Under the pieces are notes generated by a model, which had not been told where the DNA came from, did not search any database, and was given only the letters and a program-made list of their open reading frames with translations. A stretch of DNA of 64,000 nt, from the NCBI GenBank assembly GCA_964474135.1, contig CAYYRV010000002.1, forward strand, positions 74,473-138,472, written 5' to 3'. The translations under genes were made by a program, and so were the position numbers. This DNA is from an uncultured Defluviitaleaceae bacterium (GTDB lineage: Bacteria > Bacillota > Clostridia > Lachnospirales > CAYYRV01). Below are positions 1 to 64,000 of the stretch, piece after piece. Positions within the stretch are counted from its first letter, which is position 1, and every line of letters starts with the position of its first letter.

Positions 1-833
1 TTGAACCTATTAAAAGCTTTTTGAGGGTAGTTCAAAAAACATCTGAGGGGCATCTAAATGTAAGGGTTGATGTAAAGGGGCATGATGAATTTACACAGCT
101 TGCAATAGCTTTTAATAATATGGCTGGTAAAATTGAGCAGGCAGAGAAAACAAGAGAAGAGTTTGTTTCAAATGTATCACATGAGTTAAAAACGCCATTA
201 AGTTCTATTAAAGTTTTAACAGAGGCTATACTTTTACAGGAGAATGTTCCAGAAGAGATGTATACAGAATTTTTGCAAGACATAAATTCTGAGATAGACA
301 GAATGACAAATATTATTAATGATTTGCTTAATTTGGTAAAGCTTGACCAGAGAGAAATACCTTTAAATATAAAACAAACAGATATAAATAAAATGATTGA
401 TGATATTTTGAAAAGGCTATTGCCTTTAGCAGGTCAAAAGGATATTAAGCTTACATACGAAGCACTAAAGAAAGTTGTTATTCAGGCTGACGAAATGAAG
501 CTTAGTCTTGCTATTTCAAATTTGGTGGAGAATGGTATAAAATACACTCCATCAGGAGGTAAAGTAAAAGTAATTGTTGATTCAGACCATCAAAATTGTT
601 TTATAACTGTACAAGATACAGGTATTGGCATGAAGGAAGAAGAGCAGACAAAAATATTTACTCGCTTTTACAGAATAGATAAAACTCGTGACAGGGAAAC
701 AGGAGGAACGGGTTTAGGGCTTTCTATTACTCATTCAACAATACTTTTGCATAACGGCAGTATAAAAGTAACAAGCAAGGAAAATGAGGGAACAACATTT
801 GTTGTGCGTTTACCAATACAATATACGGTTTAA
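1..833 (+). CDS. Sensor histidine kinase, C-terminal part (HAMP/HisKA/HATPase_c); 5' end lies outside the window
   Basis: Reading frame is open to the left edge. H-box FVSNVSHELKTPL, N-box LVENGIKYTP, G-boxes DTGIGM and GGTGLGLSI. Confidence 0.85.
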   Translation, partial: EPIKSFLRVVQKTSEGHLNVRVDVKGHDEFTQLAIAFNNMAGKIEQAEKTREEFVSNVSHELKTPLSSIKVLTEAILLQENVPEEMYTEFLQDINSEIDRMTNIINDLLNLVKLDQREIPLNIKQTDINKMIDDILKRLLPLAGQKDIKLTYEALKKVVIQADEMKLSLAISNLVENGIKYTPSGGKVKVIVDSDHQNCFITVQDTGIGMKEEEQTKIFTRFYRIDKTRDRETGGTGLGLSITHSTILLHNGSIKVTSKENEGTTFVVRLPIQYTV

Positions 834-895
834 TAATTAAAAGATTAGATGAAAATAACTTCATCAAACCTGCTTTTAAAATAAAGGTTGATTTT

Positions 896-1873
896 ATGTT
901 AATTAATAGAAGTATAAAAGTAATGTCAATAATAATTCTAATAATTCTACTTATTTATATATGTTTTATAATTATATTTAATTTTAATAACAATGAACAT
1001 AATAAAGCGAGAGTAGAAATTTATTTTTTAAATCCATTAGTAAATACATTAGAAGCTGAAAGTAAATATATTGATAAAAGTGAAAATGAAATAATGACTC
1101 AAGAAGTTTTAAAAATGTTGTATGAGGGTCCTAAAAATGGTAGCTTGAGCAAGACCTTTCCGGATTATGTAAAGTTTTTGGATGGCAGACTTGTTATTGG
1201 TACGTCACCCAATGATGTTACGTTGGAGGTTGAATTTTCTTCTGAATATAAAGATATGTCAAAAACAGAAGAACTGTTTTTCAGAGGTTCTTTAGTTTGG
1301 ACTATGACAAGTTTAGATTTTATTAAAGATGTTCATATTTTTGTTGAAGGAGATGAACTTTTAAAAGCTAATGGGCAACCTATGGGGCTTTTAAATAGAA
1401 AAAACGTTTTGCTTAATCCTGTTATTTCCCCAAGCAAATTGGATTCACAAAAAGTAAAGCTGTATTTTATTAGCTCCAGTAAGCAAAAGCTTGTTCCTGA
1501 AGAGCAGACAATTCAGTATAATCCAGATAGACCTATAGAAAACTATATTGTTGAAATGCTTATAGCAGGGCCAAGAAATTCTAATTTAACGCCCACTGTT
1601 CCTTCAGAAACTAGGCTTAGGGGAGATGTAAAAACAGATGAAGGCATATGCTATGTTAATCTCAGTAACGATTTTGTTTTAAAAAATACTGCTTCTGATG
1701 AAACACTAAAGCTTAGTATATATTCTGTTGTAAACTCGTTAACAGAACTTTCAAACATTAAAAAAGTACAGTTTTTAATTGAGGCTGAAAAGATAGAAAA
1801 TTTTAAAGGAATAATGGATCTAAGCAAGCCTATTGAAAGAAATGAAGAATTTATTATTAATGATGATTTATAG
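896..1873 (+). CDS. GerMN-domain protein (GerM-like sporulation/germination protein) with N-terminal membrane anchor
   Basis: Hydrophobic N-terminus, then two repeated GerMN-like halves (LYEGPKNGSL.. and LIAGPRNSNL..). Sits directly after a kinase gene. Confidence 0.65.
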   Translation: MLINRSIKVMSIIILIILLIYICFIIIFNFNNNEHNKARVEIYFLNPLVNTLEAESKYIDKSENEIMTQEVLKMLYEGPKNGSLSKTFPDYVKFLDGRLVIGTSPNDVTLEVEFSSEYKDMSKTEELFFRGSLVWTMTSLDFIKDVHIFVEGDELLKANGQPMGLLNRKNVLLNPVISPSKLDSQKVKLYFISSSKQKLVPEEQTIQYNPDRPIENYIVEMLIAGPRNSNLTPTVPSETRLRGDVKTDEGICYVNLSNDFVLKNTASDETLKLSIYSVVNSLTELSNIKKVQFLIEAEKIENFKGIMDLSKPIERNEEFIINDDL

Positions 1874-1907
1874 TTAGATTATGCCAAAGTCCCAAAGTAT
1901 TAAAGAA

Positions 1908-1981
1908 TATAGCATTAGTTCGATTGAATGGACGTCCATACAATATGGTTAAATTGCGAGGCAACTAGCAATTTTCATGTT
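1908..1981 (+). promoter_or_regulatory. Copy C of a conserved 5'-leader element (unclassified), upstream of ppiB
   Basis: TAGCATTAGTTCG (1910-1922), TTGCGAGGCAA hairpin core (1954-1964), ATTTTCATGTT (1971-1981). Ends 27 nt before the ppiB ATG. Shares all three boxes with copies at 14139, 6277 and 57764. Confidence 0.4.
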
Positions 1982-2008
1982 AATATAATTATCTAAGGAG
2001 AGAAAAGA

Positions 2009-2509
2009 ATGTCAAATCCAGTAGCAACAATAGAAATGCAAACAGGAGAAATAATAAAAGTTGAACTTTATCCTGAAATTGCACCTGAAACAGTTAATAA
2101 CTTTATATCATTAATTGGTAAAAATTTTTATGATAATTTAATTTTTCATAGAGTTATAAATGGTTTTATGATTCAAGGAGGATGCCCAGAGGGTACTGGA
2201 ACAGGCGGTCCTGGATATTCGATAAAAGGAGAATTTAACAAAAATGGCTTTAAAAATGATTTAAAGCATACAAAAGGCGTTATTTCTATGGCAAGGTCAA
2301 GTAATCCAGATTCAGCAGGCTCACAGTTTTTTATTATGCATGAAAATTCACCACATTTAGATGGTCAATATGCAGCATTTGGAAAGGTTATTGAGGGTAT
2401 AGATGTTGTTGATAAAATTGCCGAAACAGAAGTGGATTATATGGATAAGCCTTTAGAGCCACAAGTAATTAAGACTATAACAGTAGAGATAGAGACTTTT
2501 GAGGAGTAA
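2009..2509 (+). CDS. ppiB: Peptidyl-prolyl cis-trans isomerase, cyclophilin type
   Basis: FHRVINGFMIQGG and SMARSSNPDSAGSQFFI cyclophilin signatures. AAGGAG SD upstream. Confidence 0.9.
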   Translation: MSNPVATIEMQTGEIIKVELYPEIAPETVNNFISLIGKNFYDNLIFHRVINGFMIQGGCPEGTGTGGPGYSIKGEFNKNGFKNDLKHTKGVISMARSSNPDSAGSQFFIMHENSPHLDGQYAAFGKVIEGIDVVDKIAETEVDYMDKPLEPQVIKTITVEIETFEE

Positions 2510-2577
2510 GCTTACCTTTTTTATAAATAAAAAGCAAATGCTTTCTTGTAATATATAAAGTTTATTTACCTGTAGTT

Positions 2578-2623
2578 AAAGTTTTGAAGAGGTTTGAGGA
2601 AACTTTTACAAAAGTTTCCTCAA
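2578..2623 (+). repeat. Family-1 stem-loop repeat, forward orientation
   Basis: AAAGTTTTGAAGAGGTTTGAGGAAACTTTT-AC-AAAAGTTTCCTCAA. Confidence 0.8.
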
Positions 2624-2633
2624 TGTTTTTTTT
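2594..2633 (+). terminator. Rho-independent terminator of ppiB, formed by the repeat hairpin
   Basis: 14-bp stem TTGAGGAAACTTTT/AAAAGTTTCCTCAA followed by TGTTTTTTTT. Confidence 0.7.
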
Positions 2634-2649
2634 AAGTAATAGACATATT

Positions 2650-4488
2650 TTAACGACATTCCCAAACGTGGAATACATTAGCAACACAGTCAGTTCCTAA
2701 GACATATGTATAGTTAATCTTTTTTGTTTCTCCTGCCGGAACTGTAACCTCAACGACATTCCACTTTTTTGATTCATTATTTATATATATAGTATCCTCT
2801 GTTTCACCTACACTTCTTTTATAATCACTTTCATAAATTTTATTGTTTATATTTTGTGTGTATATTTCATTTTCTGGGGTAATAATATTCACTGTAGATT
2901 GATAAGGGGCTACTAAGTAGTAAGTAAAGACTTTGTCCTCAAGAGTATCATTTTCCAAATAAGTGCTAATATGATAATCAATACCCCAGTTTCCTAAGTT
3001 TCCATAATTTCTTGTCCTGTTTCTTTTTTCTGAACCACTGTCCCCAACATACGGAATGTTAAGTATCCAAGTTGCTTTGTCTATTTCACTGTTTTCACCT
3101 CTAGGCTCAACTAAATGTACATCATATATTTCTCGTATATTATTTCGCTCGTTAATATTTTTATCAAGCCCACCTGTTTCAAAGCCAATACCTATGTTAT
3201 TTTCTTTAAATTCAGATGCTTTAATTTTACCTAAAGCGGATATATTATAACCATTACTATATCCTGAATATACTGTATAGTATTTTAAAGAGTTTCTGCT
3301 GTCAATTTCGGAAGCATAGCTTTCGGGTATATAATTATAGTCATATGCTTTATTAGGTGTTTCAATGCTTTTATAACGAATTGGCAAGTCAACTGTTGAG
3401 CCTGTATTTTCCATAATAAAAGCTGTTACTAATAAATCTTTGTCAGCAAAAAAATCAATTTGAGAAGAAATAAATTTTTCACTTTGCAAATTTTCTATTA
3501 CGATATCAAACTTTTCGTTAGGATTTATAATATATTTTTCAATTTTTTGATTTATAAGCTTATTATAAAAATCCTGATTGTTTTTAATAACAACTTGGTC
3601 TGTATAGGGTTCTTCATTTTGGGTTTTACTATCACCTACAATACTTAATTGAACTGGGTTGTCCTTTTTGTTTTCAAACCTAATTACATAATCTATATTT
3701 TTTTTGGAATAATTAAAATGAGAAACAAAAACACGCCCATAACCAACCACTTCTTTTTGATTAATAAATGTTTCTAAGAAGCTGTTATCAAATATTGCTT
3801 CGGGAAAGTTGCAGAATACTAATGTAGTATTATCTTCCATATCTAAATTATCAAATGGTCTTATTAGAAATTTATCGCTTTTAGTTATAATTCTTTCATT
3901 TTTCCAAGTAACGCTTTTACTTGACTCATTTATTGAAATTATAGGAAGATATTTTTTATTAAGATTATAATTATACTGTATGTCTTTATCAAAAACCAAA
4001 ATATCTGATATGTAGTCTATTTTTAACCCCATATTTTCTGTAACAAAACGGGTAGGTACATATGTTCTTGAATTAATTATTTTTGCCGCAACGCCCAGTT
4101 TTATAGGGCTTCCATTTACATATGCTATATTGCTATCAATTGTTAACAGTATTTCATCTCCAGAATTTTTTATTGTTACTTCTCTTTTAAGAGCATCATA
4201 ATCTGCTTTTGCACCTAGCTTTTCTGAAACAACTCCAATAGGAATTAAAGAGTATTCATTATCTATAATAGGATAGATGTCTTTTATTATTTCTCCGTTT
4301 ACCTCAAGTAAAGCATCAATGTCGGAAACATTAAGCCAAGGCTCATTATTCCCTAATGAAATAAAATAATTATTATTTTCAGTTTTTTCTGTTACAAATA
4401 GTGTTTTTCCATAGGCTTCAAAATTAATACAAATGCTAAATAAAATTGAAAACAATATAATAATATTGTACTTTAAGTAATTTTTCAT
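2650..4488 (-). CDS. Secreted protein with a copper-amine-oxidase-N-terminal-like (stalk) domain and a large uncharacterised C-terminal region
   Basis: Signal-peptide-like N-terminus. The segment LIPIGVVSEKLGAKADYD...RTYVPTRFVTENMGLKIDY resembles the CAO N-terminal-like domain. The rest is not recognisable. Confidence 0.5.
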   Translation of the reverse strand: MKNYLKYNIIILFSILFSICINFEAYGKTLFVTEKTENNNYFISLGNNEPWLNVSDIDALLEVNGEIIKDIYPIIDNEYSLIPIGVVSEKLGAKADYDALKREVTIKNSGDEILLTIDSNIAYVNGSPIKLGVAAKIINSRTYVPTRFVTENMGLKIDYISDILVFDKDIQYNYNLNKKYLPIISINESSKSVTWKNERIITKSDKFLIRPFDNLDMEDNTTLVFCNFPEAIFDNSFLETFINQKEVVGYGRVFVSHFNYSKKNIDYVIRFENKKDNPVQLSIVGDSKTQNEEPYTDQVVIKNNQDFYNKLINQKIEKYIINPNEKFDIVIENLQSEKFISSQIDFFADKDLLVTAFIMENTGSTVDLPIRYKSIETPNKAYDYNYIPESYASEIDSRNSLKYYTVYSGYSNGYNISALGKIKASEFKENNIGIGFETGGLDKNINERNNIREIYDVHLVEPRGENSEIDKATWILNIPYVGDSGSEKRNRTRNYGNLGNWGIDYHISTYLENDTLEDKVFTYYLVAPYQSTVNIITPENEIYTQNINNKIYESDYKRSVGETEDTIYINNESKKWNVVEVTVPAGETKKINYTYVLGTDCVANVFHVWECR

Positions 4489-4523
4489 ATAATCCCCCTA
4501 AGTTTTTGATATTAGAAAGTGCT

Positions 4524-5459
4524 TTATTTTTGTGTTATAGTTACTAAGTTGTCATTTTCCAAGGTTACATCAAAATAAAGGAAAATTGAAAATGCTGTAT
4601 AAGGTAAATAGAACTTTTCATCTTTAATTTCAGGAGTAACAGTTTTTCCATCAGAGGATAATGGTGTTTCTATTCCGTTAATTATTGCTTCGCCTGAGTT
4701 AGCTGAAAAGCTGCATATTATATAAGGTAGTGTAACTGTACAAATTTTGTTAGGTTCGTCCCATATAATATTTGCATTTCTAAATCCACATAATGAGAGA
4801 GTTTGTTCTAGTGGTAGCATTAACATATTATTATTTTTAGAATAATAAGCCTGATTAAGTACATTAATTGGAAAGCCGTTAAGGTATGCTTGGGATTTTT
4901 CGGCTTCGTATTTTAGTTCATAAGAAAAAGGGTTATAAAGTAATTCCTTAACATAGCCATATTCTTTTGTAGTTGTAGCATTTTTGATATAATCAATTGT
5001 ATTAGAGTCCTCATTAACAAATGTAGCAACAAAAAGGGTTAGTTCCTTTTTATCTATTGGAGTGGGAACTTTTATTTGTATATTATTAATTTCAATAGTT
5101 GCAGGCATATCTGTGGAAGCTTCTTCAACCTCAAATGAAATAAAACCGTTATTGTCTAATTTTTTTAGTTTTAAGTTACTTTCTGTTACCTCAAAGTCAC
5201 ACCATCTAAATTCATAAGAATCATAAGGGATAATGCGAAGGGTTATAATATCACCCTTTTTTAAGGCATTGATGAAAGTTTCTTTAATATAAATTGGTTT
5301 TGCATTAAGACCATAGCAATATACCCCATGATATCCCAATTCAAATTGAAAATTATTTGTTTCCATATAAATAGGTAAGTTGGTACTTTCTTCTGCATTG
5401 ACAATGATAGACAAGTTAATTATTACAGCAATTACAAAAAATAAATATTTTTTTAACAT
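4524..5459 (-). CDS. Secreted protein of unknown function with a C-terminal stalk-like domain
   Basis: Signal peptide MLKKYLFFVIAVIINLSIIVNA. GGAG SD. 35 nt upstream of, and co-oriented with, the 612-aa protein. Confidence 0.45.
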   Translation of the reverse strand: MLKKYLFFVIAVIINLSIIVNAEESTNLPIYMETNNFQFELGYHGVYCYGLNAKPIYIKETFINALKKGDIITLRIIPYDSYEFRWCDFEVTESNLKLKKLDNNGFISFEVEEASTDMPATIEINNIQIKVPTPIDKKELTLFVATFVNEDSNTIDYIKNATTTKEYGYVKELLYNPFSYELKYEAEKSQAYLNGFPINVLNQAYYSKNNNMLMLPLEQTLSLCGFRNANIIWDEPNKICTVTLPYIICSFSANSGEAIINGIETPLSSDGKTVTPEIKDEKFYLPYTAFSIFLYFDVTLENDNLVTITQK

Positions 5460-5487
5460 AAAAATTCTCCTTTTTTAATTAGATTAC

Positions 5488-5534
5488 GTAGATTTTTAAT
5501 AATTTTACTAGTGGTTAGATTATTAAAAATCTAC
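5488..5534 (-). other. 15-bp perfect hairpin downstream of mgtC (possible terminator or processing site; no adjacent T-run)
   Basis: GTAGATTTTTAATAA ...17 nt... TTATTAAAAATCTAC. Confidence 0.35.
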
Positions 5535-5559
5535 TTATAAGTTTTATGTTATAATTATT

Positions 5560-6267
5560 TTAAACCCTTTCAACATTAATTACACCGTTAATAGCATTTA
5601 TTGAGTTTATTATTTCGTAATAATTAATACTTTGTTGTAGCTTTACCACAATTCTTATTGTAATAACGTCAGAATCAGTTATTTCATCATCTCCTGTACT
5701 GTCACTATTGTTACTGAAAAACTCCATATCTAAAATTTTGCAATTTGCTTTAGCAAGTGCTAAATTAATTGCTCCTAATGCTTTTGGTTTATTTGCTAAG
5801 TCTATCATTAGTTCTAATATATTTCCTGTTATTGCAAATTTTTTAGAAATTCTATTAAAAATAAATAATGTTAAGTATAGAACAATTGCAACAGTAATTG
5901 CCAATGAATAAAATCCAGCTCCAATAACAAGCCCTATTGCAGCAACAGCCCAAAGACTTGCAGCTGTTGTCAGCCCTCGGACATTTGAGCCTGAGTGTAT
6001 AATTGTTCCAGCACCCAAAAAACCTACACCGCTTATTACTTGTGCCCCAAGCCTTGCTGGGTCAGAAAGTATATTATAGTTCTGATAATAGTGTTCAAAC
6101 ATTAATGCAGAAAGAACCATAATAGTAGAAGCACCAAGACAAACTAAAATATGCGTCCTAAACCCAGCAGGTCTGTGTTTAGTTTGCCTTTCCATTCCAA
6201 TAAGCCCACCTATTAATACCGCAAGCAGAGTCCTAAATAAAATAATCCAATAACTCAACATATTCAC
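5560..6267 (-). CDS. mgtC: MgtC/SapB family membrane protein
   Basis: GMERQTKHRPAGFRTH motif, about five TM helices and a C-terminal ACT-like region. GTG start with GGGG SD. Confidence 0.8.
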   Translation of the reverse strand: MNMLSYWIILFRTLLAVLIGGLIGMERQTKHRPAGFRTHILVCLGASTIMVLSALMFEHYYQNYNILSDPARLGAQVISGVGFLGAGTIIHSGSNVRGLTTAASLWAVAAIGLVIGAGFYSLAITVAIVLYLTLFIFNRISKKFAITGNILELMIDLANKPKALGAINLALAKANCKILDMEFFSNNSDSTGDDEITDSDVITIRIVVKLQQSINYYEIINSINAINGVINVERV

Positions 6268-6276
6268 CCCTGTTCA

Positions 6277-6346
6277 AACATGAAAAATCTTGCGATTTTC
6301 GGATTGTTTCACAAGCCGGTTCGGGATTTACCAAACTCATGTTATA
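6277..6346 (-). promoter_or_regulatory. Copy B of the conserved 5'-leader element (unclassified), ending 9 nt before the mgtC start
   Basis: Gene-sense TAACATGAGTTTGG...CGGCTTGTGAAACAATCCG...GATTTTTCATGTT. Its 7-nt ends AACATGA/TCATGTT are perfectly complementary. 48 of 68 aligned columns are identical to copy D. Confidence 0.5.
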
Positions 6347-6624
6347 TTAATAACTTATACTCAATAAGCTGTCAATCACAATTAAAAGTGACTATTCCCA
6401 CATTATTTCTTGTGGCGGTTTGACTTGATTTCTCTATTATGCCTTATCCGCTACGCCGAAAGTTACTAAAAATATCAATTTAAAATGCAAGCAACCTATT
6501 ATTGAGGTTAGGTTCTAATTAATTCAAGCAAAAATTGCTAAAATGTTTTTTAATAGTGTATAGAAAAAAAAACATATTGTAAAGACTTTTGTTAATTTAA
6601 TTATATTTGCTTTGTATAACTCTA

Positions 6625-6653
6625 TTGAAATACAAGAGTTCGTGTGCTAAAAT
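6625..6653 (+). promoter_or_regulatory. Sigma-A type promoter for tsaE-tsaB-rimI
   Basis: TTGAAA, 17 nt, TGc-TAAAAT (extended -10), about 60 nt upstream of the tsaE ATG. Confidence 0.5.
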
Positions 6654-6713
6654 CGTATTTTAATGTGAATTAATACTATTCTATAAGGTATTTGTAATAA
6701 TAGTGAGGTAAAA

Positions 6714-7160
6714 ATGATATACGAAAGCTATTCAAATGAAGATACAAAAAAAATTGCACATGAAGTATCTCAGAAATCGTGCCGTGGAGATGTTTATTGT
6801 ATTAGCGGTGATTTAGGTACAGGAAAAACAATATTTACTAAGGGTTTTGCGGAAGGGTTAGGTATACAATCGCAAATAACAAGCCCGACTTTTACAATTA
6901 TAAATGAGTACAATGAGGGTAGGATTCCTTTATATCACTTTGATGTATATAGAGTAGGCGGGGCAGAAGGTATGGAGGATACAGGCTGGGAGGACTACTT
7001 TTACGGAAATGGTGTTACAATTGTTGAATGGGGTGAACTTATAGAGGAATTACTTCCAGCACAGTACTTTAAAATATTAATCGAGAAGGACTTAAATAAA
7101 GGAGATAATTATAGAAAAATAAGTATTTTTAAGGATAATCAAATTTATCCTAAACATTAA
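6714..7160 (+). CDS. tsaE: tRNA t6A37 biosynthesis ATPase TsaE
   Basis: P-loop GDLGTGKT and conserved SPTFT. Synteny with tsaB-rimI. Confidence 0.9.
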   Translation: MIYESYSNEDTKKIAHEVSQKSCRGDVYCISGDLGTGKTIFTKGFAEGLGIQSQITSPTFTIINEYNEGRIPLYHFDVYRVGGAEGMEDTGWEDYFYGNGVTIVEWGELIEELLPAQYFKILIEKDLNKGDNYRKISIFKDNQIYPKH

Positions 7161-7169
7161 GGAGGATAA

Positions 7170-7856
7170 ATGAACATTTTAGCACTGGATACGACAGCAA
7201 CAACTGCAACTGTTGCAATCGTAAATGAAAAAAAAGTAGTATGCGAGATATGCACAAACCATTTACAAAATCACTCTGTTTCAATAATGCCTATGATTGA
7301 CTATGCTTTAAAAATAGTTGAAATGCAGCTTGAAAATATTGATTATATTGCTTGCTCGTCAGGGCCAGGTTCTTTTACGGGTTTGAGGATAGGAGCGGCT
7401 ACAGCAAAAGCACTTTCTCATGGAACAGGAAAAAAAATTATACCAGTTCCTACTCTTGACGCATTGGCATATAATATATACGATACGGATAAAGTTATTG
7501 TTCCTATTATGGATGCAAGAAGAAATCAGGTTTATACTGCATTTTTTACATGGGATAATGATAATATAAATAAAATTAGTGATTATATGGCGGAAGATAT
7601 TTTATTAGTAATGGAAATGCTTGGAACATTGGGTAAAAAAGCAATTTTTGCTGGTGATGGAGTATTGGCTTTTAGTGATATAATAAAAGAAAAAGGCTTC
7701 TTGACAGCACCTTTAAATATGCAGACACAAAGAGCAGCATCTGTAGCTGCACTTGCTATTCAAATGGTAGGAAAGGGTATTTCTGTAGATTATGATGAAT
7801 TTTTACCGATTTATTTAAGAAAACCTCAAGCAGAACGTGAATTAGAACAAAGATAG
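7170..7856 (+). CDS. tsaB: tRNA t6A37 biosynthesis protein TsaB
   Basis: ILALDTT..., GPGSFTGLRIG motif. Confidence 0.9.
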   Translation: MNILALDTTATTATVAIVNEKKVVCEICTNHLQNHSVSIMPMIDYALKIVEMQLENIDYIACSSGPGSFTGLRIGAATAKALSHGTGKKIIPVPTLDALAYNIYDTDKVIVPIMDARRNQVYTAFFTWDNDNINKISDYMAEDILLVMEMLGTLGKKAIFAGDGVLAFSDIIKEKGFLTAPLNMQTQRAASVAALAIQMVGKGISVDYDEFLPIYLRKPQAERELEQR

Positions 7857-7904
7857 GCTTCTTTTGAAGGCTAATTGGGAATTTATATTAAGGGGAAATT
7901 CAAA

Positions 7905-8357
7905 ATGATTCGTATTGAGCCTATGGAGATAAAACATATTAATGAAGTATATGAAATAGAAAAAAACAGTTTTTCAATTCCGTGGACGAAACAATCTTTG
8001 ACTCAAGAACTTCTTGAAAATAAAATAGCTATATATATTATGGCTGTAGAAGATAATAATATTTTGGGATATGCAGGCATGTGGCATGTTGTAACAGAGG
8101 GGCATATAACAAATATAGCCGTAAAAGAGGAATGCAGAAAACGTGGGGTAGGAAGTGCATTACTGAAAGGGCTTATTAATATTGCCGAACAAAAGGGAAT
8201 GATAGGGCTGACTTTGGAGGTCAGAGTGGGAAATGCTGCGGCAATGAAGCTTTATTCCAACTATGGCTTTAAAGTTGAGGGATATAGGAAGGAATATTAT
8301 TCTGATACAAAAGAAGATGCTGTTGTTATGTGGAAATATTTGAATATAGAATATTAA
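7905..8357 (+). CDS. rimI: Ribosomal-protein-alanine N-acetyltransferase (GNAT)
   Basis: GNAT motif RKRGVGSALL. Start moved from TTG 7875 to ATG 7905, which has an AAGGGGA SD. Confidence 0.85.
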   Translation: MIRIEPMEIKHINEVYEIEKNSFSIPWTKQSLTQELLENKIAIYIMAVEDNNILGYAGMWHVVTEGHITNIAVKEECRKRGVGSALLKGLINIAEQKGMIGLTLEVRVGNAAAMKLYSNYGFKVEGYRKEYYSDTKEDAVVMWKYLNIEY

Positions 8358-8480
8358 AAGAGTTTCCCAAACCCTTCAAAAACTTTAACTAAAATGCCGT
8401 TATGAGGCATTTCGACAAAGATTCTTTTTTTTATTCATTTAAGAAAGAATTGGGGGACTGGGGCTGAAAGCCCCAAAAGT
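8358..8480 (-). repeat. Mosaic repeat block: truncated family-1 unit (8362-8386) plus three hairpin modules (8392-8412, 8421-8450, 8460-8474)
   Basis: GTTTCCCAAACCCTTCAAAAACTTT, AAATGCC/GGCATTT, ATTCTTT/AAAGAAT and GGGGCT/AGCCCC. The reverse complement of 8416-8478 matches 59953-60015 at 51/63 positions. Confidence 0.75.
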
Positions 8481-8509
8481 TCACTTTTAAACAGTCTAAA
8501 ATTATTAAT

Positions 8510-10930
8510 ATGCAGTATAAATTGAGAGGTGATTTAGTGGTAAAGGAACTGCACTATACAAAACTTAAAAATTTTATTAGCGTGCAAGATATAAATTTTG
8601 AGACAACAGAAAAAATTGAGGCTACCAGTAAAATAATTGGTCAGGAAAGAGCAGCAAAGGCATTAGAACTTGGTCTTAATATAAAGTCAAAAGGATATAA
8701 TATATATATTGCCGGATTGCCCGGTACAGGAAAGACAACTTTTGCTGAAAAGTTTGCAAAGAAAATAGCATCTACAGAACAAACACCTCCCGATTTATGT
8801 TATATATACAATTTTGATAATCCAAAATTTCCTAAAACATTAACACTTCCTACAGGTTGTGGTAAAATTTTTCGAGAGGAAATGGAAGAACTTATTAGCA
8901 GACTTGAGGAAGATTTGCCTAAAGTTTTTAATAATAAAGAATTTGAAAACAGAAAAATGGAAATTATTAAAAATTATCAAAATAAGCGTGACGTTTTAAT
9001 TAAAGATATGACGGACGAAGCAAGGGAGCAAAATTTTGGCGTAAAAACAACAAACAGCGGAATTTATTTTATGCCAATTATTGATGGAGAGGTTATTTCC
9101 GAGGAACAATATGACAGTTTAAAGGAAGAAGACAGAGATGATATCTCCAAAAATTCCGAAGTAATACAGAAAAAAGCAGCAGATGTAATGAGAAGTATGA
9201 AAGAGTTTGAAAAAAGCACAAGAAAAGAAGTAGAGGATTTGGAATACAGCGAAGCTCTTTTTACTATTGGAAAGCTTATAAGCCCTATTTTGGAAAAGTA
9301 TGAGAGCAATGAAACTATTATAAAATATTTGCTTGACTTAAAAGAAGATATTTTGGAAAACTTAGATATTTTCATTGAAGAGGAATCAGAAGAAGAGGAA
9401 TCGATACAGGCGATTTTGCCATGGTACAGCAAAAAAAGCCCTGAGGAAACTTTTACAAAATATAAGGTGAATTTGTTAACTGATAATTCTACACTAAATG
9501 GAGCACCTGTTGTAGTTGATTTTAACCCAACATACAGCAATTTGGTAGGAGAAATAGAATACGAAAATGAATTCGGAAACTTAACAACAGATTTTATGAA
9601 AATTAAACCAGGGCTTTTGCATAAAGCGAATGGTGGATATTTAATTTTGCAGGCTCATGATGTGCTTTCTAATGCGCATGCGTGGGACGTGTTAAGAAGA
9701 GTTTTGTTAACAGGAGAAATCGTTACAGAACCTTTAAGAGAATATACTACTGGTTATGCTGTTTATGGAATAAAACCAGAACCTGTTAAACTGGATTTGA
9801 AAATTATTTTAGTAGGGACAGGATTTTATTATGAGCTTTTGCATGAATATGATGATGAGTTTCAGAAATTATTTAAAATTTGTGCGGATTTTGATTATGA
9901 AATGAATTTCAATATAGAAAATCTTCATAATTATGTTGGATTTATCAAACGCTTTATTGATAAAGAGAAGCTTAGTGAGTTTGATTATTCTGCTGTAATT
10001 AGGGTTATGGAGTATTCATCACGTATTTCAGAAAATCAAGAAAAACTTACTGCAAGATTTAATAAAATATCTGAAATTTTAATTGAGTCTGCAACATGGG
10101 CGAGATTGAAGAATTGTTCTGTAGTTTCATTAAACCATGTAAATAAAGCGATTGAGGAGAAAGAAATGCGTTGTAAGTTATATGAAGATAAGCTTACAGA
10201 AATGCTTGAAAACAATATTATTATGATTGATACACACGGCGAAAAGGTTGGTCAAATTAATGGGCTTGCTGTTTTGGAAACTTGTGAATATGCTTTTGCA
10301 AAACCTTCTAAAATTACAGCTACAACATATGTAGGAAAATCGGGTATAATTAATATTGAAAAAGAAGCCGAAATGAGCGGCAGTATTCATGATAAGGGTG
10401 TTTTAGTTCTTTCTGGGTATTTAGGTCAAAGTTATGCACAAAATTTTCCATTATCATTATCTTGTAGAATTTGTTTTGAACAAACATATAGTGGGGTAGA
10501 TGGTGATAGTGCTTCTAGTACAGAACTTTATGCAATATTATCAAGTCTTTCTGAAATCCCAATTAATCAAGGAATTGCAGTAACAGGAAGTATTAATCAA
10601 ATAGGAGAAATTCAGCCTGTTGGTGGTGTAACTTATAAAATTGAGGGATTTTTTGATTTGTGCAAAAAAAGAGGTTTAACGGGAAAGCAAGGAGTTATTA
10701 TACCAGCCCAGAATGTTCCTGATTTGGTTTTAAAAGATGATGTGATTAATTCTGTTAAAGAGGGTATGTTTCATATATATGCTATTACTCATATAGATGA
10801 AGGTATTGAAATATTAATGGGAATACCTGCAGGTGAAAAAGACGAGAGGGGGAAATTTCCTCCTGAAACTGTTCATGGTATGGTTTACAAAAAGTTAAAA
10901 AGTTTTTATAAAAAATCTATGTTGGAGTAA
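8510..10930 (+). CDS. Lon-like ATP-dependent protease (AAA+ N-terminal region plus Lon/S16 proteolytic domain)
   Basis: Walker A GLPGTGKTT. C-terminal YSGVDGDSASSTELYAILS and GSINQIGEIQPVGG resemble the Lon protease domain. Start is uncertain; GTG 8537 has a better SD. Confidence 0.75.
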   Translation: MQYKLRGDLVVKELHYTKLKNFISVQDINFETTEKIEATSKIIGQERAAKALELGLNIKSKGYNIYIAGLPGTGKTTFAEKFAKKIASTEQTPPDLCYIYNFDNPKFPKTLTLPTGCGKIFREEMEELISRLEEDLPKVFNNKEFENRKMEIIKNYQNKRDVLIKDMTDEAREQNFGVKTTNSGIYFMPIIDGEVISEEQYDSLKEEDRDDISKNSEVIQKKAADVMRSMKEFEKSTRKEVEDLEYSEALFTIGKLISPILEKYESNETIIKYLLDLKEDILENLDIFIEEESEEEESIQAILPWYSKKSPEETFTKYKVNLLTDNSTLNGAPVVVDFNPTYSNLVGEIEYENEFGNLTTDFMKIKPGLLHKANGGYLILQAHDVLSNAHAWDVLRRVLLTGEIVTEPLREYTTGYAVYGIKPEPVKLDLKIILVGTGFYYELLHEYDDEFQKLFKICADFDYEMNFNIENLHNYVGFIKRFIDKEKLSEFDYSAVIRVMEYSSRISENQEKLTARFNKISEILIESATWARLKNCSVVSLNHVNKAIEEKEMRCKLYEDKLTEMLENNIIMIDTHGEKVGQINGLAVLETCEYAFAKPSKITATTYVGKSGIINIEKEAEMSGSIHDKGVLVLSGYLGQSYAQNFPLSLSCRICFEQTYSGVDGDSASSTELYAILSSLSEIPINQGIAVTGSINQIGEIQPVGGVTYKIEGFFDLCKKRGLTGKQGVIIPAQNVPDLVLKDDVINSVKEGMFHIYAITHIDEGIEILMGIPAGEKDERGKFPPETVHGMVYKKLKSFYKKSMLE

Positions 10931-10955
10931 TTTATGAGATTATAAAATTATAAGA

Positions 10956-11050
10956 CCTTGAGGAAACTTTTGAAAAAGTTTCCTCAAACTCCTTCAAAAC
11001 TTTTATCAGAAACTCGTTTCACTCGTTTCTTTTGGGACTTAAGGTTTTTT
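10956..11050 (-). repeat. Family-1 unit (10956-11004, reverse) plus hairpin module X (11008-11030) and a T-rich tail
   Basis: 10956-11004 is the exact reverse complement of 30042-30090 (49/49). Block ends CTTAAGGTTTTTT and probably terminates the Lon-like gene. Confidence 0.85.
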
Positions 11051-11090
11051 ATTTATGATTTATAAATTAATATAATAAAGGAGTAAGAAA

Positions 11091-13940
11091 ATGTCATTTG
11101 AAATAGTAGAAAAAACATATCTAAGTGAAATTTCATCACATGCATATTTATATAGGCATGATACAGGTGCTGAATTAGTATACATACAAAACAAAAACGA
11201 TGATAATAAAGTATTTTCTGTAACATTTAAAACACCTTCCCATAATGATACAGGGATTCCACATATACTGGAGCATTGCTTACTTTGTGGCTCACAAAAA
11301 TATCCTGTCAAAGACCCTTTCAACGAACTTTCAAAAGGTTCATTGTATACATATTTAAACGCAATGACATATCAAGACAAAACTGTTTACCCAATTGCAA
11401 GTTGTAATGAAAAAGATTTTATGAATTTAATGGATGTGTATTTAGATGCGGTTTTTTTTCCATTGATAGGTGAAAGACCTGAAGTCTTTATGCAAGAGGG
11501 ATGGCATTATGTTGTAGAGAATGAAGAGATAGCTGGCTATAATGGAATTGTTTATAGTGAAATGCAAGGGGTTTATTCTGACCCTTTAGAACTCCTTAAT
11601 TATTATTCTTATAAAAAGTTATTCGAGGGAAGCTTATACAGTTATGATTCAGGAGGAAAACCCGAAAACATAACTGATTTAACATATGAAAATTTTATGA
11701 AGTTTTACAACACGTACTATAAACCTTCTAATGCACATATTTATTTATATGGAGATTTAGATATTCAAAATGTAATGAAACATATTGATGAGAACTATTT
11801 ATCTATGGTTAAAGCTAGTAATACAGAACAATATGATGAGCCTAAAATGCCGACACCTCTTAAAGAACCTGTTTTTTTAACAGAAAATTATATTATATCT
11901 GATGATGAGGATACTTCAGGCAAAAATCATCTGAATATTTGTTATGCAATAAATGATACAGATAATAAAAGAATTATGGCTTTAAGTGTACTTAATCTTT
12001 ATTTTTTTGGAATGGAATCTTCTTTTGTAAAAAGAACATTAATTGATGAACAAATGGGACAAGAGGTAAGCGGATTTCTTGATTCAACTATAAAAACACC
12101 GGTTTTTAGCATAGTTTGTCAAAACTCACAAAAAACGGTTAAACAGCTTGATGAAATGTTTACAAAAACCCTTAAAGAAATTGTATATAAAGGCTTAGAC
12201 AAAGCATTGATTGAGGCTTGCTTGAATAAATTCGAGTTTAGTGTTAGAGAAGAGAATTTTGGTAATACGCCTAAAGGGCTTATTTACAATTTGAACATAT
12301 TAACTGATTGGATTTATGAAGGTGATATTTTCGGAAGATTGTCGAAAATTAGATATATTCAGGAATTAAGAAATGATTTGGGTTATTTTGTTGAAACTAT
12401 AAAAGAAGTATTTTTAAATAATAATTGGAAATCATGTGTTGAAGTAATACCTAAAAAAAGTTCTGAAAATTTAAAGGCTATTGATAAAGATAAGTTTAAA
12501 GATATTGATATTAAAAAAGTTGTTTGTGACTTAGAAAGGTTTGAGAAGTATCATAATTATGAAGATACTGAGGAAGATATAAACAAAATTCCTCTTTTGA
12601 CATTGGAAGATGTTAATACTGATGTTGAGAAAGTACCTGTTGTGAACACAAAAATAGAAGGTATTGAAGTTTTATTATCTCCACTTGATACAAATGATAT
12701 TATATATGGAGAGTTTTTATCAAATTCAAGAAATGTGCCAAAAGAAAGCTTGAATTATATAGGGCTTATGTGTTATTTGCTTGGGAAACTTCCAACAGAG
12801 AACTATAATTTAAACGATATAACGGAGCAAATTAATAGTAATTTAGGTGGATTAGATTTTTATTTTAGGACATTAACACCTGAAAGTGGAGACTACATGC
12901 CAGTAGTAGTTTTGAAAATTAAAGCTCTGCAAGCAAAGAAAAGAGAATTATTCAATATAGGCTTTGAGGTTGTGAAGAAAACGAGGTTTGATGATTATGA
13001 GGCAATTGGGAAACTGATAAAAGAACTTTTTTCAAAATTAAGTAATAGCTTAATAAACAATGGTCATAATTATGCGATTGGAAAGGTTCATTCATATATT
13101 TTTGAAGAAGGTAAATATGAGCAGGAAGTTTCAGGGCTAAGTTTTTATAATTTTATAAAAAACTTAGTTAAAGAATATGATGATAAAAAGGATATTATAA
13201 TAAAAGAATTAGAGAATGTTCAAAGCTTACTGTTTAACAAAGAAAATACAATATTGACATTTACTTGCAGTGAAACAGCATTTGCTAATATGAGAGATGA
13301 GTTGCATAGCTTTATATCTTTATTGCCTGATATAAAGATTAATATGCAAAATTATAATTTTGAAAAAGAGCATACAGAGGAGGGAGTTATTATTCCTTCT
13401 AGGGTGCAGTATTGTGTAAAAGGGTTAAACTATTTAGAAAGCGATATAAAATACACAGGTAAACTCGCTGTTCTTTCTAATATTTTAAATGGAGAATATT
13501 TGATGAAGGAAGTAAGAATAAAAGGCGGTGCTTATGGCTGTTACAATGGATTTAATAGAAAAGGTTTCTTTTATTTTTATTCATATAGAGACCCTAATTT
13601 GAGAAATACTTTAGATGTATATAATAATTTTACTACGTTTATTGAAAATTTAGAATTAAGCGAAAGAGAGATGTTAAAAAATATTTTGGGTGCTGTAAAC
13701 AAGTATATACGTCCAAAACATGTATCAGCAAAAGGGCAGTATGCAATTTTTTCTTATTTAAATAACATTAAATATGAAGATTTAGTAATGGAAAGAAAAG
13801 AGATTATTGAAACTACGTTTGAAGATATATTAAGATTAGGTAAAATAATGGGAATATTTAATAAAAATTATGTTTGCGTTGTGGGAAATGAAAAATCATT
13901 GCTCGAAAATAGTAGTTTATTTACAAATATTGTAAAATAA
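11091..13940 (+). CDS. M16-family zinc metallopeptidase (insulinase/PreP-like, M16C)
   Basis: HxxEH zinc site HILEHCLLCGS. Length of about 950 aa is typical of M16C. Confidence 0.85.
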   Translation: MSFEIVEKTYLSEISSHAYLYRHDTGAELVYIQNKNDDNKVFSVTFKTPSHNDTGIPHILEHCLLCGSQKYPVKDPFNELSKGSLYTYLNAMTYQDKTVYPIASCNEKDFMNLMDVYLDAVFFPLIGERPEVFMQEGWHYVVENEEIAGYNGIVYSEMQGVYSDPLELLNYYSYKKLFEGSLYSYDSGGKPENITDLTYENFMKFYNTYYKPSNAHIYLYGDLDIQNVMKHIDENYLSMVKASNTEQYDEPKMPTPLKEPVFLTENYIISDDEDTSGKNHLNICYAINDTDNKRIMALSVLNLYFFGMESSFVKRTLIDEQMGQEVSGFLDSTIKTPVFSIVCQNSQKTVKQLDEMFTKTLKEIVYKGLDKALIEACLNKFEFSVREENFGNTPKGLIYNLNILTDWIYEGDIFGRLSKIRYIQELRNDLGYFVETIKEVFLNNNWKSCVEVIPKKSSENLKAIDKDKFKDIDIKKVVCDLERFEKYHNYEDTEEDINKIPLLTLEDVNTDVEKVPVVNTKIEGIEVLLSPLDTNDIIYGEFLSNSRNVPKESLNYIGLMCYLLGKLPTENYNLNDITEQINSNLGGLDFYFRTLTPESGDYMPVVVLKIKALQAKKRELFNIGFEVVKKTRFDDYEAIGKLIKELFSKLSNSLINNGHNYAIGKVHSYIFEEGKYEQEVSGLSFYNFIKNLVKEYDDKKDIIIKELENVQSLLFNKENTILTFTCSETAFANMRDELHSFISLLPDIKINMQNYNFEKEHTEEGVIIPSRVQYCVKGLNYLESDIKYTGKLAVLSNILNGEYLMKEVRIKGGAYGCYNGFNRKGFFYFYSYRDPNLRNTLDVYNNFTTFIENLELSEREMLKNILGAVNKYIRPKHVSAKGQYAIFSYLNNIKYEDLVMERKEIIETTFEDILRLGKIMGIFNKNYVCVVGNEKSLLENSSLFTNIVK

Positions 13941-13968
13941 TTAAATTAATTGCTTACAAGCAAAACGA

Positions 13969-13997
13969 TTGACATTTTAAGCAATTTGTGTAAAAAT
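13969..13997 (+). promoter_or_regulatory. Candidate sigma-A promoter for the purM leader
   Basis: TTGACA, 16 nt, TAAAAAT, about 280 nt upstream of purM. Confidence 0.3.
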
Positions 13998-14138
13998 AGT
14001 ATTGTTTTATAATCTAAAAGATATAAATTAGAATAATAAAAAACTGCTATTAAATATCAATAACTGTAGTATAAATTGTTTATTATTAGTTGTTTTTGTT
14101 GAGTATAATACTGATTTTAGATAGAATGTCTGTATAAA

Positions 14139-14207
14139 ATTAGCGTGAGATTGGCAAAGTTGTAATCGGCTTGCGAGGCAAGCCGAAAAACACAACATTT
14201 TCACTTT
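14139..14207 (+). promoter_or_regulatory. Copy D of the conserved 5'-leader element (unclassified), 43 nt upstream of purM
   Basis: TAGCGTGAGATTGG, a 9-bp hairpin TCGGCTTGC-GAG-GCAAGCCGA (14166-14186), and ATTTTCACTTT (14197-14207). Confidence 0.5.
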
Positions 14208-14250
14208 AATTATATTTAATTGCTCCCTAAAATTATAAGGAGGAAAGTAA

Positions 14251-15276
14251 ATGGGACTTGATTATAAATCATCAGGTGTTGATGTAAATGCAGGTTATAA
14301 GTCCGTTGAACTTATTACAAAACATGTTAATAGCACTTTTAGAAGTGAAGTAATAGGAGGGCTTGGTGGTTTTGGTGGAATGTTTTCTATAGCCAAAGCT
14401 AAAGAAATGGAAGAACCTGTATTGGTATCTGGAACAGATGGGGTAGGGACAAAGCTTAAACTAGCTTTTCTAACAGATAAGCATGATACAATAGGTATTG
14501 ATTGCGTTGCTATGTGCGTAAATGATGTAGTTTGTAGCGGTGCAGAGCCTCTTTTTTTTCTTGATTATATTGCGTGCGGAAAAAACTATCCTGAAAAAAT
14601 TGAGCAAATAGTAAAAGGAATAACAGATGGTTGCAATATGGCTGGTGTGTCTCTTATTGGTGGAGAAACAGCTGAAATGCCTGATTTTTACAAGCATGAT
14701 GAATATGACTTAGCTGGTTTTACTGTTGGTATATTGGATAAAACAAAAATAATTGATGGCAAAAATATAAAAAAAGGCGATGTGCTTATTGGTTTAGCCT
14801 CAAGTGGTTTACATAGTAATGGTTTCTCTTTGGTTAGAAAAGTATTCAGACCAAATAAATTGAGTTTGGACGAATATATAGAGGATATCGGAAAAACTCT
14901 TGGAGAAGAACTTATTACTCCTACAAGAATTTACGTTAAATCAATACTATCTGCTATAAAAAACATTGAAATTAAAGGTATTTCGAATATTACTGGTGGC
15001 GGTTTTATTGAAAATATACCTAGAATAATACCTAAAGGATTAGGCGTAAAGATATTTGAAGGAACATGGGAAGTTGCTCCTATTTTTAAAATCATTCAGA
15101 CAAATGGTGAGATTGAACGCTTACATATGTATAATACGTTTAATATGGGAATAGGTATGGTTGCTGTAGTTGAATCTTCATTGGTTGAACAAGCTGTTAA
15201 ACAATTTAAGGAACTTGGAGAAAAGGCATTTGTAATTGGTGAGGTTGTGGAAGGCAACGGTGTTGAAATATGCTAA
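14251..15276 (+). CDS. purM: Phosphoribosylformylglycinamidine cyclo-ligase (AIR synthetase)
   Basis: N-terminal [12 protein letters not shown], then DGVGTKLK. Confidence 0.95.
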
Positions 15277-15890
15277 AAATAGGCATTTTAGTATCTGGAG
15301 GAGGTACTAACTTACAGGCTATAATAGATAAGATTAATGAAGGATATTTGAATGCCGAAATTGCAGTTGTTGTTAGCAATAACGCTGATGCATATGCATT
15401 AAAAAGAGCCGAAGATAATAATATTAAAACGTTTTGTTTTACAAATAAACAGTTTTTGGATTGTGTTTACATAGACGAGATAATTTCCTGTTTTTTGAAA
15501 TGTGGTGTCGGTTTAATAGTAACAGCTGGATTTTTGCTTGTATTGCAAAGTAAGTTTATTAAAGCTTTTGAAAACAAAATAATTAATGTTCACCCTTCTC
15601 TTATTCCTTCTTTTTGTGGTAAAGGATTTTATGGATTAGGTGTACATGAAGCTGTTTTGGAAAAAGGTGTTAAAGTAACAGGGGCGACAGTGCATTTTGT
15701 AGATGAAGGAACGGATACAGGAGCAATTATTTTACAAAAGGCTGTTGATGTTAAGGAAGATGATACTCCAGAAAAATTGCAAAAACGTGTTATGGAAGAA
15801 GCTGAATGGGTAATTTTACCGCAGGCTATTAAACTGTTTTCAGAAAACAAACTGCAAATCTATAACAATAAGGTAGTTATAAAAAATTAA
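15270..15890 (+). CDS. purN: Phosphoribosylglycinamide formyltransferase
   Basis: [23 protein letters not shown]. Overlaps the purM stop. Confidence 0.95.
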
Positions 15891-15903
15891 TGATATTGTG
15901 TTT

Positions 15904-15912
15904 TGATATAAT
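15904..15912 (+). promoter_or_regulatory. Candidate extended -10 promoter between purN and purD
   Basis: TGATATAAT is a perfect TGnTATAAT. No good -35 element. Confidence 0.3.
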
Positions 15913-16028
15913 TTGGCAAACTAAAGTATACAATATGGAGTTAGCAGATTGAGAAGGGTTGGCGTTTTTCCACAATAAAGTACTAGCTCAAATATTGAAT
16001 ATAGGCTCTAAATAAAAGTACTTATGTT

Positions 16029-16078
16029 AAAAGTTTTGAAGAAGTTTGAGGAGACTTTTCCAAAAGTTTCCTCAAGGT
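16029..16078 (+). repeat. Family-1 stem-loop repeat, forward, inside the purN-purD spacer
   Basis: AAAAGTTTTGAAGAAGTTTGAGGAGACTTTTCCAAAAGTTTCCTCAAGG, 46/49 identical to the copy at 30042. No T-run follows. Confidence 0.85.
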
Positions 16079-16116
16079 CTTATTAAAACTTTAATATACT
16101 TAAAAAGGAGGGTATT

Positions 16117-17376
16117 ATGAAGCTGCTTGTTATAGGCGGAGGAGGGCGTGAACACGCAATTATTTGGAAGCTTAAACAAAATCCTAAAATAACACAAGTA
16201 TATTGTGCACCCGGAAATGCAGGCATTTCGCAATTAGCTGAATGTGTACATATTTCTGCAACAGATATAAGCGGATTATTAAAATTTGCTATTGATGAAA
16301 AAATTGATTTTACAATAGTAGGCATGGACGACCCACTTGTTATAGGAATAGTTGATGAGTTTGAGAAAAATGGGTTAAAGATATTTGGACCTCGAAAAAA
16401 TGCTGCTATTATAGAAGGAAGTAAAGCTTTTTCTAAAGAGCTTATGAAAAAATATAACATTCCGACAGCAGAATACGAGATTTTTGATAATTACAATGAA
16501 GCTTTTCAATATTTGAAGAGGATAAAATATCCAGTTGTAATTAAGGCTGATGGGCTTGCATTGGGAAAAGGTGTTTTGATTTGTGATAGTGAGTTGCAAG
16601 CTGAAACAGCATTAAAAGAAATCATGATAGATAAAAAATTTGGTACAGCAGGTAACAAAGTAGTTATAGAGGAATATTTGACAGGTGCTGAGGTTTCGAT
16701 TTTAGCTTTTTGCGATAGTAAAACTATTGTACCTATGGTAAGCGCTCAAGACCATAAAAGGGCATTAGATTATGACCAAGGGCTTAATACAGGTGGTATG
16801 GGAACTTTTTCTCCCAGCAAGTTTTATACTGAAAATATTGCAGACGAGTGTATAAAAAAAATATTTATACCTACAATGAATGCTTTAAATATGGAGGGAC
16901 GACCTTTTAAAGGTATTATTTTCTTTGGGCTTATGCTTACAGAAAATGGAGCTAAGGTTATTGAATATAACTGTCGGTTTGGTGACCCTGAAACTCAAGT
17001 TGTTTTACCCCGCCTCAAAACAGATTTGCTTGAAATTTTGCTTGCTTGTGAAAGTGAGACGTTAAGTAATGTTGATATACAATGGGAAAATAATTCTGCA
17101 TGTTGTGTAATATTGGCATCAGGAGGATACCCCCAAAAATATGAAACGGGATATGAAATAAGAGGGTTTGAAGCTTTTTATAATAGAGAAGATGTTGTTT
17201 TATTTCATGCTGGAACAAAAGTTGTTGACGGAAATGTAGTTACATCAGGAGGTAGAGTTCTAGGGGTTACCGGTATAGGTAGTAATTTAGAAGACGCTAT
17301 TAAGGTTGCTTATGAAAACGTTGACAAAGTAAGATTTAAAAATATGCATTTTCGTACAGATATTGGCCGAAAATAG
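16117..17376 (+). CDS. purD: Phosphoribosylamine--glycine ligase
   Basis: MKLLVIGGGGREHA, ATP-grasp core. Confidence 0.95.
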   Translation: MKLLVIGGGGREHAIIWKLKQNPKITQVYCAPGNAGISQLAECVHISATDISGLLKFAIDEKIDFTIVGMDDPLVIGIVDEFEKNGLKIFGPRKNAAIIEGSKAFSKELMKKYNIPTAEYEIFDNYNEAFQYLKRIKYPVVIKADGLALGKGVLICDSELQAETALKEIMIDKKFGTAGNKVVIEEYLTGAEVSILAFCDSKTIVPMVSAQDHKRALDYDQGLNTGGMGTFSPSKFYTENIADECIKKIFIPTMNALNMEGRPFKGIIFFGLMLTENGAKVIEYNCRFGDPETQVVLPRLKTDLLEILLACESETLSNVDIQWENNSACCVILASGGYPQKYETGYEIRGFEAFYNREDVVLFHAGTKVVDGNVVTSGGRVLGVTGIGSNLEDAIKVAYENVDKVRFKNMHFRTDIGRK

Positions 17377-17920
17377 CTACCTCTACTTATACATATTGCT
17401 ATTATTTATTATGAAAATGCCGTTAGATAAATAGGTGTTACTTAAATACATATTACTAGATTATTAGAAGTTAATTTTCAGTAAGTATTACATAATCAAA
17501 AGCATTTTAAGATTTTCCATATTGAAATTATGCTTGAAGTTGGGCGATTTTTCAAATAAACTACTTTTTGCAATTAATATATACAAAATATTCCTTTATG
17601 TTTTTTGCTATTTTAATGATAAATATTTATTTAAATACCATAATAATGTAGAGGTGTTACTTACAAAAATTAAATATTAATTTAATTTTTGCAAATGACG
17701 ATATCAACATAAGGTTTTATATTCCATAAATGTGTAATATTATAATATTAGTCAGCGATATGATTTGGTGTTATGGGGGGTGTTTTTATATAGAAATGAT
17801 AAAAAAATAAGAGTTTTTGATTGAATGTCTATAGTAAAAAATATATTTTGTTTACAAAAGAAATTCAATAAAATGTAAACTTTTATCGACAGCTTTTTAC
17901 AAAATAATTTTATTAGTGTA

Positions 17921-17949
17921 TTTACAAGGGCTTAATAATAATTTAAAAT
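17921..17949 (+). promoter_or_regulatory. Candidate sigma-A promoter of the flagellar operon
   Basis: TTTACA, 17 nt, TAAAAT, about 180 nt upstream of flgB. One of several possibilities in a 750-bp AT-rich spacer. Confidence 0.25.
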
Positions 17950-18127
17950 AAATAAACTAAACGTTAGATTATTTAAGATGGGTTTGGAGTTATTACTTAT
18001 GCTTTTATTTTATTTAATATAAGTTTGGTGAAGTCAATTTGGATTAAAATATTATAAATATAAAAGGTTATGCATTTTTATATAGGTTTAAGTATAATTT
18101 CAGGCAAATTTTATTTAGGAGGGTTTT

Positions 18128-18505
18128 ATGATTTTTGATAAATTAACATTGCAAAGCGATATAATAGGTACTGCTATGCAAGCATCCCTTGTGAAAAATG
18201 ACGTTATTGTAAATAATATTGCTAATGTGGATACTCCTGGATTTAAAACACAAACTGTATCTTTTGAAAATGAGTTAACAAATGCAATAAATTCGTATAA
18301 GCTTACAGGAGATTTTAATTTGGGTGGTTTAAGTCCAAAAATTACACCTAAACATAGTGGTCATAACTATAGAATAGATGAAAATAATGTTGATATTGAT
18401 CTTGAGATGGTATCCTTATATGAAAACTCAATAAAATATGACACTATGGCAGGTTCTGTAATGAATAATTATGAAAGAATTAATCTGGTAATTAGCTCCA
18501 GATAA
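18128..18505 (+). CDS. flgB: Flagellar basal-body rod protein FlgB
   Basis: NNIANVDTPGFK motif. First gene of the fla operon. Confidence 0.9.
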   Translation: MIFDKLTLQSDIIGTAMQASLVKNDVIVNNIANVDTPGFKTQTVSFENELTNAINSYKLTGDFNLGGLSPKITPKHSGHNYRIDENNVDIDLEMVSLYENSIKYDTMAGSVMNNYERINLVISSR

Positions 18506-18528
18506 AAAACAGAATAGGAGGTTGGAAA

Positions 18529-18984
18529 ATGTCTTTTTTTGACTCTTTAAACGTAAGTGCAAGCGGTTTGACTGCTCAAAGACTTCGCATGGACGTGATT
18601 TCTGATAATATTGCTAACGTTAATACTACCCGCAGTGGGGACGGCGGGCCTTATAAAAGAAAAACTGTATTAATTGAAGAAATAAAAAATACCAAACCTT
18701 TTTCCACGTATTTTAATAATGCAGTGGGTTCTTCTTTAGGGAACACATATATAGGAAGTGGGGTTAAAGTAAGTAAAATTGTTAAGGATGACACCCCCGG
18801 TTCTAAAGTATATGACCCAGAACACCCAGATGCAAATGAAGATGGATATGTTGTTATGCCTAATGTAAATGTAGTTACCGAAATGGTGAACATGATTTCG
18901 GCGAGCCGCTCATATGAAGCTAATATTACTGCTATAAATAACACAAAAGGCATGATGCAAAAAACGTTAGAGATTAATAAATAA
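18529..18984 (+). CDS. flgC: Flagellar basal-body rod protein FlgC
   Basis: SGLTAQRLRMDVISDNIANVNTTR and C-terminal SRSYEANI. Confidence 0.95.
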   Translation: MSFFDSLNVSASGLTAQRLRMDVISDNIANVNTTRSGDGGPYKRKTVLIEEIKNTKPFSTYFNNAVGSSLGNTYIGSGVKVSKIVKDDTPGSKVYDPEHPDANEDGYVVMPNVNVVTEMVNMISASRSYEANITAINNTKGMMQKTLEINK

Positions 18985-19040
18985 ATATAAAAGCAACCTT
19001 GAAATCGCATAGAAAAAATTTCGGAGGAGAGCAAGTTATA

Positions 19041-19355
19041 ATGAAAATAGTAAATGATATTAACCAACTTAATCAAATATCATTAAACTTTGATAATAAT
19101 ACTAAAAATGTTGATAAGAATAAAACCAGCCCTTTTGATGACATTTATAAGGCTGCTTTGAATATTTTTAATGAGACTAACGATTTACAGAAACAGGCAG
19201 ATGCTGCCCAATTGGATTTTATTACAGGTAAAAACGACAATATGCTAACACCTATATTGGCACAAAGAAAAGCATATACATCACTTAACTTTACAGTGCA
19301 GGTTACCAATAAGGCTATTGAAGCTTATAGGGAAATCATGAGAATACAGCTATAA
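19041..19355 (+). CDS. fliE: Flagellar hook-basal body complex protein FliE
   Basis: Size, position and C-terminal pattern fit FliE. Start moved from TTG 18999 to ATG 19041, downstream of a GGAGGAG SD. Confidence 0.85.
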   Translation: MKIVNDINQLNQISLNFDNNTKNVDKNKTSPFDDIYKAALNIFNETNDLQKQADAAQLDFITGKNDNMLTPILAQRKAYTSLNFTVQVTNKAIEAYREIMRIQL

Positions 19356-19438
19356 TTTTAAATTTAGACTTCGTTGTCTTCTCACTTAATCATTGAAGTC
19401 TGAATTATCTTGATTAAGCACTGAAAAGAGGTGAGCAA

Positions 19439-21058
19439 ATGCAGGAAAAAGTGAAAAATTATTTTAATCAACTTATTGATAGATTTAAAGAATTAGAAAA
19501 AGGTCAAAAAACACGTTTAATAGTTACAACTGTGCTTTTGCTGATTGTTCTGGGTACGGCAATATATTTTTCAACAAGACCGAGAATGTCAGTATTAATA
19601 TCTAACCTTGATTTTGCGAGTGCCGGAGAAATTCAAAATGCACTTAATGACTCTGGTATTACAAATAGGACGGCAAGAAACGGTACGGCTATTGAGGTTC
19701 TTGAGGCAGATGCTTCTAGGGCACAGATTGTTTTAGCTGAAAAAAATATTCCTAATAAAGGAGTATTTACTTATGAAGATGCTTTGAAATTTAGTGGTAT
19801 GGGTACTACTGAATCAGTGAAAAAAGAAAATTTTAAAATGGTAAAACAAAGCAGTCTTTCCGAAAACTTAGGTCTTTTTGAGGGGGTTGAAAGTGCTCGT
19901 GTTACTTTAGTAATACCTGATACAACTAATTACTTTATAAAGTCGGAGGAAAAATCTTCTGCAACTGCAGTTCTTAAGCTTAGTAAACCTTTGGATAAAA
20001 GCCAAGCTTCAGCAATAGCTCGTTATCTTGCCAGAAGTGTTGAAGGGCTTACTGTTGACAAAGTTGAAATTATCGACACAGAAGGAAATTCTCTTTATTC
20101 TGGATTGCAACAATCACTGGGGGGGACTTCAACATCTGAATATGATTTAGAGTTAGTTAGAAAAAATGAACTAGAAAATAAAGTAAGGTCTGCACTAGCT
20201 CCTTTATACAACGATGTTAAAATTGTATCGAACCTTGTTATAAACTGGGATAAGGAACAGCAAAGAGACAAAACTTTTACTCCTACAGTTGAGGATAGCC
20301 CTACAGGCTTGATAGATAAACAAGTAGTAGAAAAACAAACTATTACCAACTCTACACAGGCGCAGGAGCCGGGGGTAAACAATAATAACAACACAACGCC
20401 TAACTATCAAATGGATAACGGTACTACAGGAAATGCAACAGTAAATAACACAAATACAGACTATTTACAAAATGAGCGTGAAGTAGTTACAGAAAAAGGC
20501 GTAGGAAGTGTTGTTGCTGACCAATCTTCAGTAAGTATATATGTATATAAATATAGACCTTATTATCAAAAATATATGGAAGACAACAACCTTTTGAATG
20601 GGCAAAGATGGGAAGATTTTAGAGATGCACAAAATGCCACAGTTATTCAGGTTGAACAGGCAATCATTGATGGGCTAAGAACAGGAACAGGAATACAAAA
20701 CCTTACAGTTGTGGGCTATGAAGTTCCAGTATTTTATGATTATACACCTGACCCAATTAAAATTGAGCAGATTGTTATGTTTGTAATTCTTGCACTTCTT
20801 ATTGTATTACTTGCATACGGTCTTATTAAGAAAACTCAGCCAGATGAAATTACAGAAATTGAGCCTGAGCTTTCAGTTGAAGACTTGCTTGTAAGTACAC
20901 AGATTGAAGAGCAAAAAGAAGCAGGGTCAGAAGAAGGGCTTGATATTGATTTTGCTAAGGAATCTGAAATCAAAAGGCAAATTGAGAAATTTATTAACGA
21001 AAAACCTGAAGCTGTTGCACAATTGTTGCGTAATTGGCTAAGTGATGATTGGGAGTGA
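19439..21058 (+). CDS. fliF: Flagellar M-ring protein FliF
   Basis: 539 aa with N- and C-terminal TM segments. Conserved position. Confidence 0.9.
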   Translation: MQEKVKNYFNQLIDRFKELEKGQKTRLIVTTVLLLIVLGTAIYFSTRPRMSVLISNLDFASAGEIQNALNDSGITNRTARNGTAIEVLEADASRAQIVLAEKNIPNKGVFTYEDALKFSGMGTTESVKKENFKMVKQSSLSENLGLFEGVESARVTLVIPDTTNYFIKSEEKSSATAVLKLSKPLDKSQASAIARYLARSVEGLTVDKVEIIDTEGNSLYSGLQQSLGGTSTSEYDLELVRKNELENKVRSALAPLYNDVKIVSNLVINWDKEQQRDKTFTPTVEDSPTGLIDKQVVEKQTITNSTQAQEPGVNNNNNTTPNYQMDNGTTGNATVNNTNTDYLQNEREVVTEKGVGSVVADQSSVSIYVYKYRPYYQKYMEDNNLLNGQRWEDFRDAQNATVIQVEQAIIDGLRTGTGIQNLTVVGYEVPVFYDYTPDPIKIEQIVMFVILALLIVLLAYGLIKKTQPDEITEIEPELSVEDLLVSTQIEEQKEAGSEEGLDIDFAKESEIKRQIEKFINEKPEAVAQLLRNWLSDDWE

Positions 21059-21064
21059 TAAGAG

Positions 21065-22078
21065 ATGGCAACAACAACAGAGTTAACAAGCCGTGAGAAG
21101 GCAGCCATATTATTAATTACATTAGGTCCTGAAAAATCAGCTCAAATATTTAAGCATTTAAAAGAAGAAGAAATTGAGGCAGTAACCCTTGAAATAGCCA
21201 ATATAAGTACAGTTATGCCAGAAACAAAAGAAAAAGTGCTTGAAGAGTTTTATCAAATTTGTTTGGCACAACAATATATTACCGAGGGTGGTATAGCTTA
21301 TGCTAAACAAATTCTTGAAAAAGCACTTGGAGAGTCTAAGGCTTATGAAGTTATTAGCAAACTAACAGTTTCTTTGCAGGTTAGACCTTTTGACTTTATT
21401 AGAAAAACTGATGCAAGCCAAATTCTTAACTTTATTCAAAATGAACATCCTCAAACAATTGCACTTATTTTATCGTATTTAAGACCAAAGCAGGCAGCAG
21501 AAGTTTTGTCGGCTCTTGTTCCCGAAAAGCAAGCTGATGTTACAAGAAGAATTGCAACAATGGATAGAACATCACCTGATGTTATTAAGGAAGTGGAAAG
21601 GGCATTGGAGAAGAAATTATCAGCACTTATGACAGAAGATTATACAGATATTGGTGGTGTAGATTCTGTTGTTGAAATATTGAATGCAGTTGACAGAAGT
21701 ACAGAAAAACATATTATGGAGACTCTTGAAGTTGAAGATGTTGAGCTTTCTGAGGAAATCAAGAAGAAAATGTTTGTATTCGAAGATATTCTTATGCTTG
21801 ACAGCCGTTCTGTGCAAATTGTTCTTCGTCAAGATATTGATAATAAAATGCTTGCAGTTGCACTTAAAGGTTCAAGCGAGGAAGTTCAAAACCTTATTTT
21901 CAATAACGTTTCAAAACGTCTTGCTGCAATGATACAAGAGGATATTGAGTATATGGGGCCTGTTCGTAGGTCTGATGTTGAGGAAGCACAGCAAAAAATT
22001 GTTAATATAATCCGTAGGCTTCAAGAATCCGGAGAAATCGTTATTGCTAGGGGCGGAGGAGATGAGATAATTGTCTAG
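21065..22078 (+). CDS. fliG: Flagellar motor switch protein FliG
   Basis: FEDILMLDSRSVQIVLR and the C-terminal torque-helix region. Confidence 0.95.
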   Translation: MATTTELTSREKAAILLITLGPEKSAQIFKHLKEEEIEAVTLEIANISTVMPETKEKVLEEFYQICLAQQYITEGGIAYAKQILEKALGESKAYEVISKLTVSLQVRPFDFIRKTDASQILNFIQNEHPQTIALILSYLRPKQAAEVLSALVPEKQADVTRRIATMDRTSPDVIKEVERALEKKLSALMTEDYTDIGGVDSVVEILNAVDRSTEKHIMETLEVEDVELSEEIKKKMFVFEDILMLDSRSVQIVLRQDIDNKMLAVALKGSSEEVQNLIFNNVSKRLAAMIQEDIEYMGPVRRSDVEEAQQKIVNIIRRLQESGEIVIARGGGDEIIV

Positions 22079-22817
22079 GATTCTCAAATCTTCTCTTGTA
22101 AAGGTTGATGAAGAAAATAAGGTTAGCATTAAAGTTTTAAGTAAACCTAAAAAGGATTCTCTTGAACCGCCAAAAGATTTATCTAAAAAAAGTTCGCCTT
22201 CACCTGATGATATTATAAATGAAGCAAAAAAAAGTGCAGATTTAATTTTACAAAATGCACAAAGAAGAGCTAGTATAATTTTAGACGAAGCAAGAGAACT
22301 GTCTGAAAAATTAGCCTTAGAGGCAGAGCAGGAAAGCCGCCAAATAGGATATGACGAGGGTTATCAACAAGGTGTTGAGGAGTCTATGCATTTAAAAAAT
22401 GAGGCTAAAAAAACTCTTGAAGATGCTAAAAGAGAAAAAGAAGAAATATTAAACTCAATTGAGTTTGAAGTTTTGGAATTGATTATTAATATCGTTAATA
22501 AGCTACTTACGAATACAGTATATGTGAACCCAAAGACTATATTGGTTTTAATAAGAAAGGGGCTTAGTTCTGCAACATTTTCGGGTGATGTTATTGTCAG
22601 AGTATCCGAGGAAGATTGGGAGCTGGTTTCTGATAGCAAAGATGAACTTCTTCAATTCGTTGATGCCTCATCAAATTTTGAAATAATAAAAGATTTATCT
22701 TTAAATAAAAATGACTGTATTATAGAAACGCCATATGGAAGTATAGATTGTAGTTTAAACCAACAATACGACTCAATGATAGATAATTTGTATCAAATTT
22801 ACAATTCAGGTGATTAA
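22071..22817 (+). CDS. fliH: Flagellar assembly protein FliH
   Basis: Position between fliG and fliI. Charged coiled-coil region GYDEGYQQG. Non-ATG start overlaps the fliG end. Confidence 0.75.
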   Translation: MSRILKSSLVKVDEENKVSIKVLSKPKKDSLEPPKDLSKKSSPSPDDIINEAKKSADLILQNAQRRASIILDEARELSEKLALEAEQESRQIGYDEGYQQGVEESMHLKNEAKKTLEDAKREKEEILNSIEFEVLELIINIVNKLLTNTVYVNPKTILVLIRKGLSSATFSGDVIVRVSEEDWELVSDSKDELLQFVDASSNFEIIKDLSLNKNDCIIETPYGSIDCSLNQQYDSMIDNLYQIYNSGD

Positions 22818-24129
22818 TGTGAAAACGATTGATATTTCCAAATATAGTGCTGTTATTAAAGAGGAATACATTAAAAAGCTTGGCAGAGTTTCACAAGTTG
22901 TTGGTTTGACAATTGAATCTATAGGGCCTGATGTTAGTATTGGAGGCTCTTGTATAATTAAAGAGGGCAAATATGGAAAGCCTGTTTTAGCAGAAGCTGT
23001 AGGGTTTAAAAATGGCAATATTTTATTAATGCCTTTAGGAGATATTAAAGGTATCAGCCCTGGAAGTATAGTTGAGGCTTCTGGTAAGCCTATGACTGTT
23101 AAAGTTTCCAAAAGTCTTCTAGGCAGAGTTTTAAATGGGCTGGGTGAACCTATGGACGAAAAGGGGCAAATTACAGATTTTACTGAATATAGCATTTCCA
23201 ACTCCCCCCCTGACCCTCTTTTGAGAAGAAGAATTAGTGAGCCTATTACATTAGGTGTAAAAGCTTTAGATGGTTTGCTGAGTATTGGAAAAGGGCAAAG
23301 GGTTGGTATATTTGCTGGAAGTGGTGTTGGTAAAAGTACCCTTATGGGTATGATTGCAAGAAATACAAACGCCGAAGTTAATGTTATAGCACTAATAGGT
23401 GAACGTGGTAGGGAAGTTCGTGAGTTTATAGAAAAAGATTTAGGCGAAGAAGGACTCAAACGTTCGGTTTTAGTAGTAGCTACTTCCGACCAGCCAGCAT
23501 TAATTCGCTTGAAGGCGGCAGAAGTTGCAACAGCTATAGCAGAGTTTTTTAGAAGCGAAGGAAAAGACGTTATTCTTCTTATGGATTCTCTTACACGTTA
23601 TGCTATGGCACAAAGAGAAATCGGTCTTGCAACGGGAGAACCTCCTGTTTCAAGGGGATATACTCCGTCTGTTTTTTCAATAATGCCTAAGCTTTTAGAA
23701 AGAGCAGGGACTTCAGAAAGAGGCTCTATAACCGGATTATATACGGTTCTTGTAGACGGTGATGATTTGAGTGAACCTGTAACGGATACTGCAAGGGGTA
23801 TTCTTGATGGTCATATTGTATTATCACGTAAAATAGCTAATAAAAATCATTATCCAGCAATAGATGTTTTAGCAAGTGTGTCCCGTGTAATGAGTGACAT
23901 TGTTACAAAGGAGCATAAAACACTTGCAAATGAAATAAAGAAGAACATGGCAGTTTATGCTGATGCAGAGGATTTAATAAACATTGGTGCATACGTAAAA
24001 GGTAATAACGAAGATATTGATTATGCTGTTGAAAAACGCAAGCCGATTGTGGATTTTCTTACGCAGTCAGTAGATGAGAAGTTTCAGTTTGATGAAACTT
24101 TAAATATTATGAGAAGTATTGTGGGATAA
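22810..24129 (+). CDS. fliI: Flagellum-specific ATPase FliI
   Basis: Walker A GSGVGKST, F1/T3SS ATPase core. Confidence 0.95.
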   Translation: MINVKTIDISKYSAVIKEEYIKKLGRVSQVVGLTIESIGPDVSIGGSCIIKEGKYGKPVLAEAVGFKNGNILLMPLGDIKGISPGSIVEASGKPMTVKVSKSLLGRVLNGLGEPMDEKGQITDFTEYSISNSPPDPLLRRRISEPITLGVKALDGLLSIGKGQRVGIFAGSGVGKSTLMGMIARNTNAEVNVIALIGERGREVREFIEKDLGEEGLKRSVLVVATSDQPALIRLKAAEVATAIAEFFRSEGKDVILLMDSLTRYAMAQREIGLATGEPPVSRGYTPSVFSIMPKLLERAGTSERGSITGLYTVLVDGDDLSEPVTDTARGILDGHIVLSRKIANKNHYPAIDVLASVSRVMSDIVTKEHKTLANEIKKNMAVYADAEDLINIGAYVKGNNEDIDYAVEKRKPIVDFLTQSVDEKFQFDETLNIMRSIVG

Positions 24130-24177
24130 TCTTTTTTTACCGATAAAGAATTATAAGCCAAAAAGAAGGTAGATATT

Positions 24178-24624
24178 TTGGCAAAATTTATATTTAGATT
24201 GCAAAGCTTTTTAAGCTTAAAAGAAAAAATAGAAGACCAAAAAAAGCAAATTTATGCTTTAGCACTTTCTCAACTAGAAAAGGAAAAGCAAGTTAAAGTT
24301 GTATTGCTTAAAGAAAAAAATAATAATATTAATGCTTTTAGAGAAAAAGCAGCTAAAAAAATAAATCCTAGAGAATTTGTTATTTATAACAATTATATTG
24401 ACTTGTTAAAGAAAAAAATCATTCATCAAGAAAAAGTAATTGCTTTAGCAGAACAAAATGCTGAAGATAAACGATTAGAGCTTGTACAATCTGTAAAGGA
24501 AAGAAAAATGCTTGAAACTTTAAAAGAAAAAGAGCATACAGAATTTTTAAAGGAACAACAGATTGTGGAGCAAAAAATTGTTGATGAAATAGTTAGCTAT
24601 CGATTCAATAATCGAGAGGCTTAA
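24178..24624 (+). CDS. fliJ: Flagellar export chaperone FliJ
   Basis: 148-aa coiled-coil protein directly after fliI. Confidence 0.75.
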   Translation: MAKFIFRLQSFLSLKEKIEDQKKQIYALALSQLEKEKQVKVVLLKEKNNNINAFREKAAKKINPREFVIYNNYIDLLKKKIIHQEKVIALAEQNAEDKRLELVQSVKERKMLETLKEKEHTEFLKEQQIVEQKIVDEIVSYRFNNREA

Positions 24625-24654
24625 CATAAAGCTCTAAAATGGAGGCTGTGATAA

Positions 24655-25395
24655 ATGGCTGCAAAAACGCAAAGTAGTGCAGAGGGGGCACCAAAAGAAG
24701 CCCCAAGAAAACCACCAAAAGCTAATATGGGGGTTATTATACCTATAATTATCGGTGTTATTGCAGTTACTTTTTTAGTAGCTGTTATTGGCTTCAATGC
24801 TTTTGATTTAAGAAATAAGTATTTAGGCGGTTTACTAAGTAATATACCAATTGTAAATAACTTAGTAGAGATTGATGAGACTTCTTCGTCTCCAAATGCA
24901 AAGTTATCTAGCAATGAATTGCAGGCTAAAATTGCCCAGCTTGAGACCCAATTGAAGCAGTCTGAGGAAGACAATAAAGAACTAAGAGATAAAAATATTC
25001 TTTATCTTGATGAACTTACAAGATTGCAAGGAATAGAGGCACAACAAGAAGATTTTAAAAATCAAAAGGCTGAGTTTGATAGACTTATTGCAGAAAACGA
25101 CCCTAATGCATTTGCTAAGTTTTATAAAGATATGAACCCAGAAAATGCAGAATTGCTATACAAAGAAGCAGTAGTAAGCGTACAACAGTCAAAGGACTTT
25201 AAAAAATATGTTTCTACTGTTGAGGCTATGAATGCACAAGAAGCAGCTACTATGCTTGAACAATTAATAAAAACAGATATGAAATTAGTAGTTTCTGTGC
25301 TTTCGAGTATAAATAATGAACAAAGTGGTGCAATTTTAGCGAGTATGGAAGCTAAAAATGCGGCTAGTGTATATAAACAAATGGCACCGCAATAA
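24655..25395 (+). CDS. MotE/YlxF-like flagellar protein (TM anchor, coiled coil, MgtE-N-like C-terminus)
   Basis: Occupies the position of ylxF in the Bacillus fla/che order. Single TM helix plus coiled coil. Confidence 0.6.
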   Translation: MAAKTQSSAEGAPKEAPRKPPKANMGVIIPIIIGVIAVTFLVAVIGFNAFDLRNKYLGGLLSNIPIVNNLVEIDETSSSPNAKLSSNELQAKIAQLETQLKQSEEDNKELRDKNILYLDELTRLQGIEAQQEDFKNQKAEFDRLIAENDPNAFAKFYKDMNPENAELLYKEAVVSVQQSKDFKKYVSTVEAMNAQEAATMLEQLIKTDMKLVVSVLSSINNEQSGAILASMEAKNAASVYKQMAPQ

Positions 25396-25544
25396 TAAAT
25401 TAGATATTAACATATTTTAACACTATGAAAATGTTAATAAGTTTTAATAAATTTGTAACAATACTTATTAAGCCTTTTAAGCTATAATAATAGCTTGAAA
25501 TAAAACTTTACTATAATTAATATTATAGAAAGGAGGTGAAAGAG

Positions 25545-26969
25545 ATGGATATTAAACAACTTTTTTTAAACAGGTTAAGTTTAAATGCTGTAAATTCAGT
25601 AGCTTCTAGTTTTACTAATGATACAAAAACAGAAAATAAAAATACTTTTGATAATTTATTAAATAACAAGGTTGAAAATAACAAAAAAAATAACGGATAT
25701 TCGAATACTACTAAAGATTCTCAAGCAAAATCACAACCTAATCAAAAGGTTAGCAAAACCAATACTAACAACCAATCTGTCAACACTAAACAAAATGAAA
25801 ACATTCAACCAACAGCTGTAAAAGAAACATCAAAAGAAAATGCAAATGTATCACAGGAAACTGCTACTGACTCCAAAGATTTATTAAAAGAGGTTGAGGA
25901 TGCCAATTCTAAAATAATAAAAAAATTATCTGAACAAATGGGCATATCAGAAGAAGAGATAGCACAAATTCTTCTAACACTTAATATGCAACCTTTAGAG
26001 TTATCTGATAAAGGAAACTTAAATACTTTTTTGCAAGCTGTATTTGAAGTTGAATCACCAGTTGAGCTTTTAAATGTGCCAGATATTGCACAAACAATTC
26101 AGTCCGTTGATAATATGCTTGTTGAATTTGAAGAGGTTGCAAAGATTTTTAATGAGCAAGAATTTCAAACAGAGGCTTCACAGCCTGTTTTAATTTCAGC
26201 ACAAAACAGTGAGGCAAAAATTGATAATGAACCAGTTTTATTATCAAGTGACAGCAAAGTACAACAACAACAAGTATCTGTAACTAATGAAGAACCTGTT
26301 ATTTTAGAACATACAGAAGTGGTTGAAGATAACGTACAGCCTGTTGAAGCACAAACACAGCAAAATTCAACGCCAAAAGAAATGTTTAATCAGCAGTCAG
26401 GAAATGAAAATAAACAAGACACTGCTGCAACTGTACAGAATACAGACTTTATTAATGTAGCATCAGACAAAGCGACTGTACAAAATACTCAATTTACACA
26501 AACAGTTGCAAAAGCACAAGCAACAAGCAACATTAACACTCAAGATGTTGTAAATCAGTTAGTTGACAGAATGAAGGTTGATGTAAGAGGTAACTTATCA
26601 GAAGTAAGAATTACATTAAGACCTGAACATTTAGGAGATGTTTCATTAAAAATTACTACTGAAAACGGCATTATAACTGCTCAATTTGTTGCAGAAAATG
26701 AAAGAGTTAAGCAAATTATTGAGTCTAACTTTAATCAGTTAAAAAGCACTTTAGAGGAGCAAGGAATACAAGTTTCTCAATTGTCAGTTTCTGTTGGGCA
26801 AGACCAGCAAGATGAAAGAATGAAACAGTTTTTAGCTGAACAACAAAAATCTGCAAGCCGTATTAGTAGAATTATTAAAAATGAAACTACTGCCGAAGAT
26901 TTACAAGAAATACAAGAACCTATTAATACAACTGAAATTTTAAACAATAGTGTAGATTATACTGCATAA
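25545..26969 (+). CDS. fliK: Flagellar hook-length control protein FliK
   Basis: C-terminal FliK domain (LRPEHLGDVSLKI...QGIQVSQLSV). Start moved from GTG 25536 to ATG 25545, 8 nt after an AGGAGG SD. Confidence 0.8.
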   Translation: MDIKQLFLNRLSLNAVNSVASSFTNDTKTENKNTFDNLLNNKVENNKKNNGYSNTTKDSQAKSQPNQKVSKTNTNNQSVNTKQNENIQPTAVKETSKENANVSQETATDSKDLLKEVEDANSKIIKKLSEQMGISEEEIAQILLTLNMQPLELSDKGNLNTFLQAVFEVESPVELLNVPDIAQTIQSVDNMLVEFEEVAKIFNEQEFQTEASQPVLISAQNSEAKIDNEPVLLSSDSKVQQQQVSVTNEEPVILEHTEVVEDNVQPVEAQTQQNSTPKEMFNQQSGNENKQDTAATVQNTDFINVASDKATVQNTQFTQTVAKAQATSNINTQDVVNQLVDRMKVDVRGNLSEVRITLRPEHLGDVSLKITTENGIITAQFVAENERVKQIIESNFNQLKSTLEEQGIQVSQLSVSVGQDQQDERMKQFLAEQQKSASRISRIIKNETTAEDLQEIQEPINTTEILNNSVDYTA

Positions 26970-26997
26970 TTATTGTAATATAAAGGAGGTGCAAAAT

Positions 26998-28047
26998 ATG
27001 GCTGGTACTACTGTAAATAACGACGAACCGATATGGCTAGGATATGATGTTGATAATGTTGATGGCTCAAGAAAAAACCCTGTTAATAGCTTAACAAGAA
27101 AACCTAGCAATGAACTTGATAAAGATGCATTTTTGAAACTGCTTCTTACTCAAATGCAATATCAGGACCCGTTAAATCCTACAGATGACAAGCAATTTAT
27201 TGCACAGATGGCTCAATTTACTTCATTGGAACAAATGCAGAATGTAAATAAGTCAGTTGTTCAAATTCAGGCATATTCTATGATGGGTAAATATGTTGAG
27301 GGAAGTATTATCAATGAAGAAGCAAATACTAAAACAATGGTTGATGGTGTAGTTTCAGCTGTCAGAATGCAAAATGGCGAAGCTATGTTGCTTGTATCTA
27401 TACCAGGAAAAGATGAACCTGTAGAACTTCCACTAAATAGGGTAGAAAATGTTTACTCTGATAACTTTATCGGAAGTATAAACAACTTAAATTCAAATAT
27501 TATTACTCAACAGAACTTGGCTCTTATGGGCAAATTTGTTCAAGCCGTTATTCCAGATAAAGATGGCAAACCGATTAAGTTTATTGAAGGCAAAGTTGAT
27601 AATATTAAATTTGATGATAGAAATAATCCTATTTTAGTAGTGGGCAATGAAGAAATTTATGCAAAACATGTTCTTTCTATTGGTGAAAAAATGAGACTTA
27701 TAGGAGAAAAAATTCACTATGATGCTGAAGTAGATGGCGAAACTAAAGCTGTAGAAGGAACAATATCAAATATATACTTTAAAGATTTAAACATTAAAGG
27801 TGAAGAACCGAAAATAATGATGACTGTTTCTGGAAAAGATTTTGAAATTAAAAACATCGGTGTATTTACAGATTCATTAAAATATGTTGGTCAAAACGTA
27901 AATTATGACAGTATTTCTGGTAAAGTAGTTGGAATAAAAGTTAAAAACGGCTTACCGTATATGATGGTGAACACAGCAGCCGAAGGAGAAGACCCAAATA
28001 TAAAAGATTTATCATATATAGGGTATAAAGGCATTACACTCTCTTAG
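26998..28047 (+). CDS. flgD: Flagellar hook assembly (capping) protein FlgD, long form
   Basis: DKDAFLKLLLTQMQYQDPLNP...FTSLEQ signature. Start set at ATG 26998, after an AGGAGG SD. Confidence 0.85.
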   Translation: MAGTTVNNDEPIWLGYDVDNVDGSRKNPVNSLTRKPSNELDKDAFLKLLLTQMQYQDPLNPTDDKQFIAQMAQFTSLEQMQNVNKSVVQIQAYSMMGKYVEGSIINEEANTKTMVDGVVSAVRMQNGEAMLLVSIPGKDEPVELPLNRVENVYSDNFIGSINNLNSNIITQQNLALMGKFVQAVIPDKDGKPIKFIEGKVDNIKFDDRNNPILVVGNEEIYAKHVLSIGEKMRLIGEKIHYDAEVDGETKAVEGTISNIYFKDLNIKGEEPKIMMTVSGKDFEIKNIGVFTDSLKYVGQNVNYDSISGKVVGIKVKNGLPYMMVNTAAEGEDPNIKDLSYIGYKGITLS

Positions 28048-28068
28048 AAAAATTGGTGGTGAATAACT

Positions 28069-28455
28069 GTGAGAGTTTTTCATAACAACGTAATAGTACC
28101 TGAAAGTCAGCAACTGCAAAAACAAAATAACAGCGGTCAAACAGCATCAAAAGAGAACTCTCAGGTTAATTTTAATAATATTCTTAGTAATAAAATCAGT
28201 GAACAAAAGCCCTTGTTTTTTTCTAAACATGCCAGTATGAGGCTTAGTGCAAGGGATATTACTTTGTCACCCGACCAATTAAGAAGAGTTGAAAGCGGTG
28301 TCGACAAAGCTTTGGAAAAAGGTATTAATGATTCTTTAGTTCTTGTTGATAACGTTGCTTTAGTTGTTAATGTAAAAAGTAAAACTGTAATAACAGCAAT
28401 GAATAAGGAAAATGATAATATTTTTACTAATATTGATGGGGCTGTAATTGTTTAA
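28069..28455 (+). CDS. Small flagellar operon protein of the kind found between flgD and flgE in Firmicutes (TIGR02530-like)
   Basis: FSKHASMRLSARDI motif and gene position. Confidence 0.55.
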   Translation: MRVFHNNVIVPESQQLQKQNNSGQTASKENSQVNFNNILSNKISEQKPLFFSKHASMRLSARDITLSPDQLRRVESGVDKALEKGINDSLVLVDNVALVVNVKSKTVITAMNKENDNIFTNIDGAVIV

Positions 28456-28581
28456 AAGCCGGACCTTCTTGGAAGCTTTTCTATTTCTGAACGACTGAAG
28501 AAATAGATTTACAGCCTGTCAATTATCAAATGCAATTTATTTTTATTTTGCATAACTTAACTTAAAAGGGGGTCATCAATT

Positions 28582-29967
28582 ATGATGCGTTCTATGTTCT
28601 CCGGAGTTTCAGGGCTTCGGATTCATCAAACAAAAATGGATGTTATTGCAAATAACATCTCAAACGTAAACACTGTAGGGTTTAAATCAAGCAGGGTTAC
28701 GTTTAATGAAGTTTTTTATCAAACAACAGCAGGTGCAAGTGGTGCTAACGCTGAATCAGGGCGTGGAGGTGTTAACCCAACTCAAATCGGTTTGGGTGCA
28801 AGCGTTGCCTCTATTGATAAAAATATGACTCAAGGTGCTGCACAAAGAACTGATATTGCAACAGATGTTATGATTAATGGTGATGGGTTTTTTATTGTAG
28901 GAGATAACAGCGGAACATATTTTACTCGTGCCGGTGCTATGACTATAGATGATGAGGGTAACTTGGTTACTCCTACAGGCATGCGTGTTATGGGCTGGGA
29001 TACTGCAAAAGATGCTAATGGAAAATGGGTTGTTAATCAGGGAAATGTTAAACCTATTACTTTCTCTGGTGATAAACAATACGCTCCTCCGTCTCCTACT
29101 ACTAATATTGAGTTTGAAGGAAACTTAAATCCTGTTACTAATCCTACAAGAGAATCATCAATGGACTTTTATGATACTGTAGGTAATAGATATGTTGTTA
29201 ATGTGAAATATACTCTTAATGGTGCTGATTGGGATATGACTGTTGGCGATGTAGCATATATAGATGGTGATAAAACTAAGCCAGGTGTTAAAGTTGCAGT
29301 TGCTGGGCTTGCTTTAACTCTTACTGGTCCGCCTAATGTAGCCCCAGGAACTGAAGTAAAGTATACTGCTCTAGGAACAGGAAAGATATCATTTGATACA
29401 GAAGGAGATATAACGGGGGCACTGGGCAATAATAATATTGCTACAGACCCTGAGCTTAAAGTTCCGATTACAGTAACAGGTACTGGTTTAGTGCCAAACT
29501 CTACATTTGGTATAGGTGGTACTGTTACATTGAAATTTGGTAAGTTAAAACAGTATGTTGGTGAGTCAGCAAATGCGAAAGCTGTAAAAGTAGATGGTGC
29601 AAAACCTGGAACATTAAGCGGTCTTAGCATAGGAACAGACGGTATAATTACAGGGCGTTACAGTAACGGTACAACAAGACCTCTTAATCAAATACCTGTA
29701 GCAAGATTTAAAAACCCTGCTGGACTTGAAAAAATAGGTGATAACCTTTATGTTTCAACATCTAACTCCGGTGATTTTGACGGCGTTGGAGAAGACGTTC
29801 AAGGTGGTGGAGGAAGAATGATGGGCGGCGTTTTGGAAATGGCAAACGTTGACCTTGCAGCAGAATTTACAGATATGATTACTACACAAAGAGGTTTCCA
29901 AGCTAACTCAAGAATTATAACAACATCAGATGAAATGCTTAATGAGTTAGTTAATATTAAACGTTAA
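28582..29967 (+). CDS. flgE: Flagellar hook protein FlgE
   Basis: MRSMFSGVSGLR...NNISNVNTVGFK at the N-terminus. C-terminal TTQRGFQANSRIITTSDEML. Confidence 0.9.
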   Translation: MMRSMFSGVSGLRIHQTKMDVIANNISNVNTVGFKSSRVTFNEVFYQTTAGASGANAESGRGGVNPTQIGLGASVASIDKNMTQGAAQRTDIATDVMINGDGFFIVGDNSGTYFTRAGAMTIDDEGNLVTPTGMRVMGWDTAKDANGKWVVNQGNVKPITFSGDKQYAPPSPTTNIEFEGNLNPVTNPTRESSMDFYDTVGNRYVVNVKYTLNGADWDMTVGDVAYIDGDKTKPGVKVAVAGLALTLTGPPNVAPGTEVKYTALGTGKISFDTEGDITGALGNNNIATDPELKVPITVTGTGLVPNSTFGIGGTVTLKFGKLKQYVGESANAKAVKVDGAKPGTLSGLSIGTDGIITGRYSNGTTRPLNQIPVARFKNPAGLEKIGDNLYVSTSNSGDFDGVGEDVQGGGGRMMGGVLEMANVDLAAEFTDMITTQRGFQANSRIITTSDEMLNELVNIKR

Positions 29968-30041
29968 TTAAATTTTTAGATATACTTCTAAACTTTATAT
30001 ATTGAGCTTTTTTAAACCAATATACTTTATGCTCTTTTATT

Positions 30042-30090
30042 AAAAGTTTTGAAGGAGTTTGAGGAAACTTTTTCAAAAGTTTCCTCAAGG
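30042..30090 (+). repeat. Family-1 stem-loop repeat, forward, in the flgE-flbD gap
   Basis: AAAAGTTTTGAAGGAGTTTGAGGAAACTTTTTCAAAAGTTTCCTCAAGG, followed by TTTTAATATTTT. Confidence 0.9.
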
Positions 30091-30318
30091 TTTTAATATT
30101 TTAATATAACTTTTTATTTATAGTTTACTTAGGTTCAGCAAAACTTATTGGGGTTATTTTTAAAAATTATATTAAAATTTTTGTCAGTTAGGTTTGTATA
30201 TATATGTTATTTTTTATCAAAAAAATGTATAATGAAGCTTATTAAGAAATCAGAAAAATTTTTACAATAAACACTAATATTGCAGTAAGCTTTTAAATAC
30301 TTTTATTTTGGAGGGTAT

Positions 30319-30516
30319 ATGATATATATTACCAAGTTAAACGATAAGATGTTATTGATTAATTGCGACTTAATAGAAAGTATTGAGTCAAATCCGGATA
30401 CGACAATAACTATGACCACCGGGCGGAAAATTATTGCTAAGGAGTCAGTTGAAGAAATAATAGATAAAGTAATTGAATACAATAGAAAAATCTTTTCTAA
30501 TAAATCAAATAGTTAG
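30319..30516 (+). CDS. flbD: Flagellar protein FlbD
   Basis: 65 aa, ITKLNDKMLLINCDLIESIE..DTTITMTTG pattern. Precedes motA. Confidence 0.85.
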   Translation: MIYITKLNDKMLLINCDLIESIESNPDTTITMTTGRKIIAKESVEEIIDKVIEYNRKIFSNKSNS

Positions 30517-30528
30517 GAGGAAATTAAG

Positions 30529-31329
30529 TTGGATTTAGCTTCCCTTATTGGCATGATTGCCGGTTGGTTTTCTGTTATATTTTCTATATTATGGGCTGCG
30601 AATTTTCAGTTTGGAAATGCATTAGCTTTTATTGACCCACCTTCCATATTTATAGTTTTTGGAGGTACTATATCTGCTACTATGATATCTTTTCCTTTGC
30701 CGGCACTTTCCAATTCCATGAAAGCTGTAAAAAAAGTATTTTCTCCTCCTAAGGTTGACCCAGCCGGAGCTATAGAAAATATTATAAAATTAGCCAATTT
30801 AGCTAGAAAAGAAGGTATACTTGCTTTAGAAGAATCTGCAAGGGCTATGGAGGACGAATTTTTACAAAAAGGTATTATGCTTATAGTTGACGGTACAGAC
30901 CCAGAACTAACAAGAAACATCATGGAAACAGAACTTGCATATATTGAAAATAGGCATGGTGCAACAAGAGCTGTTTGGGAGTTTGTTGGTTCATCTGCAC
31001 CGGCATGGGGTATGATTGGTACTCTTATAGGGCTTATACTTATGCTTCAGCAGTTAAGTGACCCTAGTACAATAGGTCCTAAAATGGCGGTTGCCTTGAT
31101 AACTACATTTTATGGTTCTCTTATTGCAAACTTTATTGCAAACCCTTTTGCAAACAAACTAAAAGTTTATAGTAATGAGGAGGTTCTTATGAAGGAAGTT
31201 TTGATAGAAGGTATGTTGTCTATTCAAGCTGGTGAGAACCCAAGGATAATTGAAGAAAAATTAAAATCATTCCTTTCTCCTGCATTAAGAAGTAATGTTG
31301 GCGGAGGTAATCAGGCGGGTGAAAAATAA
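30529..31329 (+). CDS. motA: Flagellar stator protein MotA
   Basis: Four-TM MotA/TolQ/ExbB channel pattern. TTG start. Confidence 0.9.
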   Translation: MDLASLIGMIAGWFSVIFSILWAANFQFGNALAFIDPPSIFIVFGGTISATMISFPLPALSNSMKAVKKVFSPPKVDPAGAIENIIKLANLARKEGILALEESARAMEDEFLQKGIMLIVDGTDPELTRNIMETELAYIENRHGATRAVWEFVGSSAPAWGMIGTLIGLILMLQQLSDPSTIGPKMAVALITTFYGSLIANFIANPFANKLKVYSNEEVLMKEVLIEGMLSIQAGENPRIIEEKLKSFLSPALRSNVGGGNQAGEK

Positions 31330-32102
31330 TGGCAGTTAAAAAGAAGCCCGAGGAAGTAAAGGCAGGAGCACCGGAGTATATGAATACATATGGTGACCTT
31401 GTTACACTTTTACTATGTTTCTTTGTTTTACTTTTTGCTATGTCTACTGTAGATGCCGCAAAGTTTGAGGCTATGGTTAATTCTTTTTCGATAAATAGCC
31501 CTATAAGTGTAGTTGTTAGTGGTGGAAAGGAAACTGTTTTTGATTTATATGGTAGTGGCATAATGCAAATGCCTACTATTGAACAAATCGTTAATGCAGA
31601 TAACATTGAGGAGTTAAAAAAAGCTCAAGATGCACAACAGGAGCTTTCTCAAATGTCATCGGATTTTAAAACTTATTTTGCAGAGAATAATGTTGCCGAG
31701 CAAATTCAAGTAGAGGTTAAAGACCAGACTATAGTTTTAACCTTTAAAGAAGGGGTTTTGTTTGACTCCGGTAAGGATGCACTTAAACAATCTGCAAGAG
31801 GCGTTTTGGATATTGTTGTAGAGCAACTTTCTCAGTATCCTGATAATGATATAGAAGTACAAGGAAATACAGATACAGACCCTATTAATACTATCCAATT
31901 CCCAAGCAATTGGCATTTATCATCTAGTAGGGCTATAGCAGTAGGGCAATATTTTATAGAAGAAAAGGGATTTTCGCCTGAACGGTTAAGAATGCTTGGA
32001 AGAGGGCAATACAATCCTGTAGCCCCTAATGACACTATTGAAAATAAAGCAAAAAATAGGCGAGTTGAAATAATAATAAAAAGCAGAGAATATTCTGACT
32101 AA
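31329..32102 (+). CDS. motB: Flagellar stator protein MotB (OmpA-like C-terminus)
   Basis: N-terminal TM helix with YGDLVTLLLCFF. C-terminal NRRVEIII. Confidence 0.9.
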   Translation: MAVKKKPEEVKAGAPEYMNTYGDLVTLLLCFFVLLFAMSTVDAAKFEAMVNSFSINSPISVVVSGGKETVFDLYGSGIMQMPTIEQIVNADNIEELKKAQDAQQELSQMSSDFKTYFAENNVAEQIQVEVKDQTIVLTFKEGVLFDSGKDALKQSARGVLDIVVEQLSQYPDNDIEVQGNTDTDPINTIQFPSNWHLSSSRAIAVGQYFIEEKGFSPERLRMLGRGQYNPVAPNDTIENKAKNRRVEIIIKSREYSD

Positions 32103-32142
32103 TAATAAGTTTTATAGCTTACAAAGCTTTAATATACCAGTT

Positions 32143-32652
32143 ATGAAGGGGAGAACAGAATTGGAGAAAAATAAAATTTTGATGGTAGTTATTATTGCAC
32201 TTCTTGTAATACTTTTGGCTGCAATAGCATTTTTGGGCTTTTCGGTTTCTAAATTTTTGAGTGGCCCTAAAGACGACAATACAGAAGTAACAGATACAAC
32301 AGAAATATCTGTACCTGTAGATAAAATTCAAACAGTAAATTTAAGCAGACCTATTGCAACAAATCTTCTTAAAGGTGCTGACGGAGCTTCTCATAATATA
32401 AGTGTTAACCCTGTTATAGGAGTTAATATTACTAATAAAAAAGAGGGCGAAAAAATAGTTACCCTTCTTACAGAAAAAGAAAGTATAGTACGTGACATTT
32501 GCGGCGATATAGTAAGGAGTAAAACTTACGAGGAATTATCTAGACCGGATGGAAAAGATTTATTATGTCAGGAAATTTTAGAGAGGCTGCAAGAAGAATT
32601 TTCAAGCGATTTGATTTATCAAGTTTATGCTGATGATTTTATTTTGCCATAA
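32143..32652 (+). CDS. fliL: Flagellar basal body-associated protein FliL
   Basis: Single TM helix, position before fliM. An in-frame TTG at 32161 has a better SD (AAGGGGAG), so the start is uncertain. Confidence 0.75.
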   Translation: MKGRTELEKNKILMVVIIALLVILLAAIAFLGFSVSKFLSGPKDDNTEVTDTTEISVPVDKIQTVNLSRPIATNLLKGADGASHNISVNPVIGVNITNKKEGEKIVTLLTEKESIVRDICGDIVRSKTYEELSRPDGKDLLCQEILERLQEEFSSDLIYQVYADDFILP

Positions 32653-32690
32653 ATAACTCATTTAAGTAAATATATTCGGTAGGTGAAAAT

Positions 32691-33677
32691 ATGGGCGATA
32701 TATTATCTCAAAAAGAGATTGATGAGCTACTAAAAGCTTTTAACAGCGGTAACGCAGAAGATATTGTGATTTCAGAAAAAAAAGACTCAAAACAAGCTAA
32801 AGATTACAATTTTGCACGCCCCTCAAAATTTAATAAAGACCAGTTGCATACTCTAGAAATAATTTTTGAAAGTTATTCAAGGTTGGTTTCATCATTTTTG
32901 ACAGGGTATTTAAGAACTGCTTGCCAAATAGAAGTGGCAAATGCAGAGCAAATGACGTATAATGAATTTAACAACTCTTTAGTAAACCCTGTTGTATTGG
33001 GGCTTTTAGAGTTTCAGCCTTTAAAGGGCTCAATTATGCTTGAATTATCCGCAAATATAGGTTATGCTATAATAGATAGGATTTTGGGTGGTCCCGGCGT
33101 AGGTATGAAAAAACTTCGTGATTTTTCTGAGATTGAGAAGATATTGCTTGACAGAGTTGTTTCTCAAATGCTTACTTATTTACCTGAACCATGGGAAAAT
33201 GTGGTTAAAATAAAACCTAGACTTGATAAAATAGAAACAAATTCTCAGTTTGCTCAAATTATATCTCCAAACGAGATGATTGCCCTTGTTACTTTAAGCA
33301 TAAAAATCGGAAGTTCAGAAGGCATGATAAACTTTTGTATTCCTCATCTTGTTATCGAACCTATTATGGATAGGTTATATACTAAGTTTTGGTTTGAACA
33401 GAACTTTTCGCAGTCTGTTCAGGAAACGTACAGAGATGATTTGGAGAATCAGCTTGAAAAAGCATTTGTTCCTATTACTGCTGTAGTTGGTAAAACAACT
33501 ATTACAGTTAATGATTTCGTTAATCTTCAAGTGGGTGATATTATACCGCTTGATTCTTATATTACTTCAGATTTGAGAGTTATGGTTGGCAGTTTGTTGA
33601 AATTTTATGGAAAACCGGGTATCAACAGAGGGAAAAATGCCATTCAAATTACTTCATTTGTAGAGAAGGAGGAATAG
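32691..33677 (+). CDS. fliM: Flagellar motor switch protein FliM
   Basis: N-terminal LSQKEIDELL CheY-P binding motif. Confidence 0.95.
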   Translation: MGDILSQKEIDELLKAFNSGNAEDIVISEKKDSKQAKDYNFARPSKFNKDQLHTLEIIFESYSRLVSSFLTGYLRTACQIEVANAEQMTYNEFNNSLVNPVVLGLLEFQPLKGSIMLELSANIGYAIIDRILGGPGVGMKKLRDFSEIEKILLDRVVSQMLTYLPEPWENVVKIKPRLDKIETNSQFAQIISPNEMIALVTLSIKIGSSEGMINFCIPHLVIEPIMDRLYTKFWFEQNFSQSVQETYRDDLENQLEKAFVPITAVVGKTTITVNDFVNLQVGDIIPLDSYITSDLRVMVGSLLKFYGKPGINRGKNAIQITSFVEKEE

Positions 33678-33681
33678 CAAA

Positions 33682-34965
33682 ATGGGAGACATGCTTTCGC
33701 AAGACGAAATAAACGCATTGCTTGGCGGTATAAACCCCTCTGATGTTGCTCTTGATGAGGAAGCAGAAGTGAATGGATATACTGATGATACACTTACTGA
33801 TGAACATAAAGATATTTTAGGAGAAATTGGAAATATCAGTATGGGTACTTCGGCAACAACTTTGTTTGCTCTGCTTGGTCAAAAAGTTATAATAAATACA
33901 CCTAAGGTTAGCACTATAACTTGGCAGGAGATGACTGAGAGTTACGACAGACCGTGCGTAGGAATACGTGTAGATTATAAGGAAGGGCTGGAAGGCTCTA
34001 ATATACTGATATTAAAAGAACATGACGTTAAAATAATTTCTAATTTGATGATGGGTGGAAACGGTCAAGTAGAAGATGAGGTAGAATTATCAGAAATTGA
34101 CTTAAGTGCTATTGGTGAGGCAATGAATCAAATGGTTGGTTCATCCTCTACCTCTATTTCTTCAATGATTAATAGGAAAATAGATATAGACACACCACAT
34201 GCATTTTTATTGGATTTTGAAGAAGTAGGAACGTTTTTTAATGAAGTTGGGTTTTCGCCCGACGAAATAATAGTATGTGTAAGGTTTAAAATGCAGATTG
34301 GAACACTTATAGATAGTGAGATTATGCAAATATTGCCAAAGGAGTTTGCTATAGAGATGGTTGAGACTCTTAAAAAAGAAATGATGTCGACTGCATCACC
34401 CCAAGATGAAGAAAAACAACTTTTTGATGATATTACGGCTCAAGAGGGGAATAACATTCCACCAACGCCTTCTCAGGCTCAATATGGTGCTCCTCCGCAA
34501 CAGCCATATGGTATGCCACCACAACAGCAATATGGTATGCCTCCGCAACAGCCATATGGTGTGCCACCACAGCAACAATATAATGTACCTCCGCAGCAAC
34601 CATATGGAAGTGCTGTACCACCATATAATCAATATACACAAAATCAGATGAACCAAGATTACAATGTGAAGCCAGCACAATTTCAAAATTTTGATGTTTC
34701 TGCTGTTATGCAGCAAAAGGAGAACATTGATATAATAATGGATGTTCCTTTGGAGGTTACTGTTGAGTTAGGCAGAACAAACAAAAAAATTAGAGAAATT
34801 CTTGAATTTTCTCCAGGAACTATTATTGAATTAGATAAATTGGCTGGAGAACCTATAGATATTTTAGTAAATGGTAAGTTTGTTGCTAAAGGTGAAGTTG
34901 TAGTTATTGATGAAAATTTTGGTATAAGAATTACTGATATAATAAGCCCAGAAAAGAGAATATAA
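33682..34965 (+). CDS. fliY: Flagellar motor switch protein FliY (CheC-like N-terminal half plus FliN C-terminal domain)
   Basis: LSQDEINALL, CheC-like region, C-terminal FliN/SpoA domain. Contains an internal P/Q-rich repeat. Confidence 0.9.
   Translation: MGDMLSQDEINALLGGINPSDVALDEEAEVNGYTDDTLTDEHKDILGEIGNISMGTSATTLFALLGQKVIINTPKVSTITWQEMTESYDRPCVGIRVDYKEGLEGSNILILKEHDVKIISNLMMGGNGQVEDEVELSEIDLSAIGEAMNQMVGSSSTSISSMINRKIDIDTPHAFLLDFEEVGTFFNEVGFSPDEIIVCVRFKMQIGTLIDSEIMQILPKEFAIEMVETLKKEMMSTASPQDEEKQLFDDITAQEGNNIPPTPSQAQYGAPPQQPYGMPPQQQYGMPPQQPYGVPPQQQYNVPPQQPYGSAVPPYNQYTQNQMNQDYNVKPAQFQNFDVSAVMQQKENIDIIMDVPLEVTVELGRTNKKIREILEFSPGTIIELDKLAGEPIDILVNGKFVAKGEVVVIDENFGIRITDIISPEKRI
34492..34611 (+). 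repeat. In-frame tandem repeat, 5 x 24 nt (PPQQ[PQ]YG[MV]), inside fliY
   Basis: Units 1 and 3 are CCTCCGCAACAGCCATATGGT(A/G)TG. Units 2 and 4 are CCACCACA(A/G)CA(G/A)CAATAT... This gives a 48-nt super-period. Confidence 0.85.
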
Positions 34966-34988
34966 TCGTAATTGAGGAGTGATTTATA

Positions 34989-35354
34989 ATGTCGGATAAA
35001 ACAATACTTTTGGTAGATGATGCAGCATTTATGCGTATGATGTTAAAAGACATTTTAACTAAAAATGGATATAATGTTGTTGGTGAGGCTGAAAACGGTG
35101 TAAAAGCTATAGAAAAATATAAAGAGTTAAAACCAAGCCTTGTTATACTTGATATTACAATGCCTGAAATGGATGGTATCCAAGCTGCAAAAGGTATAAA
35201 AGCTGAGGACGCTAATGCACTTATAATAATGTGCTCTGCTATGGGGCAACAAGCAATGGTTATTGAATCTATTCAGGCTGGTGCTAGAGATTTTATTGTT
35301 AAGCCATTTCAACCTGATAGAGTTTTAGAGGCTGTTCAAAAGGTTATAGGTTAA
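34989..35354 (+). CDS. cheY: Chemotaxis response regulator CheY
   Basis: 121-aa receiver domain: DD, DITMPEMDG, K at the conserved position. Confidence 0.9.
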   Translation: MSDKTILLVDDAAFMRMMLKDILTKNGYNVVGEAENGVKAIEKYKELKPSLVILDITMPEMDGIQAAKGIKAEDANALIIMCSAMGQQAMVIESIQAGARDFIVKPFQPDRVLEAVQKVIG

Positions 35355-35366
35355 AGAAGGTATTAA

Positions 35367-35801
35367 ATGTACTTACAATTTATGATGCTTTTACAAAAAT
35401 CGCAAAACTATAACTCTAACCAAACAGAAGTTAACTGGTCTAATTCCTTTGCGTCAATAGGCCAGTTTTTTTACCTTTTGTTAATATTCTCTTTTGTTAT
35501 AATTTTAGCTTATTACTCTACAAGATTTATTGCGTCAAGCAGATTCTCAAGCAGATATTTAAAAAAAGGGAGTGCTAATATTAATATAATTGAGACTGCC
35601 TTTGTTGGACAACAAAGTAGTATTCAGCTCGTTAAAGTTGGCGAAAAATATTTTATCATAGGTGTGACAAAAGAACAGATTAATTATTTGACAGAGGTTA
35701 GTAAAGAAGATGTTGTTATTGCCGAAGAGCAAGAGCAGATAAACAGAATTCCTTTTGAAAAATATTTAAACCAGTTCTTACCTAAGAAAAAAGACCAATA
35801 A
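35367..35801 (+). CDS. Flagellar biosynthesis protein FliO/FliZ
   Basis: Single-TM small protein directly upstream of fliP. True start may be further in. Confidence 0.6.
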   Translation: MYLQFMMLLQKSQNYNSNQTEVNWSNSFASIGQFFYLLLIFSFVIILAYYSTRFIASSRFSSRYLKKGSANINIIETAFVGQQSSIQLVKVGEKYFIIGVTKEQINYLTEVSKEDVVIAEEQEQINRIPFEKYLNQFLPKKKDQ

Positions 35802-35816
35802 TTGGGAGTGGGCTTG

Positions 35817-36578
35817 ATGAATAAAACTAAAAAAAGTATATTTTTGTTTATAATTATTTTTCTGCTAACCATGACTTGCTTTAGCATAACCGCTTATTGT
35901 TCTGAGACTATACCAGGATTTACTATTACCTCGTCAGATAACCCAGATGCTGTTGTTTCTTCATTGCAGCTTTTCTTTATGCTGACGTTAGTAGCATTAA
36001 TTCCTTTTTTGTTACTTATGATGACTAGTTTTACACGTATTATTATTACGTTGCATTTTTTGCGTTCTGCTCTTGGAACACAGCAAATGCCTCCTAGTCA
36101 AATTCTTGTAGGTATAGCATTATTTCTAACGCTTTTTATAATGGGTCCTATATTTACAGAAATTAATGATACAGCAATTAAACCATACTCAGAACAAAAA
36201 ATCTCTCAGGAAGAAGCTATGGAACTGGCTATGGAACCGTTAAGAGAGTTTATGTTTGACCAAGTTGAAGTTAAGGACATGAAGCTTTTTACTGAATTAT
36301 CCGGAAAGACATATGAAACGCAGGAGGATATACCTAATAGTGTTCTTATACCGGCTTTTATGTTAGGTGAGCTTACAAAAGGTTTTATTATGGGATTCGC
36401 AATTTATATTCCTTTTCTTGTTATAGATATGATTGTTGCTTCTGTACTTATGGCAATGGGTATGATGATGCTTCCGCCAGCAATGATTTCTCTGCCTTTT
36501 AAATTATTGCTTTTTATTATGGTAGATGGCTGGAGTCTTATTATACAAGGCGTTGTTAGAACTTTCTATGAAAGGTGA
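35817..36578 (+). CDS. fliP: Flagellar export apparatus protein FliP
   Basis: Conserved FTRIIITLHFLRSALGTQQMPP. Start moved from TTG 35802 to ATG 35817, after a GGGAG SD. Confidence 0.95.
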   Translation: MNKTKKSIFLFIIIFLLTMTCFSITAYCSETIPGFTITSSDNPDAVVSSLQLFFMLTLVALIPFLLLMMTSFTRIIITLHFLRSALGTQQMPPSQILVGIALFLTLFIMGPIFTEINDTAIKPYSEQKISQEEAMELAMEPLREFMFDQVEVKDMKLFTELSGKTYETQEDIPNSVLIPAFMLGELTKGFIMGFAIYIPFLVIDMIVASVLMAMGMMMLPPAMISLPFKLLLFIMVDGWSLIIQGVVRTFYER

Positions 36579-36591
36579 GGGGGCTTGTTAG

Positions 36592-36867
36592 ATGACTCAA
36601 GATACTGTAATTACATTAATCCAGCAAGGCGTTTTCACAATTATTATGGTTGCTGCCCCCCCTTTACTTATGGGTCTTACTGTTGGTATACTTGTTAGTG
36701 TTTTTCAGGCAGTTACGTCTATTCAGGAACAGACACTTGCATTTATACCTAAAATATTAGCTGTTTTGTTTTCCTTAATTATTTTTGGTCCATTTATGCT
36801 GGGAACTTTACAGGAATTTATTACCACTTTATTTGAAAGCATACCAGAACTTATTAAGCCTAGATAA
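36592..36867 (+). CDS. fliQ: Flagellar export apparatus protein FliQ
   Basis: 91 aa, two TM helices, position. Confidence 0.95.
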   Translation: MTQDTVITLIQQGVFTIIMVAAPPLLMGLTVGILVSVFQAVTSIQEQTLAFIPKILAVLFSLIIFGPFMLGTLQEFITTLFESIPELIKPR

Positions 36868-36880
36868 TTTTTAATATTTT

Positions 36881-36902
36881 GGGGCTTTTAGTCACAAGCC
36901 CC
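36881..36902. repeat. GGGGCT/AGCCCC hairpin module in the fliQ-fliR gap
   Basis: TTTTGGGGCTT-TTAGTCAC-AAGCCCC. Same module type as at 8460, 47989, 59953 and 63371. Confidence 0.6.
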
Positions 36903-36956
36903 GATTTGAAAGTATTTTCCCTAATTTATTTCTGAAAATAAAAATGAGGATTACAA

Positions 36957-37760
36957 ATGGATTCTATAGGTACATTATTTTTAGTAGAGTTTTTTTCAAA
37001 AATTGATATATTTTTAGTAATTTTTATTAGAATTATTGCCTTTTTTATTGTTTTGCCTGTTGTATCCGGTAGGAATATTCCTACTACAGGTAAGATTATC
37101 CTTTCTGTCTCTATTGCGTATTTATTGTTTAAATCTGAAATAGTTACTTCCGTTAATTATCATGATACTGTTGTTGGATATTTTATGCTCTTAATAAAAG
37201 AGTTTTTCATCGGATTTACAATGGGATTCGTTGTTTTTTTGATTTTCAATATAATGTATTTTGCTGGGCAATTAATTGACTATCAAATAGGTTTTTCTAT
37301 GGTAAACGTTTTCGACCCTATTTCGCAAATACAAGTGCCTATTGTGGGAAACATGCTTTATTTAATAGCTTCTGTTTTATTTATACAAACAGGAGGGTTT
37401 CATACTTTTATATTTGCTATGGCTAATAGCTTTACAGAAATACCTATTGGTTCTGCAATGATTGTAGAAAATCAACAGCTATTACTATATATTGTAGGTC
37501 TATTAGTAGATTTCTTTGTTATATCATTTAAACTTGCACTGCCTATCGTTGGTTCAATTTTAATAATTGATGTTGCATTAGGTATTCTTGTTAAAGCTGT
37601 TCCCCAAATGAATGTTTTCGTAGTTGGTATGCCTCTAAAGGTTTTAGCCGGATTTATTTTGTTATATTTCCTAATTCCGTCGATTGTTGAGTTTTTTGAT
37701 GTTATTTATGAGGCGGCTTCTAAGACGATTGTAAATGTGATTGGAGGATTTGCTCCATGA
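36957..37760 (+). CDS. fliR: Flagellar export apparatus protein FliR
   Basis: Polytopic 267-aa membrane protein between fliQ and flhB. Confidence 0.9.
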   Translation: MDSIGTLFLVEFFSKIDIFLVIFIRIIAFFIVLPVVSGRNIPTTGKIILSVSIAYLLFKSEIVTSVNYHDTVVGYFMLLIKEFFIGFTMGFVVFLIFNIMYFAGQLIDYQIGFSMVNVFDPISQIQVPIVGNMLYLIASVLFIQTGGFHTFIFAMANSFTEIPIGSAMIVENQQLLLYIVGLLVDFFVISFKLALPIVGSILIIDVALGILVKAVPQMNVFVVGMPLKVLAGFILLYFLIPSIVEFFDVIYEAASKTIVNVIGGFAP

Positions 37761-38881
37761 TTATTTTAAATAATGAATATGAAAAAAAACAATATTTGAT
37801 TCCTTACAATTTGCATTTTTTTGATGAAGGTGAAAAAACAGAGCAGGCTACCCAAAGGAAGAAAGAGAAAGCACGTGAGGAAGGTCAAGTTGCAAAGAGC
37901 CAAGAGGTTGGAACTGCTATTTTGCTTGTTGGAGTTTTTTCTGGATTGAAAGTTTTTTCTGGAGGAATGTTTGAAAATATGCTATCTATTTATAGATACA
38001 GTTTCAGCTTACTCACAGAATTTGATAATTATTTCAATGAAACTTTTATAACAGGGCTTATAGCATATATGTTTTCTCAAATTTTACTTATCTCTACTCC
38101 TATTTTGGCAATTGCACTTGGCTTGGGAATTTTTTCAAATGTCATACAGGTAGGTTGGCATCCTACATCAAAGCCATTAATGCCTAAATTTTCAAAGCTT
38201 GACCCTATAAAGGGTTTCAAAAGAATTTTTTCAATGAGGGCTTTGGTAGACTTAGTTAAAGCTCTAGCAAAGTTTATCGTAATTTGTATAGCTATTTATA
38301 TTATGGTTAAAGATGAGATTCAGATTATACCTCAGCTGCCTAGAATGGAACTTTTAGAGGGAGTTCAGTATGTTGGTAATTTAATAGTTAGCCTAGGCTT
38401 AAACATTGGTATTTTGTTTGTTTTTATTGCACTAGCAGACTATATTTATAATAGATATAAACACGGAAAAGATTTGAGAATGTCAAAGCAAGAAGTAAAA
38501 GAGGAATATAAGCAAGTTGAAGGTAATCCTTTGATAAAAGGCAAAATCCGCCAAAGAATGAGAGAAGCTTCCATGCGTAGGATGATGCAAGAGGTTCCGA
38601 AAGCAGACGTTATTATTACAAACCCGACGCATTATGCTGTTGCTCTTAAATATGACAAAGATAAGGGTGAAGCACCTATTGTTATTGCTAAAGGTGTTGA
38701 CTTTTTAGCAAAAAAAATAAAGGAAAAAGCAAAAGAAAACAAAGTTGAAATATTTGAAGATGTGCAGCTTGCAAGAACACTTTATGCTACTGTTGATATA
38801 GGTAAAGAGATACCTCCAGAATTATATCAGGCGGTTGCTGAAGTTTTAGCCTTTGTTTACAAATTAAGGAATAGGTTGTAA
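37757..38881 (+). CDS. flhB: Flagellar export apparatus protein FlhB
   Basis: NPTH autocleavage site (ITNPTHYAVAL). Confidence 0.95.
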   Translation: MIILNNEYEKKQYLIPYNLHFFDEGEKTEQATQRKKEKAREEGQVAKSQEVGTAILLVGVFSGLKVFSGGMFENMLSIYRYSFSLLTEFDNYFNETFITGLIAYMFSQILLISTPILAIALGLGIFSNVIQVGWHPTSKPLMPKFSKLDPIKGFKRIFSMRALVDLVKALAKFIVICIAIYIMVKDEIQIIPQLPRMELLEGVQYVGNLIVSLGLNIGILFVFIALADYIYNRYKHGKDLRMSKQEVKEEYKQVEGNPLIKGKIRQRMREASMRRMMQEVPKADVIITNPTHYAVALKYDKDKGEAPIVIAKGVDFLAKKIKEKAKENKVEIFEDVQLARTLYATVDIGKEIPPELYQAVAEVLAFVYKLRNRL

Positions 38882-38890
38882 AAAGATACT

Positions 38891-39052
38891 GGGGAGGAAA
38901 CTTTTGAAAAAGTTTCCTCCCCAAACCCCTCCTTTAAAACTTTTATCGGAAACGCTGTGCGTTTCCTTGCTGCTTCTTTTGTCTCTTATCTAAGTACAAA
39001 ATTAAAGTTTTTTGAAGGGTTTGGGAGACTTTTTTCAAAAAAGTCTCCTAAG
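38891..39052. repeat. Inverted pair of family-1 units (38891-38944 reverse, 39004-39052 forward) flanking hairpin module X (38948-38966)
   Basis: GGGGAGGAAAC...GTTTCCTCCCCAAACCCCTCCTTTAAAACTTTT, then GGAAACGC-TGT-GCGTTTCC, then AAAGTTTTTTGAAGGGTTTGGGAGAC...GTCTCC. Confidence 0.85.
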
Positions 39053-39061
39053 GTCGTTAAT

Positions 39062-40234
39062 TTATTCTACTGAATAATCATCAAAATAACCTTTAATTAA
39101 AATAACAGGTGTTCCCTTGTCACCGCTTCCGCTAATTAAGTCGGATAAGCTTCCCAATAAATCAGCGTATTTACGAGGTGTTGTTCCTTCGTCATATTGT
39201 GTACTGTCTGCTTTTTTATCTTTAATCATTTTTGTGATAGCTTCTTGTTTTTCCTCACCGCTTAAATGATTGAAAACATTATCAGCAACATATTTGAGTT
39301 TAATTTCTTTTGGTTGTCCACCTAATTTTTCTGAATATGCAGGCGATACTACAGGGTCGGCTAATTCCCAAATACCGCATATAGGGTCTTTAAATGCTCC
39401 GTCTCCATATACTAATACTTCAGGTGTAAATCCAATTTTTTCAGAAAATAATTTCTGTACTTTATCAACAAATTTATCACAGTCTCTTGGGAATAACTTT
39501 AATGAGTTTTCTGTAGAAATATTTGAACCTAAAACACCATAGTCAGAATTAAACCCGCTCTCTCCAATAGGTGATGATAATATATCAGACAAAGTATATA
39601 CATTTTTTGCTCCCGCTTTTAGAAGTCGTCTTTTTGTAACAAAACGATTGTGTATTTCTGCTACAATTACGTTTTCTGTAAGTTTTAAAATATCTCTTGG
39701 GTCTTTTGACAAATACACCTCAATATTATCGCCAATAGATTCATAAAGAGAAATGTAGTCCATTTTTGTAAAGGGATGAACATAGTTTGATGTTATTTCT
39801 TTAAATTTATTTGCAGGGATTGGGCTATTTGAAAGTTGTTCTTCAACATCATCAATTATATCCACGTCCATAATAGGATTTCCTACTTCGTCAGAAGGAT
39901 ATTGAAGAAGAACAAAAACCTTTTTAGCACCTTTCGCAATACCTTTTAAAATATTTAAAAATCTGTTTCTACTAAGAATAGGGAAAACTACTCCAACAAC
40001 TCCATCAGGAAATTTATTTTTTATATCAGTTCCTATATCATCTATGCTTGCGAAATTGCCTTGTGATTTTGCAACAATTGATTCAGTAACTGCAACAACG
40101 TCTGTATTTTTAAATGTTATACCTTCAGCCTCACATGCTTTTGTTACGGATTCAACAACAATTTCCGCTAAATTATCGCCTTTGCTTATTATCGGTAATC
40201 TAATACCTGTTGCTTGAGTTCCTGTTAATCTCAT
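39062..40234 (-). CDS. F420-0:gamma-glutamyl ligase (CofE)-like family protein, long form; true substrate unknown
   Basis: N-terminal pattern IRLPIISKGDNLAEIV...VVAVTESIVAKSQG resembles the CofE/F420-ligase fold. Family assignment is from memory only. Confidence 0.45.
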   Translation of the reverse strand: MRLTGTQATGIRLPIISKGDNLAEIVVESVTKACEAEGITFKNTDVVAVTESIVAKSQGNFASIDDIGTDIKNKFPDGVVGVVFPILSRNRFLNILKGIAKGAKKVFVLLQYPSDEVGNPIMDVDIIDDVEEQLSNSPIPANKFKEITSNYVHPFTKMDYISLYESIGDNIEVYLSKDPRDILKLTENVIVAEIHNRFVTKRRLLKAGAKNVYTLSDILSSPIGESGFNSDYGVLGSNISTENSLKLFPRDCDKFVDKVQKLFSEKIGFTPEVLVYGDGAFKDPICGIWELADPVVSPAYSEKLGGQPKEIKLKYVADNVFNHLSGEEKQEAITKMIKDKKADSTQYDEGTTPRKYADLLGSLSDLISGSGDKGTPVILIKGYFDDYSVE

Positions 40235-40366
40235 AATTATGTCCTCCCAAAATAATATATTTATTATTGATTTTTCACATTGTTTTTATTATAATAAATT
40301 AAATTTTATAAGTAAAATTGATATTTTTTATGAATAATATAATAATATCTTATAGGGAGTGGCTAT

Positions 40367-41257
40367 ATGGGATTTGATGTTTCACTGGATTTATATAAAA
40401 TTTTCTGCACAGTTGTAGAGACTGGAAATATGTCCTCTGCGGCGAAAGAAATGTATATATCTCAACCAGCTGTAAGTATGGCTATGCGTCAGCTAGAGGA
40501 CAAGCTAGGAAAACCTCTTTTGTTGCGTTCGTCAAAGGGGATTAAGACAACTGTTGAAGGTAGTATTTTATATGAGTATTTGCGACAGGCTTTAAGCTTG
40601 ATTGATACAGCCGAAAAAAAATATTTGGAAATGGCTAACTTAGAAATAGGAGAAATAAAGATTGGGGCAGGTGACACAATTTCATTACAATATTTGACAC
40701 CATATATTGAAAAATTTGTATCACTTTATCCTAATATTAATATAAAGGTGACTAACCGTACTACTAATGAAACACTTAATCTTTTAAAATCAGGATTGGT
40801 TGACGTTGCTTTTGTAAATTTGCCTATTGAGAAGGATAATAGTTTTGATATAGTTGAATGTTTGGAGATACATGATTGCCTTATAGGTGGCTCAAAGTAT
40901 GCAAATTTAAAAGATACTGGAGTTAAATTAAAAGAGCTTAATAATTATCCATTAATGGCACTTGAGAATGCTAGTAATTCAAGGACATATTTTAATAAAT
41001 TTGCACAAGAAAACGGGGTTATTCTACAGCCTAATATTGAGTTGGGTAGCAGTGAGTTGCTAGTTAAATTTGCACAAATAAATATGGGTATTGCTTTAGT
41101 AATAAAAGAATTTACAGAAAAAGAAATTGATAATGAAATGCTTTTTGAAATACCTATTTTGCCTAGTATTCCTTCTAGACATATAGGTTTGGCTAAATTA
41201 AAAGATGTTACATTATCTTATGCAGGAAGCAAATTTGCACAATTATTATTAGAGTAA
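40367..41257 (+). CDS. LysR-family transcriptional regulator
   Basis: N-terminal wHTH (SAAKEMYISQPAVSMAMRQLE) plus a LysR substrate-binding domain. Divergent from the CofE-like gene. Confidence 0.85.
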   Translation: MGFDVSLDLYKIFCTVVETGNMSSAAKEMYISQPAVSMAMRQLEDKLGKPLLLRSSKGIKTTVEGSILYEYLRQALSLIDTAEKKYLEMANLEIGEIKIGAGDTISLQYLTPYIEKFVSLYPNINIKVTNRTTNETLNLLKSGLVDVAFVNLPIEKDNSFDIVECLEIHDCLIGGSKYANLKDTGVKLKELNNYPLMALENASNSRTYFNKFAQENGVILQPNIELGSSELLVKFAQINMGIALVIKEFTEKEIDNEMLFEIPILPSIPSRHIGLAKLKDVTLSYAGSKFAQLLLE

Positions 41258-41309
41258 TTATTATTTTTGCTAAATATATATGAATGTATAACCAAGAAAA
41301 ACCTAAAAT

Positions 41310-41358
41310 AAAGCTTTTTGAAGGGTTTGGGAAACTTTTTCTCGAAAAAGTTTCCCAA
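41310..41358 (+). repeat. Family-1 stem-loop repeat, forward, upstream of sbcD
   Basis: AAAGCTTTTTGAAGGGTTTGGGAAACTTTTTCTCGAAAAAGTTTCCCAA. Confidence 0.85.
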
Positions 41359-41398
41359 TATCTTTGTTAAAAAAATAATATTATCAAGGAGGGAATTT

Positions 41399-42601
41399 AT
41401 GAAAATATTACATACATCAGACTGGCACCTAGGAAAATATTTGGAGAATAGAAGCAGAATAGATGAACAAATAGAGTTTATCGAAGAATTGGACGAAATT
41501 GCAGAGGAAGAAAAAATTGATATTATTATTATTTCAGGAGATGTTTATGATACTATAAACCCTCCTGCCTTTGCAGAAAGACTTTTTTTTAAAAGTATGA
41601 AAAAATTAACAAAAGGTGGAAAACGTATAGTTTTAGTAATAGCCGGAAACCACGATAGCCCAGAAAGATTAACAGCTTCCAGCACATTATTAATAGAACT
41701 TGGAATAATATTAATAGGAACGCCAAAAACTGTTGTGCCTATAGGAGAATATGAGAACTTTAGTATAGTTGATTCAGGTGAAGGCTTTATAGAGTTTTTG
41801 AAAAACGGTGAAAAAGCTGTAATACTTACAATGCCTTACCCTAGTGAAAAAAGATTAAATGAAATTATTTCGGAAAATGATACAGAACAAGTTGCACAAA
41901 AAGCTTATTCAGAAAAAATAGGTGAAATTTTTAAAAATTTGGAGTCTAAATTTAGAGAAGATACTATAAATATAGCTGTGGGGCATTTTTATGTTATAGG
42001 AGGAGAAACAAGCAAGTCTGAAAGAGATATTACTTTAGGGGGTAGCTATGCTGTGAATGGGGAGCATCTTCCTAATGCTCAATATATTGCAATGGGACAT
42101 TTACACCGTCCGCAAAAAATAAGCTGTAATTGCAAAAATGCATATTATTCGGGTTCACCTATTCAATATAGTAAAAGTGAGGCAAATTACCCTAAATGCG
42201 TTTATATAGTACATATTAAAGCAGGTGAAGAACCTGTTGTAATAAAAAAATATTTGAGGAATTATAAACCTATAGAGATTTGGCAAATGAAAAATGTAGA
42301 GCAAGCTTTGGAAAAATGCAGACAAACAGTAGATGATAATTCATGGGTTTTTATGGAGATAGAAACTGATAAGCCTCTTTTGCAGTGTGATATAAAAGAA
42401 ATGCGAAGGCTTAGAAAAGATATTATAGAAATTTACCCTAAACTATTGATAGAAAATATTGAAGCTAATGTTGAAGTTATGAAAGAGAAAACATTATCCG
42501 AGGAATTTCTAGATTTTTATTTATCGGAGAGAAAGTTGAATGCTATAGAGGATACATTGAAAATATTTTTAGAGATTTGTGGAAAGGAGGAATTGCTATG
42601 A
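41399..42601 (+). CDS. sbcD: Exonuclease SbcCD, nuclease subunit D
   Basis: MKILHTSDWHLGK, GNHD. Start moved from TTG 41318 (which reads through the repeat) to ATG 41399, after an AAGGAGGG SD. Confidence 0.9.
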   Translation: MKILHTSDWHLGKYLENRSRIDEQIEFIEELDEIAEEEKIDIIIISGDVYDTINPPAFAERLFFKSMKKLTKGGKRIVLVIAGNHDSPERLTASSTLLIELGIILIGTPKTVVPIGEYENFSIVDSGEGFIEFLKNGEKAVILTMPYPSEKRLNEIISENDTEQVAQKAYSEKIGEIFKNLESKFREDTINIAVGHFYVIGGETSKSERDITLGGSYAVNGEHLPNAQYIAMGHLHRPQKISCNCKNAYYSGSPIQYSKSEANYPKCVYIVHIKAGEEPVVIKKYLRNYKPIEIWQMKNVEQALEKCRQTVDDNSWVFMEIETDKPLLQCDIKEMRRLRKDIIEIYPKLLIENIEANVEVMKEKTLSEEFLDFYLSERKLNAIEDTLKIFLEICGKEELL

Positions 42602-45600
42602 AACCGCTTCTTTTAAAAATAAGGGGATTAAACAGTTTTGAAGAGGAACAAGTAATTGATTTTGATAAATTGACATCAAAAGGGCTTTTCGGGATATTTG
42701 GAAGTACAGGGAGTGGAAAATCAACAATAATAGATGCAATTACGATGGCACTGTATGGTCAAATATCTCGCTTTGATGGGGATAAAAGCAAGCAGTGTAT
42801 AAATACAAACTGCGATACAATGCACTTATCTCTAGTATTTAAAGTTATTGATAAAATATATACTGTTGAAAGAAGCTATAAGAAAAATGGAAATTCCATA
42901 CTTTCTACAACGGCAAGGCTTTATGAAAAAGCAGATAATATCGAAAATGTATTAGCTGATAAAACATCTATTGTAAATTCAAAAATTGAAGATTTAATAG
43001 GGCTTAACTATAAAGATTTTTCACGCTCTGTTGTTCTTCCACAAGGAAAGTTTAGTGATTTTCTGTTGCTTATTAATAAAGAAAGAAGTAATATGCTGGA
43101 AAGAATATTTCATCTTGAAAAATATGGTGAAGTGTTATACAGAAAAATAAAAGACGAGTTAAAAGCGATTAATTTAAAAATAAATATAATTGACAATAAT
43201 ATTTCTGTTTTTGGTGAAATATCTAAAGAGATTTTGGAGCGAGAAAAGGCTTTGCTTACAAAGGAACTGCAAGAACTAGGTGAACTAAACAGTCAGTTAA
43301 AGGAAAGTCAGATTTTATTAAAAAAATACAGTCAACTACAAGAAATAAAAAATGAATATGAAGAATATAAAAAAAAGCAACTTGAGTTATTAGAAAAAGC
43401 GACTGATATAGAATTAAAAAAAGATAGACTTGAAAAAGCTAAAAAAGCTGATTTAGTAATACCTTTTTCAACAAGTTTAAATGATACAAACGAAAAAATT
43501 TCCATAATACAAAAGCAAATTAAAGAAATAAAAAATTTTTTTTTAGAAATTGAAAAAAGGCATACTACATTAAAAGAGAAATATGAAAACAGCAAAAAGT
43601 TGAAAGAGGAAAGGTATACAGTTTTGTTAGAAAAGGAAACATCTCTTAAACAAGCAGTACAGGTTTGTGAACAAACGGAAGCATTAGAAAAAGAGCGTAA
43701 AAGTCTTCAAGAACAGTATAAAACTCAAAAAGGAAAATTTGTGATTTTAAATAACGAAAAAACAAATTTAGAAAAAGAAAAAGCTAAAATTACATTAGAA
43801 TTAGAAAATATTTTGGTTTTAAAGAATAAAATAAACATTTCCTCGGAAATAAGAGAGAAATCTGTAGAAGGTTTTAAAATATGGAGTAAAAATAAAGAAT
43901 TAAGTGAAAGATATACGACTTTGAAAGAAAAATATTACAAAGAGCATGAAAATAATGGGCAGTACAAAATTGAGATTAATAAAAATAAAGAAAATATAAT
44001 TGAACTTAATAAAAAGTATGCTAAAATTGAGCAGTTTATTAAGGAGAATTATGAAAAAAATATAATTACACAGGACGATTTAATTAATTTTCAGCAGTCA
44101 CTTTTGGAAGAAAAAAATAGTTATAAAATAAAATGTGAAAAAAATGAAGAATTAAAAGAAATAAAAAAACAAGTTTATAGTTTAAGTAAATTAATAAATG
44201 AAAAAGCAACTAATTTAGATAATGATAAAAATAAGCTTGCCGATAGTGAAAGTGAACTATCAAAATTGTTGGACGAAATAGAACAGCTAAAAATTAAAAA
44301 TTTAGCCTTTAATATTAGTGAGGGATTGGAAGAAAATAGCCCATGCCCTGTATGTGGTTCAAAAAGTCACCCCAAATTAGCAGAGCCCGTTGATTTGCTG
44401 GCTATAAATTCATTAATGGATAAAAAGGAAATAATAATAAAACAAAATAATATTTTATTTGAAAGCATTACAAATGATTCAATTAAACTAGCATCACTTA
44501 AGAGTGATAGAGAAAAGCTTGTCATACAACAGGATTCTATAGAAAAAGAACTATGTAATATAAATTTAGATGAGGAAAATAATAAAATAGCTGAAAGAAC
44601 TAAAGAATTTGAGAATATTAACAATAATATTAAAAAGTTTGAGAATGATAAAAAAAGTAAAGAAATTGAACTCCAAAATCTAAACAATACCATTAATGAA
44701 ATAAATTTAAAAATAGCAGGGCTTACAGAAAGAATTTTAAATTCTGACAAGTTTTTGAATGAAAGTAAAATAGAACTGGATAGTATGGAAAAATCTATAA
44801 AGCAAAATGAGCATTTACTAAATGATATAGTCCAAATATTAGGAAGAGATGATTTTGAAGCTTATACGATTGAAATTAAAAATAATGATAAAAAACGAGA
44901 AGAACTTGAAAAAAATGAGGAAAAAGCTAGAAGTATTATTCAAACAATAACAAATGATATCGAAGTAAAAGCGACAGAGATTTTAGTTATAGAGAAAGGT
45001 ATGGAAAAGATTGTAGTAGTAGGTAATGAAAAAAAAGAGGAGATAGAAAGGCAAAAACAAATTATATCTTCTTTCTCATACAATAAAGAGCCAAAAACGT
45101 ATATTTTAGAAGTACAAAAAGAAATAAAAGAAATTAATAATAACTTTGAGAAAAATAAAGCTGAATTTGAGGTAATAGATAAAGAGTTAAAAAACGTCTC
45201 CGAAAAGGCATTAGAACTGGAAGCAAAGGAAAAAATATTGTTATCTTTGCAAAGTGAACAAACTGAAAAACTTAATCTAATTTGTAAAGAAAACGATATA
45301 ACTACAGTGCAAGTATCTGAATATTTTTTAAAACAAGACATACAAAAAGTATATGAAAATGAAGTATTACTTTATAATAACGAATTTAAAAATATAAATA
45401 GTAATATTATGCGATTACATGATAAAATTAAAGAAGAAGACATAGAAAAAATTGATGAAAAAGTAAATAATTTGAATATTAAAATTTTGGAAATTGATAA
45501 AAATATAGTGCAAAAAAATAAACAGTCTGCTATAATAAAAGTTAGAGTAGATAAGATGAGTGAAGACTTAAACAAAACAGCATTACTATTAGATGAAAAA

Positions 45601-46119
45601 AAGTCACTTACATATAGAGCAAGTATTGTTGAAGACTTAGCAGTCTTATTCGAAGGCAAAAAATTTATTGAGTATATTGCAAAACGACATTTAGGGTATA
45701 TTACATCAGAGGCTTCAAGCAGATTAAAAGATATGACATCAGGGCGATATGCATTAGAACTTGACGAAACAGATTTTATTATACGAGATGATTTTAACGG
45801 AGGGATAAGGCGTTCTCCAAGAACTTTATCAGGAGGAGAAACGTTTATGACCTCGTTATGTTTAGCACTTGCCTTATCATCAAAAATACAACTAAAGAGT
45901 AATGCCCCGTTAGAATTTTTCTTTTTAGATGAAGGATTTGGAACTCTTGACCCTATGCTTTTAGATGTTGTTATGAATTGTTTAGAGCAGCTCCAAACAG
46001 AAAAAATGTCTGTTGGATTGATTTCACACGTTGAGGAGTTAAAAAGCAGAGTTCCTATTAAGCTTATTGTTACCTCTGCTGAGCAAGGTGTTCATGGTAC
46101 TAAAACCGTAATACAATAG
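42598..46119 (+). CDS. sbcC: Exonuclease SbcCD, ATPase subunit C
   Basis: Walker A GSTGSGKST, long coiled coil with CPVCGS zinc hook, C-terminal LSGGE and FFLDEGFG. ATGA overlap with sbcD. Confidence 0.9.
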   Translation: MKPLLLKIRGLNSFEEEQVIDFDKLTSKGLFGIFGSTGSGKSTIIDAITMALYGQISRFDGDKSKQCINTNCDTMHLSLVFKVIDKIYTVERSYKKNGNSILSTTARLYEKADNIENVLADKTSIVNSKIEDLIGLNYKDFSRSVVLPQGKFSDFLLLINKERSNMLERIFHLEKYGEVLYRKIKDELKAINLKINIIDNNISVFGEISKEILEREKALLTKELQELGELNSQLKESQILLKKYSQLQEIKNEYEEYKKKQLELLEKATDIELKKDRLEKAKKADLVIPFSTSLNDTNEKISIIQKQIKEIKNFFLEIEKRHTTLKEKYENSKKLKEERYTVLLEKETSLKQAVQVCEQTEALEKERKSLQEQYKTQKGKFVILNNEKTNLEKEKAKITLELENILVLKNKINISSEIREKSVEGFKIWSKNKELSERYTTLKEKYYKEHENNGQYKIEINKNKENIIELNKKYAKIEQFIKENYEKNIITQDDLINFQQSLLEEKNSYKIKCEKNEELKEIKKQVYSLSKLINEKATNLDNDKNKLADSESELSKLLDEIEQLKIKNLAFNISEGLEENSPCPVCGSKSHPKLAEPVDLLAINSLMDKKEIIIKQNNILFESITNDSIKLASLKSDREKLVIQQDSIEKELCNINLDEENNKIAERTKEFENINNNIKKFENDKKSKEIELQNLNNTINEINLKIAGLTERILNSDKFLNESKIELDSMEKSIKQNEHLLNDIVQILGRDDFEAYTIEIKNNDKKREELEKNEEKARSIIQTITNDIEVKATEILVIEKGMEKIVVVGNEKKEEIERQKQIISSFSYNKEPKTYILEVQKEIKEINNNFEKNKAEFEVIDKELKNVSEKALELEAKEKILLSLQSEQTEKLNLICKENDITTVQVSEYFLKQDIQKVYENEVLLYNNEFKNINSNIMRLHDKIKEEDIEKIDEKVNNLNIKILEIDKNIVQKNKQSAIIKVRVDKMSEDLNKTALLLDEKKSLTYRASIVEDLAVLFEGKKFIEYIAKRHLGYITSEASSRLKDMTSGRYALELDETDFIIRDDFNGGIRRSPRTLSGGETFMTSLCLALALSSKIQLKSNAPLEFFFLDEGFGTLDPMLLDVVMNCLEQLQTEKMSVGLISHVEELKSRVPIKLIVTSAEQGVHGTKTVIQ

Positions 46120-46230
46120 TAGGAATTGTTTCGTATAGAGTTAAAAACTTACTCTCTAGTTTATTTTTTGTGTTTTAACGTAAGTAATAAGAATAAGGTG
46201 CTTTATAACTTACGTATTCGAACCTATATT

Positions 46231-46259
46231 TAATATTTAAGTTACTATTTTGCCGATAT
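46231..46259 (+). promoter_or_regulatory. Candidate sigma-D/FliA-type promoter
   Basis: Perfect -10 GCCGATAT (46252-46259). Weak -35 TAAT with a 17-nt spacer. About 155 nt upstream of ORF 46413. Confidence 0.25.
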
Positions 46260-46412
46260 TGATGTTATGATGTTTATTAAGTAACTACTATTATACATGC
46301 TTTTGAGTATAATTTATTTTGCTTAGTTACAGAGCAACACCAATTTTTGTAAATATGGCAACTTTATATTTAATACATAGGTTCTTATATAAAATAAAAA
46401 TGGAGGTATATT

Positions 46413-47939
46413 ATGTCAAAAAAACTAGTATCAATTGTTTTAGTGTTTATCATGGTTATGACTATGGTTGCACCAGCTTACGCAATGGAGGAGGACAAGC
46501 AGAAATTTTTAAATGCGGTTACCAAAACGTTTGAGGAAGTAAAGACTGAAAATGATTATGCAAACAAATATGTTGACACAAAGACCATTCTTGAAAATTT
46601 AAGTAAAAGCTCTTTTCAATACTTATTGGATTATTCAGTAAATGTAGATAGTGATAAGTTTAGTATATTTGCTGACTTTAAAGCAGACCCTAAACTAAAT
46701 AAATATTTAACTAATATTAAAGCAAATTTAGGAAATTCTTATGGTGAGCAATTGGATGTTAACGTTTATTATGACAATGAAAAAACAGCTATAAACGTGC
46801 CAAAAGTTTCAGATAAATTTTATTACATAAGAAATGATGTAACTCAAGAACAGTTAAACAATTCAGCTTATGGTGGGCTAGGATTTTCAATTTCTGATAT
46901 AGCACAATTTTTTCCTAAAATGAATTCAGAAATTTTAAATTTAAAAGAACCTGAAGGGTTATATGACCCATATGTGGCAGTAATTAAAAAACATATGGAT
47001 TTAGGATTATATAAATCTGAAGGAACAAAAGTAGTTGAAACACCAAAAGGTTTAATCAGTACAGAAAAAATTACTTGCACAATTAAACCAAATGTTTTAA
47101 AAAGCTTTCTTGATGATTTTGCCTACACAATTGAAACAGACAAAAAACTTTATAATTATTTAACACAAATATATTCATTTACGCCTGGAATGACTGGTTC
47201 AACAGGGTATTCTCCAAGTAGCAAAGAGTTAGCTGCTATGGTTGTACAATTATTAGTTGATTCTGTTAATAGTATTGAACTTTCTTCTGATACAACTTTA
47301 AAATATAGCGTATATGTAAATAATGCAGGATATGCTATCAGAAATGAATTTTCTGCTGAATCTGTAGAAGAAGATTATATAAATACACTTGCTATTGACT
47401 TCTTAGGAACTGAATACTTAACAAATGACATGAAAGTTTTGTTTAGCAGTACACAATATGGTAGTACAAATGAAGTTTTAGCTACATTTAAAGGAAACAA
47501 TGTTCCTAAAAATGGTGTTTTTGATGGAGAAGTTTTAATTAAACTTTTCTCAGAAGGTGAAAGTAAAGTTGTTCCTACTGCATACATTAACTATGTTTGG
47601 GATTTAAACAAAGATAAAAATAACTTTAATTTTGCAATTTTAGCTGATGCTGAGGCAAAAGCTAATACAACTAGTATTGCTCAAAAAGATGCAGATATTG
47701 AGCTTAGTGCAAAAGGAACATATGTAATTGATAACAAAAACAATATTATTTCTTTGGTATTAAATGATGTAAAATTCTCTGCTCTTGAGTTAGTATCAGG
47801 AACTGCTAATTTTAATTTTACTTTAAAATCAATTAGTTCTGATGAAGTTTCTATTCCTGAGGGAAAAGCTGTTAATTTGCTTGAAATGACGGAAGAAGAA
47901 CTTACTCAATTACAGGAAAGTATGGACAATTTTTATTAG
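46413..47939 (+). CDS. Secreted protein of unknown function
   Basis: Signal peptide ending APAYA, GGAGG SD. No motif I recognise. Confidence 0.55.
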   Translation: MSKKLVSIVLVFIMVMTMVAPAYAMEEDKQKFLNAVTKTFEEVKTENDYANKYVDTKTILENLSKSSFQYLLDYSVNVDSDKFSIFADFKADPKLNKYLTNIKANLGNSYGEQLDVNVYYDNEKTAINVPKVSDKFYYIRNDVTQEQLNNSAYGGLGFSISDIAQFFPKMNSEILNLKEPEGLYDPYVAVIKKHMDLGLYKSEGTKVVETPKGLISTEKITCTIKPNVLKSFLDDFAYTIETDKKLYNYLTQIYSFTPGMTGSTGYSPSSKELAAMVVQLLVDSVNSIELSSDTTLKYSVYVNNAGYAIRNEFSAESVEEDYINTLAIDFLGTEYLTNDMKVLFSSTQYGSTNEVLATFKGNNVPKNGVFDGEVLIKLFSEGESKVVPTAYINYVWDLNKDKNNFNFAILADAEAKANTTSIAQKDADIELSAKGTYVIDNKNNIISLVLNDVKFSALELVSGTANFNFTLKSISSDEVSIPEGKAVNLLEMTEEELTQLQESMDNFY

Positions 47940-47984
47940 AATAAGTTTTTAGTAAAAAACTTGGTTTCAATAAAGAAGTTGTAG

Positions 47985-48078
47985 TTTTGGGGCTGAATGC
48001 CCTAAATATTAATATCAGAAACATAAAAAAGAGGAAACTTTTCAAAAGTTTCCTCTTTTTTATGTTTTAAAAACTTTT
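47985..48078. repeat. Mosaic repeat block: GGGGC/GCCCT module with TAAATATTAATAT tail, then a 45-nt near-perfect palindrome built on the family-1 hairpin
   Basis: ACATAAAAAAGAGGAAACTTTT-C-AAAAGTTTCCTCTTTTTTATGT (48021-48065), then TTTAAAAACTTTT. Confidence 0.85.
48021..48065. terminator. Bidirectional rho-independent terminator between convergent genes
   Basis: 22-bp arms with an A-run on the left and a T-run on the right. Confidence 0.7.
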
Positions 48079-48079
48079 A

Positions 48080-49966
48080 TTATAGTTTTGGTATAAAATC
48101 ATAATAATCTTGAACAGAAGCATCATTTAAACAAGCCTCAATAATTTGTCTGCCCAAAGGATTAATTTCAGGAGTTAAATATTTTTTAATTTCATGCTTG
48201 AAGAAGTCAGTTAAAATTTTTGCTCCGGCATCATATCCTTCATTTCCAACCTCTGGTTGATGATTAACTTGTAAAAATCCTTTTGATAATAAAGTACCAT
48301 CAAATTTAATACTTTCAAGAGCATAACCTAAGATAGGGCAACGAGAAGGTGTTAAAACACCGTCTTTAAATTTTAGACCGCCTCGTCTTGAAAGGTACTC
48401 TCTTGTAACCCATTGCCCTGAAAATCCTACTTTGTAAGCTCCTATATATTGATTAGGAATTAAAATATATCTTGTAGACAATGTTTTTAAAATCTGTTCC
48501 AATAATAAATTTGCTTGGTCAACCATTTTACCTGTAGCAAAAGGCCAATAAGAGCCTACCCCTTCGCTTTTCATTCCACCTGAATCTACAATACTTGGGT
48601 TTGCAAATCCTCTTGGCGCAGCTAAACGCCACAACCAGCCTAATGCTGGAGGTAGAACATGGAAAAGCCCAACTATACCATAATTAGGGTTTTCTTTTGT
48701 TGTTGGCGGTGTCCTAATGCCAAAGCTTCTTATATCAACCTCCGTAGAACCTTCCACATAATTGTTTACAAAAGTTCTAGGCATTATTACTCTTGGGTTT
48801 GGACAAGGTTTGCCAGGTTCGTCCATTATAGGCTCCCAAATTAAACAGGTTGAGCCTGGTACTGCATCCATATTAATAAAAACAAGAGGTTTTTTAGGGC
48901 TTATTGTACTTTTTTCAGTTTCGGGTTGAGTGCCGTATTCTGTAATATGGTTAACTCTTAAAAACCAGCCGTCTTCAGCATCTGCAACAACAAGTTTTCC
49001 GTCAGATGTTTGTAATGATGGGTGTGCAAGTGCCATATCATCAGTTACAGGGTGTATTTCGGAACTATCTGTAATAGTAATCAAATACTTTTCATCTGTA
49101 ATAATGTTCGTTCCTAATAAAAGCCTACCATCAGGCTCTCTGTGGAACTGCTCAATCATTTCGCTTTTACCGCCTCCGCTTGCTCCTTCATGCATAATTG
49201 TCAAAGTAAGCTCATAAGGAGTAATTATTTTTACTGTAGAAGCGTGCAAAGTAACCCATTTTTCCTGTTCTCCTATATCTAAAAGCACAGCATAAATACC
49301 TTTTTTTGCACTTGGACCTGGGTATAAATTATATGAAAATACTTCATGCATATCAAACAATCTATTATGTATTACAACTTGTTTACCATCGTAATGAGTA
49401 TGTCTAAAAGGAGGTGCAACATAAACTATAGCTCTTGGCTTAAAGAAGTTAGGTATTTTATCTTTAGGTATAAATCCCTGCAAGTCTGCAAGTGCAGCAG
49501 CAAAAAATGCAGCATTAGAAGGAAGAACCAAAAGTGCTTGATAACCTAAATTCAAATCACCGGCTCCAGCCAAAAACGGAAGGAAGATAAGTTCATCTTG
49601 ATTTTTTAGCCATTCAAATGTTTCTAAGCGAATGTCATCAAATTCTTTTCCAAACTTTTCTGTATGTGTAATTTTATCTGTTGGCAAATCGTCTGCTATA
49701 ACCATACTGTCTGGGTCACGCCTTCTCATGTATGGGTCGTCATAGTTTGCAACTATACCGTTTTTACACTTAACAACATATGCCTCTCTTACTAATCCCT
49801 TTCCCTCAACCTCATAAGAAACGTCAAAGGTCATTTTTCCTCCGCCTGTAGCCATTTCCATTAGTTGCTCTCTGCTATCGGGTATAATGATATTACCCTT
49901 TCCGTTATTTATTACATCTTTTAATTCTGTAGGTAGAACCATCTTTTTAGTAATGCTTTTATACAA
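48080..49966 (-). CDS. Uncharacterised 628-aa protein with a P-loop (HEGASGGGKSE); possibly PEPCK/HPr-kinase-like fold (DUF4914-like)
   Basis: GASGGGKSEM Walker-A-like motif followed by VTDDMALAH. Family name is recalled, not verified. Confidence 0.45.
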   Translation of the reverse strand: MYKSITKKMVLPTELKDVINNGKGNIIIPDSREQLMEMATGGGKMTFDVSYEVEGKGLVREAYVVKCKNGIVANYDDPYMRRRDPDSMVIADDLPTDKITHTEKFGKEFDDIRLETFEWLKNQDELIFLPFLAGAGDLNLGYQALLVLPSNAAFFAAALADLQGFIPKDKIPNFFKPRAIVYVAPPFRHTHYDGKQVVIHNRLFDMHEVFSYNLYPGPSAKKGIYAVLLDIGEQEKWVTLHASTVKIITPYELTLTIMHEGASGGGKSEMIEQFHREPDGRLLLGTNIITDEKYLITITDSSEIHPVTDDMALAHPSLQTSDGKLVVADAEDGWFLRVNHITEYGTQPETEKSTISPKKPLVFINMDAVPGSTCLIWEPIMDEPGKPCPNPRVIMPRTFVNNYVEGSTEVDIRSFGIRTPPTTKENPNYGIVGLFHVLPPALGWLWRLAAPRGFANPSIVDSGGMKSEGVGSYWPFATGKMVDQANLLLEQILKTLSTRYILIPNQYIGAYKVGFSGQWVTREYLSRRGGLKFKDGVLTPSRCPILGYALESIKFDGTLLSKGFLQVNHQPEVGNEGYDAGAKILTDFFKHEIKKYLTPEINPLGRQIIEACLNDASVQDYYDFIPKL

Positions 49967-50368
49967 TAGTAATTCCTCCTTATAAAATTATTTTAACATA
50001 AATACAGGTTCTTAATTGAGGTTACATCAGTTTTTTTAAAGGTATTGATATGTTTTAACTTCAACAAGTTATTTCTAGCAAATTGAAGCTATAATTATTT
50101 TCTAATTTTATTTTAACAAAAAATTAGACTTATTACAATCTTAGCATTATAATTATTTATAAATTTTTTTAAATTTGTAAACATTGTATGAATAACAGAT
50201 TTTTACAATACGTAAAATTGCCGTAAAATAAGGATTCTTACTATGTTTAAAATTATGTTCAAAAGTAAAAAATTATTTACAATCAAGCAATATTTTATTC
50301 AAAATATTAAGCTATACTATTTTCAAGTTAAAAATAAACATATTGAAAATTAATCGGAGGTAAAAAAT

Positions 50369-51736
50369 ATGGACGATAATAATAAATATTTTTATGATGA
50401 GGAAAAAAATAATGAATTTAAAAGCTACTTTGACTATTCTAGTTACGAGGAAAAACAAAAAGAGCGAGAGGAATCACTACCCCCTGCACATAACATAATG
50501 ATTCCAAACGACCCACCTAAAAAAACTAAAACCAATAAAGAATTTAAAAAATATATTGCAGTATTTTGTGCAGCAACAATTTTTGGCAGTTCAATATTTG
50601 GACTGGGAGTTTTGACAGGAAACAACATTGCCACATCAAGGGATACTTCTTTTAAAGTTAATATAGAAGATGAGCAGCTAAATGAACTTAAAAATATGTT
50701 TTTGGAAAAATCGAACGATGCAGTAGCAGCAATAAATAATAATGATAAACCTCTTTATATAGGAAACAATAATATATCTGATGTTGTTAAAAAAGTCTCT
50801 AATTCTGTTGTTAGTATTAATATGGAGGCTATACAAAGAGATATGTTTAATAGAAACCGTCCTATAACAGGAGCTGGTTCTGGTATAATTTTTAAAGAGG
50901 ACGAAGAGAAAGTTTATATTATTACTAACTACCATGTAATTGATGGGGCAACAAAAGCGACAATATCTATTGATGATGACAAGCAAGCAAATGCAAAATA
51001 TGTAGGCGGTGACTCAAGGTCTGATTTAGCAGTGATATATGTAACAAAAGAAGAACTTAAAAATGCAGGTATTGATAATTATACAGTTGCTACTTTAGGG
51101 GATTCAGAAAAACTAGAAATAGGAGAATCTGTTATTGCAATAGGTAATGCATTAGGAGAGGGCAAGTCTGTTACCCTAGGTATTATAAGTGCAAAAGATA
51201 AAACTATTAATGTTTCAAGGAACTCAATTAATGTTATACAAACTGATGCCGCTATAAATGAAGGCAACAGTGGTGGAGCATTAATAAACAGTAAAGGTGA
51301 GGTTATAGGTATAAATACAGCTAAATTCTCTAATGTAGGTGTTGAGGGAATGGGATATAGCATACCTATAAATGATGCGATATCAATAATAGAACAATTA
51401 ATGACTAATGGAAGTATTAAAAAAGCATATTTAGGTATAGAAGGTTATACGGTAACACCTGAATTTTTAGAAATGTATCAATACCCCAATACAGATATAA
51501 AAGGTGCATTTATTAAGAGTGTTGTACCTAATTCTCCTGCACATGCCGCTGGCTTGTTAAGTGGTGATATTATTGTAGGTTTTGCTGATAAAAAGATTAC
51601 TTCATTTGAGGAGCTTAGTGAGGCAATTTCAACATTTACTATAGGTGAAACAGCAAAAATATATGTTTATAGAGGAGTAGAGCCGGTTGTAGTAGAAGCT
51701 ACTATTGCTGATTATAATGCTGAAAACAATTTTTAG
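50369..51736 (+). CDS. htrA: HtrA/DegP-family serine protease (membrane anchor, trypsin-like domain, PDZ)
   Basis: Catalytic-serine motif GNSGGALIN, His in TNYHVI, C-terminal PDZ. Confidence 0.85.
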   Translation: MDDNNKYFYDEEKNNEFKSYFDYSSYEEKQKEREESLPPAHNIMIPNDPPKKTKTNKEFKKYIAVFCAATIFGSSIFGLGVLTGNNIATSRDTSFKVNIEDEQLNELKNMFLEKSNDAVAAINNNDKPLYIGNNNISDVVKKVSNSVVSINMEAIQRDMFNRNRPITGAGSGIIFKEDEEKVYIITNYHVIDGATKATISIDDDKQANAKYVGGDSRSDLAVIYVTKEELKNAGIDNYTVATLGDSEKLEIGESVIAIGNALGEGKSVTLGIISAKDKTINVSRNSINVIQTDAAINEGNSGGALINSKGEVIGINTAKFSNVGVEGMGYSIPINDAISIIEQLMTNGSIKKAYLGIEGYTVTPEFLEMYQYPNTDIKGAFIKSVVPNSPAHAAGLLSGDIIVGFADKKITSFEELSEAISTFTIGETAKIYVYRGVEPVVVEATIADYNAENNF

Positions 51737-51760
51737 AATTATTGTAATATAAATTAATTT

Positions 51761-51795
51761 AAGTTCGGTGCAGTAGGACAGCATCGAACTTTTTA
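51761..51795 (+). terminator. Rho-independent terminator of htrA
   Basis: 11-bp stem AAGTTCGGTGC/GCATCGAACTT (one G.U), 9-nt loop, then TTTTA. Confidence 0.6.
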
Positions 51796-51840
51796 TATTT
51801 ATGAATACATACAATTACCATAAATTTTTTAAAAAAACAC

Positions 51841-51868
51841 TTGATTTTTGTCGAAAATAATATATAAT
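51841..51868 (+). promoter_or_regulatory. Sigma-A type promoter driving a ~240-nt leader before the rseC-like gene
   Basis: TTGATT, 16 nt, TATAAT. The spacer contains TGTCGAA (51849-51855). Confidence 0.45.
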
Positions 51869-52112
51869 ATGTATATAAAGAGATTTCTTCTAAGAGCGAG
51901 TTAATACTATGTTTAGAACCAACAGATTTTTTACGGGATATTAGGACTCTTTGAACGTATTTGCATGCTGTATCTTAATACAGAGCATGAAACTCGAAGG
52001 ACTGACTACCACCTTATTTTAAGGTTTTAAAATTTGTTAAAATACGCCTTAGCAGAGTCTTTTTTTGTTTATTGGGTTTGTGACTTGTTGCAGTAAAAAA
52101 GGTGGAATAAAT

Positions 52113-52541
52113 ATGAGTGAGCAGGGTCAAGTTATTTCTGTTTCAGGCAACGAGGTTATAGTTCGTCTGGAAAGAACAGAAGCTTGTGCCAAATGCAGAG
52201 CATGTATTGCTGGAATGTCTAAAAAAGAAATGCTTATTAAAGCAAAAAATATATGTGATGCTAATATAGATGATTGGGTAAACATAGAACTTCAAAACGA
52301 TTCATTTGTTAAGGCAGTTCTTATTATGTATGCTGTGCCTTTTGTATTTCTTATTGTAGGTTTTTTGTTTGGATATTTTATTTGTTCTATTTTAGGTCTT
52401 AATAATATTCAAGAAATTTTAGGATTTTTAATGGGCATTGTTTTTATGGTACTTTCATATTTTGTAATAAGGTCAAGGGAGAAAAGTTTTCAAACACAAA
52501 AGTATACTCCTGTCGCTGTATCTATTGTTTCTGAAAGGTAA
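52113..52541 (+). CDS. RseC/MucC-family (SoxR-reducing-system-like) small membrane protein
   Basis: N-terminal GQVISVSGNEVIVRLERTEACAKCRAC pattern plus two TM helices. Start moved to ATG 52113, after an AAGGTGG SD. Confidence 0.7.
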   Translation: MSEQGQVISVSGNEVIVRLERTEACAKCRACIAGMSKKEMLIKAKNICDANIDDWVNIELQNDSFVKAVLIMYAVPFVFLIVGFLFGYFICSILGLNNIQEILGFLMGIVFMVLSYFVIRSREKSFQTQKYTPVAVSIVSER

Positions 52542-52555
52542 ATAAAATATTTTTT

Positions 52556-52590
52556 AACTTCTGCAGAAAATAATTTTGTAGGAGTTTTTT
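52556..52590 (+). terminator. Rho-independent terminator of the rseC-like gene
   Basis: AACTTCTGCA ...11 nt... TGTAGGAGTT (two G.U pairs), then TTTTTT. Confidence 0.5.
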
Positions 52591-53062
52591 ATTTGTTTAC
52601 TATAAAGTGTGAATAAAAAATGTAATATATGTAAAATATATAAGCATACATTTTTATTAAATTTTTTTGCATTTATCGCCAAAATATGATATTATTATGT
52701 ATCAGTCGGCAATTAGTGTTTATATTAATGTTGGTTCGACAAAGGTGGGTATTTTGTAAAATTGTATGAGAATGAATTTATTGAACTTGTTAGGCTTACA
52801 AACATCAGCTTGGTAGTTGCATGATTTATATTAGTGGAAATTACATATTAACTTTCTTTCTTGTTCAAAAATTATGTTTGAAAGAGAATATTAATAAAAT
52901 TTTATTAAAATACACTAAAGGTACTATAAAAACCTGTACTAAATATATGACACGCTACATTTACAGTCAAAAAGTTGTGCTGCTCAATTTGTAAATTTGG
53001 TAAACCTATATTTTAATACAGGCTATAAAAAATTATTTAAAAATTAGGAGTGAGATAAGTGT

Positions 53063-53539
53063 ATGTATAGTGTTGGTGATAAAATAGTTTACCCAATGTA
53101 TGGTGCTGGGGTAATAGAAGAATTGGAGAATATGGAAATCGACGGTAGCAGTCAGGTTTATTATGTTATGTATATTCCTACAGGAAATCTGAAAATTAAA
53201 GTTTCTGCTGGAAAAGCTGACAATATTGGTTTGCGACAGGTTTATGAAAAGGACCAAGTTACAGAAATGATAAAATCTGCCAAATCTGAGCCTATAGAAA
53301 TGGCTGAAAACTGGAACCAACGTTACAAAGAAAATCTTGAAAAAATTAAATCTGGAAATTTGACGGAAGTATCTATTGTTTTTAGAAATCTTTTATATAG
53401 AGAAAGAGAAAGAGGGCTTTCTTCTGCCGAAAAGAAAATGCTTACTACAGCAAAACAAATTATTATTTCAGAACTTATTTTGTCGCAAAATGTTGAGAAA
53501 TCTATTGCTGAAGAAATGCTTTCTGCTTTAATTAAATAA
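53063..53539 (+). CDS. carD: CarD/CdnL-family RNA-polymerase-binding transcription factor
   Basis: N-terminal VGDKIVYPMYGAGVIEEL pattern, about 160 aa. Confidence 0.85.
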   Translation: MYSVGDKIVYPMYGAGVIEELENMEIDGSSQVYYVMYIPTGNLKIKVSAGKADNIGLRQVYEKDQVTEMIKSAKSEPIEMAENWNQRYKENLEKIKSGNLTEVSIVFRNLLYRERERGLSSAEKKMLTTAKQIIISELILSQNVEKSIAEEMLSALIK

Positions 53540-53559
53540 TTAAAATATTTTAAAACTCA

Positions 53560-53596
53560 AACCTAATTCTTTTTTGAAAGAAATATAGGTTTTTTG
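53560..53596 (+). terminator. Rho-independent terminator of carD
   Basis: Imperfect stem AACCTAATTCTTT/AAAGAAATATAGGTT followed by TTTTTG. Confidence 0.55.
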
Positions 53597-53615
53597 TTTT
53601 GCTTTATTTATATAT

Positions 53616-53650
53616 GAGGAGAAAACTTTGTTAAAAGGTTTTCTCCATTT
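53616..53650 (+). repeat. Diverged family-1-like hairpin (hairpin only)
   Basis: GGAGAAAACTTTGTTAAAAGGTTTTCTCC. Confidence 0.4.
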
Positions 53651-53694
53651 TGCTATTACGAAAAAAATAAAACTTTGTGTTAAGGTGTATGATA

Positions 53695-54930
53695 ATGAAT
53701 AATATAATAATAGATTTTTCTGATAATTTAGTTAGGACGGCATTAGTTGAGAATGGTGAGTTAGTTGAGCTTTTTGTTGATACAGAAAATTCGGTATCAA
53801 TAGTCGGGAATATTTATTCAGGGATTGTGAAAAATATTTTGCCCAGTAAGTTTGTATTTATTGATATTGGCCAAGAAAAAAAAGCATTTCTTTCTTTGGA
53901 GGATAGTAAGGAAGAAGAGTTATATGAGGACGGAAAACTAAAGATTAAAGTGGGAAGTGAAATTTTAGTACAGGTTATAAAGGATGCGTATGGAACAAAA
54001 GGAGCAGGAGTAACTTCACAGCTCTCATTTTCAAAAGATAATATTATTATTTATAAAAGTAATAAAAAAGAAATTGGAATTTCAAGAAAAATTGAATATA
54101 TAGGGGAACGTAAAAGATTAAAAAAAATAGCAGAGCAGGTTTTACCAGATGGTTTTAGTATAATTTTACGTACAGGCAGTCAAGGTAAAAAATATGAGGA
54201 TATTTTAGCAGAAATACAAGAGATGTTATGTTTATCAGAAAAAGTTTTTGATAAGGGTAGGTATATAAAAGCACCCGCAGTTGTTTATAAGGAAGCTGAT
54301 AATTTATATAAGACATTAAAAATTTTGTTAAAAAACAATATTGATAAAGTAATTATAAATAATTGGAAAAAAATTGAAATTGTAAAGGATTATGTAAAAA
54401 GAATAAAAGATTTGAGCGAGTCTAACCTAAATGAAGTTGTAAATTACTATGATGGGGAAATTCCTATTTTTAAAGAGTATTTTATTGAGACACAAATAGA
54501 AAAAATATTGTACAAGAAAGTATGGTTAAAATCAGGAGGATTTTTAATTATTGAAGAGACAGAGGCTTGTGTTGTAATAGATGTAAATACGGGTAAGTTT
54601 TTGGGAAACAGCAATCAACAAAAAACAATTATAAAAACAAATTTTGAGGCGGCAGTTGAGATAGCAAAGCAGATTAGGTTAAGAAATTTATCAGGTATGA
54701 TTATTATTGACTTTATTGATATGCAAAAGGAAACCGACAAATTAAAACTTATAGATACGATGAAGAAAGAAGTAAAGAGAGATAGCATGTCTGTTAATGT
54801 TTTGGGAATGGCATATTTGGGTGTAATGCAGATTACTAGAAAAAAAACAAGGGAGCCAATATCTAGTATATTACTTGATACTTGTACTGTTTGTAATGGT
54901 AGTGGAAAAATTTATACAAAATTAAAATAA
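53695..54930 (+). CDS. rng: Rne/Rng-family ribonuclease (RNase G-like)
   Basis: S1-like N-terminus (GNIYSGIVKNILP), catalytic region VVIDVNTGKF, C-terminal CxxCxG. Start set at ATG 53695, after an AAGGTG SD. Confidence 0.8.
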   Translation: MNNIIIDFSDNLVRTALVENGELVELFVDTENSVSIVGNIYSGIVKNILPSKFVFIDIGQEKKAFLSLEDSKEEELYEDGKLKIKVGSEILVQVIKDAYGTKGAGVTSQLSFSKDNIIIYKSNKKEIGISRKIEYIGERKRLKKIAEQVLPDGFSIILRTGSQGKKYEDILAEIQEMLCLSEKVFDKGRYIKAPAVVYKEADNLYKTLKILLKNNIDKVIINNWKKIEIVKDYVKRIKDLSESNLNEVVNYYDGEIPIFKEYFIETQIEKILYKKVWLKSGGFLIIEETEACVVIDVNTGKFLGNSNQQKTIIKTNFEAAVEIAKQIRLRNLSGMIIIDFIDMQKETDKLKLIDTMKKEVKRDSMSVNVLGMAYLGVMQITRKKTREPISSILLDTCTVCNGSGKIYTKLK

Positions 54931-55170
54931 AAAATTAGATGTTTTTAATGAATATTGTACATATTCATATATTTGCATAATATGTTTGTGTCGAATTTTA
55001 AAATAAATTGAAAAAAAAACAAATATTATAATATATATTGAAATATTTTGTAAATTATAATATACTATATAAATAGTTAAATACAGAAGGTATATTATAC
55101 AAAAAATACATTAAGTTAATTTGACGTTAAACAAAAATTAAAAAAAGTTGTAAAATGAGGGGTAGGTAGT

Positions 55171-55971
55171 ATGAGTTCTAAATTACATTTTTTAACTAAT
55201 AGAGAAAATACAAGAATATCATATGAAAGCGTTTTTCACGATATGAAAACACCAATAGCTATAATGTATTTGAATATTCAATTGCTAGAAAAAGAAATTG
55301 ATTATAACGGAAGTATAAAAGGTTCTATTGCCAGTATTAGGAAAAATTGTCTTAGGATTATAAAGATGATAAATGATGTCACTGATAGCGAAAAGATGAG
55401 TAATGGAAAGCTTACCCCTTGCATTAAAAACTGGGACGTAATTACCGTTTTAAGAGATGTTGTGGAAAGTAGCAGTTATTTATCTGTAAGGGATGATGTA
55501 TCTATTAAGTTCTTATCGAATGTGAATCAAAAAGTAATGGCTATTGATAAAGAATTTCTTGAGAGAATTGTCTTTAATATCCTGTCAAATGCATATAAAT
55601 TTACTAATAAAGGTGGGAGTATAGAAGTAAGTGTTTATGATATTGATGAGTTTCTTGTATTAAAAATTAGAGACAGTGGTGATGGAATAAGCCCTAAAAT
55701 TATTAATAACCTATTCAAAAAATATGAAACTGTTGTTAATAACAAAAATACAAGAGGTACAGGATTGGGGTTGTATATTGTTAAGCAATTAGTTGATGTA
55801 TTAGGTGGTTCTATATGTATAAGAAATACCTTAGAAGGAACTGAGGCTACAATAATTTTCCGGAGTTATCAAATAGAAGAAGATGGAATTGAAAAATCTG
55901 TGGAAGATGACTTTTATGCTAATAACCTTGGATTAATTGAATTCGCAGATGAGAATGTAGCCTTTTTTTAG
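55171..55971 (+). CDS. Orphan cytoplasmic histidine kinase (HisKA + HATPase_c only, no sensor or TM region)
   Basis: H-box FHDMKTPI, N-box ILSNAYKFT, G-boxes DSGDGI and GTGLGLYIV. No adjacent response regulator. Confidence 0.8.
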   Translation: MSSKLHFLTNRENTRISYESVFHDMKTPIAIMYLNIQLLEKEIDYNGSIKGSIASIRKNCLRIIKMINDVTDSEKMSNGKLTPCIKNWDVITVLRDVVESSSYLSVRDDVSIKFLSNVNQKVMAIDKEFLERIVFNILSNAYKFTNKGGSIEVSVYDIDEFLVLKIRDSGDGISPKIINNLFKKYETVVNNKNTRGTGLGLYIVKQLVDVLGGSICIRNTLEGTEATIIFRSYQIEEDGIEKSVEDDFYANNLGLIEFADENVAFF

Positions 55972-56015
55972 AATTAACAATATGATTATAAAAAAGTATT
56001 TAAGGAGTTTTGTTA

Positions 56016-56050
56016 TGTCGAACTCATGTTGAATTAACATGAGTTCGACA
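56016..56050. repeat. Perfect 15-bp palindrome built on the TAGCATGAGTTCG-type core
   Basis: TGTCGAACTCATGTT-GAATT-AACATGAGTTCGACA, between convergent genes. No flanking T-run on either strand. Confidence 0.7.
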
Positions 56051-56080
56051 ATGTTGTACTAGCTTTAGAAACAATTCAGG

Positions 56081-57649
56081 TTAAGCTGATTTTTTAAGTA
56101 TTAGAAGCTTCTGACCTGGAAAAATTTTATTAGGATTTTCTATTTCGTTTACCATAAGTAAATCATCAATAGAGGTATTATATCTTTTGGCAATTTTCCA
56201 AAGATTATCGTCACACTGTACGACATAAATAGTCATGCTTGCCATTTTATCAAGTAATGATTTGTCAATATCAACAAATTCAATATCTGTAATCATATTT
56301 GCTTGCTGCTCATCAATTACTTGTGTGCTAAAACTTAATAAAAATCTAAGTTCCATTTCTTTTCCACTTAACATATTAAATCCCACATGGTCTATACTTG
56401 CGTCAAGTTCCACACTCATGCCAGGAGAAGCACCTTTTGTCTCGATAATTTGTCTATATGGAATAATAGGTTTATATGAGAAAAGCGGTGTCGTATCACT
56501 TTCTGCTACATACAAAACGTCAGCTTCAATTATTCCCTCAACGATAACTTTATCTTCTATTACTTTTGTTTCATCTATATAAGGTTTACCTTTCACCCTA
56601 AATATTTGTAAAATATCAGGGCAGTTAGATTCTAGCTGTACAACTTCTTTAATAGGGCTTTGATTTTTGTTTCTGCAAACTAGTTTAGGGTAATTAATAA
56701 TATCTTTGCTAATATTCAGATTTTTATTTATACAATAAGCATCCTCTAATATCTCAAGTGTTTCTTGACAATGTATTTTAGCAAGAATACCAATAGAAAT
56801 TTCTACTTCTATAACCCTGTCTTCTCCATCAGAATCGGGTCTTGCCTGTATATATTGGTCTTGAACATTTAGGAAGACATCTGCCAACATATCATCTTTT
56901 GCATTTGAAATATCAATTGAACCGTTAAATGGTACTTCATGTTCAACAAATTCGATTAAACTGCTTTCGTCGTCTCCTCTGTATAATGTAGATATAATAA
57001 GTTCTCCATTTACAGTTACTTTTCCATTTGAAACTCTTACTTCCTTATTAGATACCATAACATTACATTGCAAAATTTCACGAATGTTAGGTTTGCCCGA
57101 TGTAATTGTTAGTTCATCTTTAATTATAAACCTGTCAACTTTATTTTCTATACTTCTGTTTAAGGACAAATTTGTTTTAAGCAATTGATTTTCGGGTATA
57201 TCGCTTATATTTACAACAATCTCATGTTCTTCTGTTTTTTCGCATACAACGCATATATCCGCAACTGCTCGATAACTTACTTTCCTATCATTAAGCATTT
57301 TATAATCTACATTTGTAAGTTCAGCCTTTACCTCAACCCACATATCTTTTGTTACGCCTTCCATGTTTATAAAATCATCAATATTTGTTGTTACACTCAT
57401 ACTATGTACAGGCTTATCGTTGCCTTTTGATAAATATAATACTTCAACATCTAGCTTTCCAATAAAGTTAACCCTATCATTTGAAACATCTGTGCGTTCT
57501 ATGCATATTTTTGCATCTGTTTGCAGTATAACAGCCATATCAGGTTTTATGTCTGGTACAATCAAATCTCCCTCCAATAAAATCTGTGTTGTCTCCTTGC
57601 CTACTTTCTCATCTAAAGTTATTTTTTCTCTTATTAATTCATTTGACAT
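56081..57649 (-). CDS. LysM-domain protein with repeated DUF3794/SPOCS-like domains (spore-coat/cortex-associated type)
   Basis: C-terminal LysM domain (YVVQCDDNLWKIAKRYNTSIDDLLMVNEI..PGQKLLI). AGGAGG SD. Confidence 0.7.
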   Translation of the reverse strand: MSNELIREKITLDEKVGKETTQILLEGDLIVPDIKPDMAVILQTDAKICIERTDVSNDRVNFIGKLDVEVLYLSKGNDKPVHSMSVTTNIDDFINMEGVTKDMWVEVKAELTNVDYKMLNDRKVSYRAVADICVVCEKTEEHEIVVNISDIPENQLLKTNLSLNRSIENKVDRFIIKDELTITSGKPNIREILQCNVMVSNKEVRVSNGKVTVNGELIISTLYRGDDESSLIEFVEHEVPFNGSIDISNAKDDMLADVFLNVQDQYIQARPDSDGEDRVIEVEISIGILAKIHCQETLEILEDAYCINKNLNISKDIINYPKLVCRNKNQSPIKEVVQLESNCPDILQIFRVKGKPYIDETKVIEDKVIVEGIIEADVLYVAESDTTPLFSYKPIIPYRQIIETKGASPGMSVELDASIDHVGFNMLSGKEMELRFLLSFSTQVIDEQQANMITDIEFVDIDKSLLDKMASMTIYVVQCDDNLWKIAKRYNTSIDDLLMVNEIENPNKIFPGQKLLILKKSA

Positions 57650-57684
57650 AAAAGAATACCTCCTTTATATATGATTTGTTTTAA

Positions 57685-57701
57685 ATTAGCATGAGTTCGA
57701 T
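57685..57701 (+). repeat. Solo core motif ATTAGCATGAGTTCGAT, antisense to the LysM-gene leader
   Basis: Lies 36 nt from the LysM gene start codon. Inverted relative to the core inside copy A. Confidence 0.45.
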
Positions 57702-57763
57702 AATATAAAATTGCTTGAATTTTTGATAATATGAGCACAAATTTATACAAAATTTATGCTTAT

Positions 57764-57832
57764 AACATGAAAAATATCATGGTTTTACGTTTGTTTCACA
57801 ATCCAATTTGACTACACCGAACTTACATTAAA
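57764..57832 (-). promoter_or_regulatory. Copy A of the conserved 5'-leader element (unclassified), 114 nt upstream of the LysM gene
   Basis: Shares exact AACATGAAAAAT and TTGTTTCACAA with copy B at identical 15-nt spacing. 32 of the first 41 positions are identical. Confidence 0.5.
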
Positions 57833-57973
57833 TTATGTTAGTTTTTTAAAACAAATCATTATTAGCCAGTTATACTTAATATATTATGCTAGAAGGTGAT
57901 TTATGATTATTATTATTTCAATCAAGTTAAAGTTGGGCTAGACAATGCTGCAATTAATTAATAATTTTCATAC

Positions 57974-58007
57974 AAAAAAGCTGTCAAACTTATATTTGAC
58001 AGCTTTT
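57974..58007 (-). terminator. Rho-independent terminator of the tRNA cluster
   Basis: 13-bp stem AAAAGCTGTCAAA/TTTGACAGCTTTT. The minus-strand transcript ends in TTTTTTG. Confidence 0.7.
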
Positions 58008-58019
58008 AATAAAAAATAA

Positions 58020-58093
58020 TAGCGGAAGAGGGATTTGAACCCCCGACACTGCGGGTATGAACCGCATGCTCTAGCCAACTGAGCTATTCCGCC
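58020..58093 (-). tRNA. tRNA-Met (anticodon CAT), elongator-like; an Ile2 (lysidine) identity cannot be excluded
   Basis: GGCGGAATAGCTCAGTTGGCTAGAGCATGCGGTTCATACCCGCAGTGTCGGGGGTTCAAATCCCTCTTCCGCTA folds as a cloverleaf. No encoded CCA. Confidence 0.9.
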
Positions 58094-58101
58094 AAAATAT
58101 A

Positions 58102-58174
58102 TGGGCACAGAAGGGCTCGAACCTCCGACATCCTGCTTGTAAGGCAGGCGCTCTCCCAGCTGAGCTATGCGCCC
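58102..58174 (-). tRNA. tRNA-Val (anticodon TAC)
   Basis: GGGCGCATAGCTCAGCTGGGAGAGCGCCTGCCTTACAAGCAGGATGTCGGAGGTTCGAGCCCTTCTGTGCCCA. No encoded CCA. Confidence 0.9.
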
Positions 58175-58186
58175 GGGTTGTGATAA

Positions 58187-58263
58187 TGGTCTGGGTGACA
58201 GGATTTGAACCTGCGACCTCTAGAACCCCATTCTAGCGCGCTACCAAGCTACGCCACACCCAG
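58187..58263 (-). tRNA. tRNA-Pro (anticodon GGG), CCA encoded
   Basis: CTGGGTGTGGCGTAGCTTGGTAGCGCGCTAGAATGGGGTTCTAGAGGTCGCAGGTTCAAATCCTGTCACCCAGACCA. C1-G72 pair and G37 are typical of tRNA-Pro. Confidence 0.9.
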
Positions 58264-58338
58264 AAGAAGACCTCTTAAAACATACTTTTAAAAAATCACC
58301 TTCAATAAGGGTTTTAATATCATTTGACAACGAAATAC

Positions 58339-58367
58339 ATTGTAGCATACGTTATAAAACAAGTCAA
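58339..58367 (-). promoter_or_regulatory. Strong sigma-A promoter of the tRNA cluster
   Basis: Minus strand reads TTGACT, 17 nt, TGc-TACAAT. Lies about 75 nt upstream of tRNA-Pro. Confidence 0.6.
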
Positions 58368-58487
58368 TAGTTTTTTTAACATATTTTTTTATTTTTTATT
58401 ATAATGGTTAGATGTAGTTTACAATTAGTTCGACGAAGCCAAAGCGACTTGTTAATTAAAGAAAAAATCATAATATCTTATGTTCTG

Positions 58488-58538
58488 TAATATTAGCATA
58501 AGTTTAACATTGTATTTGCTAAACTTATGCTAATATTA
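58488..58538. repeat. 19-bp perfect palindrome carrying a core-motif variant (ATTAGCATAAGTTTA)
   Basis: TAATATTAGCATAAGTTTA, a 13-nt loop, then TAAACTTATGCTAATATTA. Lies 60 nt downstream of the spoIIM stop. Confidence 0.65.
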
Positions 58539-58597
58539 TTAAAAGTCCTTCATAATACGAGCTACATCGGAATACTAGCAGTATTTTTATATTAAAA

Positions 58598-59212
58598 TCA
58601 ATTTAGAAATGCACTTTTTACTAAATTAGGAACTACATAAACTTCCAATAGACTTGTAAGTATTGCAAATAAGCAACATATTAGAAGTATGCAAAAATAT
58701 TCCTTTAAAAAACTTGAATCTTTTTCTTTATTATTATTAATATTAAAAAGTATGTAATTTATTGAGCAATACGACGTAAAAAAATATGTAGGTATTATAA
58801 TTATGCTTTGAGGTAAGTACACTATCGCTGCTGTTATTGCACCATAAAAGCCAAATTGTTCTATTAGAAGCCCTGTGGTAAAGCCATACCCTGCTCCTTT
58901 TACCAACAGCAGTATGAAAACGATAAATCCTCCTGCCGGAATAAATCCAAGCAACCATATAATAATAACTAGCTTTGTATGTTTAAATATGCTTTCTCTA
59001 AGCCTGTCCATTTTATCAGCATTGTTAATATTGTTAAAAGAATGTAGATAGTCTTTAATAGAGACAGAAATCTCATTGAAGTATGCTCCATCTAAGGATT
59101 TTACAGAAATAATTCCTACAGCCAAACCTGCTACAAAACATAATGCAATTAATGTTAAAATAGCTTGTTTTTTTGTAAATACAAACTTTTTATGCTTTCG
59201 TTTTTTTACCAA
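58598..59212 (-). CDS. spoIIM: Stage II sporulation protein M
   Basis: About 200-aa polytopic membrane protein with pattern LVIIIWLLGF...VKGAGYGFTTG. TTG start after a GGGAGG SD. nudF-spoIIM neighbourhood. Confidence 0.7.
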   Translation of the reverse strand: MVKKRKHKKFVFTKKQAILTLIALCFVAGLAVGIISVKSLDGAYFNEISVSIKDYLHSFNNINNADKMDRLRESIFKHTKLVIIIWLLGFIPAGGFIVFILLLVKGAGYGFTTGLLIEQFGFYGAITAAIVYLPQSIIIIPTYFFTSYCSINYILFNINNNKEKDSSFLKEYFCILLICCLFAILTSLLEVYVVPNLVKSAFLN

Positions 59213-59312
59213 TTCGATATTCCTCCCTTGTAAGATTCTGTATAAAATATATGCTTATTATATATATTCTTATAAGAGAGGCATTATAACCCAACATTTT
59301 TTTAGTTAAAAA

Positions 59313-59363
59313 AAGGATAGGAAAGCTTTTTTAAAAAAGTTTTCCTATCCCTTCAAAAAACTG
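59313..59363 (-). repeat. Family-1 stem-loop repeat, reverse, diverged stem
   Basis: GGATAGGAAAGCTTTTTT-A-AAAAAGTTTTCCTATCC followed by CTTCAAAAAACTG. Confidence 0.7.
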
Positions 59364-59382
59364 AGACTAGTTTTAGTTCATA

Positions 59383-59922
59383 TTATTTGTTTTTGCTTAA
59401 CAATTCTTTATATGCCAAAATAGCAACCATCGTTTTAGAATCTTTTATTTTTCCATTAAAAATCATTTCAACAGATTCATCTAAAGAATATTTTTCTATA
59501 GCAACAAATTCATCTTCATCTAAATTTTGTTTGCCCTCATATAACCCCTCTGCAATATATATATGAAGCATTTCGGTACAGAACCCAACAGCTGAATACA
59601 TTTTTGTAAGAAACTCAATTTTTGAAGCTTTAAATCCTGTTTCTTCTTCAAGCTCTCTTTCTGCACAGTCATATGGGTCTTCATCTTTCTCAAGTGTGCC
59701 TGCAGGAATCTCAAGAATATGTTCTAAAGCTGGGTGACGATACTGTCTGACAAATATAATATTACCATCATTGTCTATAGGTATTATTGCAGAAGCCCCA
59801 TTATGAATAATAATTTCTCTAATTACTTCTTTGCCATGAGGCATTAAAATAGTATCCTGAACTACTTCTATTATTTTTCCTTTAAAAACCTCATTACGTT
59901 TTATAAATTTATAATTGTCCAT
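59383..59922 (-). CDS. nudF: NUDIX hydrolase (ADP-ribose pyrophosphatase-like)
   Basis: Nudix box GTLEKDEDPYDCAERELEEETG. Confidence 0.8.
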   Translation of the reverse strand: MDNYKFIKRNEVFKGKIIEVVQDTILMPHGKEVIREIIIHNGASAIIPIDNDGNIIFVRQYRHPALEHILEIPAGTLEKDEDPYDCAERELEEETGFKASKIEFLTKMYSAVGFCTEMLHIYIAEGLYEGKQNLDEDEFVAIEKYSLDESVEMIFNGKIKDSKTMVAILAYKELLSKNK

Positions 59923-59944
59923 ATTATTACTCCTTTCCTTTTTT

Positions 59945-60090
59945 AGTTAATAGTTTGGGGCTTTCATCCCCAAACCCCGACTTCTTTCTTAAAAGAAAGA
60001 AGCAAAGAATTTTTGCTAGAAACGCACTTTGTGCGTTTCTTTTTCCTTGCTCATTTATAGTGGTTAATCTTTTGCAAACCTAAGGTTTTT
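59945..60090 (+). repeat. Mosaic repeat block of three consecutive hairpin modules plus a T-rich tail
   Basis: GTTTGGGG-CTTTCAT-CCCCAAAC (59953-59975), CTTCTTTC-TTAAAA-GAAAGAAG (59981-60002), AGAAACGCAC-TTT-GTGCGTTTCT (60018-40), then ...CCTAAGGTTTTTTT. Confidence 0.8.
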
Positions 60091-60105
60091 TTATAAAAAA
60101 TAAAA

Positions 60106-61494
60106 TTAAAACTCACAGTTATTAACAGTTCTAGGGAAAGGTACAACGTCCCTAATATTTGAGATACCTGTAATATACATAATTAATCTCTCGAATCCTA
60201 AACCATAACCTGCATGTTTAACACTTCCAAATCTCCTTAAATCCAAATACCACCAGTAATCATCTTTACTTAATCCCAATTCTTCCATTCTATTTTCCAA
60301 AACATCTAAACGTTCTTCCCTTTGGCTTCCTCCAATAATTTCTCCAATACCCGGAACAAGCAAGTCCATAGCAGAAACTGTTTTGTTATCTTCATTTATT
60401 CTCATATAAAACGATTTAATTTCTTTAGGGTAGTCTATTACAAAGACAGGCTTTTTATATACTGTTTCTGTAATATATCTTTCATGTTCTGTCTGAATGT
60501 CTGAACCCCATTTAACAGGATATTCAAACTTTACATCAGCTTTTTCAAGAATATCTATTGCTTCTGTATAAGTAATTGTTGCAAATTCAGAATTTAAAAT
60601 ATTATTAAGTCTCTCTGTAAGCCCCTTATCAACAAAGCTGTTAAAAAACTCCATTTCTTCAGGGGCATTGTCCATAACATACTTAATTATGTGCTTTAAC
60701 ATATCCTCTGATAATTTCATAATATCTTTTAAATCGGCAAATGCTATTTCAGGCTCTATCATCCAAAACTCTGCTGCATGTCGAGTTGTATTTGAGTTTT
60801 CAGCACGGAATGTAGGTCCAAAAGTATAAACATCTCTAAAAGCCATTGCAAATGTCTCAGCTGAAAGCTGTCCACTTACAGTAAGACTTGCCATTTTCCC
60901 AAAAAAGTCTTCCTTAAAATCAATACTACCTTCTTTAGTTTTTGGAGGGTTGTTTAAGTTTAATGTAGTAACTTGGAACATTTCCCCAGCACCTTCACAA
61001 TCGCTTGCTGTAATAATAGGCGTATGTGCGTATACAAATCCTCTTTCATTAAAGAACTGGTGTATAGCATATGAAGCAAGTGAACGTACTCTAAATACTG
61101 CCGAAAATGTATTTGTTCTTGGACGCAAATGAGCAACAGTTCTTAAATACTCAAGCGTATGGCGTTTTTTTTGTAACGGGTAGTCAGAAGCAGAATTACC
61201 TTCTACAATTATATTTTCTGCTTTTATTTCAAATGGTTGTTTGCTTCCTTGGCTTTCAACAACTTTTCCTGTTACAGTAATACTTGCTCCTGCTCCAAGT
61301 TTTGTTATTTCTGTAAAATTTTCAAGTTCATTTAAAAAGACAATTTGTATACTTTTAAAAAAACTTCCGTCGTTTAATTCTATGAATCCAAAGTTTTTAT
61401 TATCCCTTACAGTTTTTACCCATCCTCCAACAACAACTTCCTTATCCATATATTCTTCATGCTGTTTATAAATGTCTTTAATTTTTGTATACAT
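60106..61494 (-). CDS. asnS: Asparagine--tRNA ligase
   Basis: Class IIb synthetase, 462 aa. [21 protein letters not shown] and GYGLGFERL motifs. Confidence 0.95.
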
Positions 61495-61555
61495 AGAAAC
61501 ACTCCTAAATTTATTTTTTATTTTTAATAAAATTCATATGGCTTATAAATTGATT

Positions 61556-63082
61556 TTATACTAAAGGAGAAACTATCCTCAAAAAAGCCCTCCACATTTT
61601 TTTAGAAAAGCTTTGAGTCTTCCATTTTTCATAATCTATTTCGACAGAAATTTCCATAGTTTTAATAAAATCTTCTTTAAGTTTATATACACATTCTGTA
61701 TTATACATAAAAACTCCGCATTCATAATTCCAAATAAGACTTCTAAAATCAAAGTTTACAGAACCGATAAAGCAAAATTTATCATCTGAAACAATAGACT
61801 TTGCATGTACAAATCCTGGTGAATACTCAAATATTTTAACACCTGAGTTTAAAAGTTCCTCATAAAATGACCTTGTTTCCTCATGTACAAACATTTTATC
61901 AGGTATAAATGGTGTTACGATTCGCACATCAACTCCGCTTTTTGCAGATAAACATAATGCTGAAATCATATCAGAATCAATAACGAGATATGGTGTATAA
62001 ATATATACGTATTTTTCTGCTGTTGATATAATTCTTCTATAATTTAATTCTGCTGGGTTATAATGGTTTGTTGGCCCGTCTCCAAAAGGAACTACATAAC
62101 CATTTTCTTCATTAAATGACAATGTTGGTCTATATATTTCGAAATTACTTTCGCTTTTTGTAATAATATCCCACATTTTGAGGAATAAAACAGTAAAACT
62201 CCATACAGCATCACCTTTAAGCATTACAGCATTATCTTTCCAATGCCCATGTTTAGGGTAATCATTAATATATTCGTCTCCTATATTTATACCACCTGTA
62301 AAACCTACATTACCATCAATTACTACAATTTTTCTGTGGTCTCTATAATTCAAATAACCATATACCGAAAAGGAAAATGGATTGAATGCAAAACATTGTA
62401 TTCCATGTTTATTACAGTCCTCTTGAAAATTTGGAGGCAATATTTTTAAGCTTCCTACTTGGTCATAAATAATTCTTATTTCTACACCTTCAGCAGCCTT
62501 AGCATAAAGGCATTCCATAATCTCTTCTTGCATTCGCCCTTTGCTTATAATAAAAAACTCAATAAAAATGAATTTTTCTGCTTTGGATAATTCATTTTTT
62601 AAAGCTTCAAACAACTCCTCTCCTAATTTTAGGTAAATACTTTTAGTATTTTTATAAACAGGAAATCCTGATGTTTTAAAAAGCATATTAATATTGTTTT
62701 TTGCTTGTAAATCCTCAATCTCATTAATTATTTCATTATTTTGTTTAAGAAGGTTTTCTGTTCTTTTATTAATGTTGTTAATATATACTTCGGTTTTCTT
62801 TGAAATCCTTGTTGTACCCCATAAGAAATAAAATAAAATACCACAAATAGGAACTATCAATATAAAAAGAACCCATGATAATTTAAACGTTATTTTGCCA
62901 GGCTTATATATTATATTTAAAATCATAGCAATACCAATAAGTTCTGCAAAAATATAAACATAATCCCAGACTTCCCAAACCCTAAATATTACAAAAGCTA
63001 GTAAAATTAATTGAACAACTATAAAAAAGATATTTATAATTGTTTTTAGCATATTACCAAAATCTAAACTGCCTACTTTCAA
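61556..63082 (-). CDS. cls: Cardiolipin synthase
   Basis: Two HKD motifs (HRKIVVIDG, HAKSIVSDD) and N-terminal TM helices. Confidence 0.9.
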   Translation of the reverse strand: MKVGSLDFGNMLKTIINIFFIVVQLILLAFVIFRVWEVWDYVYIFAELIGIAMILNIIYKPGKITFKLSWVLFILIVPICGILFYFLWGTTRISKKTEVYINNINKRTENLLKQNNEIINEIEDLQAKNNINMLFKTSGFPVYKNTKSIYLKLGEELFEALKNELSKAEKFIFIEFFIISKGRMQEEIMECLYAKAAEGVEIRIIYDQVGSLKILPPNFQEDCNKHGIQCFAFNPFSFSVYGYLNYRDHRKIVVIDGNVGFTGGINIGDEYINDYPKHGHWKDNAVMLKGDAVWSFTVLFLKMWDIITKSESNFEIYRPTLSFNEENGYVVPFGDGPTNHYNPAELNYRRIISTAEKYVYIYTPYLVIDSDMISALCLSAKSGVDVRIVTPFIPDKMFVHEETRSFYEELLNSGVKIFEYSPGFVHAKSIVSDDKFCFIGSVNFDFRSLIWNYECGVFMYNTECVYKLKEDFIKTMEISVEIDYEKWKTQSFSKKMWRAFLRIVSPLV

Positions 63083-63323
63083 AAAAACACCTACTCTGAT
63101 TATTATTTTTAATGTTTATATTGAGATGAAAAATGCAATTTTAAGCTTGTTTTACAAGACGATTGCACTTTGTCTAACTCACTATATTATTATAACTTTT
63201 TCAAAATAATATAAACATTTGAAAGACTTATCACTTGTCATATATGAAGTTAGTAATATATTCTATAATAATAATTTGGAAATGTCGATATATAATAATG
63301 ATTTTTATAAAATATAGTAAAAA

Positions 63324-63357
63324 TAAAAAAACCTTGAAGCTAATACAATCAAGGTTT
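63324..63357 (-). terminator. Rho-independent terminator of the small Cys-rich gene
   Basis: AACCTTGA/TCAAGGTT stem. The minus-strand transcript ends in TTTTTTT. Confidence 0.65.
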
Positions 63358-63368
63358 AGAGACAGGGG

Positions 63369-63399
63369 TTGGGGTTTATAGCCCTAAAATATTAATATT
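63369..63399. repeat. GGGG/CCC hairpin module with TAAAATATTAATAT tail
   Basis: TTGGGGTTTATAGCCCTAAAATATTAATAT parallels 47987-48015 TTGGGGCTGAATGCCCTAAATATTAATAT. Confidence 0.6.
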
Positions 63400-63411
63400 G
63401 TAAATTCTAAT

Positions 63412-63684
63412 CTATTGAACAGTTTTTTCTTTTTTTATATTATTTTTCGCTTCCATAAATTGATTATATAAATTTTCTCCAATACAGTCTTTTGCGTAAT
63501 TACACCAACTTATACAAGATTGAGAATCATTATATGCAACAAAACCACATTCTGTACAAGATGTTTTTACGTCGCATGAAAACAGTTCAATTTCATTACC
63601 ACATTCAGGGCAAAGTTTTATTTTTAAGGTAGGTGCACCTTTAATATTACTAGCACCCGGACAGCCATTTAACATATAAATCAC
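63412..63684 (-). CDS. Small cysteine-rich protein (zinc-ribbon CPECG...CTECG plus a C-terminal CxxWCxxxxxC cluster); function unknown
   Basis: Ten Cys in 90 aa. Has its own terminator. Start may be the internal Met (MLNGCPG). Confidence 0.5.
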   Translation of the reverse strand: MIYMLNGCPGASNIKGAPTLKIKLCPECGNEIELFSCDVKTSCTECGFVAYNDSQSCISWCNYAKDCIGENLYNQFMEAKNNIKKEKTVQ

Positions 63685-64000
63685 CTTCTTAATCTTAAAT
63701 TTTCATATAATTTTTTCAATATATTTATATTGTTTCATAATAGTTAAAGTATAGTATAAGTTTTATAATAATTCGGTTGTATTTACAACGGATAATAATA
63801 TTTTTTGTAATTACTAGTATTACAATATAATAAAAAAGCAGGTAATTTTGGATATTTTTTGCTAAATTTGCATAAACATTGTTTATATATTAACAAACAT
63901 CACTATTAAATATAAATTTATTTAATTTTTTTGTAATTATTGTATACTTTTTTTTTGTTTTTTACTGTACATTATAAAATTTGTTTGGTATAATTTTATT

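Follow-up and report, generated by a model that had tools for sequence, protein, structure and literature searches.

BOX elements are built of modular hairpin boxes that often lie in the 5′ regions of genes; they occur in both orientations and are longer than the element described here. REPs protect upstream mRNA from 3′ exonucleases. A 5′ tetranucleotide of the GTAG type is a criterion for a REP, and REP-type and IS200/IS605-derived elements are usually oriented with the replication strand. In Gram-positive bacteria, a closed structure at the 5′ terminus of an mRNA protects against decay that depends on the 5′ end, as in the ermC and aprE leaders. To our knowledge, the known 5′ stabilisers are gene-specific and do not form a repeated family.

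Bacterial miniature inverted-repeat elements (MITEs) are <200 bp long, non-coding and A+T-rich, with terminal inverted repeats, TA termini and many dispersed copies (PMC2229807). MITEs of the Neisseria Correia/NEMIS type are co-transcribed with their neighbours, the transcript folding into stem-loops, and ERIC has orientation-dependent effects on mRNA (PMC2229807). The short element that recurs in our window (the whole 64-kb stretch of DNA that was analysed) agrees with this description in size and composition, in its terminal inverted repeats, in the TA at its termini and in its multiple dispersed copies within 64 kb. Like Correia/NEMIS, RUP and ERIC/IRU (PMC2229807), it is <200 bp long and A+T-rich, has inverted repeats ending in TA, forms dispersed intergenic subfamilies and varies by internal insertions and deletions. 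Unlike Correia, RUP and ERIC, it measures 68-75 bp rather than 105-170 bp, has inverted repeats of only 8-9 bp, shows a strict sense bias among its intact copies and has no sequence similarity to them where a comparison can be made. We consider it somewhat more probable than any other origin taken together that the element is a lineage-specific short interspersed repeat of this uncultured Clostridia lineage, akin to MITEs, BOX and REP, that has come to lie in the leaders of unrelated genes. In appearance it is closer to a miniature repeat of the mobile type than to a riboswitch or a conserved regulatory RNA. The common leader of unrelated genes would then be owed to the dispersal of a short repeat across the lineage's intergenic DNA, and not to descent from an old regulatory RNA.

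The unit is bounded by a terminal inverted repeat of 8-9 bp (TAAC[A/G]TGAG ... CTCATGTTA) that encloses two or three modular hairpins. The ends pair perfectly in copy B (AACATGA with TCATGTT), at 8/9 positions in copy F (TATAGTGAG with CTCAATATA) and at 9/9 positions in a copy from a second genome, L039 (TAACGTGAG with CTCATGTTA), where one pair is G-T, or G-U in RNA. TA stands at the 5′ end of all six of these intact copies and at both ends of five (A, C, D, F and L039); copy B begins with TA and ends with TT. Because the DNA has a G+C content of 31%, the terminal TA could be plain repeat sequence, and it counts as weak evidence for a MITE. Conservation between the ends is blocky, falling on the 5′ box, TTG..CAA, AAAA and ATTTT. 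The 5′ box takes part in a hairpin of the form GAGTTYG...CRAACTC, and its 3′ half pairs with a nearby complement, GUUUGG with CCGAAC in B and UUCGAC with GUCGAA in L039. The core hairpin, TTGY-NNN-RCAA, has a variable extension that makes a perfect 9 bp in D (TCGGCTTGC/GCAAGCCGA) and has decayed in A and F. In B, D, A and F, an AAAA/TTTT helix can form between two conserved boxes, AAAA and ATTTT. An additional hairpin is inserted in C and L039, and L039 is missing the AAAA/TTTT module. This module variation recalls the pneumococcal BOX element (boxA-boxB-boxC). The likeness is one of architecture only and extends to the short hairpin modules, the intergenic placement in 5′ regions and the variable number of internal modules; host lineage and sequence are different.

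Intact copies of the element number five in the window (Table 1), and all five are oriented in the sense of the gene that follows, 15-114 nt ahead of its start codon. Likewise, in all five the gap to the downstream start is shorter than the gap to the gene on the upstream side. For each of these two features, the calculated probability that all five copies would agree by chance is ~1 in 32. Simple neutral insertion is therefore insufficient as an account of the intact copies. The genes downstream of the element are functionally unrelated and encode a cyclophilin, MgtC, PurM, SipL, cardiolipin synthase and FlgB.

Table 1. The element, its copies in the window and their surroundings
Feature	Position	Strand	State and sequence	Surroundings	Score
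Element unit	68-75 nt		non-coding, A+T-rich, G+C 0.29-0.41		
Element end			TAACATGAGTTCG, sequence to be matched by a partner transposase		
Copy C	1910..1982	plus	intact, with 14-nt inserted hairpin ATGGACGTCCAT	26-27 nt upstream of ppiB ATG (2009)	49.5 bits
Copy B	6276..6344	minus	intact; 5′ box TAACATGAG, three hairpins, 3′ box TTCATGTT(T)	15 nt upstream of mgtC ATG (6261)	77.9 bits with R1
Copy D	14141..14208	plus	intact	42-43 nt upstream of purM ATG (14251)	78.4 bits
Degenerate 5′ half	18014..18047	plus	TAATATAAGTTTGGTGAAGTCAATTTGGATT; copy-A subtype	~80 nt upstream of flgB	16.9 bits
Degenerate copy	51754..51801	plus	TAAGTTCGGTGcAGT; A subtype	just after htrA-like gene	19.9 bits
Two degenerate copies	55977..56032; 56034..56084	minus; plus	head-to-head	between convergent genes	20.9 and 21.5 bits
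Degenerate copy	57686..57761	plus	tail-to-tail with copy A	antisense to sipL	15.7 bits
Copy A	57763..57830	minus	intact sequence, poor fold (z 0.0)	113-114 nt upstream of sipL ATG (57649)	72.8 bits
Degenerate copy	58419..58476	plus		antisense to both neighbours (tRNA genes, spoIIM)	E 0.0068
5′-box palindrome	58493..58533		TATTAGCATAAGTTTA...TAAACTTATGCTAATA	after the 58419-58476 copy	18.0 and 18.5 bits (within 58419-58533)
Copy F	63117..63186	minus	intact	34 nt upstream of cardiolipin synthase (PLD) ORF start 63082	68.5 bits

Much of what the initial annotation had said about this element stands. It placed copies A to D where they lie and took them for a real recurrent element of ~70 nt, with pairing ends and a central hairpin, in sense orientation ahead of functionally unrelated genes. 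Its perfect 9-bp stem in D, its stem of 6/7 pairs in B and the perfect pairing of the ends of B were all reproduced, as was its description of C as having the same boxes with a 14-nt insertion. Its total of four copies was too low: copy F (63117-63186, minus) makes a fifth intact one, and at least seven degenerate copies join them. Of its distances to the start codons, those of 27, 43 and 114 nt are right and that of 9 nt for B is not, since the recorded mgtC product has 233 aa and starts at the ATG at 6261, so that B ends 15 nt upstream. The gene that it had named for a LysM domain is more exactly that of a SipL-type sporulation protein.

The likeness between copies runs along the entire unit. 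B and D are identical at 48/68 aligned columns, linkers included, and A and B at 32/41 positions (78%), in both cases as first counted; overall, pairwise identity between copies is ~55-70% of aligned columns. Identity that includes the linkers fits recent common descent. By their divergence the copies are nevertheless old, and recent mobility can only be supposed. In a genome of 31% G+C, short AT-rich words recur, and one might suspect a chance likeness of A+T-rich leaders. The shuffles argue otherwise: the window has 4 occurrences of TTGYGARRCAA where 0.40 would be expected, a number that 0/100 shuffles attain, and 4 occurrences of a composite pattern of the 3′ half where the expectation is 0.00. 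With B as the single query sequence, nhmmer detects D at E 1.7e-5 and A at E 0.033, and a profile built without F, which the initial annotation had missed, finds F at E 1.7e-6. Leave-one-out E-values thus span 1.7e-6 to 1.7e-5, and a profile built without the L039 copy recovers that further copy from the second genome at E 4.7e-4. Shuffle and E-value statistics together rule out chance similarity, to which we assign a practically negligible probability.

Profile searches and a covariance-model search, the latter proposed by the initial annotation, were run on the window and on relatives and added F, the degenerate copies and the L039 copy. The covariance model (R1) comprises a closing helix of 9 bp and a core hairpin of 8 bp and was run with filters off. 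In the window, it gives the five intact copies 49-78 bits, followed by a marginal tail of about 12-21 bits that includes degenerate members. The copies form subfamilies that cut across loci and genomes. One is of the A type (A, 18014 and 51754). Another is of the C type and is common to the second genome (C and L039:13516-13584). The linker GTTCGACGAAG is common to the 58419 copy of the window and the L039 copy.

Profile and covariance-model searches together find at least seven degenerate or hairpin-only copies in the window, all of them intergenic, and some of these are antisense or lie in 3′ regions. By itself, the 5′ box (TARCATGAGTTYGR) is repeated in inverted pairs that are perfect or nearly so, for example TGTCGAACTCATGTT-gaat-TAACATGAGTTCGACA at 56016-56050, where the inverted 5′ boxes of the head-to-head pair make a perfect 15-bp palindrome. 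The 5′ box of the 51754-51801 copy forms a hairpin, AAGTTCG...CGAACTT, followed by a T-run, and that of the 57686-57761 copy (TAGCATGAGTTCGA) matches the consensus exactly. The co-orientation with the downstream gene that had been claimed for every copy thus holds for the intact ones and fails for the degenerate ones, of which 58419-58476 (plus) and 57686-57761 (plus) are antisense and the pair at 55977-56084 lies between convergent genes. No further copies occur in the flanks of the window in the same genome, of which 4.2 kb on the left and 5.9 kb on the right were covered.

These reduced forms bear on how the element may have moved. Hairpin-only forms of 35-45 nt stand directly after stop codons or between convergent genes (51761-51791, 56016-56050, 58493-58533 and L039:12413-12433), as members of the REP/BIME families do. 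Together with the modular organisation of the hairpins, they would suit a REP/BIME-like or IS200/IS605-derived palindrome that is handled as single-stranded DNA by a Y1 enzyme (RAYT/TnpA) instead of a MITE with terminal inverted repeats. Yet C and D lie on the plus strand and B on the minus strand, all inside one stretch of positive GC skew (1-56 kb); since a single skew domain holds both strands, orientation tracks the gene and not the replication strand. The element also differs from REP/BIME in having 70-nt members in 5′ regions, it has no conserved 5′ tetranucleotide of the GTAG type, and no Y1 transposase, RAYT included, was seen in the available ~74 kb. We regard a Y1-handled origin as improbable. 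In the annotation of the window and its flanks (~74 kb of genome), no product has a transposase domain of any kind.

The comparative distribution speaks for a repeat of narrow range. The host lineage is isolated: a single database entry is identical to its LonC, and the best of the others reach only 67-68% identity. Its named neighbours are MAGs of Clostridiales, Defluviitaleaceae and Lachnospirales. The same strain was recovered from two samples with identical sequence, offering no polymorphism and hence no filled-versus-empty pair of sites in which a target-site duplication would be seen, and the flanks of the relatives are too diverged to align. The one orthologous leader examined was that of sipL, and the sipL leaders of three relatives (L124, L125 and L127; SipL 65-71% identical) are without the element. 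Some 65 kb from three sister genomes, the closest relatives (L036, L038/L127 and L125), contain no copy, against ~4 expected at the density of the window. A search with R1 of ~1.25 Mb of related contigs yielded one copy, at a non-orthologous site in L039 (GCA_964545475.1; LonC 68% identical), where a full copy at 13516-13584 adjoins truA and a 5′-box hairpin immediately follows the stop codon of lonC. Both of two independent L039 assemblies break off at the full copy, which suggests a repeat. The description of the element as a conserved leader is, in the comparative sense, unsupported, given the sipL leaders without it and the one non-orthologous copy in ~1.25 Mb.

Wider searches returned nothing related. 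Metagenome loci anchored on LonC (n=80, ~1.3 Mb, all at <=60% identity) contain no copies. An exact-pattern scan with AAAATN{4,7}TTTTNNNNTTGYYTYRCAAKMC of 185,579 species genomes (596 Gb), a collection that evidently does not include the genome of the window itself, gave 34 single, chance-like hits in unrelated taxa; the two in Clostridia lie within coding sequence and are therefore chance. PurM was tried as a ranker of relatives and set aside as too conserved, its top match (P0121) being an internally duplicated PurM on an unrelated contig. Eight matches to viral contigs fall in one phage coding region and are chance. Among the viral contigs, one intergenic element (L133), not scored by R1, is intriguing in its own right. 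A plasmid BLAST search gave noise only, and a literature string search for the 5′ box gave one irrelevant match.

Structured elements on the sense strand just upstream of coding regions also call to mind the cis-regulatory leaders and riboswitches of Rfam. Rfam 15, run on the whole window at gathering thresholds, reports three tRNAs only, and permissive E-value scans of four regions, those of B, D and A/58419 included, give only noise, for instance miRNA precursors, snoU109 and a GcvB match of 19 bits. The element differs from riboswitches further in its absence at orthologous sipL, in its unrelated downstream genes and in a similarity that covers the whole length rather than a ligand core. 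The initial annotation was right to recognise no Rfam family in it and to doubt a metabolite riboswitch, which is very unlikely. Nor is it likely that the element senses a ligand or serves to regulate these genes in particular.

The folding of the copies bears on a different possibility, namely, that the element is a dedicated cis-regulatory 5′-UTR RNA of a lineage-specific regulon, possibly recruited from a repeat. The 5′ box and the TTGY-NNN-RCAA hairpin would dock one protein or sRNA, with mgtC, purMN, ppiB, cls, sipL and the flagellar operon as targets. Several observations fit such a regulon. The five intact copies are all sense and start-proximal, with an orientation that follows the gene, and their conservation is blocky. 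Folds of B, D, F and L039 have z scores of -2.9 to -3.8 and are better than those of shuffled sequence; B, for instance, has an MFE of -19.7 kcal/mol (z -3.7) and folds into P1 plus three hairpins. The sense strand outfolds the antisense strand in 6/6 copies. Across the six intact copies, L039 included, 84% of stem cells are paired, against 33-52% in slid controls, and helix 1 reaches 86.5%. Stem cells that are not Watson-Crick are mostly G-U (10 cells), and G-U outnumbers A-C. Three stem pairs have changed on both sides, among six related copies from which the structure itself was derived. B, A and F have U-A as the fourth core-hairpin pair, D and C have C-G, and one pair of P1 runs from A-U through G-U to G-C across copies. 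The P2 hairpin is present in B and L039 despite differing sequences. Covariation scores 0.208, compared with 0.133 for shuffles, of which 22/500 attain the observed value; this comes from only six related sequences that also supplied the structure, and relatedness alone can produce such values.

Other observations sit poorly with a dedicated regulon. The element is absent from the orthologous sipL leaders and from nearly all related contigs. A (z 0.0) and C (z -1.2) fold no better than shuffled sequence, so that the structure is decaying in some intact copies. Degenerate copies are antisense or in 3′ regions, the set of genes has no common theme, and six related sequences make for a weak covariation test. 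Covariation support for the structure is likewise weak. The initial annotation had held that copies in random orientation to the genes or inside them, a lack of significant covariation or a match to a known element would speak against a leader element; the first of these is seen in part, in the antisense and 3′ degenerate copies, covariation is weak, and no Rfam family matches. We therefore judge both the regulon and its supposed docking site unlikely, if still the strongest of the competing accounts.

The excess of G-U pairs, the better folding of the sense strand and the orientation bias nevertheless suggest a filter or a benefit at the level of the transcript, and the position of the element within the transcript matters for what that could be. 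Just upstream of D, a promoter scan finds a promoter-like TTGAGT-17-TAGAAT ending at 14127, and just upstream of F, a promoter-like TTTATA-18-AATAAT ending at 63186. A promoter-like TTGACA-17-TATTAA is seen by eye at 6375-6347 for B. The scan finds no promoter-like site in the 135-nt spacer upstream of C. Similarity between copies does not continue upstream of the 5′ box, and thus the promoter is not part of the repeat, which carries a leader and not a promoter. Of the roles that the initial annotation had offered, a mobile promoter-leader cassette comes closest: the mobile-type repeat is retained, and the promoter falls away, since similarity stops at the 5′ box and C has none. With only 15 (B), 26 (C), 34 (F) and 42 nt (D) left downstream, too little for a promoter, these four copies must either form the transcribed 5′ end of the mRNA or coincide in part with the promoter.

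Another possibility is that the element acts as DNA. Its 5′ box would bring a -10 hexamer (TAnnnT), so that a promoter would arise wherever the repeat landed downstream of a -35-like sequence, or its palindromes would be operators of a dimeric regulator. TAnnnT does fit every 5′ box (TAACAT, TAGCGT, TAATGT, TAGCAT, TATAGT and TAACGT), and in L039 a TTGAAC stands exactly 17 bp upstream of TAACGT, as does TAGATA 17 bp upstream of TAGCGT in copy D. However, B, C and F have no -35 partner at 16-18 bp, and the promoter scan calls nothing at TAnnnT and finds better promoters upstream of the element in D and F. Perfect 15-bp palindromes made from the 5′ box would suit an operator, but the best of them stand between convergent genes, a place in which an operator would be pointless, and G-T pairs in the stems favour pairing in RNA or single strands over recognition of a duplex. 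A promoter or operator function is thus, in our estimation, quite improbable.

Other candidate signals were rejected. An internal promoter with TTGYGA as -35 has no consistent TAnnnT 17 nt later, and the scan calls none. By eye, the spacing is wrong for a sigma-54 -24/-12 promoter, the PurBox CCGAAC occurs in B only, a perfect Spo0A 0A box, TGTCGAA, is confined to the 56016 palindrome, a CsrA GGA loop is present in L039 only, and CodY, Rex and cre boxes were dismissed. An upstream ORF from the ATG of the 5′ box has no ribosome-binding site and no conserved frame; in the sequences of copies A-D, an ATG or GTG within the 5′ box opens no conserved reading frame.

The interspersed repeat that we favour can be given a tentative life history. 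By transposition or recombination, copies would have entered TA-rich DNA close to promoters. In sense-strand RNA the ends would pair, and the element would fold into a closed multi-hairpin at the 5′ end of the mRNA. The most likely consequence would be a generic, orientation-dependent effect on the stability or processing of that end, such that sense copies would be tolerated or mildly beneficial and antisense and 3′ copies would decay. A closed 5′-terminal structure that affects mRNA stability or processing would be the most plausible form of the transcript-level filter or benefit. Should transcripts begin at the 5′ box, which is the prediction for B, D and F, the ends would pair and the mRNA would open with a closed structure, much as with the 5′ stabiliser stem-loops of ermC and aprE. 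Unlike these, the element is a repeated family, and its transcription start sites are predictions.

A bolder proposal is that a young repeat has been exapted as a post-transcriptional regulon, specific to this lineage, in which sense 5′ copies on at least 5-6 mRNAs (mgtC, purMN, ppiB, cls, sipL and the flgB operon) would offer the conserved 5′ box and a triloop hairpin to one RNA-binding protein, RNase or sRNA. We think this distinctly unlikely. If true, it would couple genes for Mg2+ homeostasis, purine synthesis, membrane lipid, motility and sporulation, and the regulon would have been caught while being wired by a mobile element.

More broadly, small structured repeats are common, yet they are almost unstudied in uncultured Clostridia. 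For the assembly of these MAGs, the element marks contig breaks that are induced by repeats. For those who hunt for motifs, it is a caution that a foldable leader common to unrelated genes need not be a regulatory RNA family. The family is unusually compact, at ~70 bp, and its intact copies in the window are all in sense orientation, at the predicted start of the mRNA. It therefore offers a clean case in which to ask whether MITE-like repeats are filtered by their effects on the transcript or recruited as leaders.

Two assemblies of a relative's genome stop at its element copy, either inside it or 13 nt past it (L039:13516-13597 and L040:5843-5879). The assemblies are independent, one being an NCBI MAG and the other a Logan contig, and their ending here suggests that the relative's genome carries several near-identical repeats, this copy among them. 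A viral contig carries an intergenic element with the layout ATGTAACATGAGTTCG ... two hairpins ... TCATGTTACAT and a gene start ∼40 nt downstream. Its terminal inverted repeat is perfect over 11 bp and its terminal words are those of the window family. Its core is unlike the window family core, and a search with R1, the covariance model built from element copies, gave it no score. We estimate that a few matches to the search pattern would arise by chance in that viral collection, so the element may or may not be homologous to the window family.

Features of the window and of viral contig locus L133 (window positions unless prefixed)
Feature	Position	Strand	Remark
74-nt intergenic element	L133:2373-2446		IMG/VR UViG_3300033146_001917, viral contig of 116 kb
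6S RNA (RF00013) candidate	51881-52062	+	sub-threshold Rfam match
Tandem 24-nt coding repeats, 5 to 6 units	34480-34623	+	ORF 33682-34965
Family 1 palindrome, GAGGAAACTTTTnnAAAAGTTTCCTC	2596-2621
Family 1 palindrome	10960-10985
Family 1 palindrome	16048-16073
Family 1 palindrome	30061-30086
Family 1 palindrome	38894-38919
Family 1 palindrome	48039-48067

The window also holds a second repeat family, family 1 of the initial annotation. Its GAGGAAACTTTTnnAAAAGTTTCCTC palindromes sit at gene ends in both orientations, with similarity reaching 50–95 nt into the flanks, and a Logan contig of the window's genome ends inside one of them (∼10980). The tandem repeats, whose units encode roughly (Q/P)YG(M/V/A)PPQQ, belong to an ORF within the flagellar gene block. 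Between the htrA-like and rseC-like genes, and preceded 5′ by a promoter-like TTGATT...TATAAT, lies an RF00013 match of 29.7 bits (gathering score 46.4), with E 1.8e-4 when 334 nt were searched. The lineage's own ssrS gene, too divergent to pass the Rfam threshold, is the probable identity of this match.

Positive GC skew extends from 1 to 56 kb and gives way to negative skew over the last 8 kb (56000-64000), where a run of genes lies on the minus strand. Either an effect of the coding strand or a switch of replication strand could account for the change at 56 kb.

In relatives, sipL orthologues have a common short leader (L124:150-232, L125:9900-10000, and L127:2690-2757) with a sigma-E-like promoter word, GCATAWW followed after 13–16 nt by an ATAATAT-like box. 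A similar GCATAAAT word occurs in the window at 57757-57750, directly downstream of copy A, the intact element copy upstream of sipL. The position of this word suggests that the sporulation promoter of sipL may fall between copy A and the gene. If so, copy A would not be part of that transcript.

Follow-up and report, generated by a model that had tools for sequence, protein, structure and literature searches.

Copies of the repeat in the window

The window, by which we mean the whole 64-kb stretch of DNA that was analysed, has about 30% GC and the gene content of a spore-forming and flagellated Firmicute. Its intergenic gaps carry copies of a module of about 52 nt, composed of a 20-nt tag, AAAGTTTT(N)GAAGG(N)GTTTG, and then a hairpin which in the window copies has the foot TTGRGG…CCYCAA. 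The tag is one-sided and runs into the hairpin, and with its indels the full pattern is AAAGTTTT(N0-2)GAAGG(N0-1)GTTTG. A 49-mer consensus was found exactly at 10956-11004 (-) and 30042-30090 (+) and with 3 mismatches at 16029-16077 (+), and it had no match in 100 shuffles of the window. In addition, the degenerate tag pattern has 6 sites in the window, against 0 expected. The copies were also scored with a covariance model (R1) built mostly from copies in other phyla. Because the window sequences were in its training set as well, the R1 scores in the window are partly due to construction, and the independent support for the family comes from the shuffle controls and from the copies in other genomes.

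Using R1 together with a reading of all sites, we counted 8 full modules, 1 truncated, 1 diverged and 1 doubtful. The earlier note on this DNA had described a family of 11 copies; the family holds against the shuffles, but the count does not, as the sites are not 11 equal copies. It had also described two copies as identical in opposite orientation and a third, at 16029, as differing from them at 3 positions, and both statements agree with the consensus matches given above. The recent spread or homogenisation that it read from them is backed by nothing beyond the two identical copies.

The first solo module (2574..2625, +; R1 57 bits) lies where the 3' ends of two genes converge, one for a cyclophilin (2009-2509, +) and one with a Cu_amine_oxidN1 domain (2650-4488, -); its RNA fold has -19.8 kcal/mol (z -4.3), and a run of eight T follows it. 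The truncated module at 8362..8386 (-) begins 5 nt past the stop of a GNAT/rimI-like gene, assigned by Pfam. It retains the tag and the 5' stem arm without the outer arm and scores 32 bits over 8326-8389, so that the truncated copy previously reported at the rimI stop is genuine. The solo module at 10956..11007 (-; 68 bits), the same as 30042-90 in opposite orientation, has a LonC-like protease gene on one side and an M16 peptidase gene on the other. A contig of another assembly (L001) breaks exactly at the inner edge of this module, and a 12-kb Logan contig is identical to part of the window.

Two further solo modules on the forward strand are found within the 226-nt spacer of purN and purD (16026..16077; 59 bits) and in the flagellar block, 3' of flgE and 5' of flbD-like/motA, where a T-rich tail follows (30039..30090; 68 bits). 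A complete foldback element (38887..39053) lies between the converging ends of flhB and a gene of the F420-ligase family. It has a left arm (38887-38947, -; 45 bits), a centre with its own hairpin GGAAACGC/GCGTTTCC (38948-39000) and a right arm (39001-39053, +; 60 bits). Another solo module is located between a LysR regulator gene and sbcD (41307..41360, +; 62 bits). A diverged solo module with the stem GGATAGGAAAAC/GCTTTCCTATCC (59316..59366, -; 39 bits; -23.4 kcal/mol, z -5.2) comes after a NUDIX gene and is followed by a run of seven T. The diverged copy (48027..48080, -), which is placed between converging genes, has the hairpin GAGGAAAC/GTTTCCTC and a remnant tag, AAAAGTTTTT, and scores 22-23 bits (E~0.001-0.002). 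The doubtful hairpin (53619..53645, +; 18 bits, E~0.015) is similar in sequence, has no tag, and may be an ordinary terminator after a carD-like gene.

All of the window copies are intergenic, in agreement with the earlier claim that none lies in a confident coding sequence; the copy at 41310-41358 overlaps only an implausible TTG start of the sbcD-like ORF, the Pfam domain of which starts from residue 28. The stem interiors differ among the copies (GAGGAAAC, GGGAAAC, GGGAGAC, GGGGAGGAAAC and GGATAGGAAAAC), and their arms always match. Every stem variant listed earlier was present with its matching partner arm.

Foldback architecture and constraint on the module

The sites 38891-38944 (-) and 39004-39052 (+) were found to be the two arms of one 162-nt foldback element around a central palindrome. 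As single-stranded DNA, 38887-39053 folds into a left hairpin, a stem of tag with tag that carries the central hairpin, and a right hairpin (-41.5 kcal/mol, z -8.65). The order in a complete element is a hairpin (TTGRGG, variable stem, CCYCAA), the tag in reverse complement, a variable central palindrome, the tag and a second hairpin. Complete elements measure 110-330 nt and have lineage-specific outer extensions. When the Lentisphaeria copies were aligned with their surroundings, the module proved to be the right arm of a 197-214-nt element. On its left this element has an inverted and diverged copy, the hairpin of which is compensated in a different way, and in its middle a long palindrome of variable sequence. 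The foldback layout was found again in six further lineages, where it measures 110-270 nt in total, and metagenome-assembled genomes (MAGs) that show it are labelled Desulfomonilaceae, Planctomycetaceae, Thermodesulfobacteriota, Defluviitaleaceae, Oscillospiraceae and Nitrospinota. Besides the inverted doublet of the window (38887-39053), dozens occur in other genomes, and in the Ga0213870 organism, known from a metagenome (~43% GC), almost all intergenic gaps contain a foldback element. The module of Oscillospiraceae-type MAGs terminates a conserved, asymmetric non-coding unit of about 230 nt.

The inverted symmetry extends outward past the module, lineage by lineage: as GGAYGATG/CATCRTCC in the Lentisphaeria, as a polypurine/polypyrimidine stretch that is not copy-specific in the Ga0213870 organism, and over about 25 nt in the Desulfomonilaceae; in the Oscillospiraceae a 25-nt tail lies outside the module. 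Since the symmetry continues outside it, the module is the conserved inner core of the arms and not necessarily the cleavage tip. It is not a free-standing REP but the conserved core of a foldback inverted-repeat arm. The solo modules, which make up most of the window copies, would then be half-elements or decayed elements, doublets decaying to singlets. We also considered insertion into hairpin loops, which would leave copy-specific palindromic flanks; the genome with the best sampling does not support it (own 7.8 vs cross 7.3, p=0.10). Some few copies in Lentisphaeria and Planctomycete MAGs do resemble insertion into hairpin loops.

The constraint on the module was examined in an alignment of 62 sequences from several phyla, which was fitted to the structure, a procedure that favours covariation. 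In this alignment 96.1% of the stem cells are paired, against 85.7% after shuffling, and 10 of the 13 stem pairs have changes on both sides. The doubly-changed cells number 92 against 22 expected, a value reached by none of 500 shuffles, and shifting the partners by one column lowers the pairing to 76-79%. The covariation is also evident in a plain MAFFT alignment. In one Lentisphaeria element the two arms carry different stems, each of them compensated. Furthermore, the tag, AAAGTTTT..GAAGGGGTTTG, is unchanged in Lentisphaeria contigs of 61-68% GC; in hosts of 65% GC it is still AT-rich, and the interior of the stem has become AGCACCC/GGGTGGC. Changes in the stem are not accompanied by changes in the tag, which is therefore read as sequence. 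These comparisons indicate that selection acts on the sequence of the tag and on the base-pairing of the hairpin. The two corresponding proposals of the earlier note, a hairpin selected as structure and a one-sided flank conserved as sequence, are thereby supported, by strong covariation in the multi-phylum alignment for the former and by near invariance across phyla for the latter.

Two other readings of the module were rejected. Pairing of the tag with the 5' arm, as in a riboswitch-like switch, does not agree with a tag that fails to covary when the stem changes, and a protein-coding repeat does not agree with the indels of 0-2 nt within the tag. That a single window of 64 kb holds five different stems speaks against a sequence-specific site for a dimeric protein. 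The G:T wobbles (15) are no commoner than the A:C mismatches (11), and hence no RNA signature of one particular strand is seen.

Host range, patchiness and search for a mobilising enzyme

The earlier note had proposed a search beyond the window, and modules were found in other genomes across phyla. A pattern scan with one genome per species gave at least 104 loci. Among the matches listed, about 80 are a tag with a hairpin, and these come from about 33 MAGs; the host range given here is a lower bound. Again among the matches listed, many of the carrier MAGs are labelled Clostridia, Oscillospiraceae, Lachnospiraceae or Defluviitaleaceae, two Lentisphaeria MAGs have 16 loci each on contigs of 61-68% GC, and the other carriers are Planctomycetaceae, Planctomycetia, Thermoguttaceae (on a 1.1-Mb contig), Desulfomonilaceae, Desulfovibrionaceae, Thermodesulfobacteriota and Nitrospinota. 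The same tag therefore occurs under at least five phylum-level labels, the phylum assignments being those given in the titles of the MAG records. Among the low-GC contigs, those labelled 'Desulfovibrionaceae' may have been binned wrongly; contamination with Clostridial DNA cannot explain the high-GC copies from Lentisphaeria and Planctomycete MAGs. In a scan of metagenome contigs all 78 loci were genuine, and their 428 kb contain 174 modules. When the consensus was searched with blastn in 72,556 plasmids and 50,697 phages, the sole real module was one of 41 bits on two small Enterococcus plasmids, pEC127 and pAT40b-c, downstream of a pre/mob gene, and a pattern scan of IMG/VR gave chance matches only.

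The PurD of the window is at most about 70% identical to anything else in the protein collection, and the nearest named relatives are Lachnospirales-/Anaerotignaceae-type MAGs. Two contigs of related MAGs (L114 and L116) keep the gene order of the window (M16 peptidase-purM-purN-purD-flgB...), and the contigs of these family-level relatives (the two and four others, 86.7 kb) have no module at E ≤ 0.01. The module being absent from syntenic relatives, its distribution is patchy. In the syntenic relatives purN and purD overlap; the window has between them the 226-nt spacer with the module at 16026-77. The identity of the two identical window copies ends at the module, and their flanks are unrelated. 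In two Oscillospiraceae-type MAGs the element occupies the same place in the leuS leader; the module is 100% identical in both, with five differences in the adjoining 25 nt. About 60 element ends were inspected and showed no target-site duplication; as the ends are uncertain by a few nucleotides, a duplication of 2 bp might have escaped notice. Taken together, the distribution is that of an invasive element which moves horizontally and amplifies in certain hosts.

The earlier note had reported that no transposase was present, and Pfam found none in the 30 window ORFs nearest to the copies. By annotation on L001, the genes between 11091 and about 24100 are housekeeping or flagellar; outside both sets lie roughly 15 ORFs in the remainder of the flagellar block (about 24.2-28.5 kb and 31.3-37.8 kb). 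The search was extended to about 1.1 Mb of module-bearing loci (about 0.7 Mb from genomes and 0.43 Mb from metagenomes), which are loci and not whole carrier genomes. Among about 1,800 ORFs near some 400 modules there was no recurrent transposase-like family, and all-vs-all clustering of the ORFs near modules returned AraC/LacI regulators, kinases, tRNA synthetases and the like. An HUH...Y regular expression run over the module loci identified a single RAYT-like gene (L040, Campylobacterales), which was rejected as the mobiliser because it is flanked by its own, unrelated REPs. Arm-bounded intervals of 677 and 877 nt contain no ORF, and one of 2,300 nt contains ordinary genes only. In low-copy genomes the module-adjacent ORFs, read by eye, were all housekeeping.

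Comparison with known systems and likely nature of the element

REPs consist of a short conserved tag with a variable palindrome, form inverted dimers and are mobilised by single-copy RAYTs, and 'TIRtrons' are Y1 transposases (TIRYT) flanked by long TIRs that form repeat families (PMC3733652). Two REP superfamilies, GTAG- and CGTC-tagged, have been described (Di Nocera et al. 2013, PMC3733652). The module resembles REPs and REPINs in its conserved unpaired tag on one side of a palindrome with a variable stem, in units that are single or form inverted pairs folding into a larger hairpin, in the lack of an internal transposase and of a target duplication, and in a tag shared across phyla while the stems differ. 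It is also extragenic, with an enrichment 3' of genes and in convergent gaps and few copies in divergent ones, the same bias as that of REPs (PMC3733652). It differs from REPs in the length of its tag, ~20 nt with no GTAG or CGTC beside the foot of the stem, and in a longer stem of 13-16 bp with a T/A-rich apex, and its motif is absent from the text supplements of PMC3733652. No RAYT or TIRYT gene flanked by modules was found in the window or in the ~1.1 Mb of loci, a search that, short of whole carrier genomes, could easily miss a single-copy gene. REPIN-RAYT systems are inherited vertically and are lineage-specific (PMC3733652; Bertels & Rainey 2011, PMC3116915), whereas the module is patchy in close relatives and spans Bacillota, PVC and Desulfobacterota-type MAGs and a plasmid. 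This cross-phylum patchiness suggests horizontal spread rather than vertical inheritance.

With MITEs such as Correia/CREE of Neisseria, RUP of S. pneumoniae and the Tn3-derived TIMEs, the element shares its short length, its non-coding nature, its inverted-repeat arms and its many intergenic copies, which can lie in 5' or 3' UTRs and be co-transcribed. Unlike MITEs, it has no TA, 5-bp or other target duplication and no parent IS in the loci searched, and each arm has its own covarying hairpin. Compared by eye, the arms do not fit what we take to be the 38-bp inverted-repeat layout of Tn3 (GGGG...TAAG). Hairpin-based recognition, transposition with no target duplication and a non-autonomous nature are shared with the IS200/IS605-derived PATEs; in IS200/IS605, however, both end hairpins are on the same strand and insertion is 3' of a fixed tetra- or pentanucleotide, while the module arms are inverted and the element ends show no constant tetranucleotide beside them. 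Integron attC sites were rejected, since the feet TTGRGG/CCYCAA and GGGGAAAC/GTTTCCCC do not fit R'' RYYYAAC / R' GTTRRRY. Likeness to parS, CodY, Rex, dif, attC and the Tn3 inverted repeat was likewise rejected, by comparing the consensus with what we take to be their motifs. Rfam, with which a comparison had been suggested earlier, was run at gathering and permissive thresholds; it returned only tRNAs in the window and sub-threshold noise for full elements of three lineages, and no relevant family. In a full-text search of the literature for the module sequence and for REP, RAYT and MITE in Clostridia, no description of the module was found. The first assignment, REP/BOX/MITE-like with no named family, is thus unchanged by the Rfam, plasmid, phage and literature searches, which gave no match to such a family.

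We consider it highly probable that the module belongs to a non-autonomous mobile repeat. On balance, we favour the view that the inverted-repeat arms of a small, non-autonomous foldback element have the module as their conserved core, and that this element is comparable to REPINs and MITEs and mobilised in trans, perhaps by a Y1-type enzyme. The copying would be done in trans by a putative unlinked and probably low-copy enzyme, which would read the tag beside the folded hairpin in single-stranded DNA and for which an HUH/Y1 tyrosine transposase of the RAYT/TIRYT type would be the best precedent. The lack of a visible target-site duplication and of a strand-specific RNA signature would agree with such a Y1 mechanism on single-stranded DNA. 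After insertion near the 3' ends of genes, the hairpins would be tolerated or co-opted as RNA 3'-end structures. Since no Y1 or other transposase is associated with the module, the enzyme is reached purely by inference, and Y1/HUH as its specific class, argued by analogy with REPs, is a tentative choice to which we give rather less than even weight. The 20-nt tag is far longer than the 4-nt tags of REPs and looks more like the binding site of a double-strand transposase, and sharing across phyla contradicts the vertical, lineage-specific inheritance of the REPIN model. In addition, the module is off the tip of the element in several lineages (GGAYGATG, polypurine, 25-nt tail), so that its role in cleavage is only putative.

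The main rival is an ordinary MITE, an internally deleted IS with a DDE transposase, in which the terminal inverted repeats contain the tag and IS copies elsewhere act by cut-and-paste. The true inverted-repeat arms, the size range of the complete elements and a 20-nt conserved subterminal sequence, which is typical of a double-strand transposase-binding site, are all MITE-like, and the lineage-specific outer tips would fit lineage-specific cleavage ends. On the other hand, a target-site duplication of any length is not visible at the roughly 60 ends, and neither a recurrent transposase nor an IS-sized element bounded by arms was seen in ~1.1 Mb of loci with about 400 modules. Double-strand binding would leave unexplained the 25-30 nt of self-complementarity in each arm with its free covariation, and apart from the one module on two plasmids the element is absent from the 72,556 plasmid and 50,697 phage records. 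We therefore regard a DDE-derived MITE as unlikely.

It is less probable still that the repeat is an RNA element selected by the host, a terminator or an mRNA 3'-end stabiliser, spread by recombination or gene conversion. The gene context has features that such an element would have. In loci of ≤56% GC, 30 modules are in tandem, 13 in convergent and 1 in divergent gaps and 1 is intragenic, against 165/35/34 tandem, convergent and divergent background gaps, so that divergent promoter regions are avoided. The window hairpins start 5-30 nt past stop codons and are stable (-17 to -23 kcal/mol, z -4 to -5), three to four of the copies are followed by T-runs in a terminator-like manner, and one copy parts flgE from the flagellar genes that follow, a place at which a difference in transcript stability would be sensible. 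A G+C-rich stem and then a U-tract in the transcribed orientation are seen at 2574, 30039, 41307 and 59316, and in the 14-kb stretch scanned for terminators (28000-42000) the sites flagged were 30039, 41307 and the reverse-strand reading of 38887. However, no such U-tract was found at 10956, 16026, 38887 and 39001, most copies lack one in the transcribed orientation, and the module occurs in both orientations relative to the upstream gene. In two loci (L096/L088) the element has a confirmed T-box leader on one side and the start codon of leuS on the other; being inside the leuS leader, it must be read through by transcription. There is also no excess of G:U over A:C, and an RNA element would leave unexplained the invariant 20-nt AT-rich tag in both 30% GC Clostridia and 65% GC Lentisphaeria, the inverted-pair architecture and the lack of the element in syntenic relatives, where the same genes would need termination. 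The hairpin may plausibly serve at RNA 3' ends or in 5' UTRs, either as stabiliser or as weak terminator; such a role, if real, would be secondary and context-dependent.

A multi-copy structured ncRNA gene or the scaffold of an RNA-guided mobile element (a remnant like ωRNA, reRNA or bridge RNA) would account for the covarying base pairs and for the asymmetric ~230-nt unit of the Oscillospiraceae-type MAGs, but is very improbable, as Rfam gave no match even at permissive thresholds, the arms are mirror images and give the same fold on either strand, an uncommon trait in an RNA gene, no consistent promoter was seen, and neither reading by eye nor clustering revealed a TnpB/IscB/IS110-like ORF near modules.

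Overall, we assign the family to the tagged palindromic repeats and REPIN-MITE-like elements, among which it is unusual in its 20-nt cross-phylum tag and in a mobilising enzyme that we only infer. A bolder extension of the favoured foldback reading would make it a third 'tagged palindrome' superfamily beside the GTAG and CGTC REPs, with a 20-nt tag, a covarying hairpin and foldback doublets, which would move between anaerobe phyla, occasionally by plasmid, saturate the intergenic space of some hosts and depend on a dedicated unlinked enzyme that reads single-stranded DNA; we put this forward as a doubtful possibility. Few parts of bacterial genomes are understood as poorly as small hairpin repeats, and for most of these, the CGTC REPs included, we know of no copying enzyme. 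The carriers of the present element range from Clostridia of 30% GC to Lentisphaerae of 65% GC and have close relatives without it, which makes it suitable for presence/absence profiling for the mobilising protein. The element also has practical consequences, as it breaks short-read assemblies (L001 ends exactly at a copy) and creates spurious ORFs in the annotation of MAGs. Furthermore, it occupies untranslated regions of essential genes, as in the leuS leader and the flagellar operon, and may alter mRNA stability there. If the idea of a third superfamily is true, an enzyme found by co-occurrence would provide a new, very compact and sequence-programmable DNA-recognition module.

The purN-purD spacer and other features of the window

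The purN-purD spacer of the window (15890-16117) has no counterpart in the syntenic relatives, and purD has a strong RBS of its own downstream of the spacer module. We also observed in this spacer a possible degenerate second module, TTGAGAAGGGTTGGCGTTTTTCCACAA (15948-15978); it precedes the intact module by about 80 nt and gave no hit with the covariance model of the module. In another part of the window, the diverged repeat copy at 48027-48080 lies directly downstream of a 508-aa ORF (46413-47939, + strand), for which no Pfam match was found at E ≤ 1e-5. The cumulative GC skew reaches its maximum near 52-56 kb, and at about 56 kb the gene orientation changes from mostly + to mostly -; this switch is adjoined by a tRNA-Pro/Val/Met cluster (58019-58263, - strand). 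The region of about 52000-58300 may be a replication terminus region.

Composite units, leader copies and outer flanks

In Oscillospiraceae/Eubacteriales MAGs, a non-coding unit of ~230 nt, which is conserved and asymmetric, has the module as its 3' part, as at 305-536 of L087 (further units are in L072, L066, L030, L050 and L009). The boundaries of this unit are an inverted repeat, GGCA(A/G)CAGCATTTAC...GTAAATGCTGTTGCC. The unit was found several times per genome and in different MAGs, and it has no match in Rfam; it may represent a composite element of another kind, or an RNA scaffold.

In two MAGs, the element was located within the leader of leuS, where it has the T-box riboswitch on one side and the start codon on the other (element 2566-2718 and T-box 2751-2974 (-) in L096; element 3797-3844 and T-box 4083-4306 (-) in L088). 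The two MAGs are 90% identical at this locus. One of these MAGs has the full foldback, and the other has a different GC-rich repeat in place of the second arm.

The outer flanks of the arms were observed at L092-type loci of metagenome sample Ga0213870 (L125, L179, L180 and others), which come from an organism of ~43% GC. Just outside the left arm, 10-25 nt are purine-rich (GGAGGGA...), and just outside the right arm, 10-25 nt are pyrimidine-rich (TCCCTCC...). These flanks are not copy-specific, and therefore they represent either an outer extension of the arms that is specific to the lineage or a preference for certain targets.

Other hairpin repeats and a RAYT-like gene

In module-rich MAGs, the same intergenic regions also hold other, unrelated hairpin repeat families (L004, 3214-3722; L009, L077 and L103). 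The LOHA04 Eubacteriales MAG, for example, has CGTCACGGCAATATCGTAGGGCGGGGGCTTGCTCCCGCCG, and Oscillospiraceae SIG618 has GGGAAGTCAGGG...CCCTGACTTCCC. A Campylobacterales MAG (L040) carries a RAYT-like Y1 transposase gene with an adjoining reverse-transcriptase-like ORF region (241-780 and 1336-2640, both on the - strand). The transposase gene has its own REPs, of the CTTGAACAAGTTCAAG type, at both sides. The frame of the reverse-transcriptase-like ORF includes a sequence that weakly resembles the module (33 bits) and has a small hairpin on each side.

Module variant on Enterococcus plasmids

Among 72,556 plasmid records, only two matched the module, namely pEC127 (NZ_CP144491.1, 4813-4865) and pAT40b-c (NZ_CP097037.1, 2497-2549). 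The plasmid-borne variant consists of AAAGTTTTAAGGGGGTCTGGGGG and the hairpin, and it scored 41 bits. It is flanked by the pre/mob gene and the iteron/rep region in one of the two, a 6.2-kb Enterococcus cecorum plasmid, and the other is an E. faecalis plasmid. It is suggested that these two plasmids are a possible vehicle for the horizontal spread of the module.

Follow-up and report, generated by a model that had tools for sequence, protein, structure and literature searches.

The spacer between asnS and a NUDIX gene in this DNA holds a block of consecutive hairpins that has an inverted partner elsewhere in the same stretch, and the question is what kind of element the pair represents. The whole stretch that was analysed, 64,000 nt in length, is referred to here as the window. 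Its GC content is 31%, and its genes include a flagellar operon, spoIIM, sipL and sbcCD, which points to a spore-forming, Clostridia-like source. The nearest relatives of its AsnRS belong to uncultured MAGs with only 77-79% identity, one of which is named as Defluviitaleaceae.

Block A occupies the 183-nt spacer between the asnS stop codon (60106) and the NUDIX start codon (59922), both genes being on the minus strand within the gene row asnS-NUDIX-spoIIM. Block B follows a plus-strand GNAT gene, which stops at 8357, and precedes a LonC-like gene on the same strand that starts at 8510. The two blocks are mutually inverted, yet they have the same orientation relative to transcription, and each ends about 31 nt before a start codon.

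Alignment and anatomy of the two blocks

Each block contains three hairpins, as the initial annotation had claimed, and their coordinates were confirmed in both; we call them X, M2 and Y. The third hairpin (Y) differs in sequence but not in position, i.e. it is AGAAACGCAC/GTGCGTTTCT at 60018-60040 in block A and AAATGCC/GGCATTT at 8392-8412 in block B. The ungapped alignment of 59953-60015 (plus strand) to the reverse complement of 8416-8478 has 51 identities in 63 positions, exactly the count given before. An independent repeat search recovered the same inverted pair (62 nt, 82%), and the similarity survives a pairwise alignment with statistics, in which 59954-59993 matches 8477-8438 with 87.5% identity over 40 nt (blastn-short within the window, E=9e-6). 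One could object that two AT-rich spacers in a window of such low GC content, with an M2 region of low complexity, may resemble each other by chance. The E value of the in-window match speaks against this, as do the three matches of the family-1 pattern described below (0 in 100 shuffles), a profile built from external copies that finds block A with E=6e-12, and the identical module order in independent assemblies. The match between the blocks is far above chance, and the chance explanation, to which we give a negligible probability, is already refuted.

Read on the gene-sense strand, an arm consists of the Y hairpin, the linker AAAAnTTCTTTG, the polypyrimidine/polypurine palindrome M2, a short copy of the X 5' arm, and the X hairpin. 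In block A these are Y (AGAAACGCAC/GTGCGTTTCT), the linker CAAAAATTCTTTG, M2 CTTCTTTCTTTTAAGAAAGAAG, GTCGGGG-TTT, X GGGGATGAAAGCCCC and the tail AAACTATTAAC. The general arm has a Y that is usually GAAACG..CGTTTC, the linker AAAAGTyCTTTG, the M2 palindrome CTTCTTTCTTTyAAGAAAGAAG, the copy of the X 5' arm, X itself and the tail AAGGTyTTAAT. Y hairpins of the GAAACG..CGTTTC type come after the linker at 11008-11030, at 38948-38966 and in five external loci (L051, L054, L134, L156, L171), and the TTTTATC(A/G)GAAAC junctions that had been described for the window were found at 11001-11013 and 38941-38953. The coordinates of all features are collected in Table 1.

Table 1. Hairpin modules, arms and related units located in the window.
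Feature	Position	Strand	Remarks
Block A, X hairpin	59954..59974	-	TTTGGGGCTTTCATCCCCAAA on the plus strand; gene-proximal end, 31 nt before the NUDIX start 59922
Block A, pre-motif	59975..59980	-	CCCC on the plus strand, GGGG on the sense strand; repeats the X 5' arm
Block A, M2 palindrome	59981..60002	-	CTTCTTTCTTAAAAGAAAGAAG; polypyrimidine/polypurine hairpin
Block A, linker	60003..60015	-	CAAAGAATTTTTG, sense CAAAAATTCTTTG; conserved single-stranded motif AAAAGTyCTTTG
Block A, Y hairpin	60018..60040	-	AGAAACGCAC/GTGCGTTTCT; terminator-like only on the plus strand, antisense to the flanking genes
Block A composite, putative degenerate second arm	60043..60094	+	tentative reading
Block B	8392..8478	+	Y 8392-8412, linker 8416-8427, degenerate M2 8421-8450, pre-motif 8451-8457, X 8459-8475; end 31 nt before the 8510 start
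Truncated family-1 arm	8361..8389	-	opposite orientation to block B, 3 nt past the GNAT stop; dyad with block B around Y
Family-1 arm, Y and remnant	10952..11052	-	X plus linker 10952-11007, Y 11008-11030, X-tail remnant 11034-11052
Complete dyad composite	38891..39053	.	X1 plus linker 38891-38947, Y 38948-38966, spacer, linker plus X2 39004-39053
Family-1 unit	2578..2625	+	
Family-1 unit	16029..16081	+	35 nt before the start codon 16117
Family-1 unit	30042..30097	+	
Family-1 unit	41310..41358	+	upstream of sbcD; contains the listed ORF start 41318
Family-1 unit	59318..59363	-	NUDIX-spoIIM spacer, 170 nt in the window vs 61 nt in the relative L048
Degenerate unit	47972..48013	+	AAAGAAGTTGTAGTTTTGGGGCTGAATGCCCTAAATATTAAT; E=0.03; followed by a family-1-type terminator hairpin at 48030-48056
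Solo X-type hairpin	36878..36904	-	preceded by TTAATATT; between fliQ and fliR
Solo X-type hairpin with pre-motif	63365..63399	+	GGGGTTGGGGTTTATAGCCCTAAAATATTAATATT

The units form dyad-symmetric composites in which the X hairpins are outermost and face the genes, while Y is central, and block A is one arm of such a composite. Inverted pairs around a central Y are found at 8361-8478 and 38891-39053, and degenerate remnants lie on the far side of Y at 60043-60094 and 11034-11052. Around the Y hairpin of block A, TTCCTTGC (60043-60050) pairs with GCAAAGAA (60002-60009), and AAACCTAAGGTTTTTTTAT (60076-60094), 11 nt from the asnS stop codon, can be read as the remnant of an X tail that parallels GGGACTTAAGGTTTTTTAT at 11034-11052. 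Judged by these sequence resemblances, 60043-60094 is probably the degenerate second arm of the block A composite. Block A folds at -40.7 kcal/mol on the gene-sense strand and at -36.1 kcal/mol on the other strand (z=-6.0 and -5.3, respectively, in comparison to shuffles).

The 4-6 nt before X duplicate the X 5' arm and vary together with X. Across copies this pre-motif gives an arm-TTT-arm arrangement, e.g. GAGAG TTT GAGAG, GGGG TTT GGGG or TAGGG TTT TAGGG. Two further ideas on the modules were dropped: a triplex (H-DNA-like) folding of the polypurine/polypyrimidine tracts, because the 1-nt connector is too short, and a role of the Y hairpins as MuA-binding sites with CGTTTC half-sites, since the resemblance is limited to six bases.

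Related units and the gene junctions they occupy

An alignment of A, B, 10986-11075 and 38920-38998 reveals that family-1 (AAAGTTTTGAAGGAGTTTGAGGAAAC...GTTTCCTCAAGGTTTTAAT) has the same skeleton as the two blocks, without M2. The truncated family-1 unit said to be fused to block B is present at 8361-8389, and it is identical to 41315-41336 over 22 of 22 nt. The solitary GGGGC-type (X-type) hairpins that had been noted were all recovered, the one at 47972 as a weak, degenerate unit. All 14 units of the window are intergenic, intergenic DNA being 12.5% of the window. In 12 of the 14 it is the X end that lies closer to the gene, at 3-35 nt from its boundary, a geometry that is expected if the element fills a formerly short spacer. 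The apparent preference for a sense position upstream of genes is explained by this dyad geometry without invoking a function; the related locus L049 has five units, all of them sense and upstream of genes.

The same gene order with and without the element was available for comparison. The asnS-NUDIX spacer is 183 nt in the window, whereas two relatives with the same gene order have 21 nt (L048) and 20 nt (L176), which argues that block A is an insertion. The row nadD-rsfS-ftsK-asnS is compact in L050, with gaps of 0-11 nt, while in L049 each of its junctions is widened to 189-335 nt, and both junctions that flank rsfS carry family-1 units. A filled/empty pair was also found in Acetobacteraceae-like contigs, at an orthologous gene junction where the start codon comes 9 nt after the stop codon. 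The empty junction (L120) reads TAG-GACCGGAAG-ATG and the filled one (L068, L169) reads TAA-ACGGAT-[67-nt doublet]-ATCCAT-TAA-GGACTCCTG-ATG. A TAA duplication is compatible with this one filled/empty pair only, and no consistent direct repeat flanks the other copies. Recent presence/absence polymorphism was not seen in the window's own lineage, in which the nearest relatives have an AsnRS identity of 77-79%.

The element also has practical consequences for sequence data. Short-read contigs from Logan that belong to the window's own organism stop within block A, i.e. such elements break short-read assemblies. They also create spurious starts and ends of ORFs, as at 41318 in the window and in L118; since the listed start at 41318 is inside a family-1 unit, the true sbcD start is probably further downstream.

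Recurrence in phages and distant lineages

A scan of viral contigs with the family-1 pattern gave three contigs of 31-33% GC, and scans with the M2-plus-linker pattern gave, among the matches listed, one further viral contig and six low-GC metagenome contigs. In these viral and metagenome contigs the X, M2 and Y modules occur in the same order, with arrays in L051-L054; the copy in L134, for example, reads CCTTGAGAGCGTTGCTCTCAA-ACTCTCAC-TTCTTTCTTGAAAGAAAGAAACAAAGAACTTTTATC-GGAAACTACGTTTCC. The recurrence of specific module orders had been proposed as a check on the block, and the outcome is clear: X-M2-Y is found again in unrelated contigs and in phages, and the order is fixed, not free. The viral contigs come from real phages, as they encode MuA/MuB-like proteins, terminases and tail sheath and tube, and the copies are located between structural genes. 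When an nhmmer profile was made from nine external blocks only, block A scored E=6e-12 and block B scored E=1.4e-5, each on the strand predicted; the best score over 20 shuffles of the window was 7.3 bits.

The low-GC composites often have a mirrored second arm and are bounded by terminal inverted repeats, CAGCTTGTCAAAAAA ... TTTATTGACAGACTG (CAGCTTGTCAAAAAA and CAGTCTGTCAATAAA at the two ends). A full composite of 230 nt is present in L163 and a 145-nt copy in L104. The ends of the window copies are X arms preceded by TTAATAnTT, and they are less sharply defined than the terminal repeats of the low-GC composites. A 321-nt low-GC composite had no BLAST match among INPHARED phages or PLSDB plasmids, and neither had a 75-nt doublet (see below) among PLSDB plasmids; for the doublet, the low-complexity filter may partly account for this. 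When genome contigs were scanned with the X-hairpin pattern, the matches were mostly due to chance or in coding regions; the spacers of the Oscillospiraceae MAG MGBC110487 turned out to be mosaics of many short hairpins.

The M2-plus-linker core TTCTTTCTTGAAAGAAAGAAGCAAAGAACTTTT, 33 nt in length, is near-identical in at least 120 metagenome contigs of 30-72% GC, as matched with the pattern TTCTTTCTTRAAWGAAN{2,6}AAAGAAYNTT. Among the matches listed, the positions that the pattern leaves free are nearly always identical (AGAA[G/C]C), and this agreement argues that the matched cores are homologues and not chance hits. Relaxed matching gave 229 cores in 123 loci. Block A agrees with the Acetobacteraceae-type core at 31 of 33 positions.

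About 95 of the copies among the matches listed come from peat, moss and soil, in contigs with 58-72% GC. We call these contigs Acetobacteraceae-like on the basis of the YidC of one of them, the sole named relatives of which are Acetobacteraceae. The copies are 45-nt singlets or inverted doublets of about 55-85 nt, the latter at 37 sites among the matches listed; TAAAAGTCTTTTGCTTCTTTTCTTCAGAAAAGAAGACTCTTCTTTCTTGAAAGAAAGAAGCAAAGAACTTTTA is a representative doublet. The doublet ends, AAAAGTyyTTTG...CAAAGAACTTTT, are inverted repeats, and for a representative copy of 75 nt the folding energy is -31.1 kcal/mol (z=-5.4). Complementarity between the bases on either side of the doublets amounts to 4.84 of 8 positions, as opposed to 4.30 +/- 0.17 in shuffled partners, a modest excess to which we give no weight. 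Density peaks in L140, where 7 copies share about 10 kb. Classified by GC3-filtered ORFs, the copies in GC-rich genomes lie between convergent genes in 15 cases, between co-directional genes in 8 cases as sense and in 6 as antisense, between divergent genes in 1 case and inside ORFs in 3, i.e. the GC-rich copies have a REP-like preference for 3' ends and no strand bias.

Other contigs combine the core with other modules. In human-gut contigs of 60% GC, a GC-rich Y hairpin comes after M2 and M2 itself adjoins the SD sequence directly, and in contigs of 32-44% GC the core comes with other accessory hairpins. The mixing of modules occurs mainly between lineages: M2 alone in the Acetobacteraceae-like contigs, M2 and Y in the 60%-GC gut contigs, X, M2 and Y in low-GC Clostridia and phages, and X, linker and Y in family-1.

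The modules differ in what is conserved. In an alignment of 11 sequences (A3), 97.7% of the X helix is paired, and compensatory changes on both sides are seen in 5 of the 8 pairs. This covariation was reached by 0 of 500 shuffles, and sliding the partners by 1-3 columns abolishes the pairing. The M2 helix is invariant across the same copies and the linker barely varies. In other words, M2 and the linker are constrained as sequence, X and Y only as stems.

Known repeat systems and alternative readings

With architecture as the yardstick, the element would be placed nearest to BIME/REP-REPIN mosaics and to co-transcribed MITEs (Correia, ERIC, RUP, bcr1), and the analogy to BOX appears fair. The REP, BIME and REPIN sequences of Proteobacteria, which are mobilised by RAYT, a Y1 HUH transposase, resemble it as short imperfect palindromes that are intergenic only and often lie at 3' ends or inside operons. 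They too are very numerous mosaics with conserved linkers and alternating orientation, co-transcribed as is presumed for the element, and the inverted doublets fold into one long hairpin as REPINs do. Unlike REP and REPIN sequences, the element is AT-rich even in 65%-GC hosts and has no conserved GTAG-type 5' tetranucleotide, and no RAYT gene was found in the ORFs scanned. No Y1_Tnp domain was present in the ORFs scanned in the window and in the 8-14 kb loci. REP families are also lineage-specific and vertically inherited, whereas the core is near-identical from Clostridia-like to Acetobacteraceae-like contigs and is found in phages as well.

The MITEs Correia/NEMIS of Neisseria, ERIC/IRU of enterobacteria, RUP of pneumococcus and bcr1 of the Bacillus cereus group share a further set of properties with the element: a length of about 100-250 nt, terminal inverted repeats, no coding capacity, insertion between genes or within operons, long hairpins in the mRNA (predicted for the element), and presence that varies between relatives. 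What we found here corresponds to MITEs in copy number, lack of coding capacity, terminal inverted repeats and presence or absence at orthologous sites. The differences are that a TA target duplication was not seen (TAA once), that there are three discrete hairpins per arm instead of one long imperfect palindrome, that the core is conserved across phyla, and that no parent IS is known, an autonomous IS with the same ends having been found neither in the window nor between inverted pairs of elements. As to pneumococcal BOX (boxA-boxB(n)-boxC), the view of the block as a BOX-like mosaic of several module types holds as a description and as an analogy. BOX elements are likewise modular, non-coding and intergenic, with a fixed outer order, variable inner content, predicted stable stem-loops and no transposase of their own. 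They differ from the element, the modules of which are single hairpins in a dyad and the host range of which is far wider. The two were compared by architecture only, and the likeness is not meant as membership in the BOX family.

REP, BOX, ERIC and Correia tend to be restricted to one genus or family, and for most small palindromic repeats there is continuing debate on which enzyme mobilises them and what they do to the host. What seems unusual in the present sequences is that the core is conserved in different phyla and irrespective of genomic GC content. Such near-identity over 30-72% GC is unlike known REP or MITE families and could instead reflect the constraint of a universal host factor. 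Rfam returned only three tRNAs for the window, a best E of 0.022, far below gathering scores, for the block region at a permissive threshold, and one tRNA for 16 related loci. A literature search by exact sequence, by X hairpin and by M2 core found no description of the element.

We read block A, together with its inverted partner B, as a palindromic mobile element of the MITE/REPIN/BIME type, non-coding and non-autonomous, that was inserted into a spacer of about 20 nt, and estimate the probability of this at roughly two in three. The evidence consists of repetition, fixed module order, variation that preserves structure, insertion relative to related loci, presence in phages and conservation of the core in distant lineages; the mechanism of transposition, the enzyme and any effect on RNA are what we infer from it. 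Two inverted arms around one or more Y hairpins would make up a dyad-symmetric composite of about 150-250 nt, with the X ends adjoining the genes. A trans-acting enzyme or host factor would recognise the M2-plus-linker part, which is the likely recognition site because it is conserved as primary sequence, and a transposase encoded elsewhere would copy the element. The copies would be co-transcribed with the operons of the host, and phages may be one route of horizontal spread. The ORFs of the window contain no transposase. Nor was one found between the inverted element pairs, of which one (L129) encloses rpmH-rnpA-yidD-yidC and another (L131) an ORF without Pfam, NCBIfam or PDB match. That such pairs form a gene-carrying transposon was considered and rejected, as the former is a housekeeping operon and the latter ORF has no recognisable domain.

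The family departs from the known small palindromic repeats in three respects. Its grammar is clear, with a sequence-invariant core and hairpins conserved only in structure. Clostridia-like genomes and their phages have the core in common with Acetobacteraceae-like alphaproteobacteria, where its density is very high. Within operons, the element takes up the spacers as far as the ribosome-binding site. A core that serves as recognition site would lead directly to the enzyme or host factor. Should the copies influence termination, mRNA stability or translation, an unannotated regulatory insert would be present at thousands of genes of uncultured lineages.

Chief among the rivals is a cis-acting RNA module, located in the 5' UTR or between cistrons, that would control translation initiation, mRNA stability or processing of the gene downstream, with SD-like purine arms (GGAG, GAGG, GGGG, AGAAAG) paired to anti-SD-like pyrimidine arms (CCTC, CTTTCT). 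Several observations are suggestive of such a function, perhaps as a secondary one. A and B are sense to their genes and end close to the start codons, a copy in L051 (24 nt before the ATG) and the second arm in L054 are placed likewise, all five L049 units are sense and upstream of genes, and M2 directly adjoins the SD both in the 60%-GC gut contigs and in L131. The pre-motif copy of the X 5' arm permits two alternative pairings, and the sense strand of block A folds at z=-6. The genes downstream are nevertheless unrelated (NUDIX, LonC, rsfS, ftsK, asd, dapA, phage tail tube), their start codons lie anywhere from 24 to more than 200 nt away, the GC-rich genomes show no strand bias, and no Rfam match was obtained. 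Antisense copies are equally near to stop codons, so the orientation pattern follows from the dyad architecture. The copies nearest to start codons are mostly sense, which a purely selfish model accounts for only via the dyad geometry. We consider a cis-acting role unlikely as the primary explanation, and such a function could also be an exaptation of a mobile element.

That the hairpins are ordinary intrinsic terminators or attenuators, alike by composition and function and without common descent or mobility, is in our opinion very unlikely. Rho-independent (bidirectional) terminators do share with the element hairpins with A- and T-tracts, and many copies stand after stop codons or between convergent genes, where those of the GC-rich genomes are concentrated. 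Several X hairpins are also followed by GGTTTTTT. As regards an intrinsic terminator in the strict sense, only Y of block A qualifies, and only on the antisense (plus) strand; no hairpin of block B does, and some external X hairpins do. What terminators would leave unexplained is the fixed order of several hairpins and the conservation of unpaired parts, i.e. the linker, the pre-motif spacing and the tails, together with the identity of free pattern positions across phyla and the match of the external profile to block A (E=6e-12). No T-run follows the X or Y of block A in the transcribed direction, copies in tight operons likewise have no such tract, and there is insertion relative to orthologous loci, block A itself being inside a gene row that is spaced at 20-21 nt in relatives. 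The shared non-stem sequence refutes the terminator reading. An antitermination site of the Nus-factor (boxA-like) or nut-like type, with the linker GTTCTTTG as boxA-like motif flanked by boxB-like hairpins, is more improbable still. The point in its favour is that AAAAGTTCTTTG of the linker presumably resembles the Gram-positive rrn boxA (TGTTCTTTGAAAAC). In the literature, this consensus is described as differing from phylum to phylum. Against such a site, the element occurs in both orientations without strand bias in co-directional contexts, and it is enriched at 3' ends between convergent genes.

A broader alternative, which we hold to be distinctly unlikely, takes up the constancy of the core. 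The 33 nt would be the binding site of a machine common to distant bacteria, e.g. the ribosome or a factor of transcription or RNA decay, while X and Y would be interchangeable accessories adapted to the lineage. The family would then be a pan-bacterial, horizontally spreading 'plug-in' that insulates cistrons via termination, stability or translation and is tolerated or recruited by its hosts. If true, this would explain how an element of about 30% GC stays unchanged inside genomes of 65% GC. In the ribosome version of this idea, the arms would mimic an extended duplex of the SD and the 16S 3' tail.

Duplicated hairpin arm and probably related mosaics

The X hairpin, the last module of the element when read on the gene-sense strand, is immediately preceded on its 5' side by 4-6 nt that copy its own 5' arm. 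This pre-motif is seen in both copies of the element in the window, i.e. block A (59975-59980) and block B (8451-8457), as well as in copies from other sources (L134, L156, L051). The pre-motif and the X 5' arm co-vary from copy to copy (GAGAG TTT GAGAG, GGGG TTT GGGG, TAGGG TTT TAGGG), which means that the X 3' arm has two alternative pairing partners.

In MGBC110487, an Oscillospiraceae MAG of about 50% GC, numerous distinct short hairpins are packed into dense mosaics in the spacers (L008, L011-L013, L032, L041, L042, L046); examples are GGGGCTTTCAGCCCC, GGGCTTACGCAGCCC, CCCCTTTTCTTTCTACAGCGAAAGAAAAGGGG and TTTCTTTTGGAGGCAT..GCCTCCAA. One of these loci, L041, carries the sequence TTTGGGGCTTTCAGCCCCAAACCCTGACTTCTT, which is nearly identical to the block A junction. 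The mosaics probably represent another branch of the superfamily to which the block A element belongs.

In many of the doublets, i.e. the inverted pairs of palindromic cores in Acetobacteraceae-like contigs, the 5-9 flanking bases are mutual inverted repeats (L063, L081, L098, L158, L165 and others) that vary by copy, e.g. AGGAC/GTCCT, GGCGC/GCGCC and AAACTCG/CGAGTTT. The complementarity of the flanks was 4.84 of 8 as compared to 4.30 +/- 0.17 for shuffled partners, a modest excess. It could reflect either insertion into the loops of pre-existing hairpins or a variable outer stem.

Element copies in contact with coding sequence

At two external loci (L118, ~3080-3200, and L166) the upstream ORF runs into the element and ends at a TGA within the M2 palindrome. 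The insertion therefore seems to have taken the place of a protein's C-terminus, in an arrangement that is preserved between orthologous loci. In the window, the longest sbcD ORF begins with a TTG at 41318, inside a unit of the related family-1 repeat (41310-41358), whereas residue 28 is the first of its Metallophos domain; translation probably begins near 41390 instead. We note that repeats of the family-1 type can give rise to false N-terminal extensions of ORFs.

In contig L131 one core element adjoins the SD of an ORF and the other lies 7 nt past its stop codon. The product has no match in Pfam, NCBIfam or PDB. It contains an H-F-H tripeptide and, about 30 residues further on, tyrosines, a combination too weak for assignment as an HUH enzyme.

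GC skew and other repeats of the window

The cumulative GC skew has its maximum near 55 kb (~55000-56000), and the gene orientation changes from + to - at the same point. Such a pattern would fit either the terminus of replication or the breakpoint of an inversion there; with the skew peak and the switch so placed, blocks A and B would be co-oriented relative to replication, as they are to transcription.

A second set of intergenic repeats, unrelated to the block A/family-1 element, includes AACATGAAAAAT..GTTTCACAA, AAGTTCGGTGCAGT and CATGAGTTCGA hairpins. The long spacers that hold it lie upstream of 6714 and to either side of a sipL-like gene (56081-57649); the set is absent from Rfam. With the block profile, the M2-like hairpin listed below gave a weak score (E=0.016). 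The tandem repeat codes for a Pro/Gln/Tyr/Gly-rich stretch.

Coordinates of an ORF flanked by core elements and of further repeats in the window
Feature	Sequence	Position	Strand	Remarks
ORF	L131	108-848	-	246 aa; 61%-GC contig; between two inverted core elements
Second repeat set, pair 1	window	6277-6317 and 57764-57804
Second repeat set, pair 2	window	51745-51774 and 57811-57840
Second repeat set, pair 3	window	55987-56037 and 57681-57731
M2-like hairpin ATTCTTTTTTGAAAGAAAT	window	53559-53592		nested in local stem AAACCTA/TAGGTTT, then T-run
In-frame tandem repeat	window	34480-34623		24-nt unit, 5-6 copies; inside ORF 33682-34965
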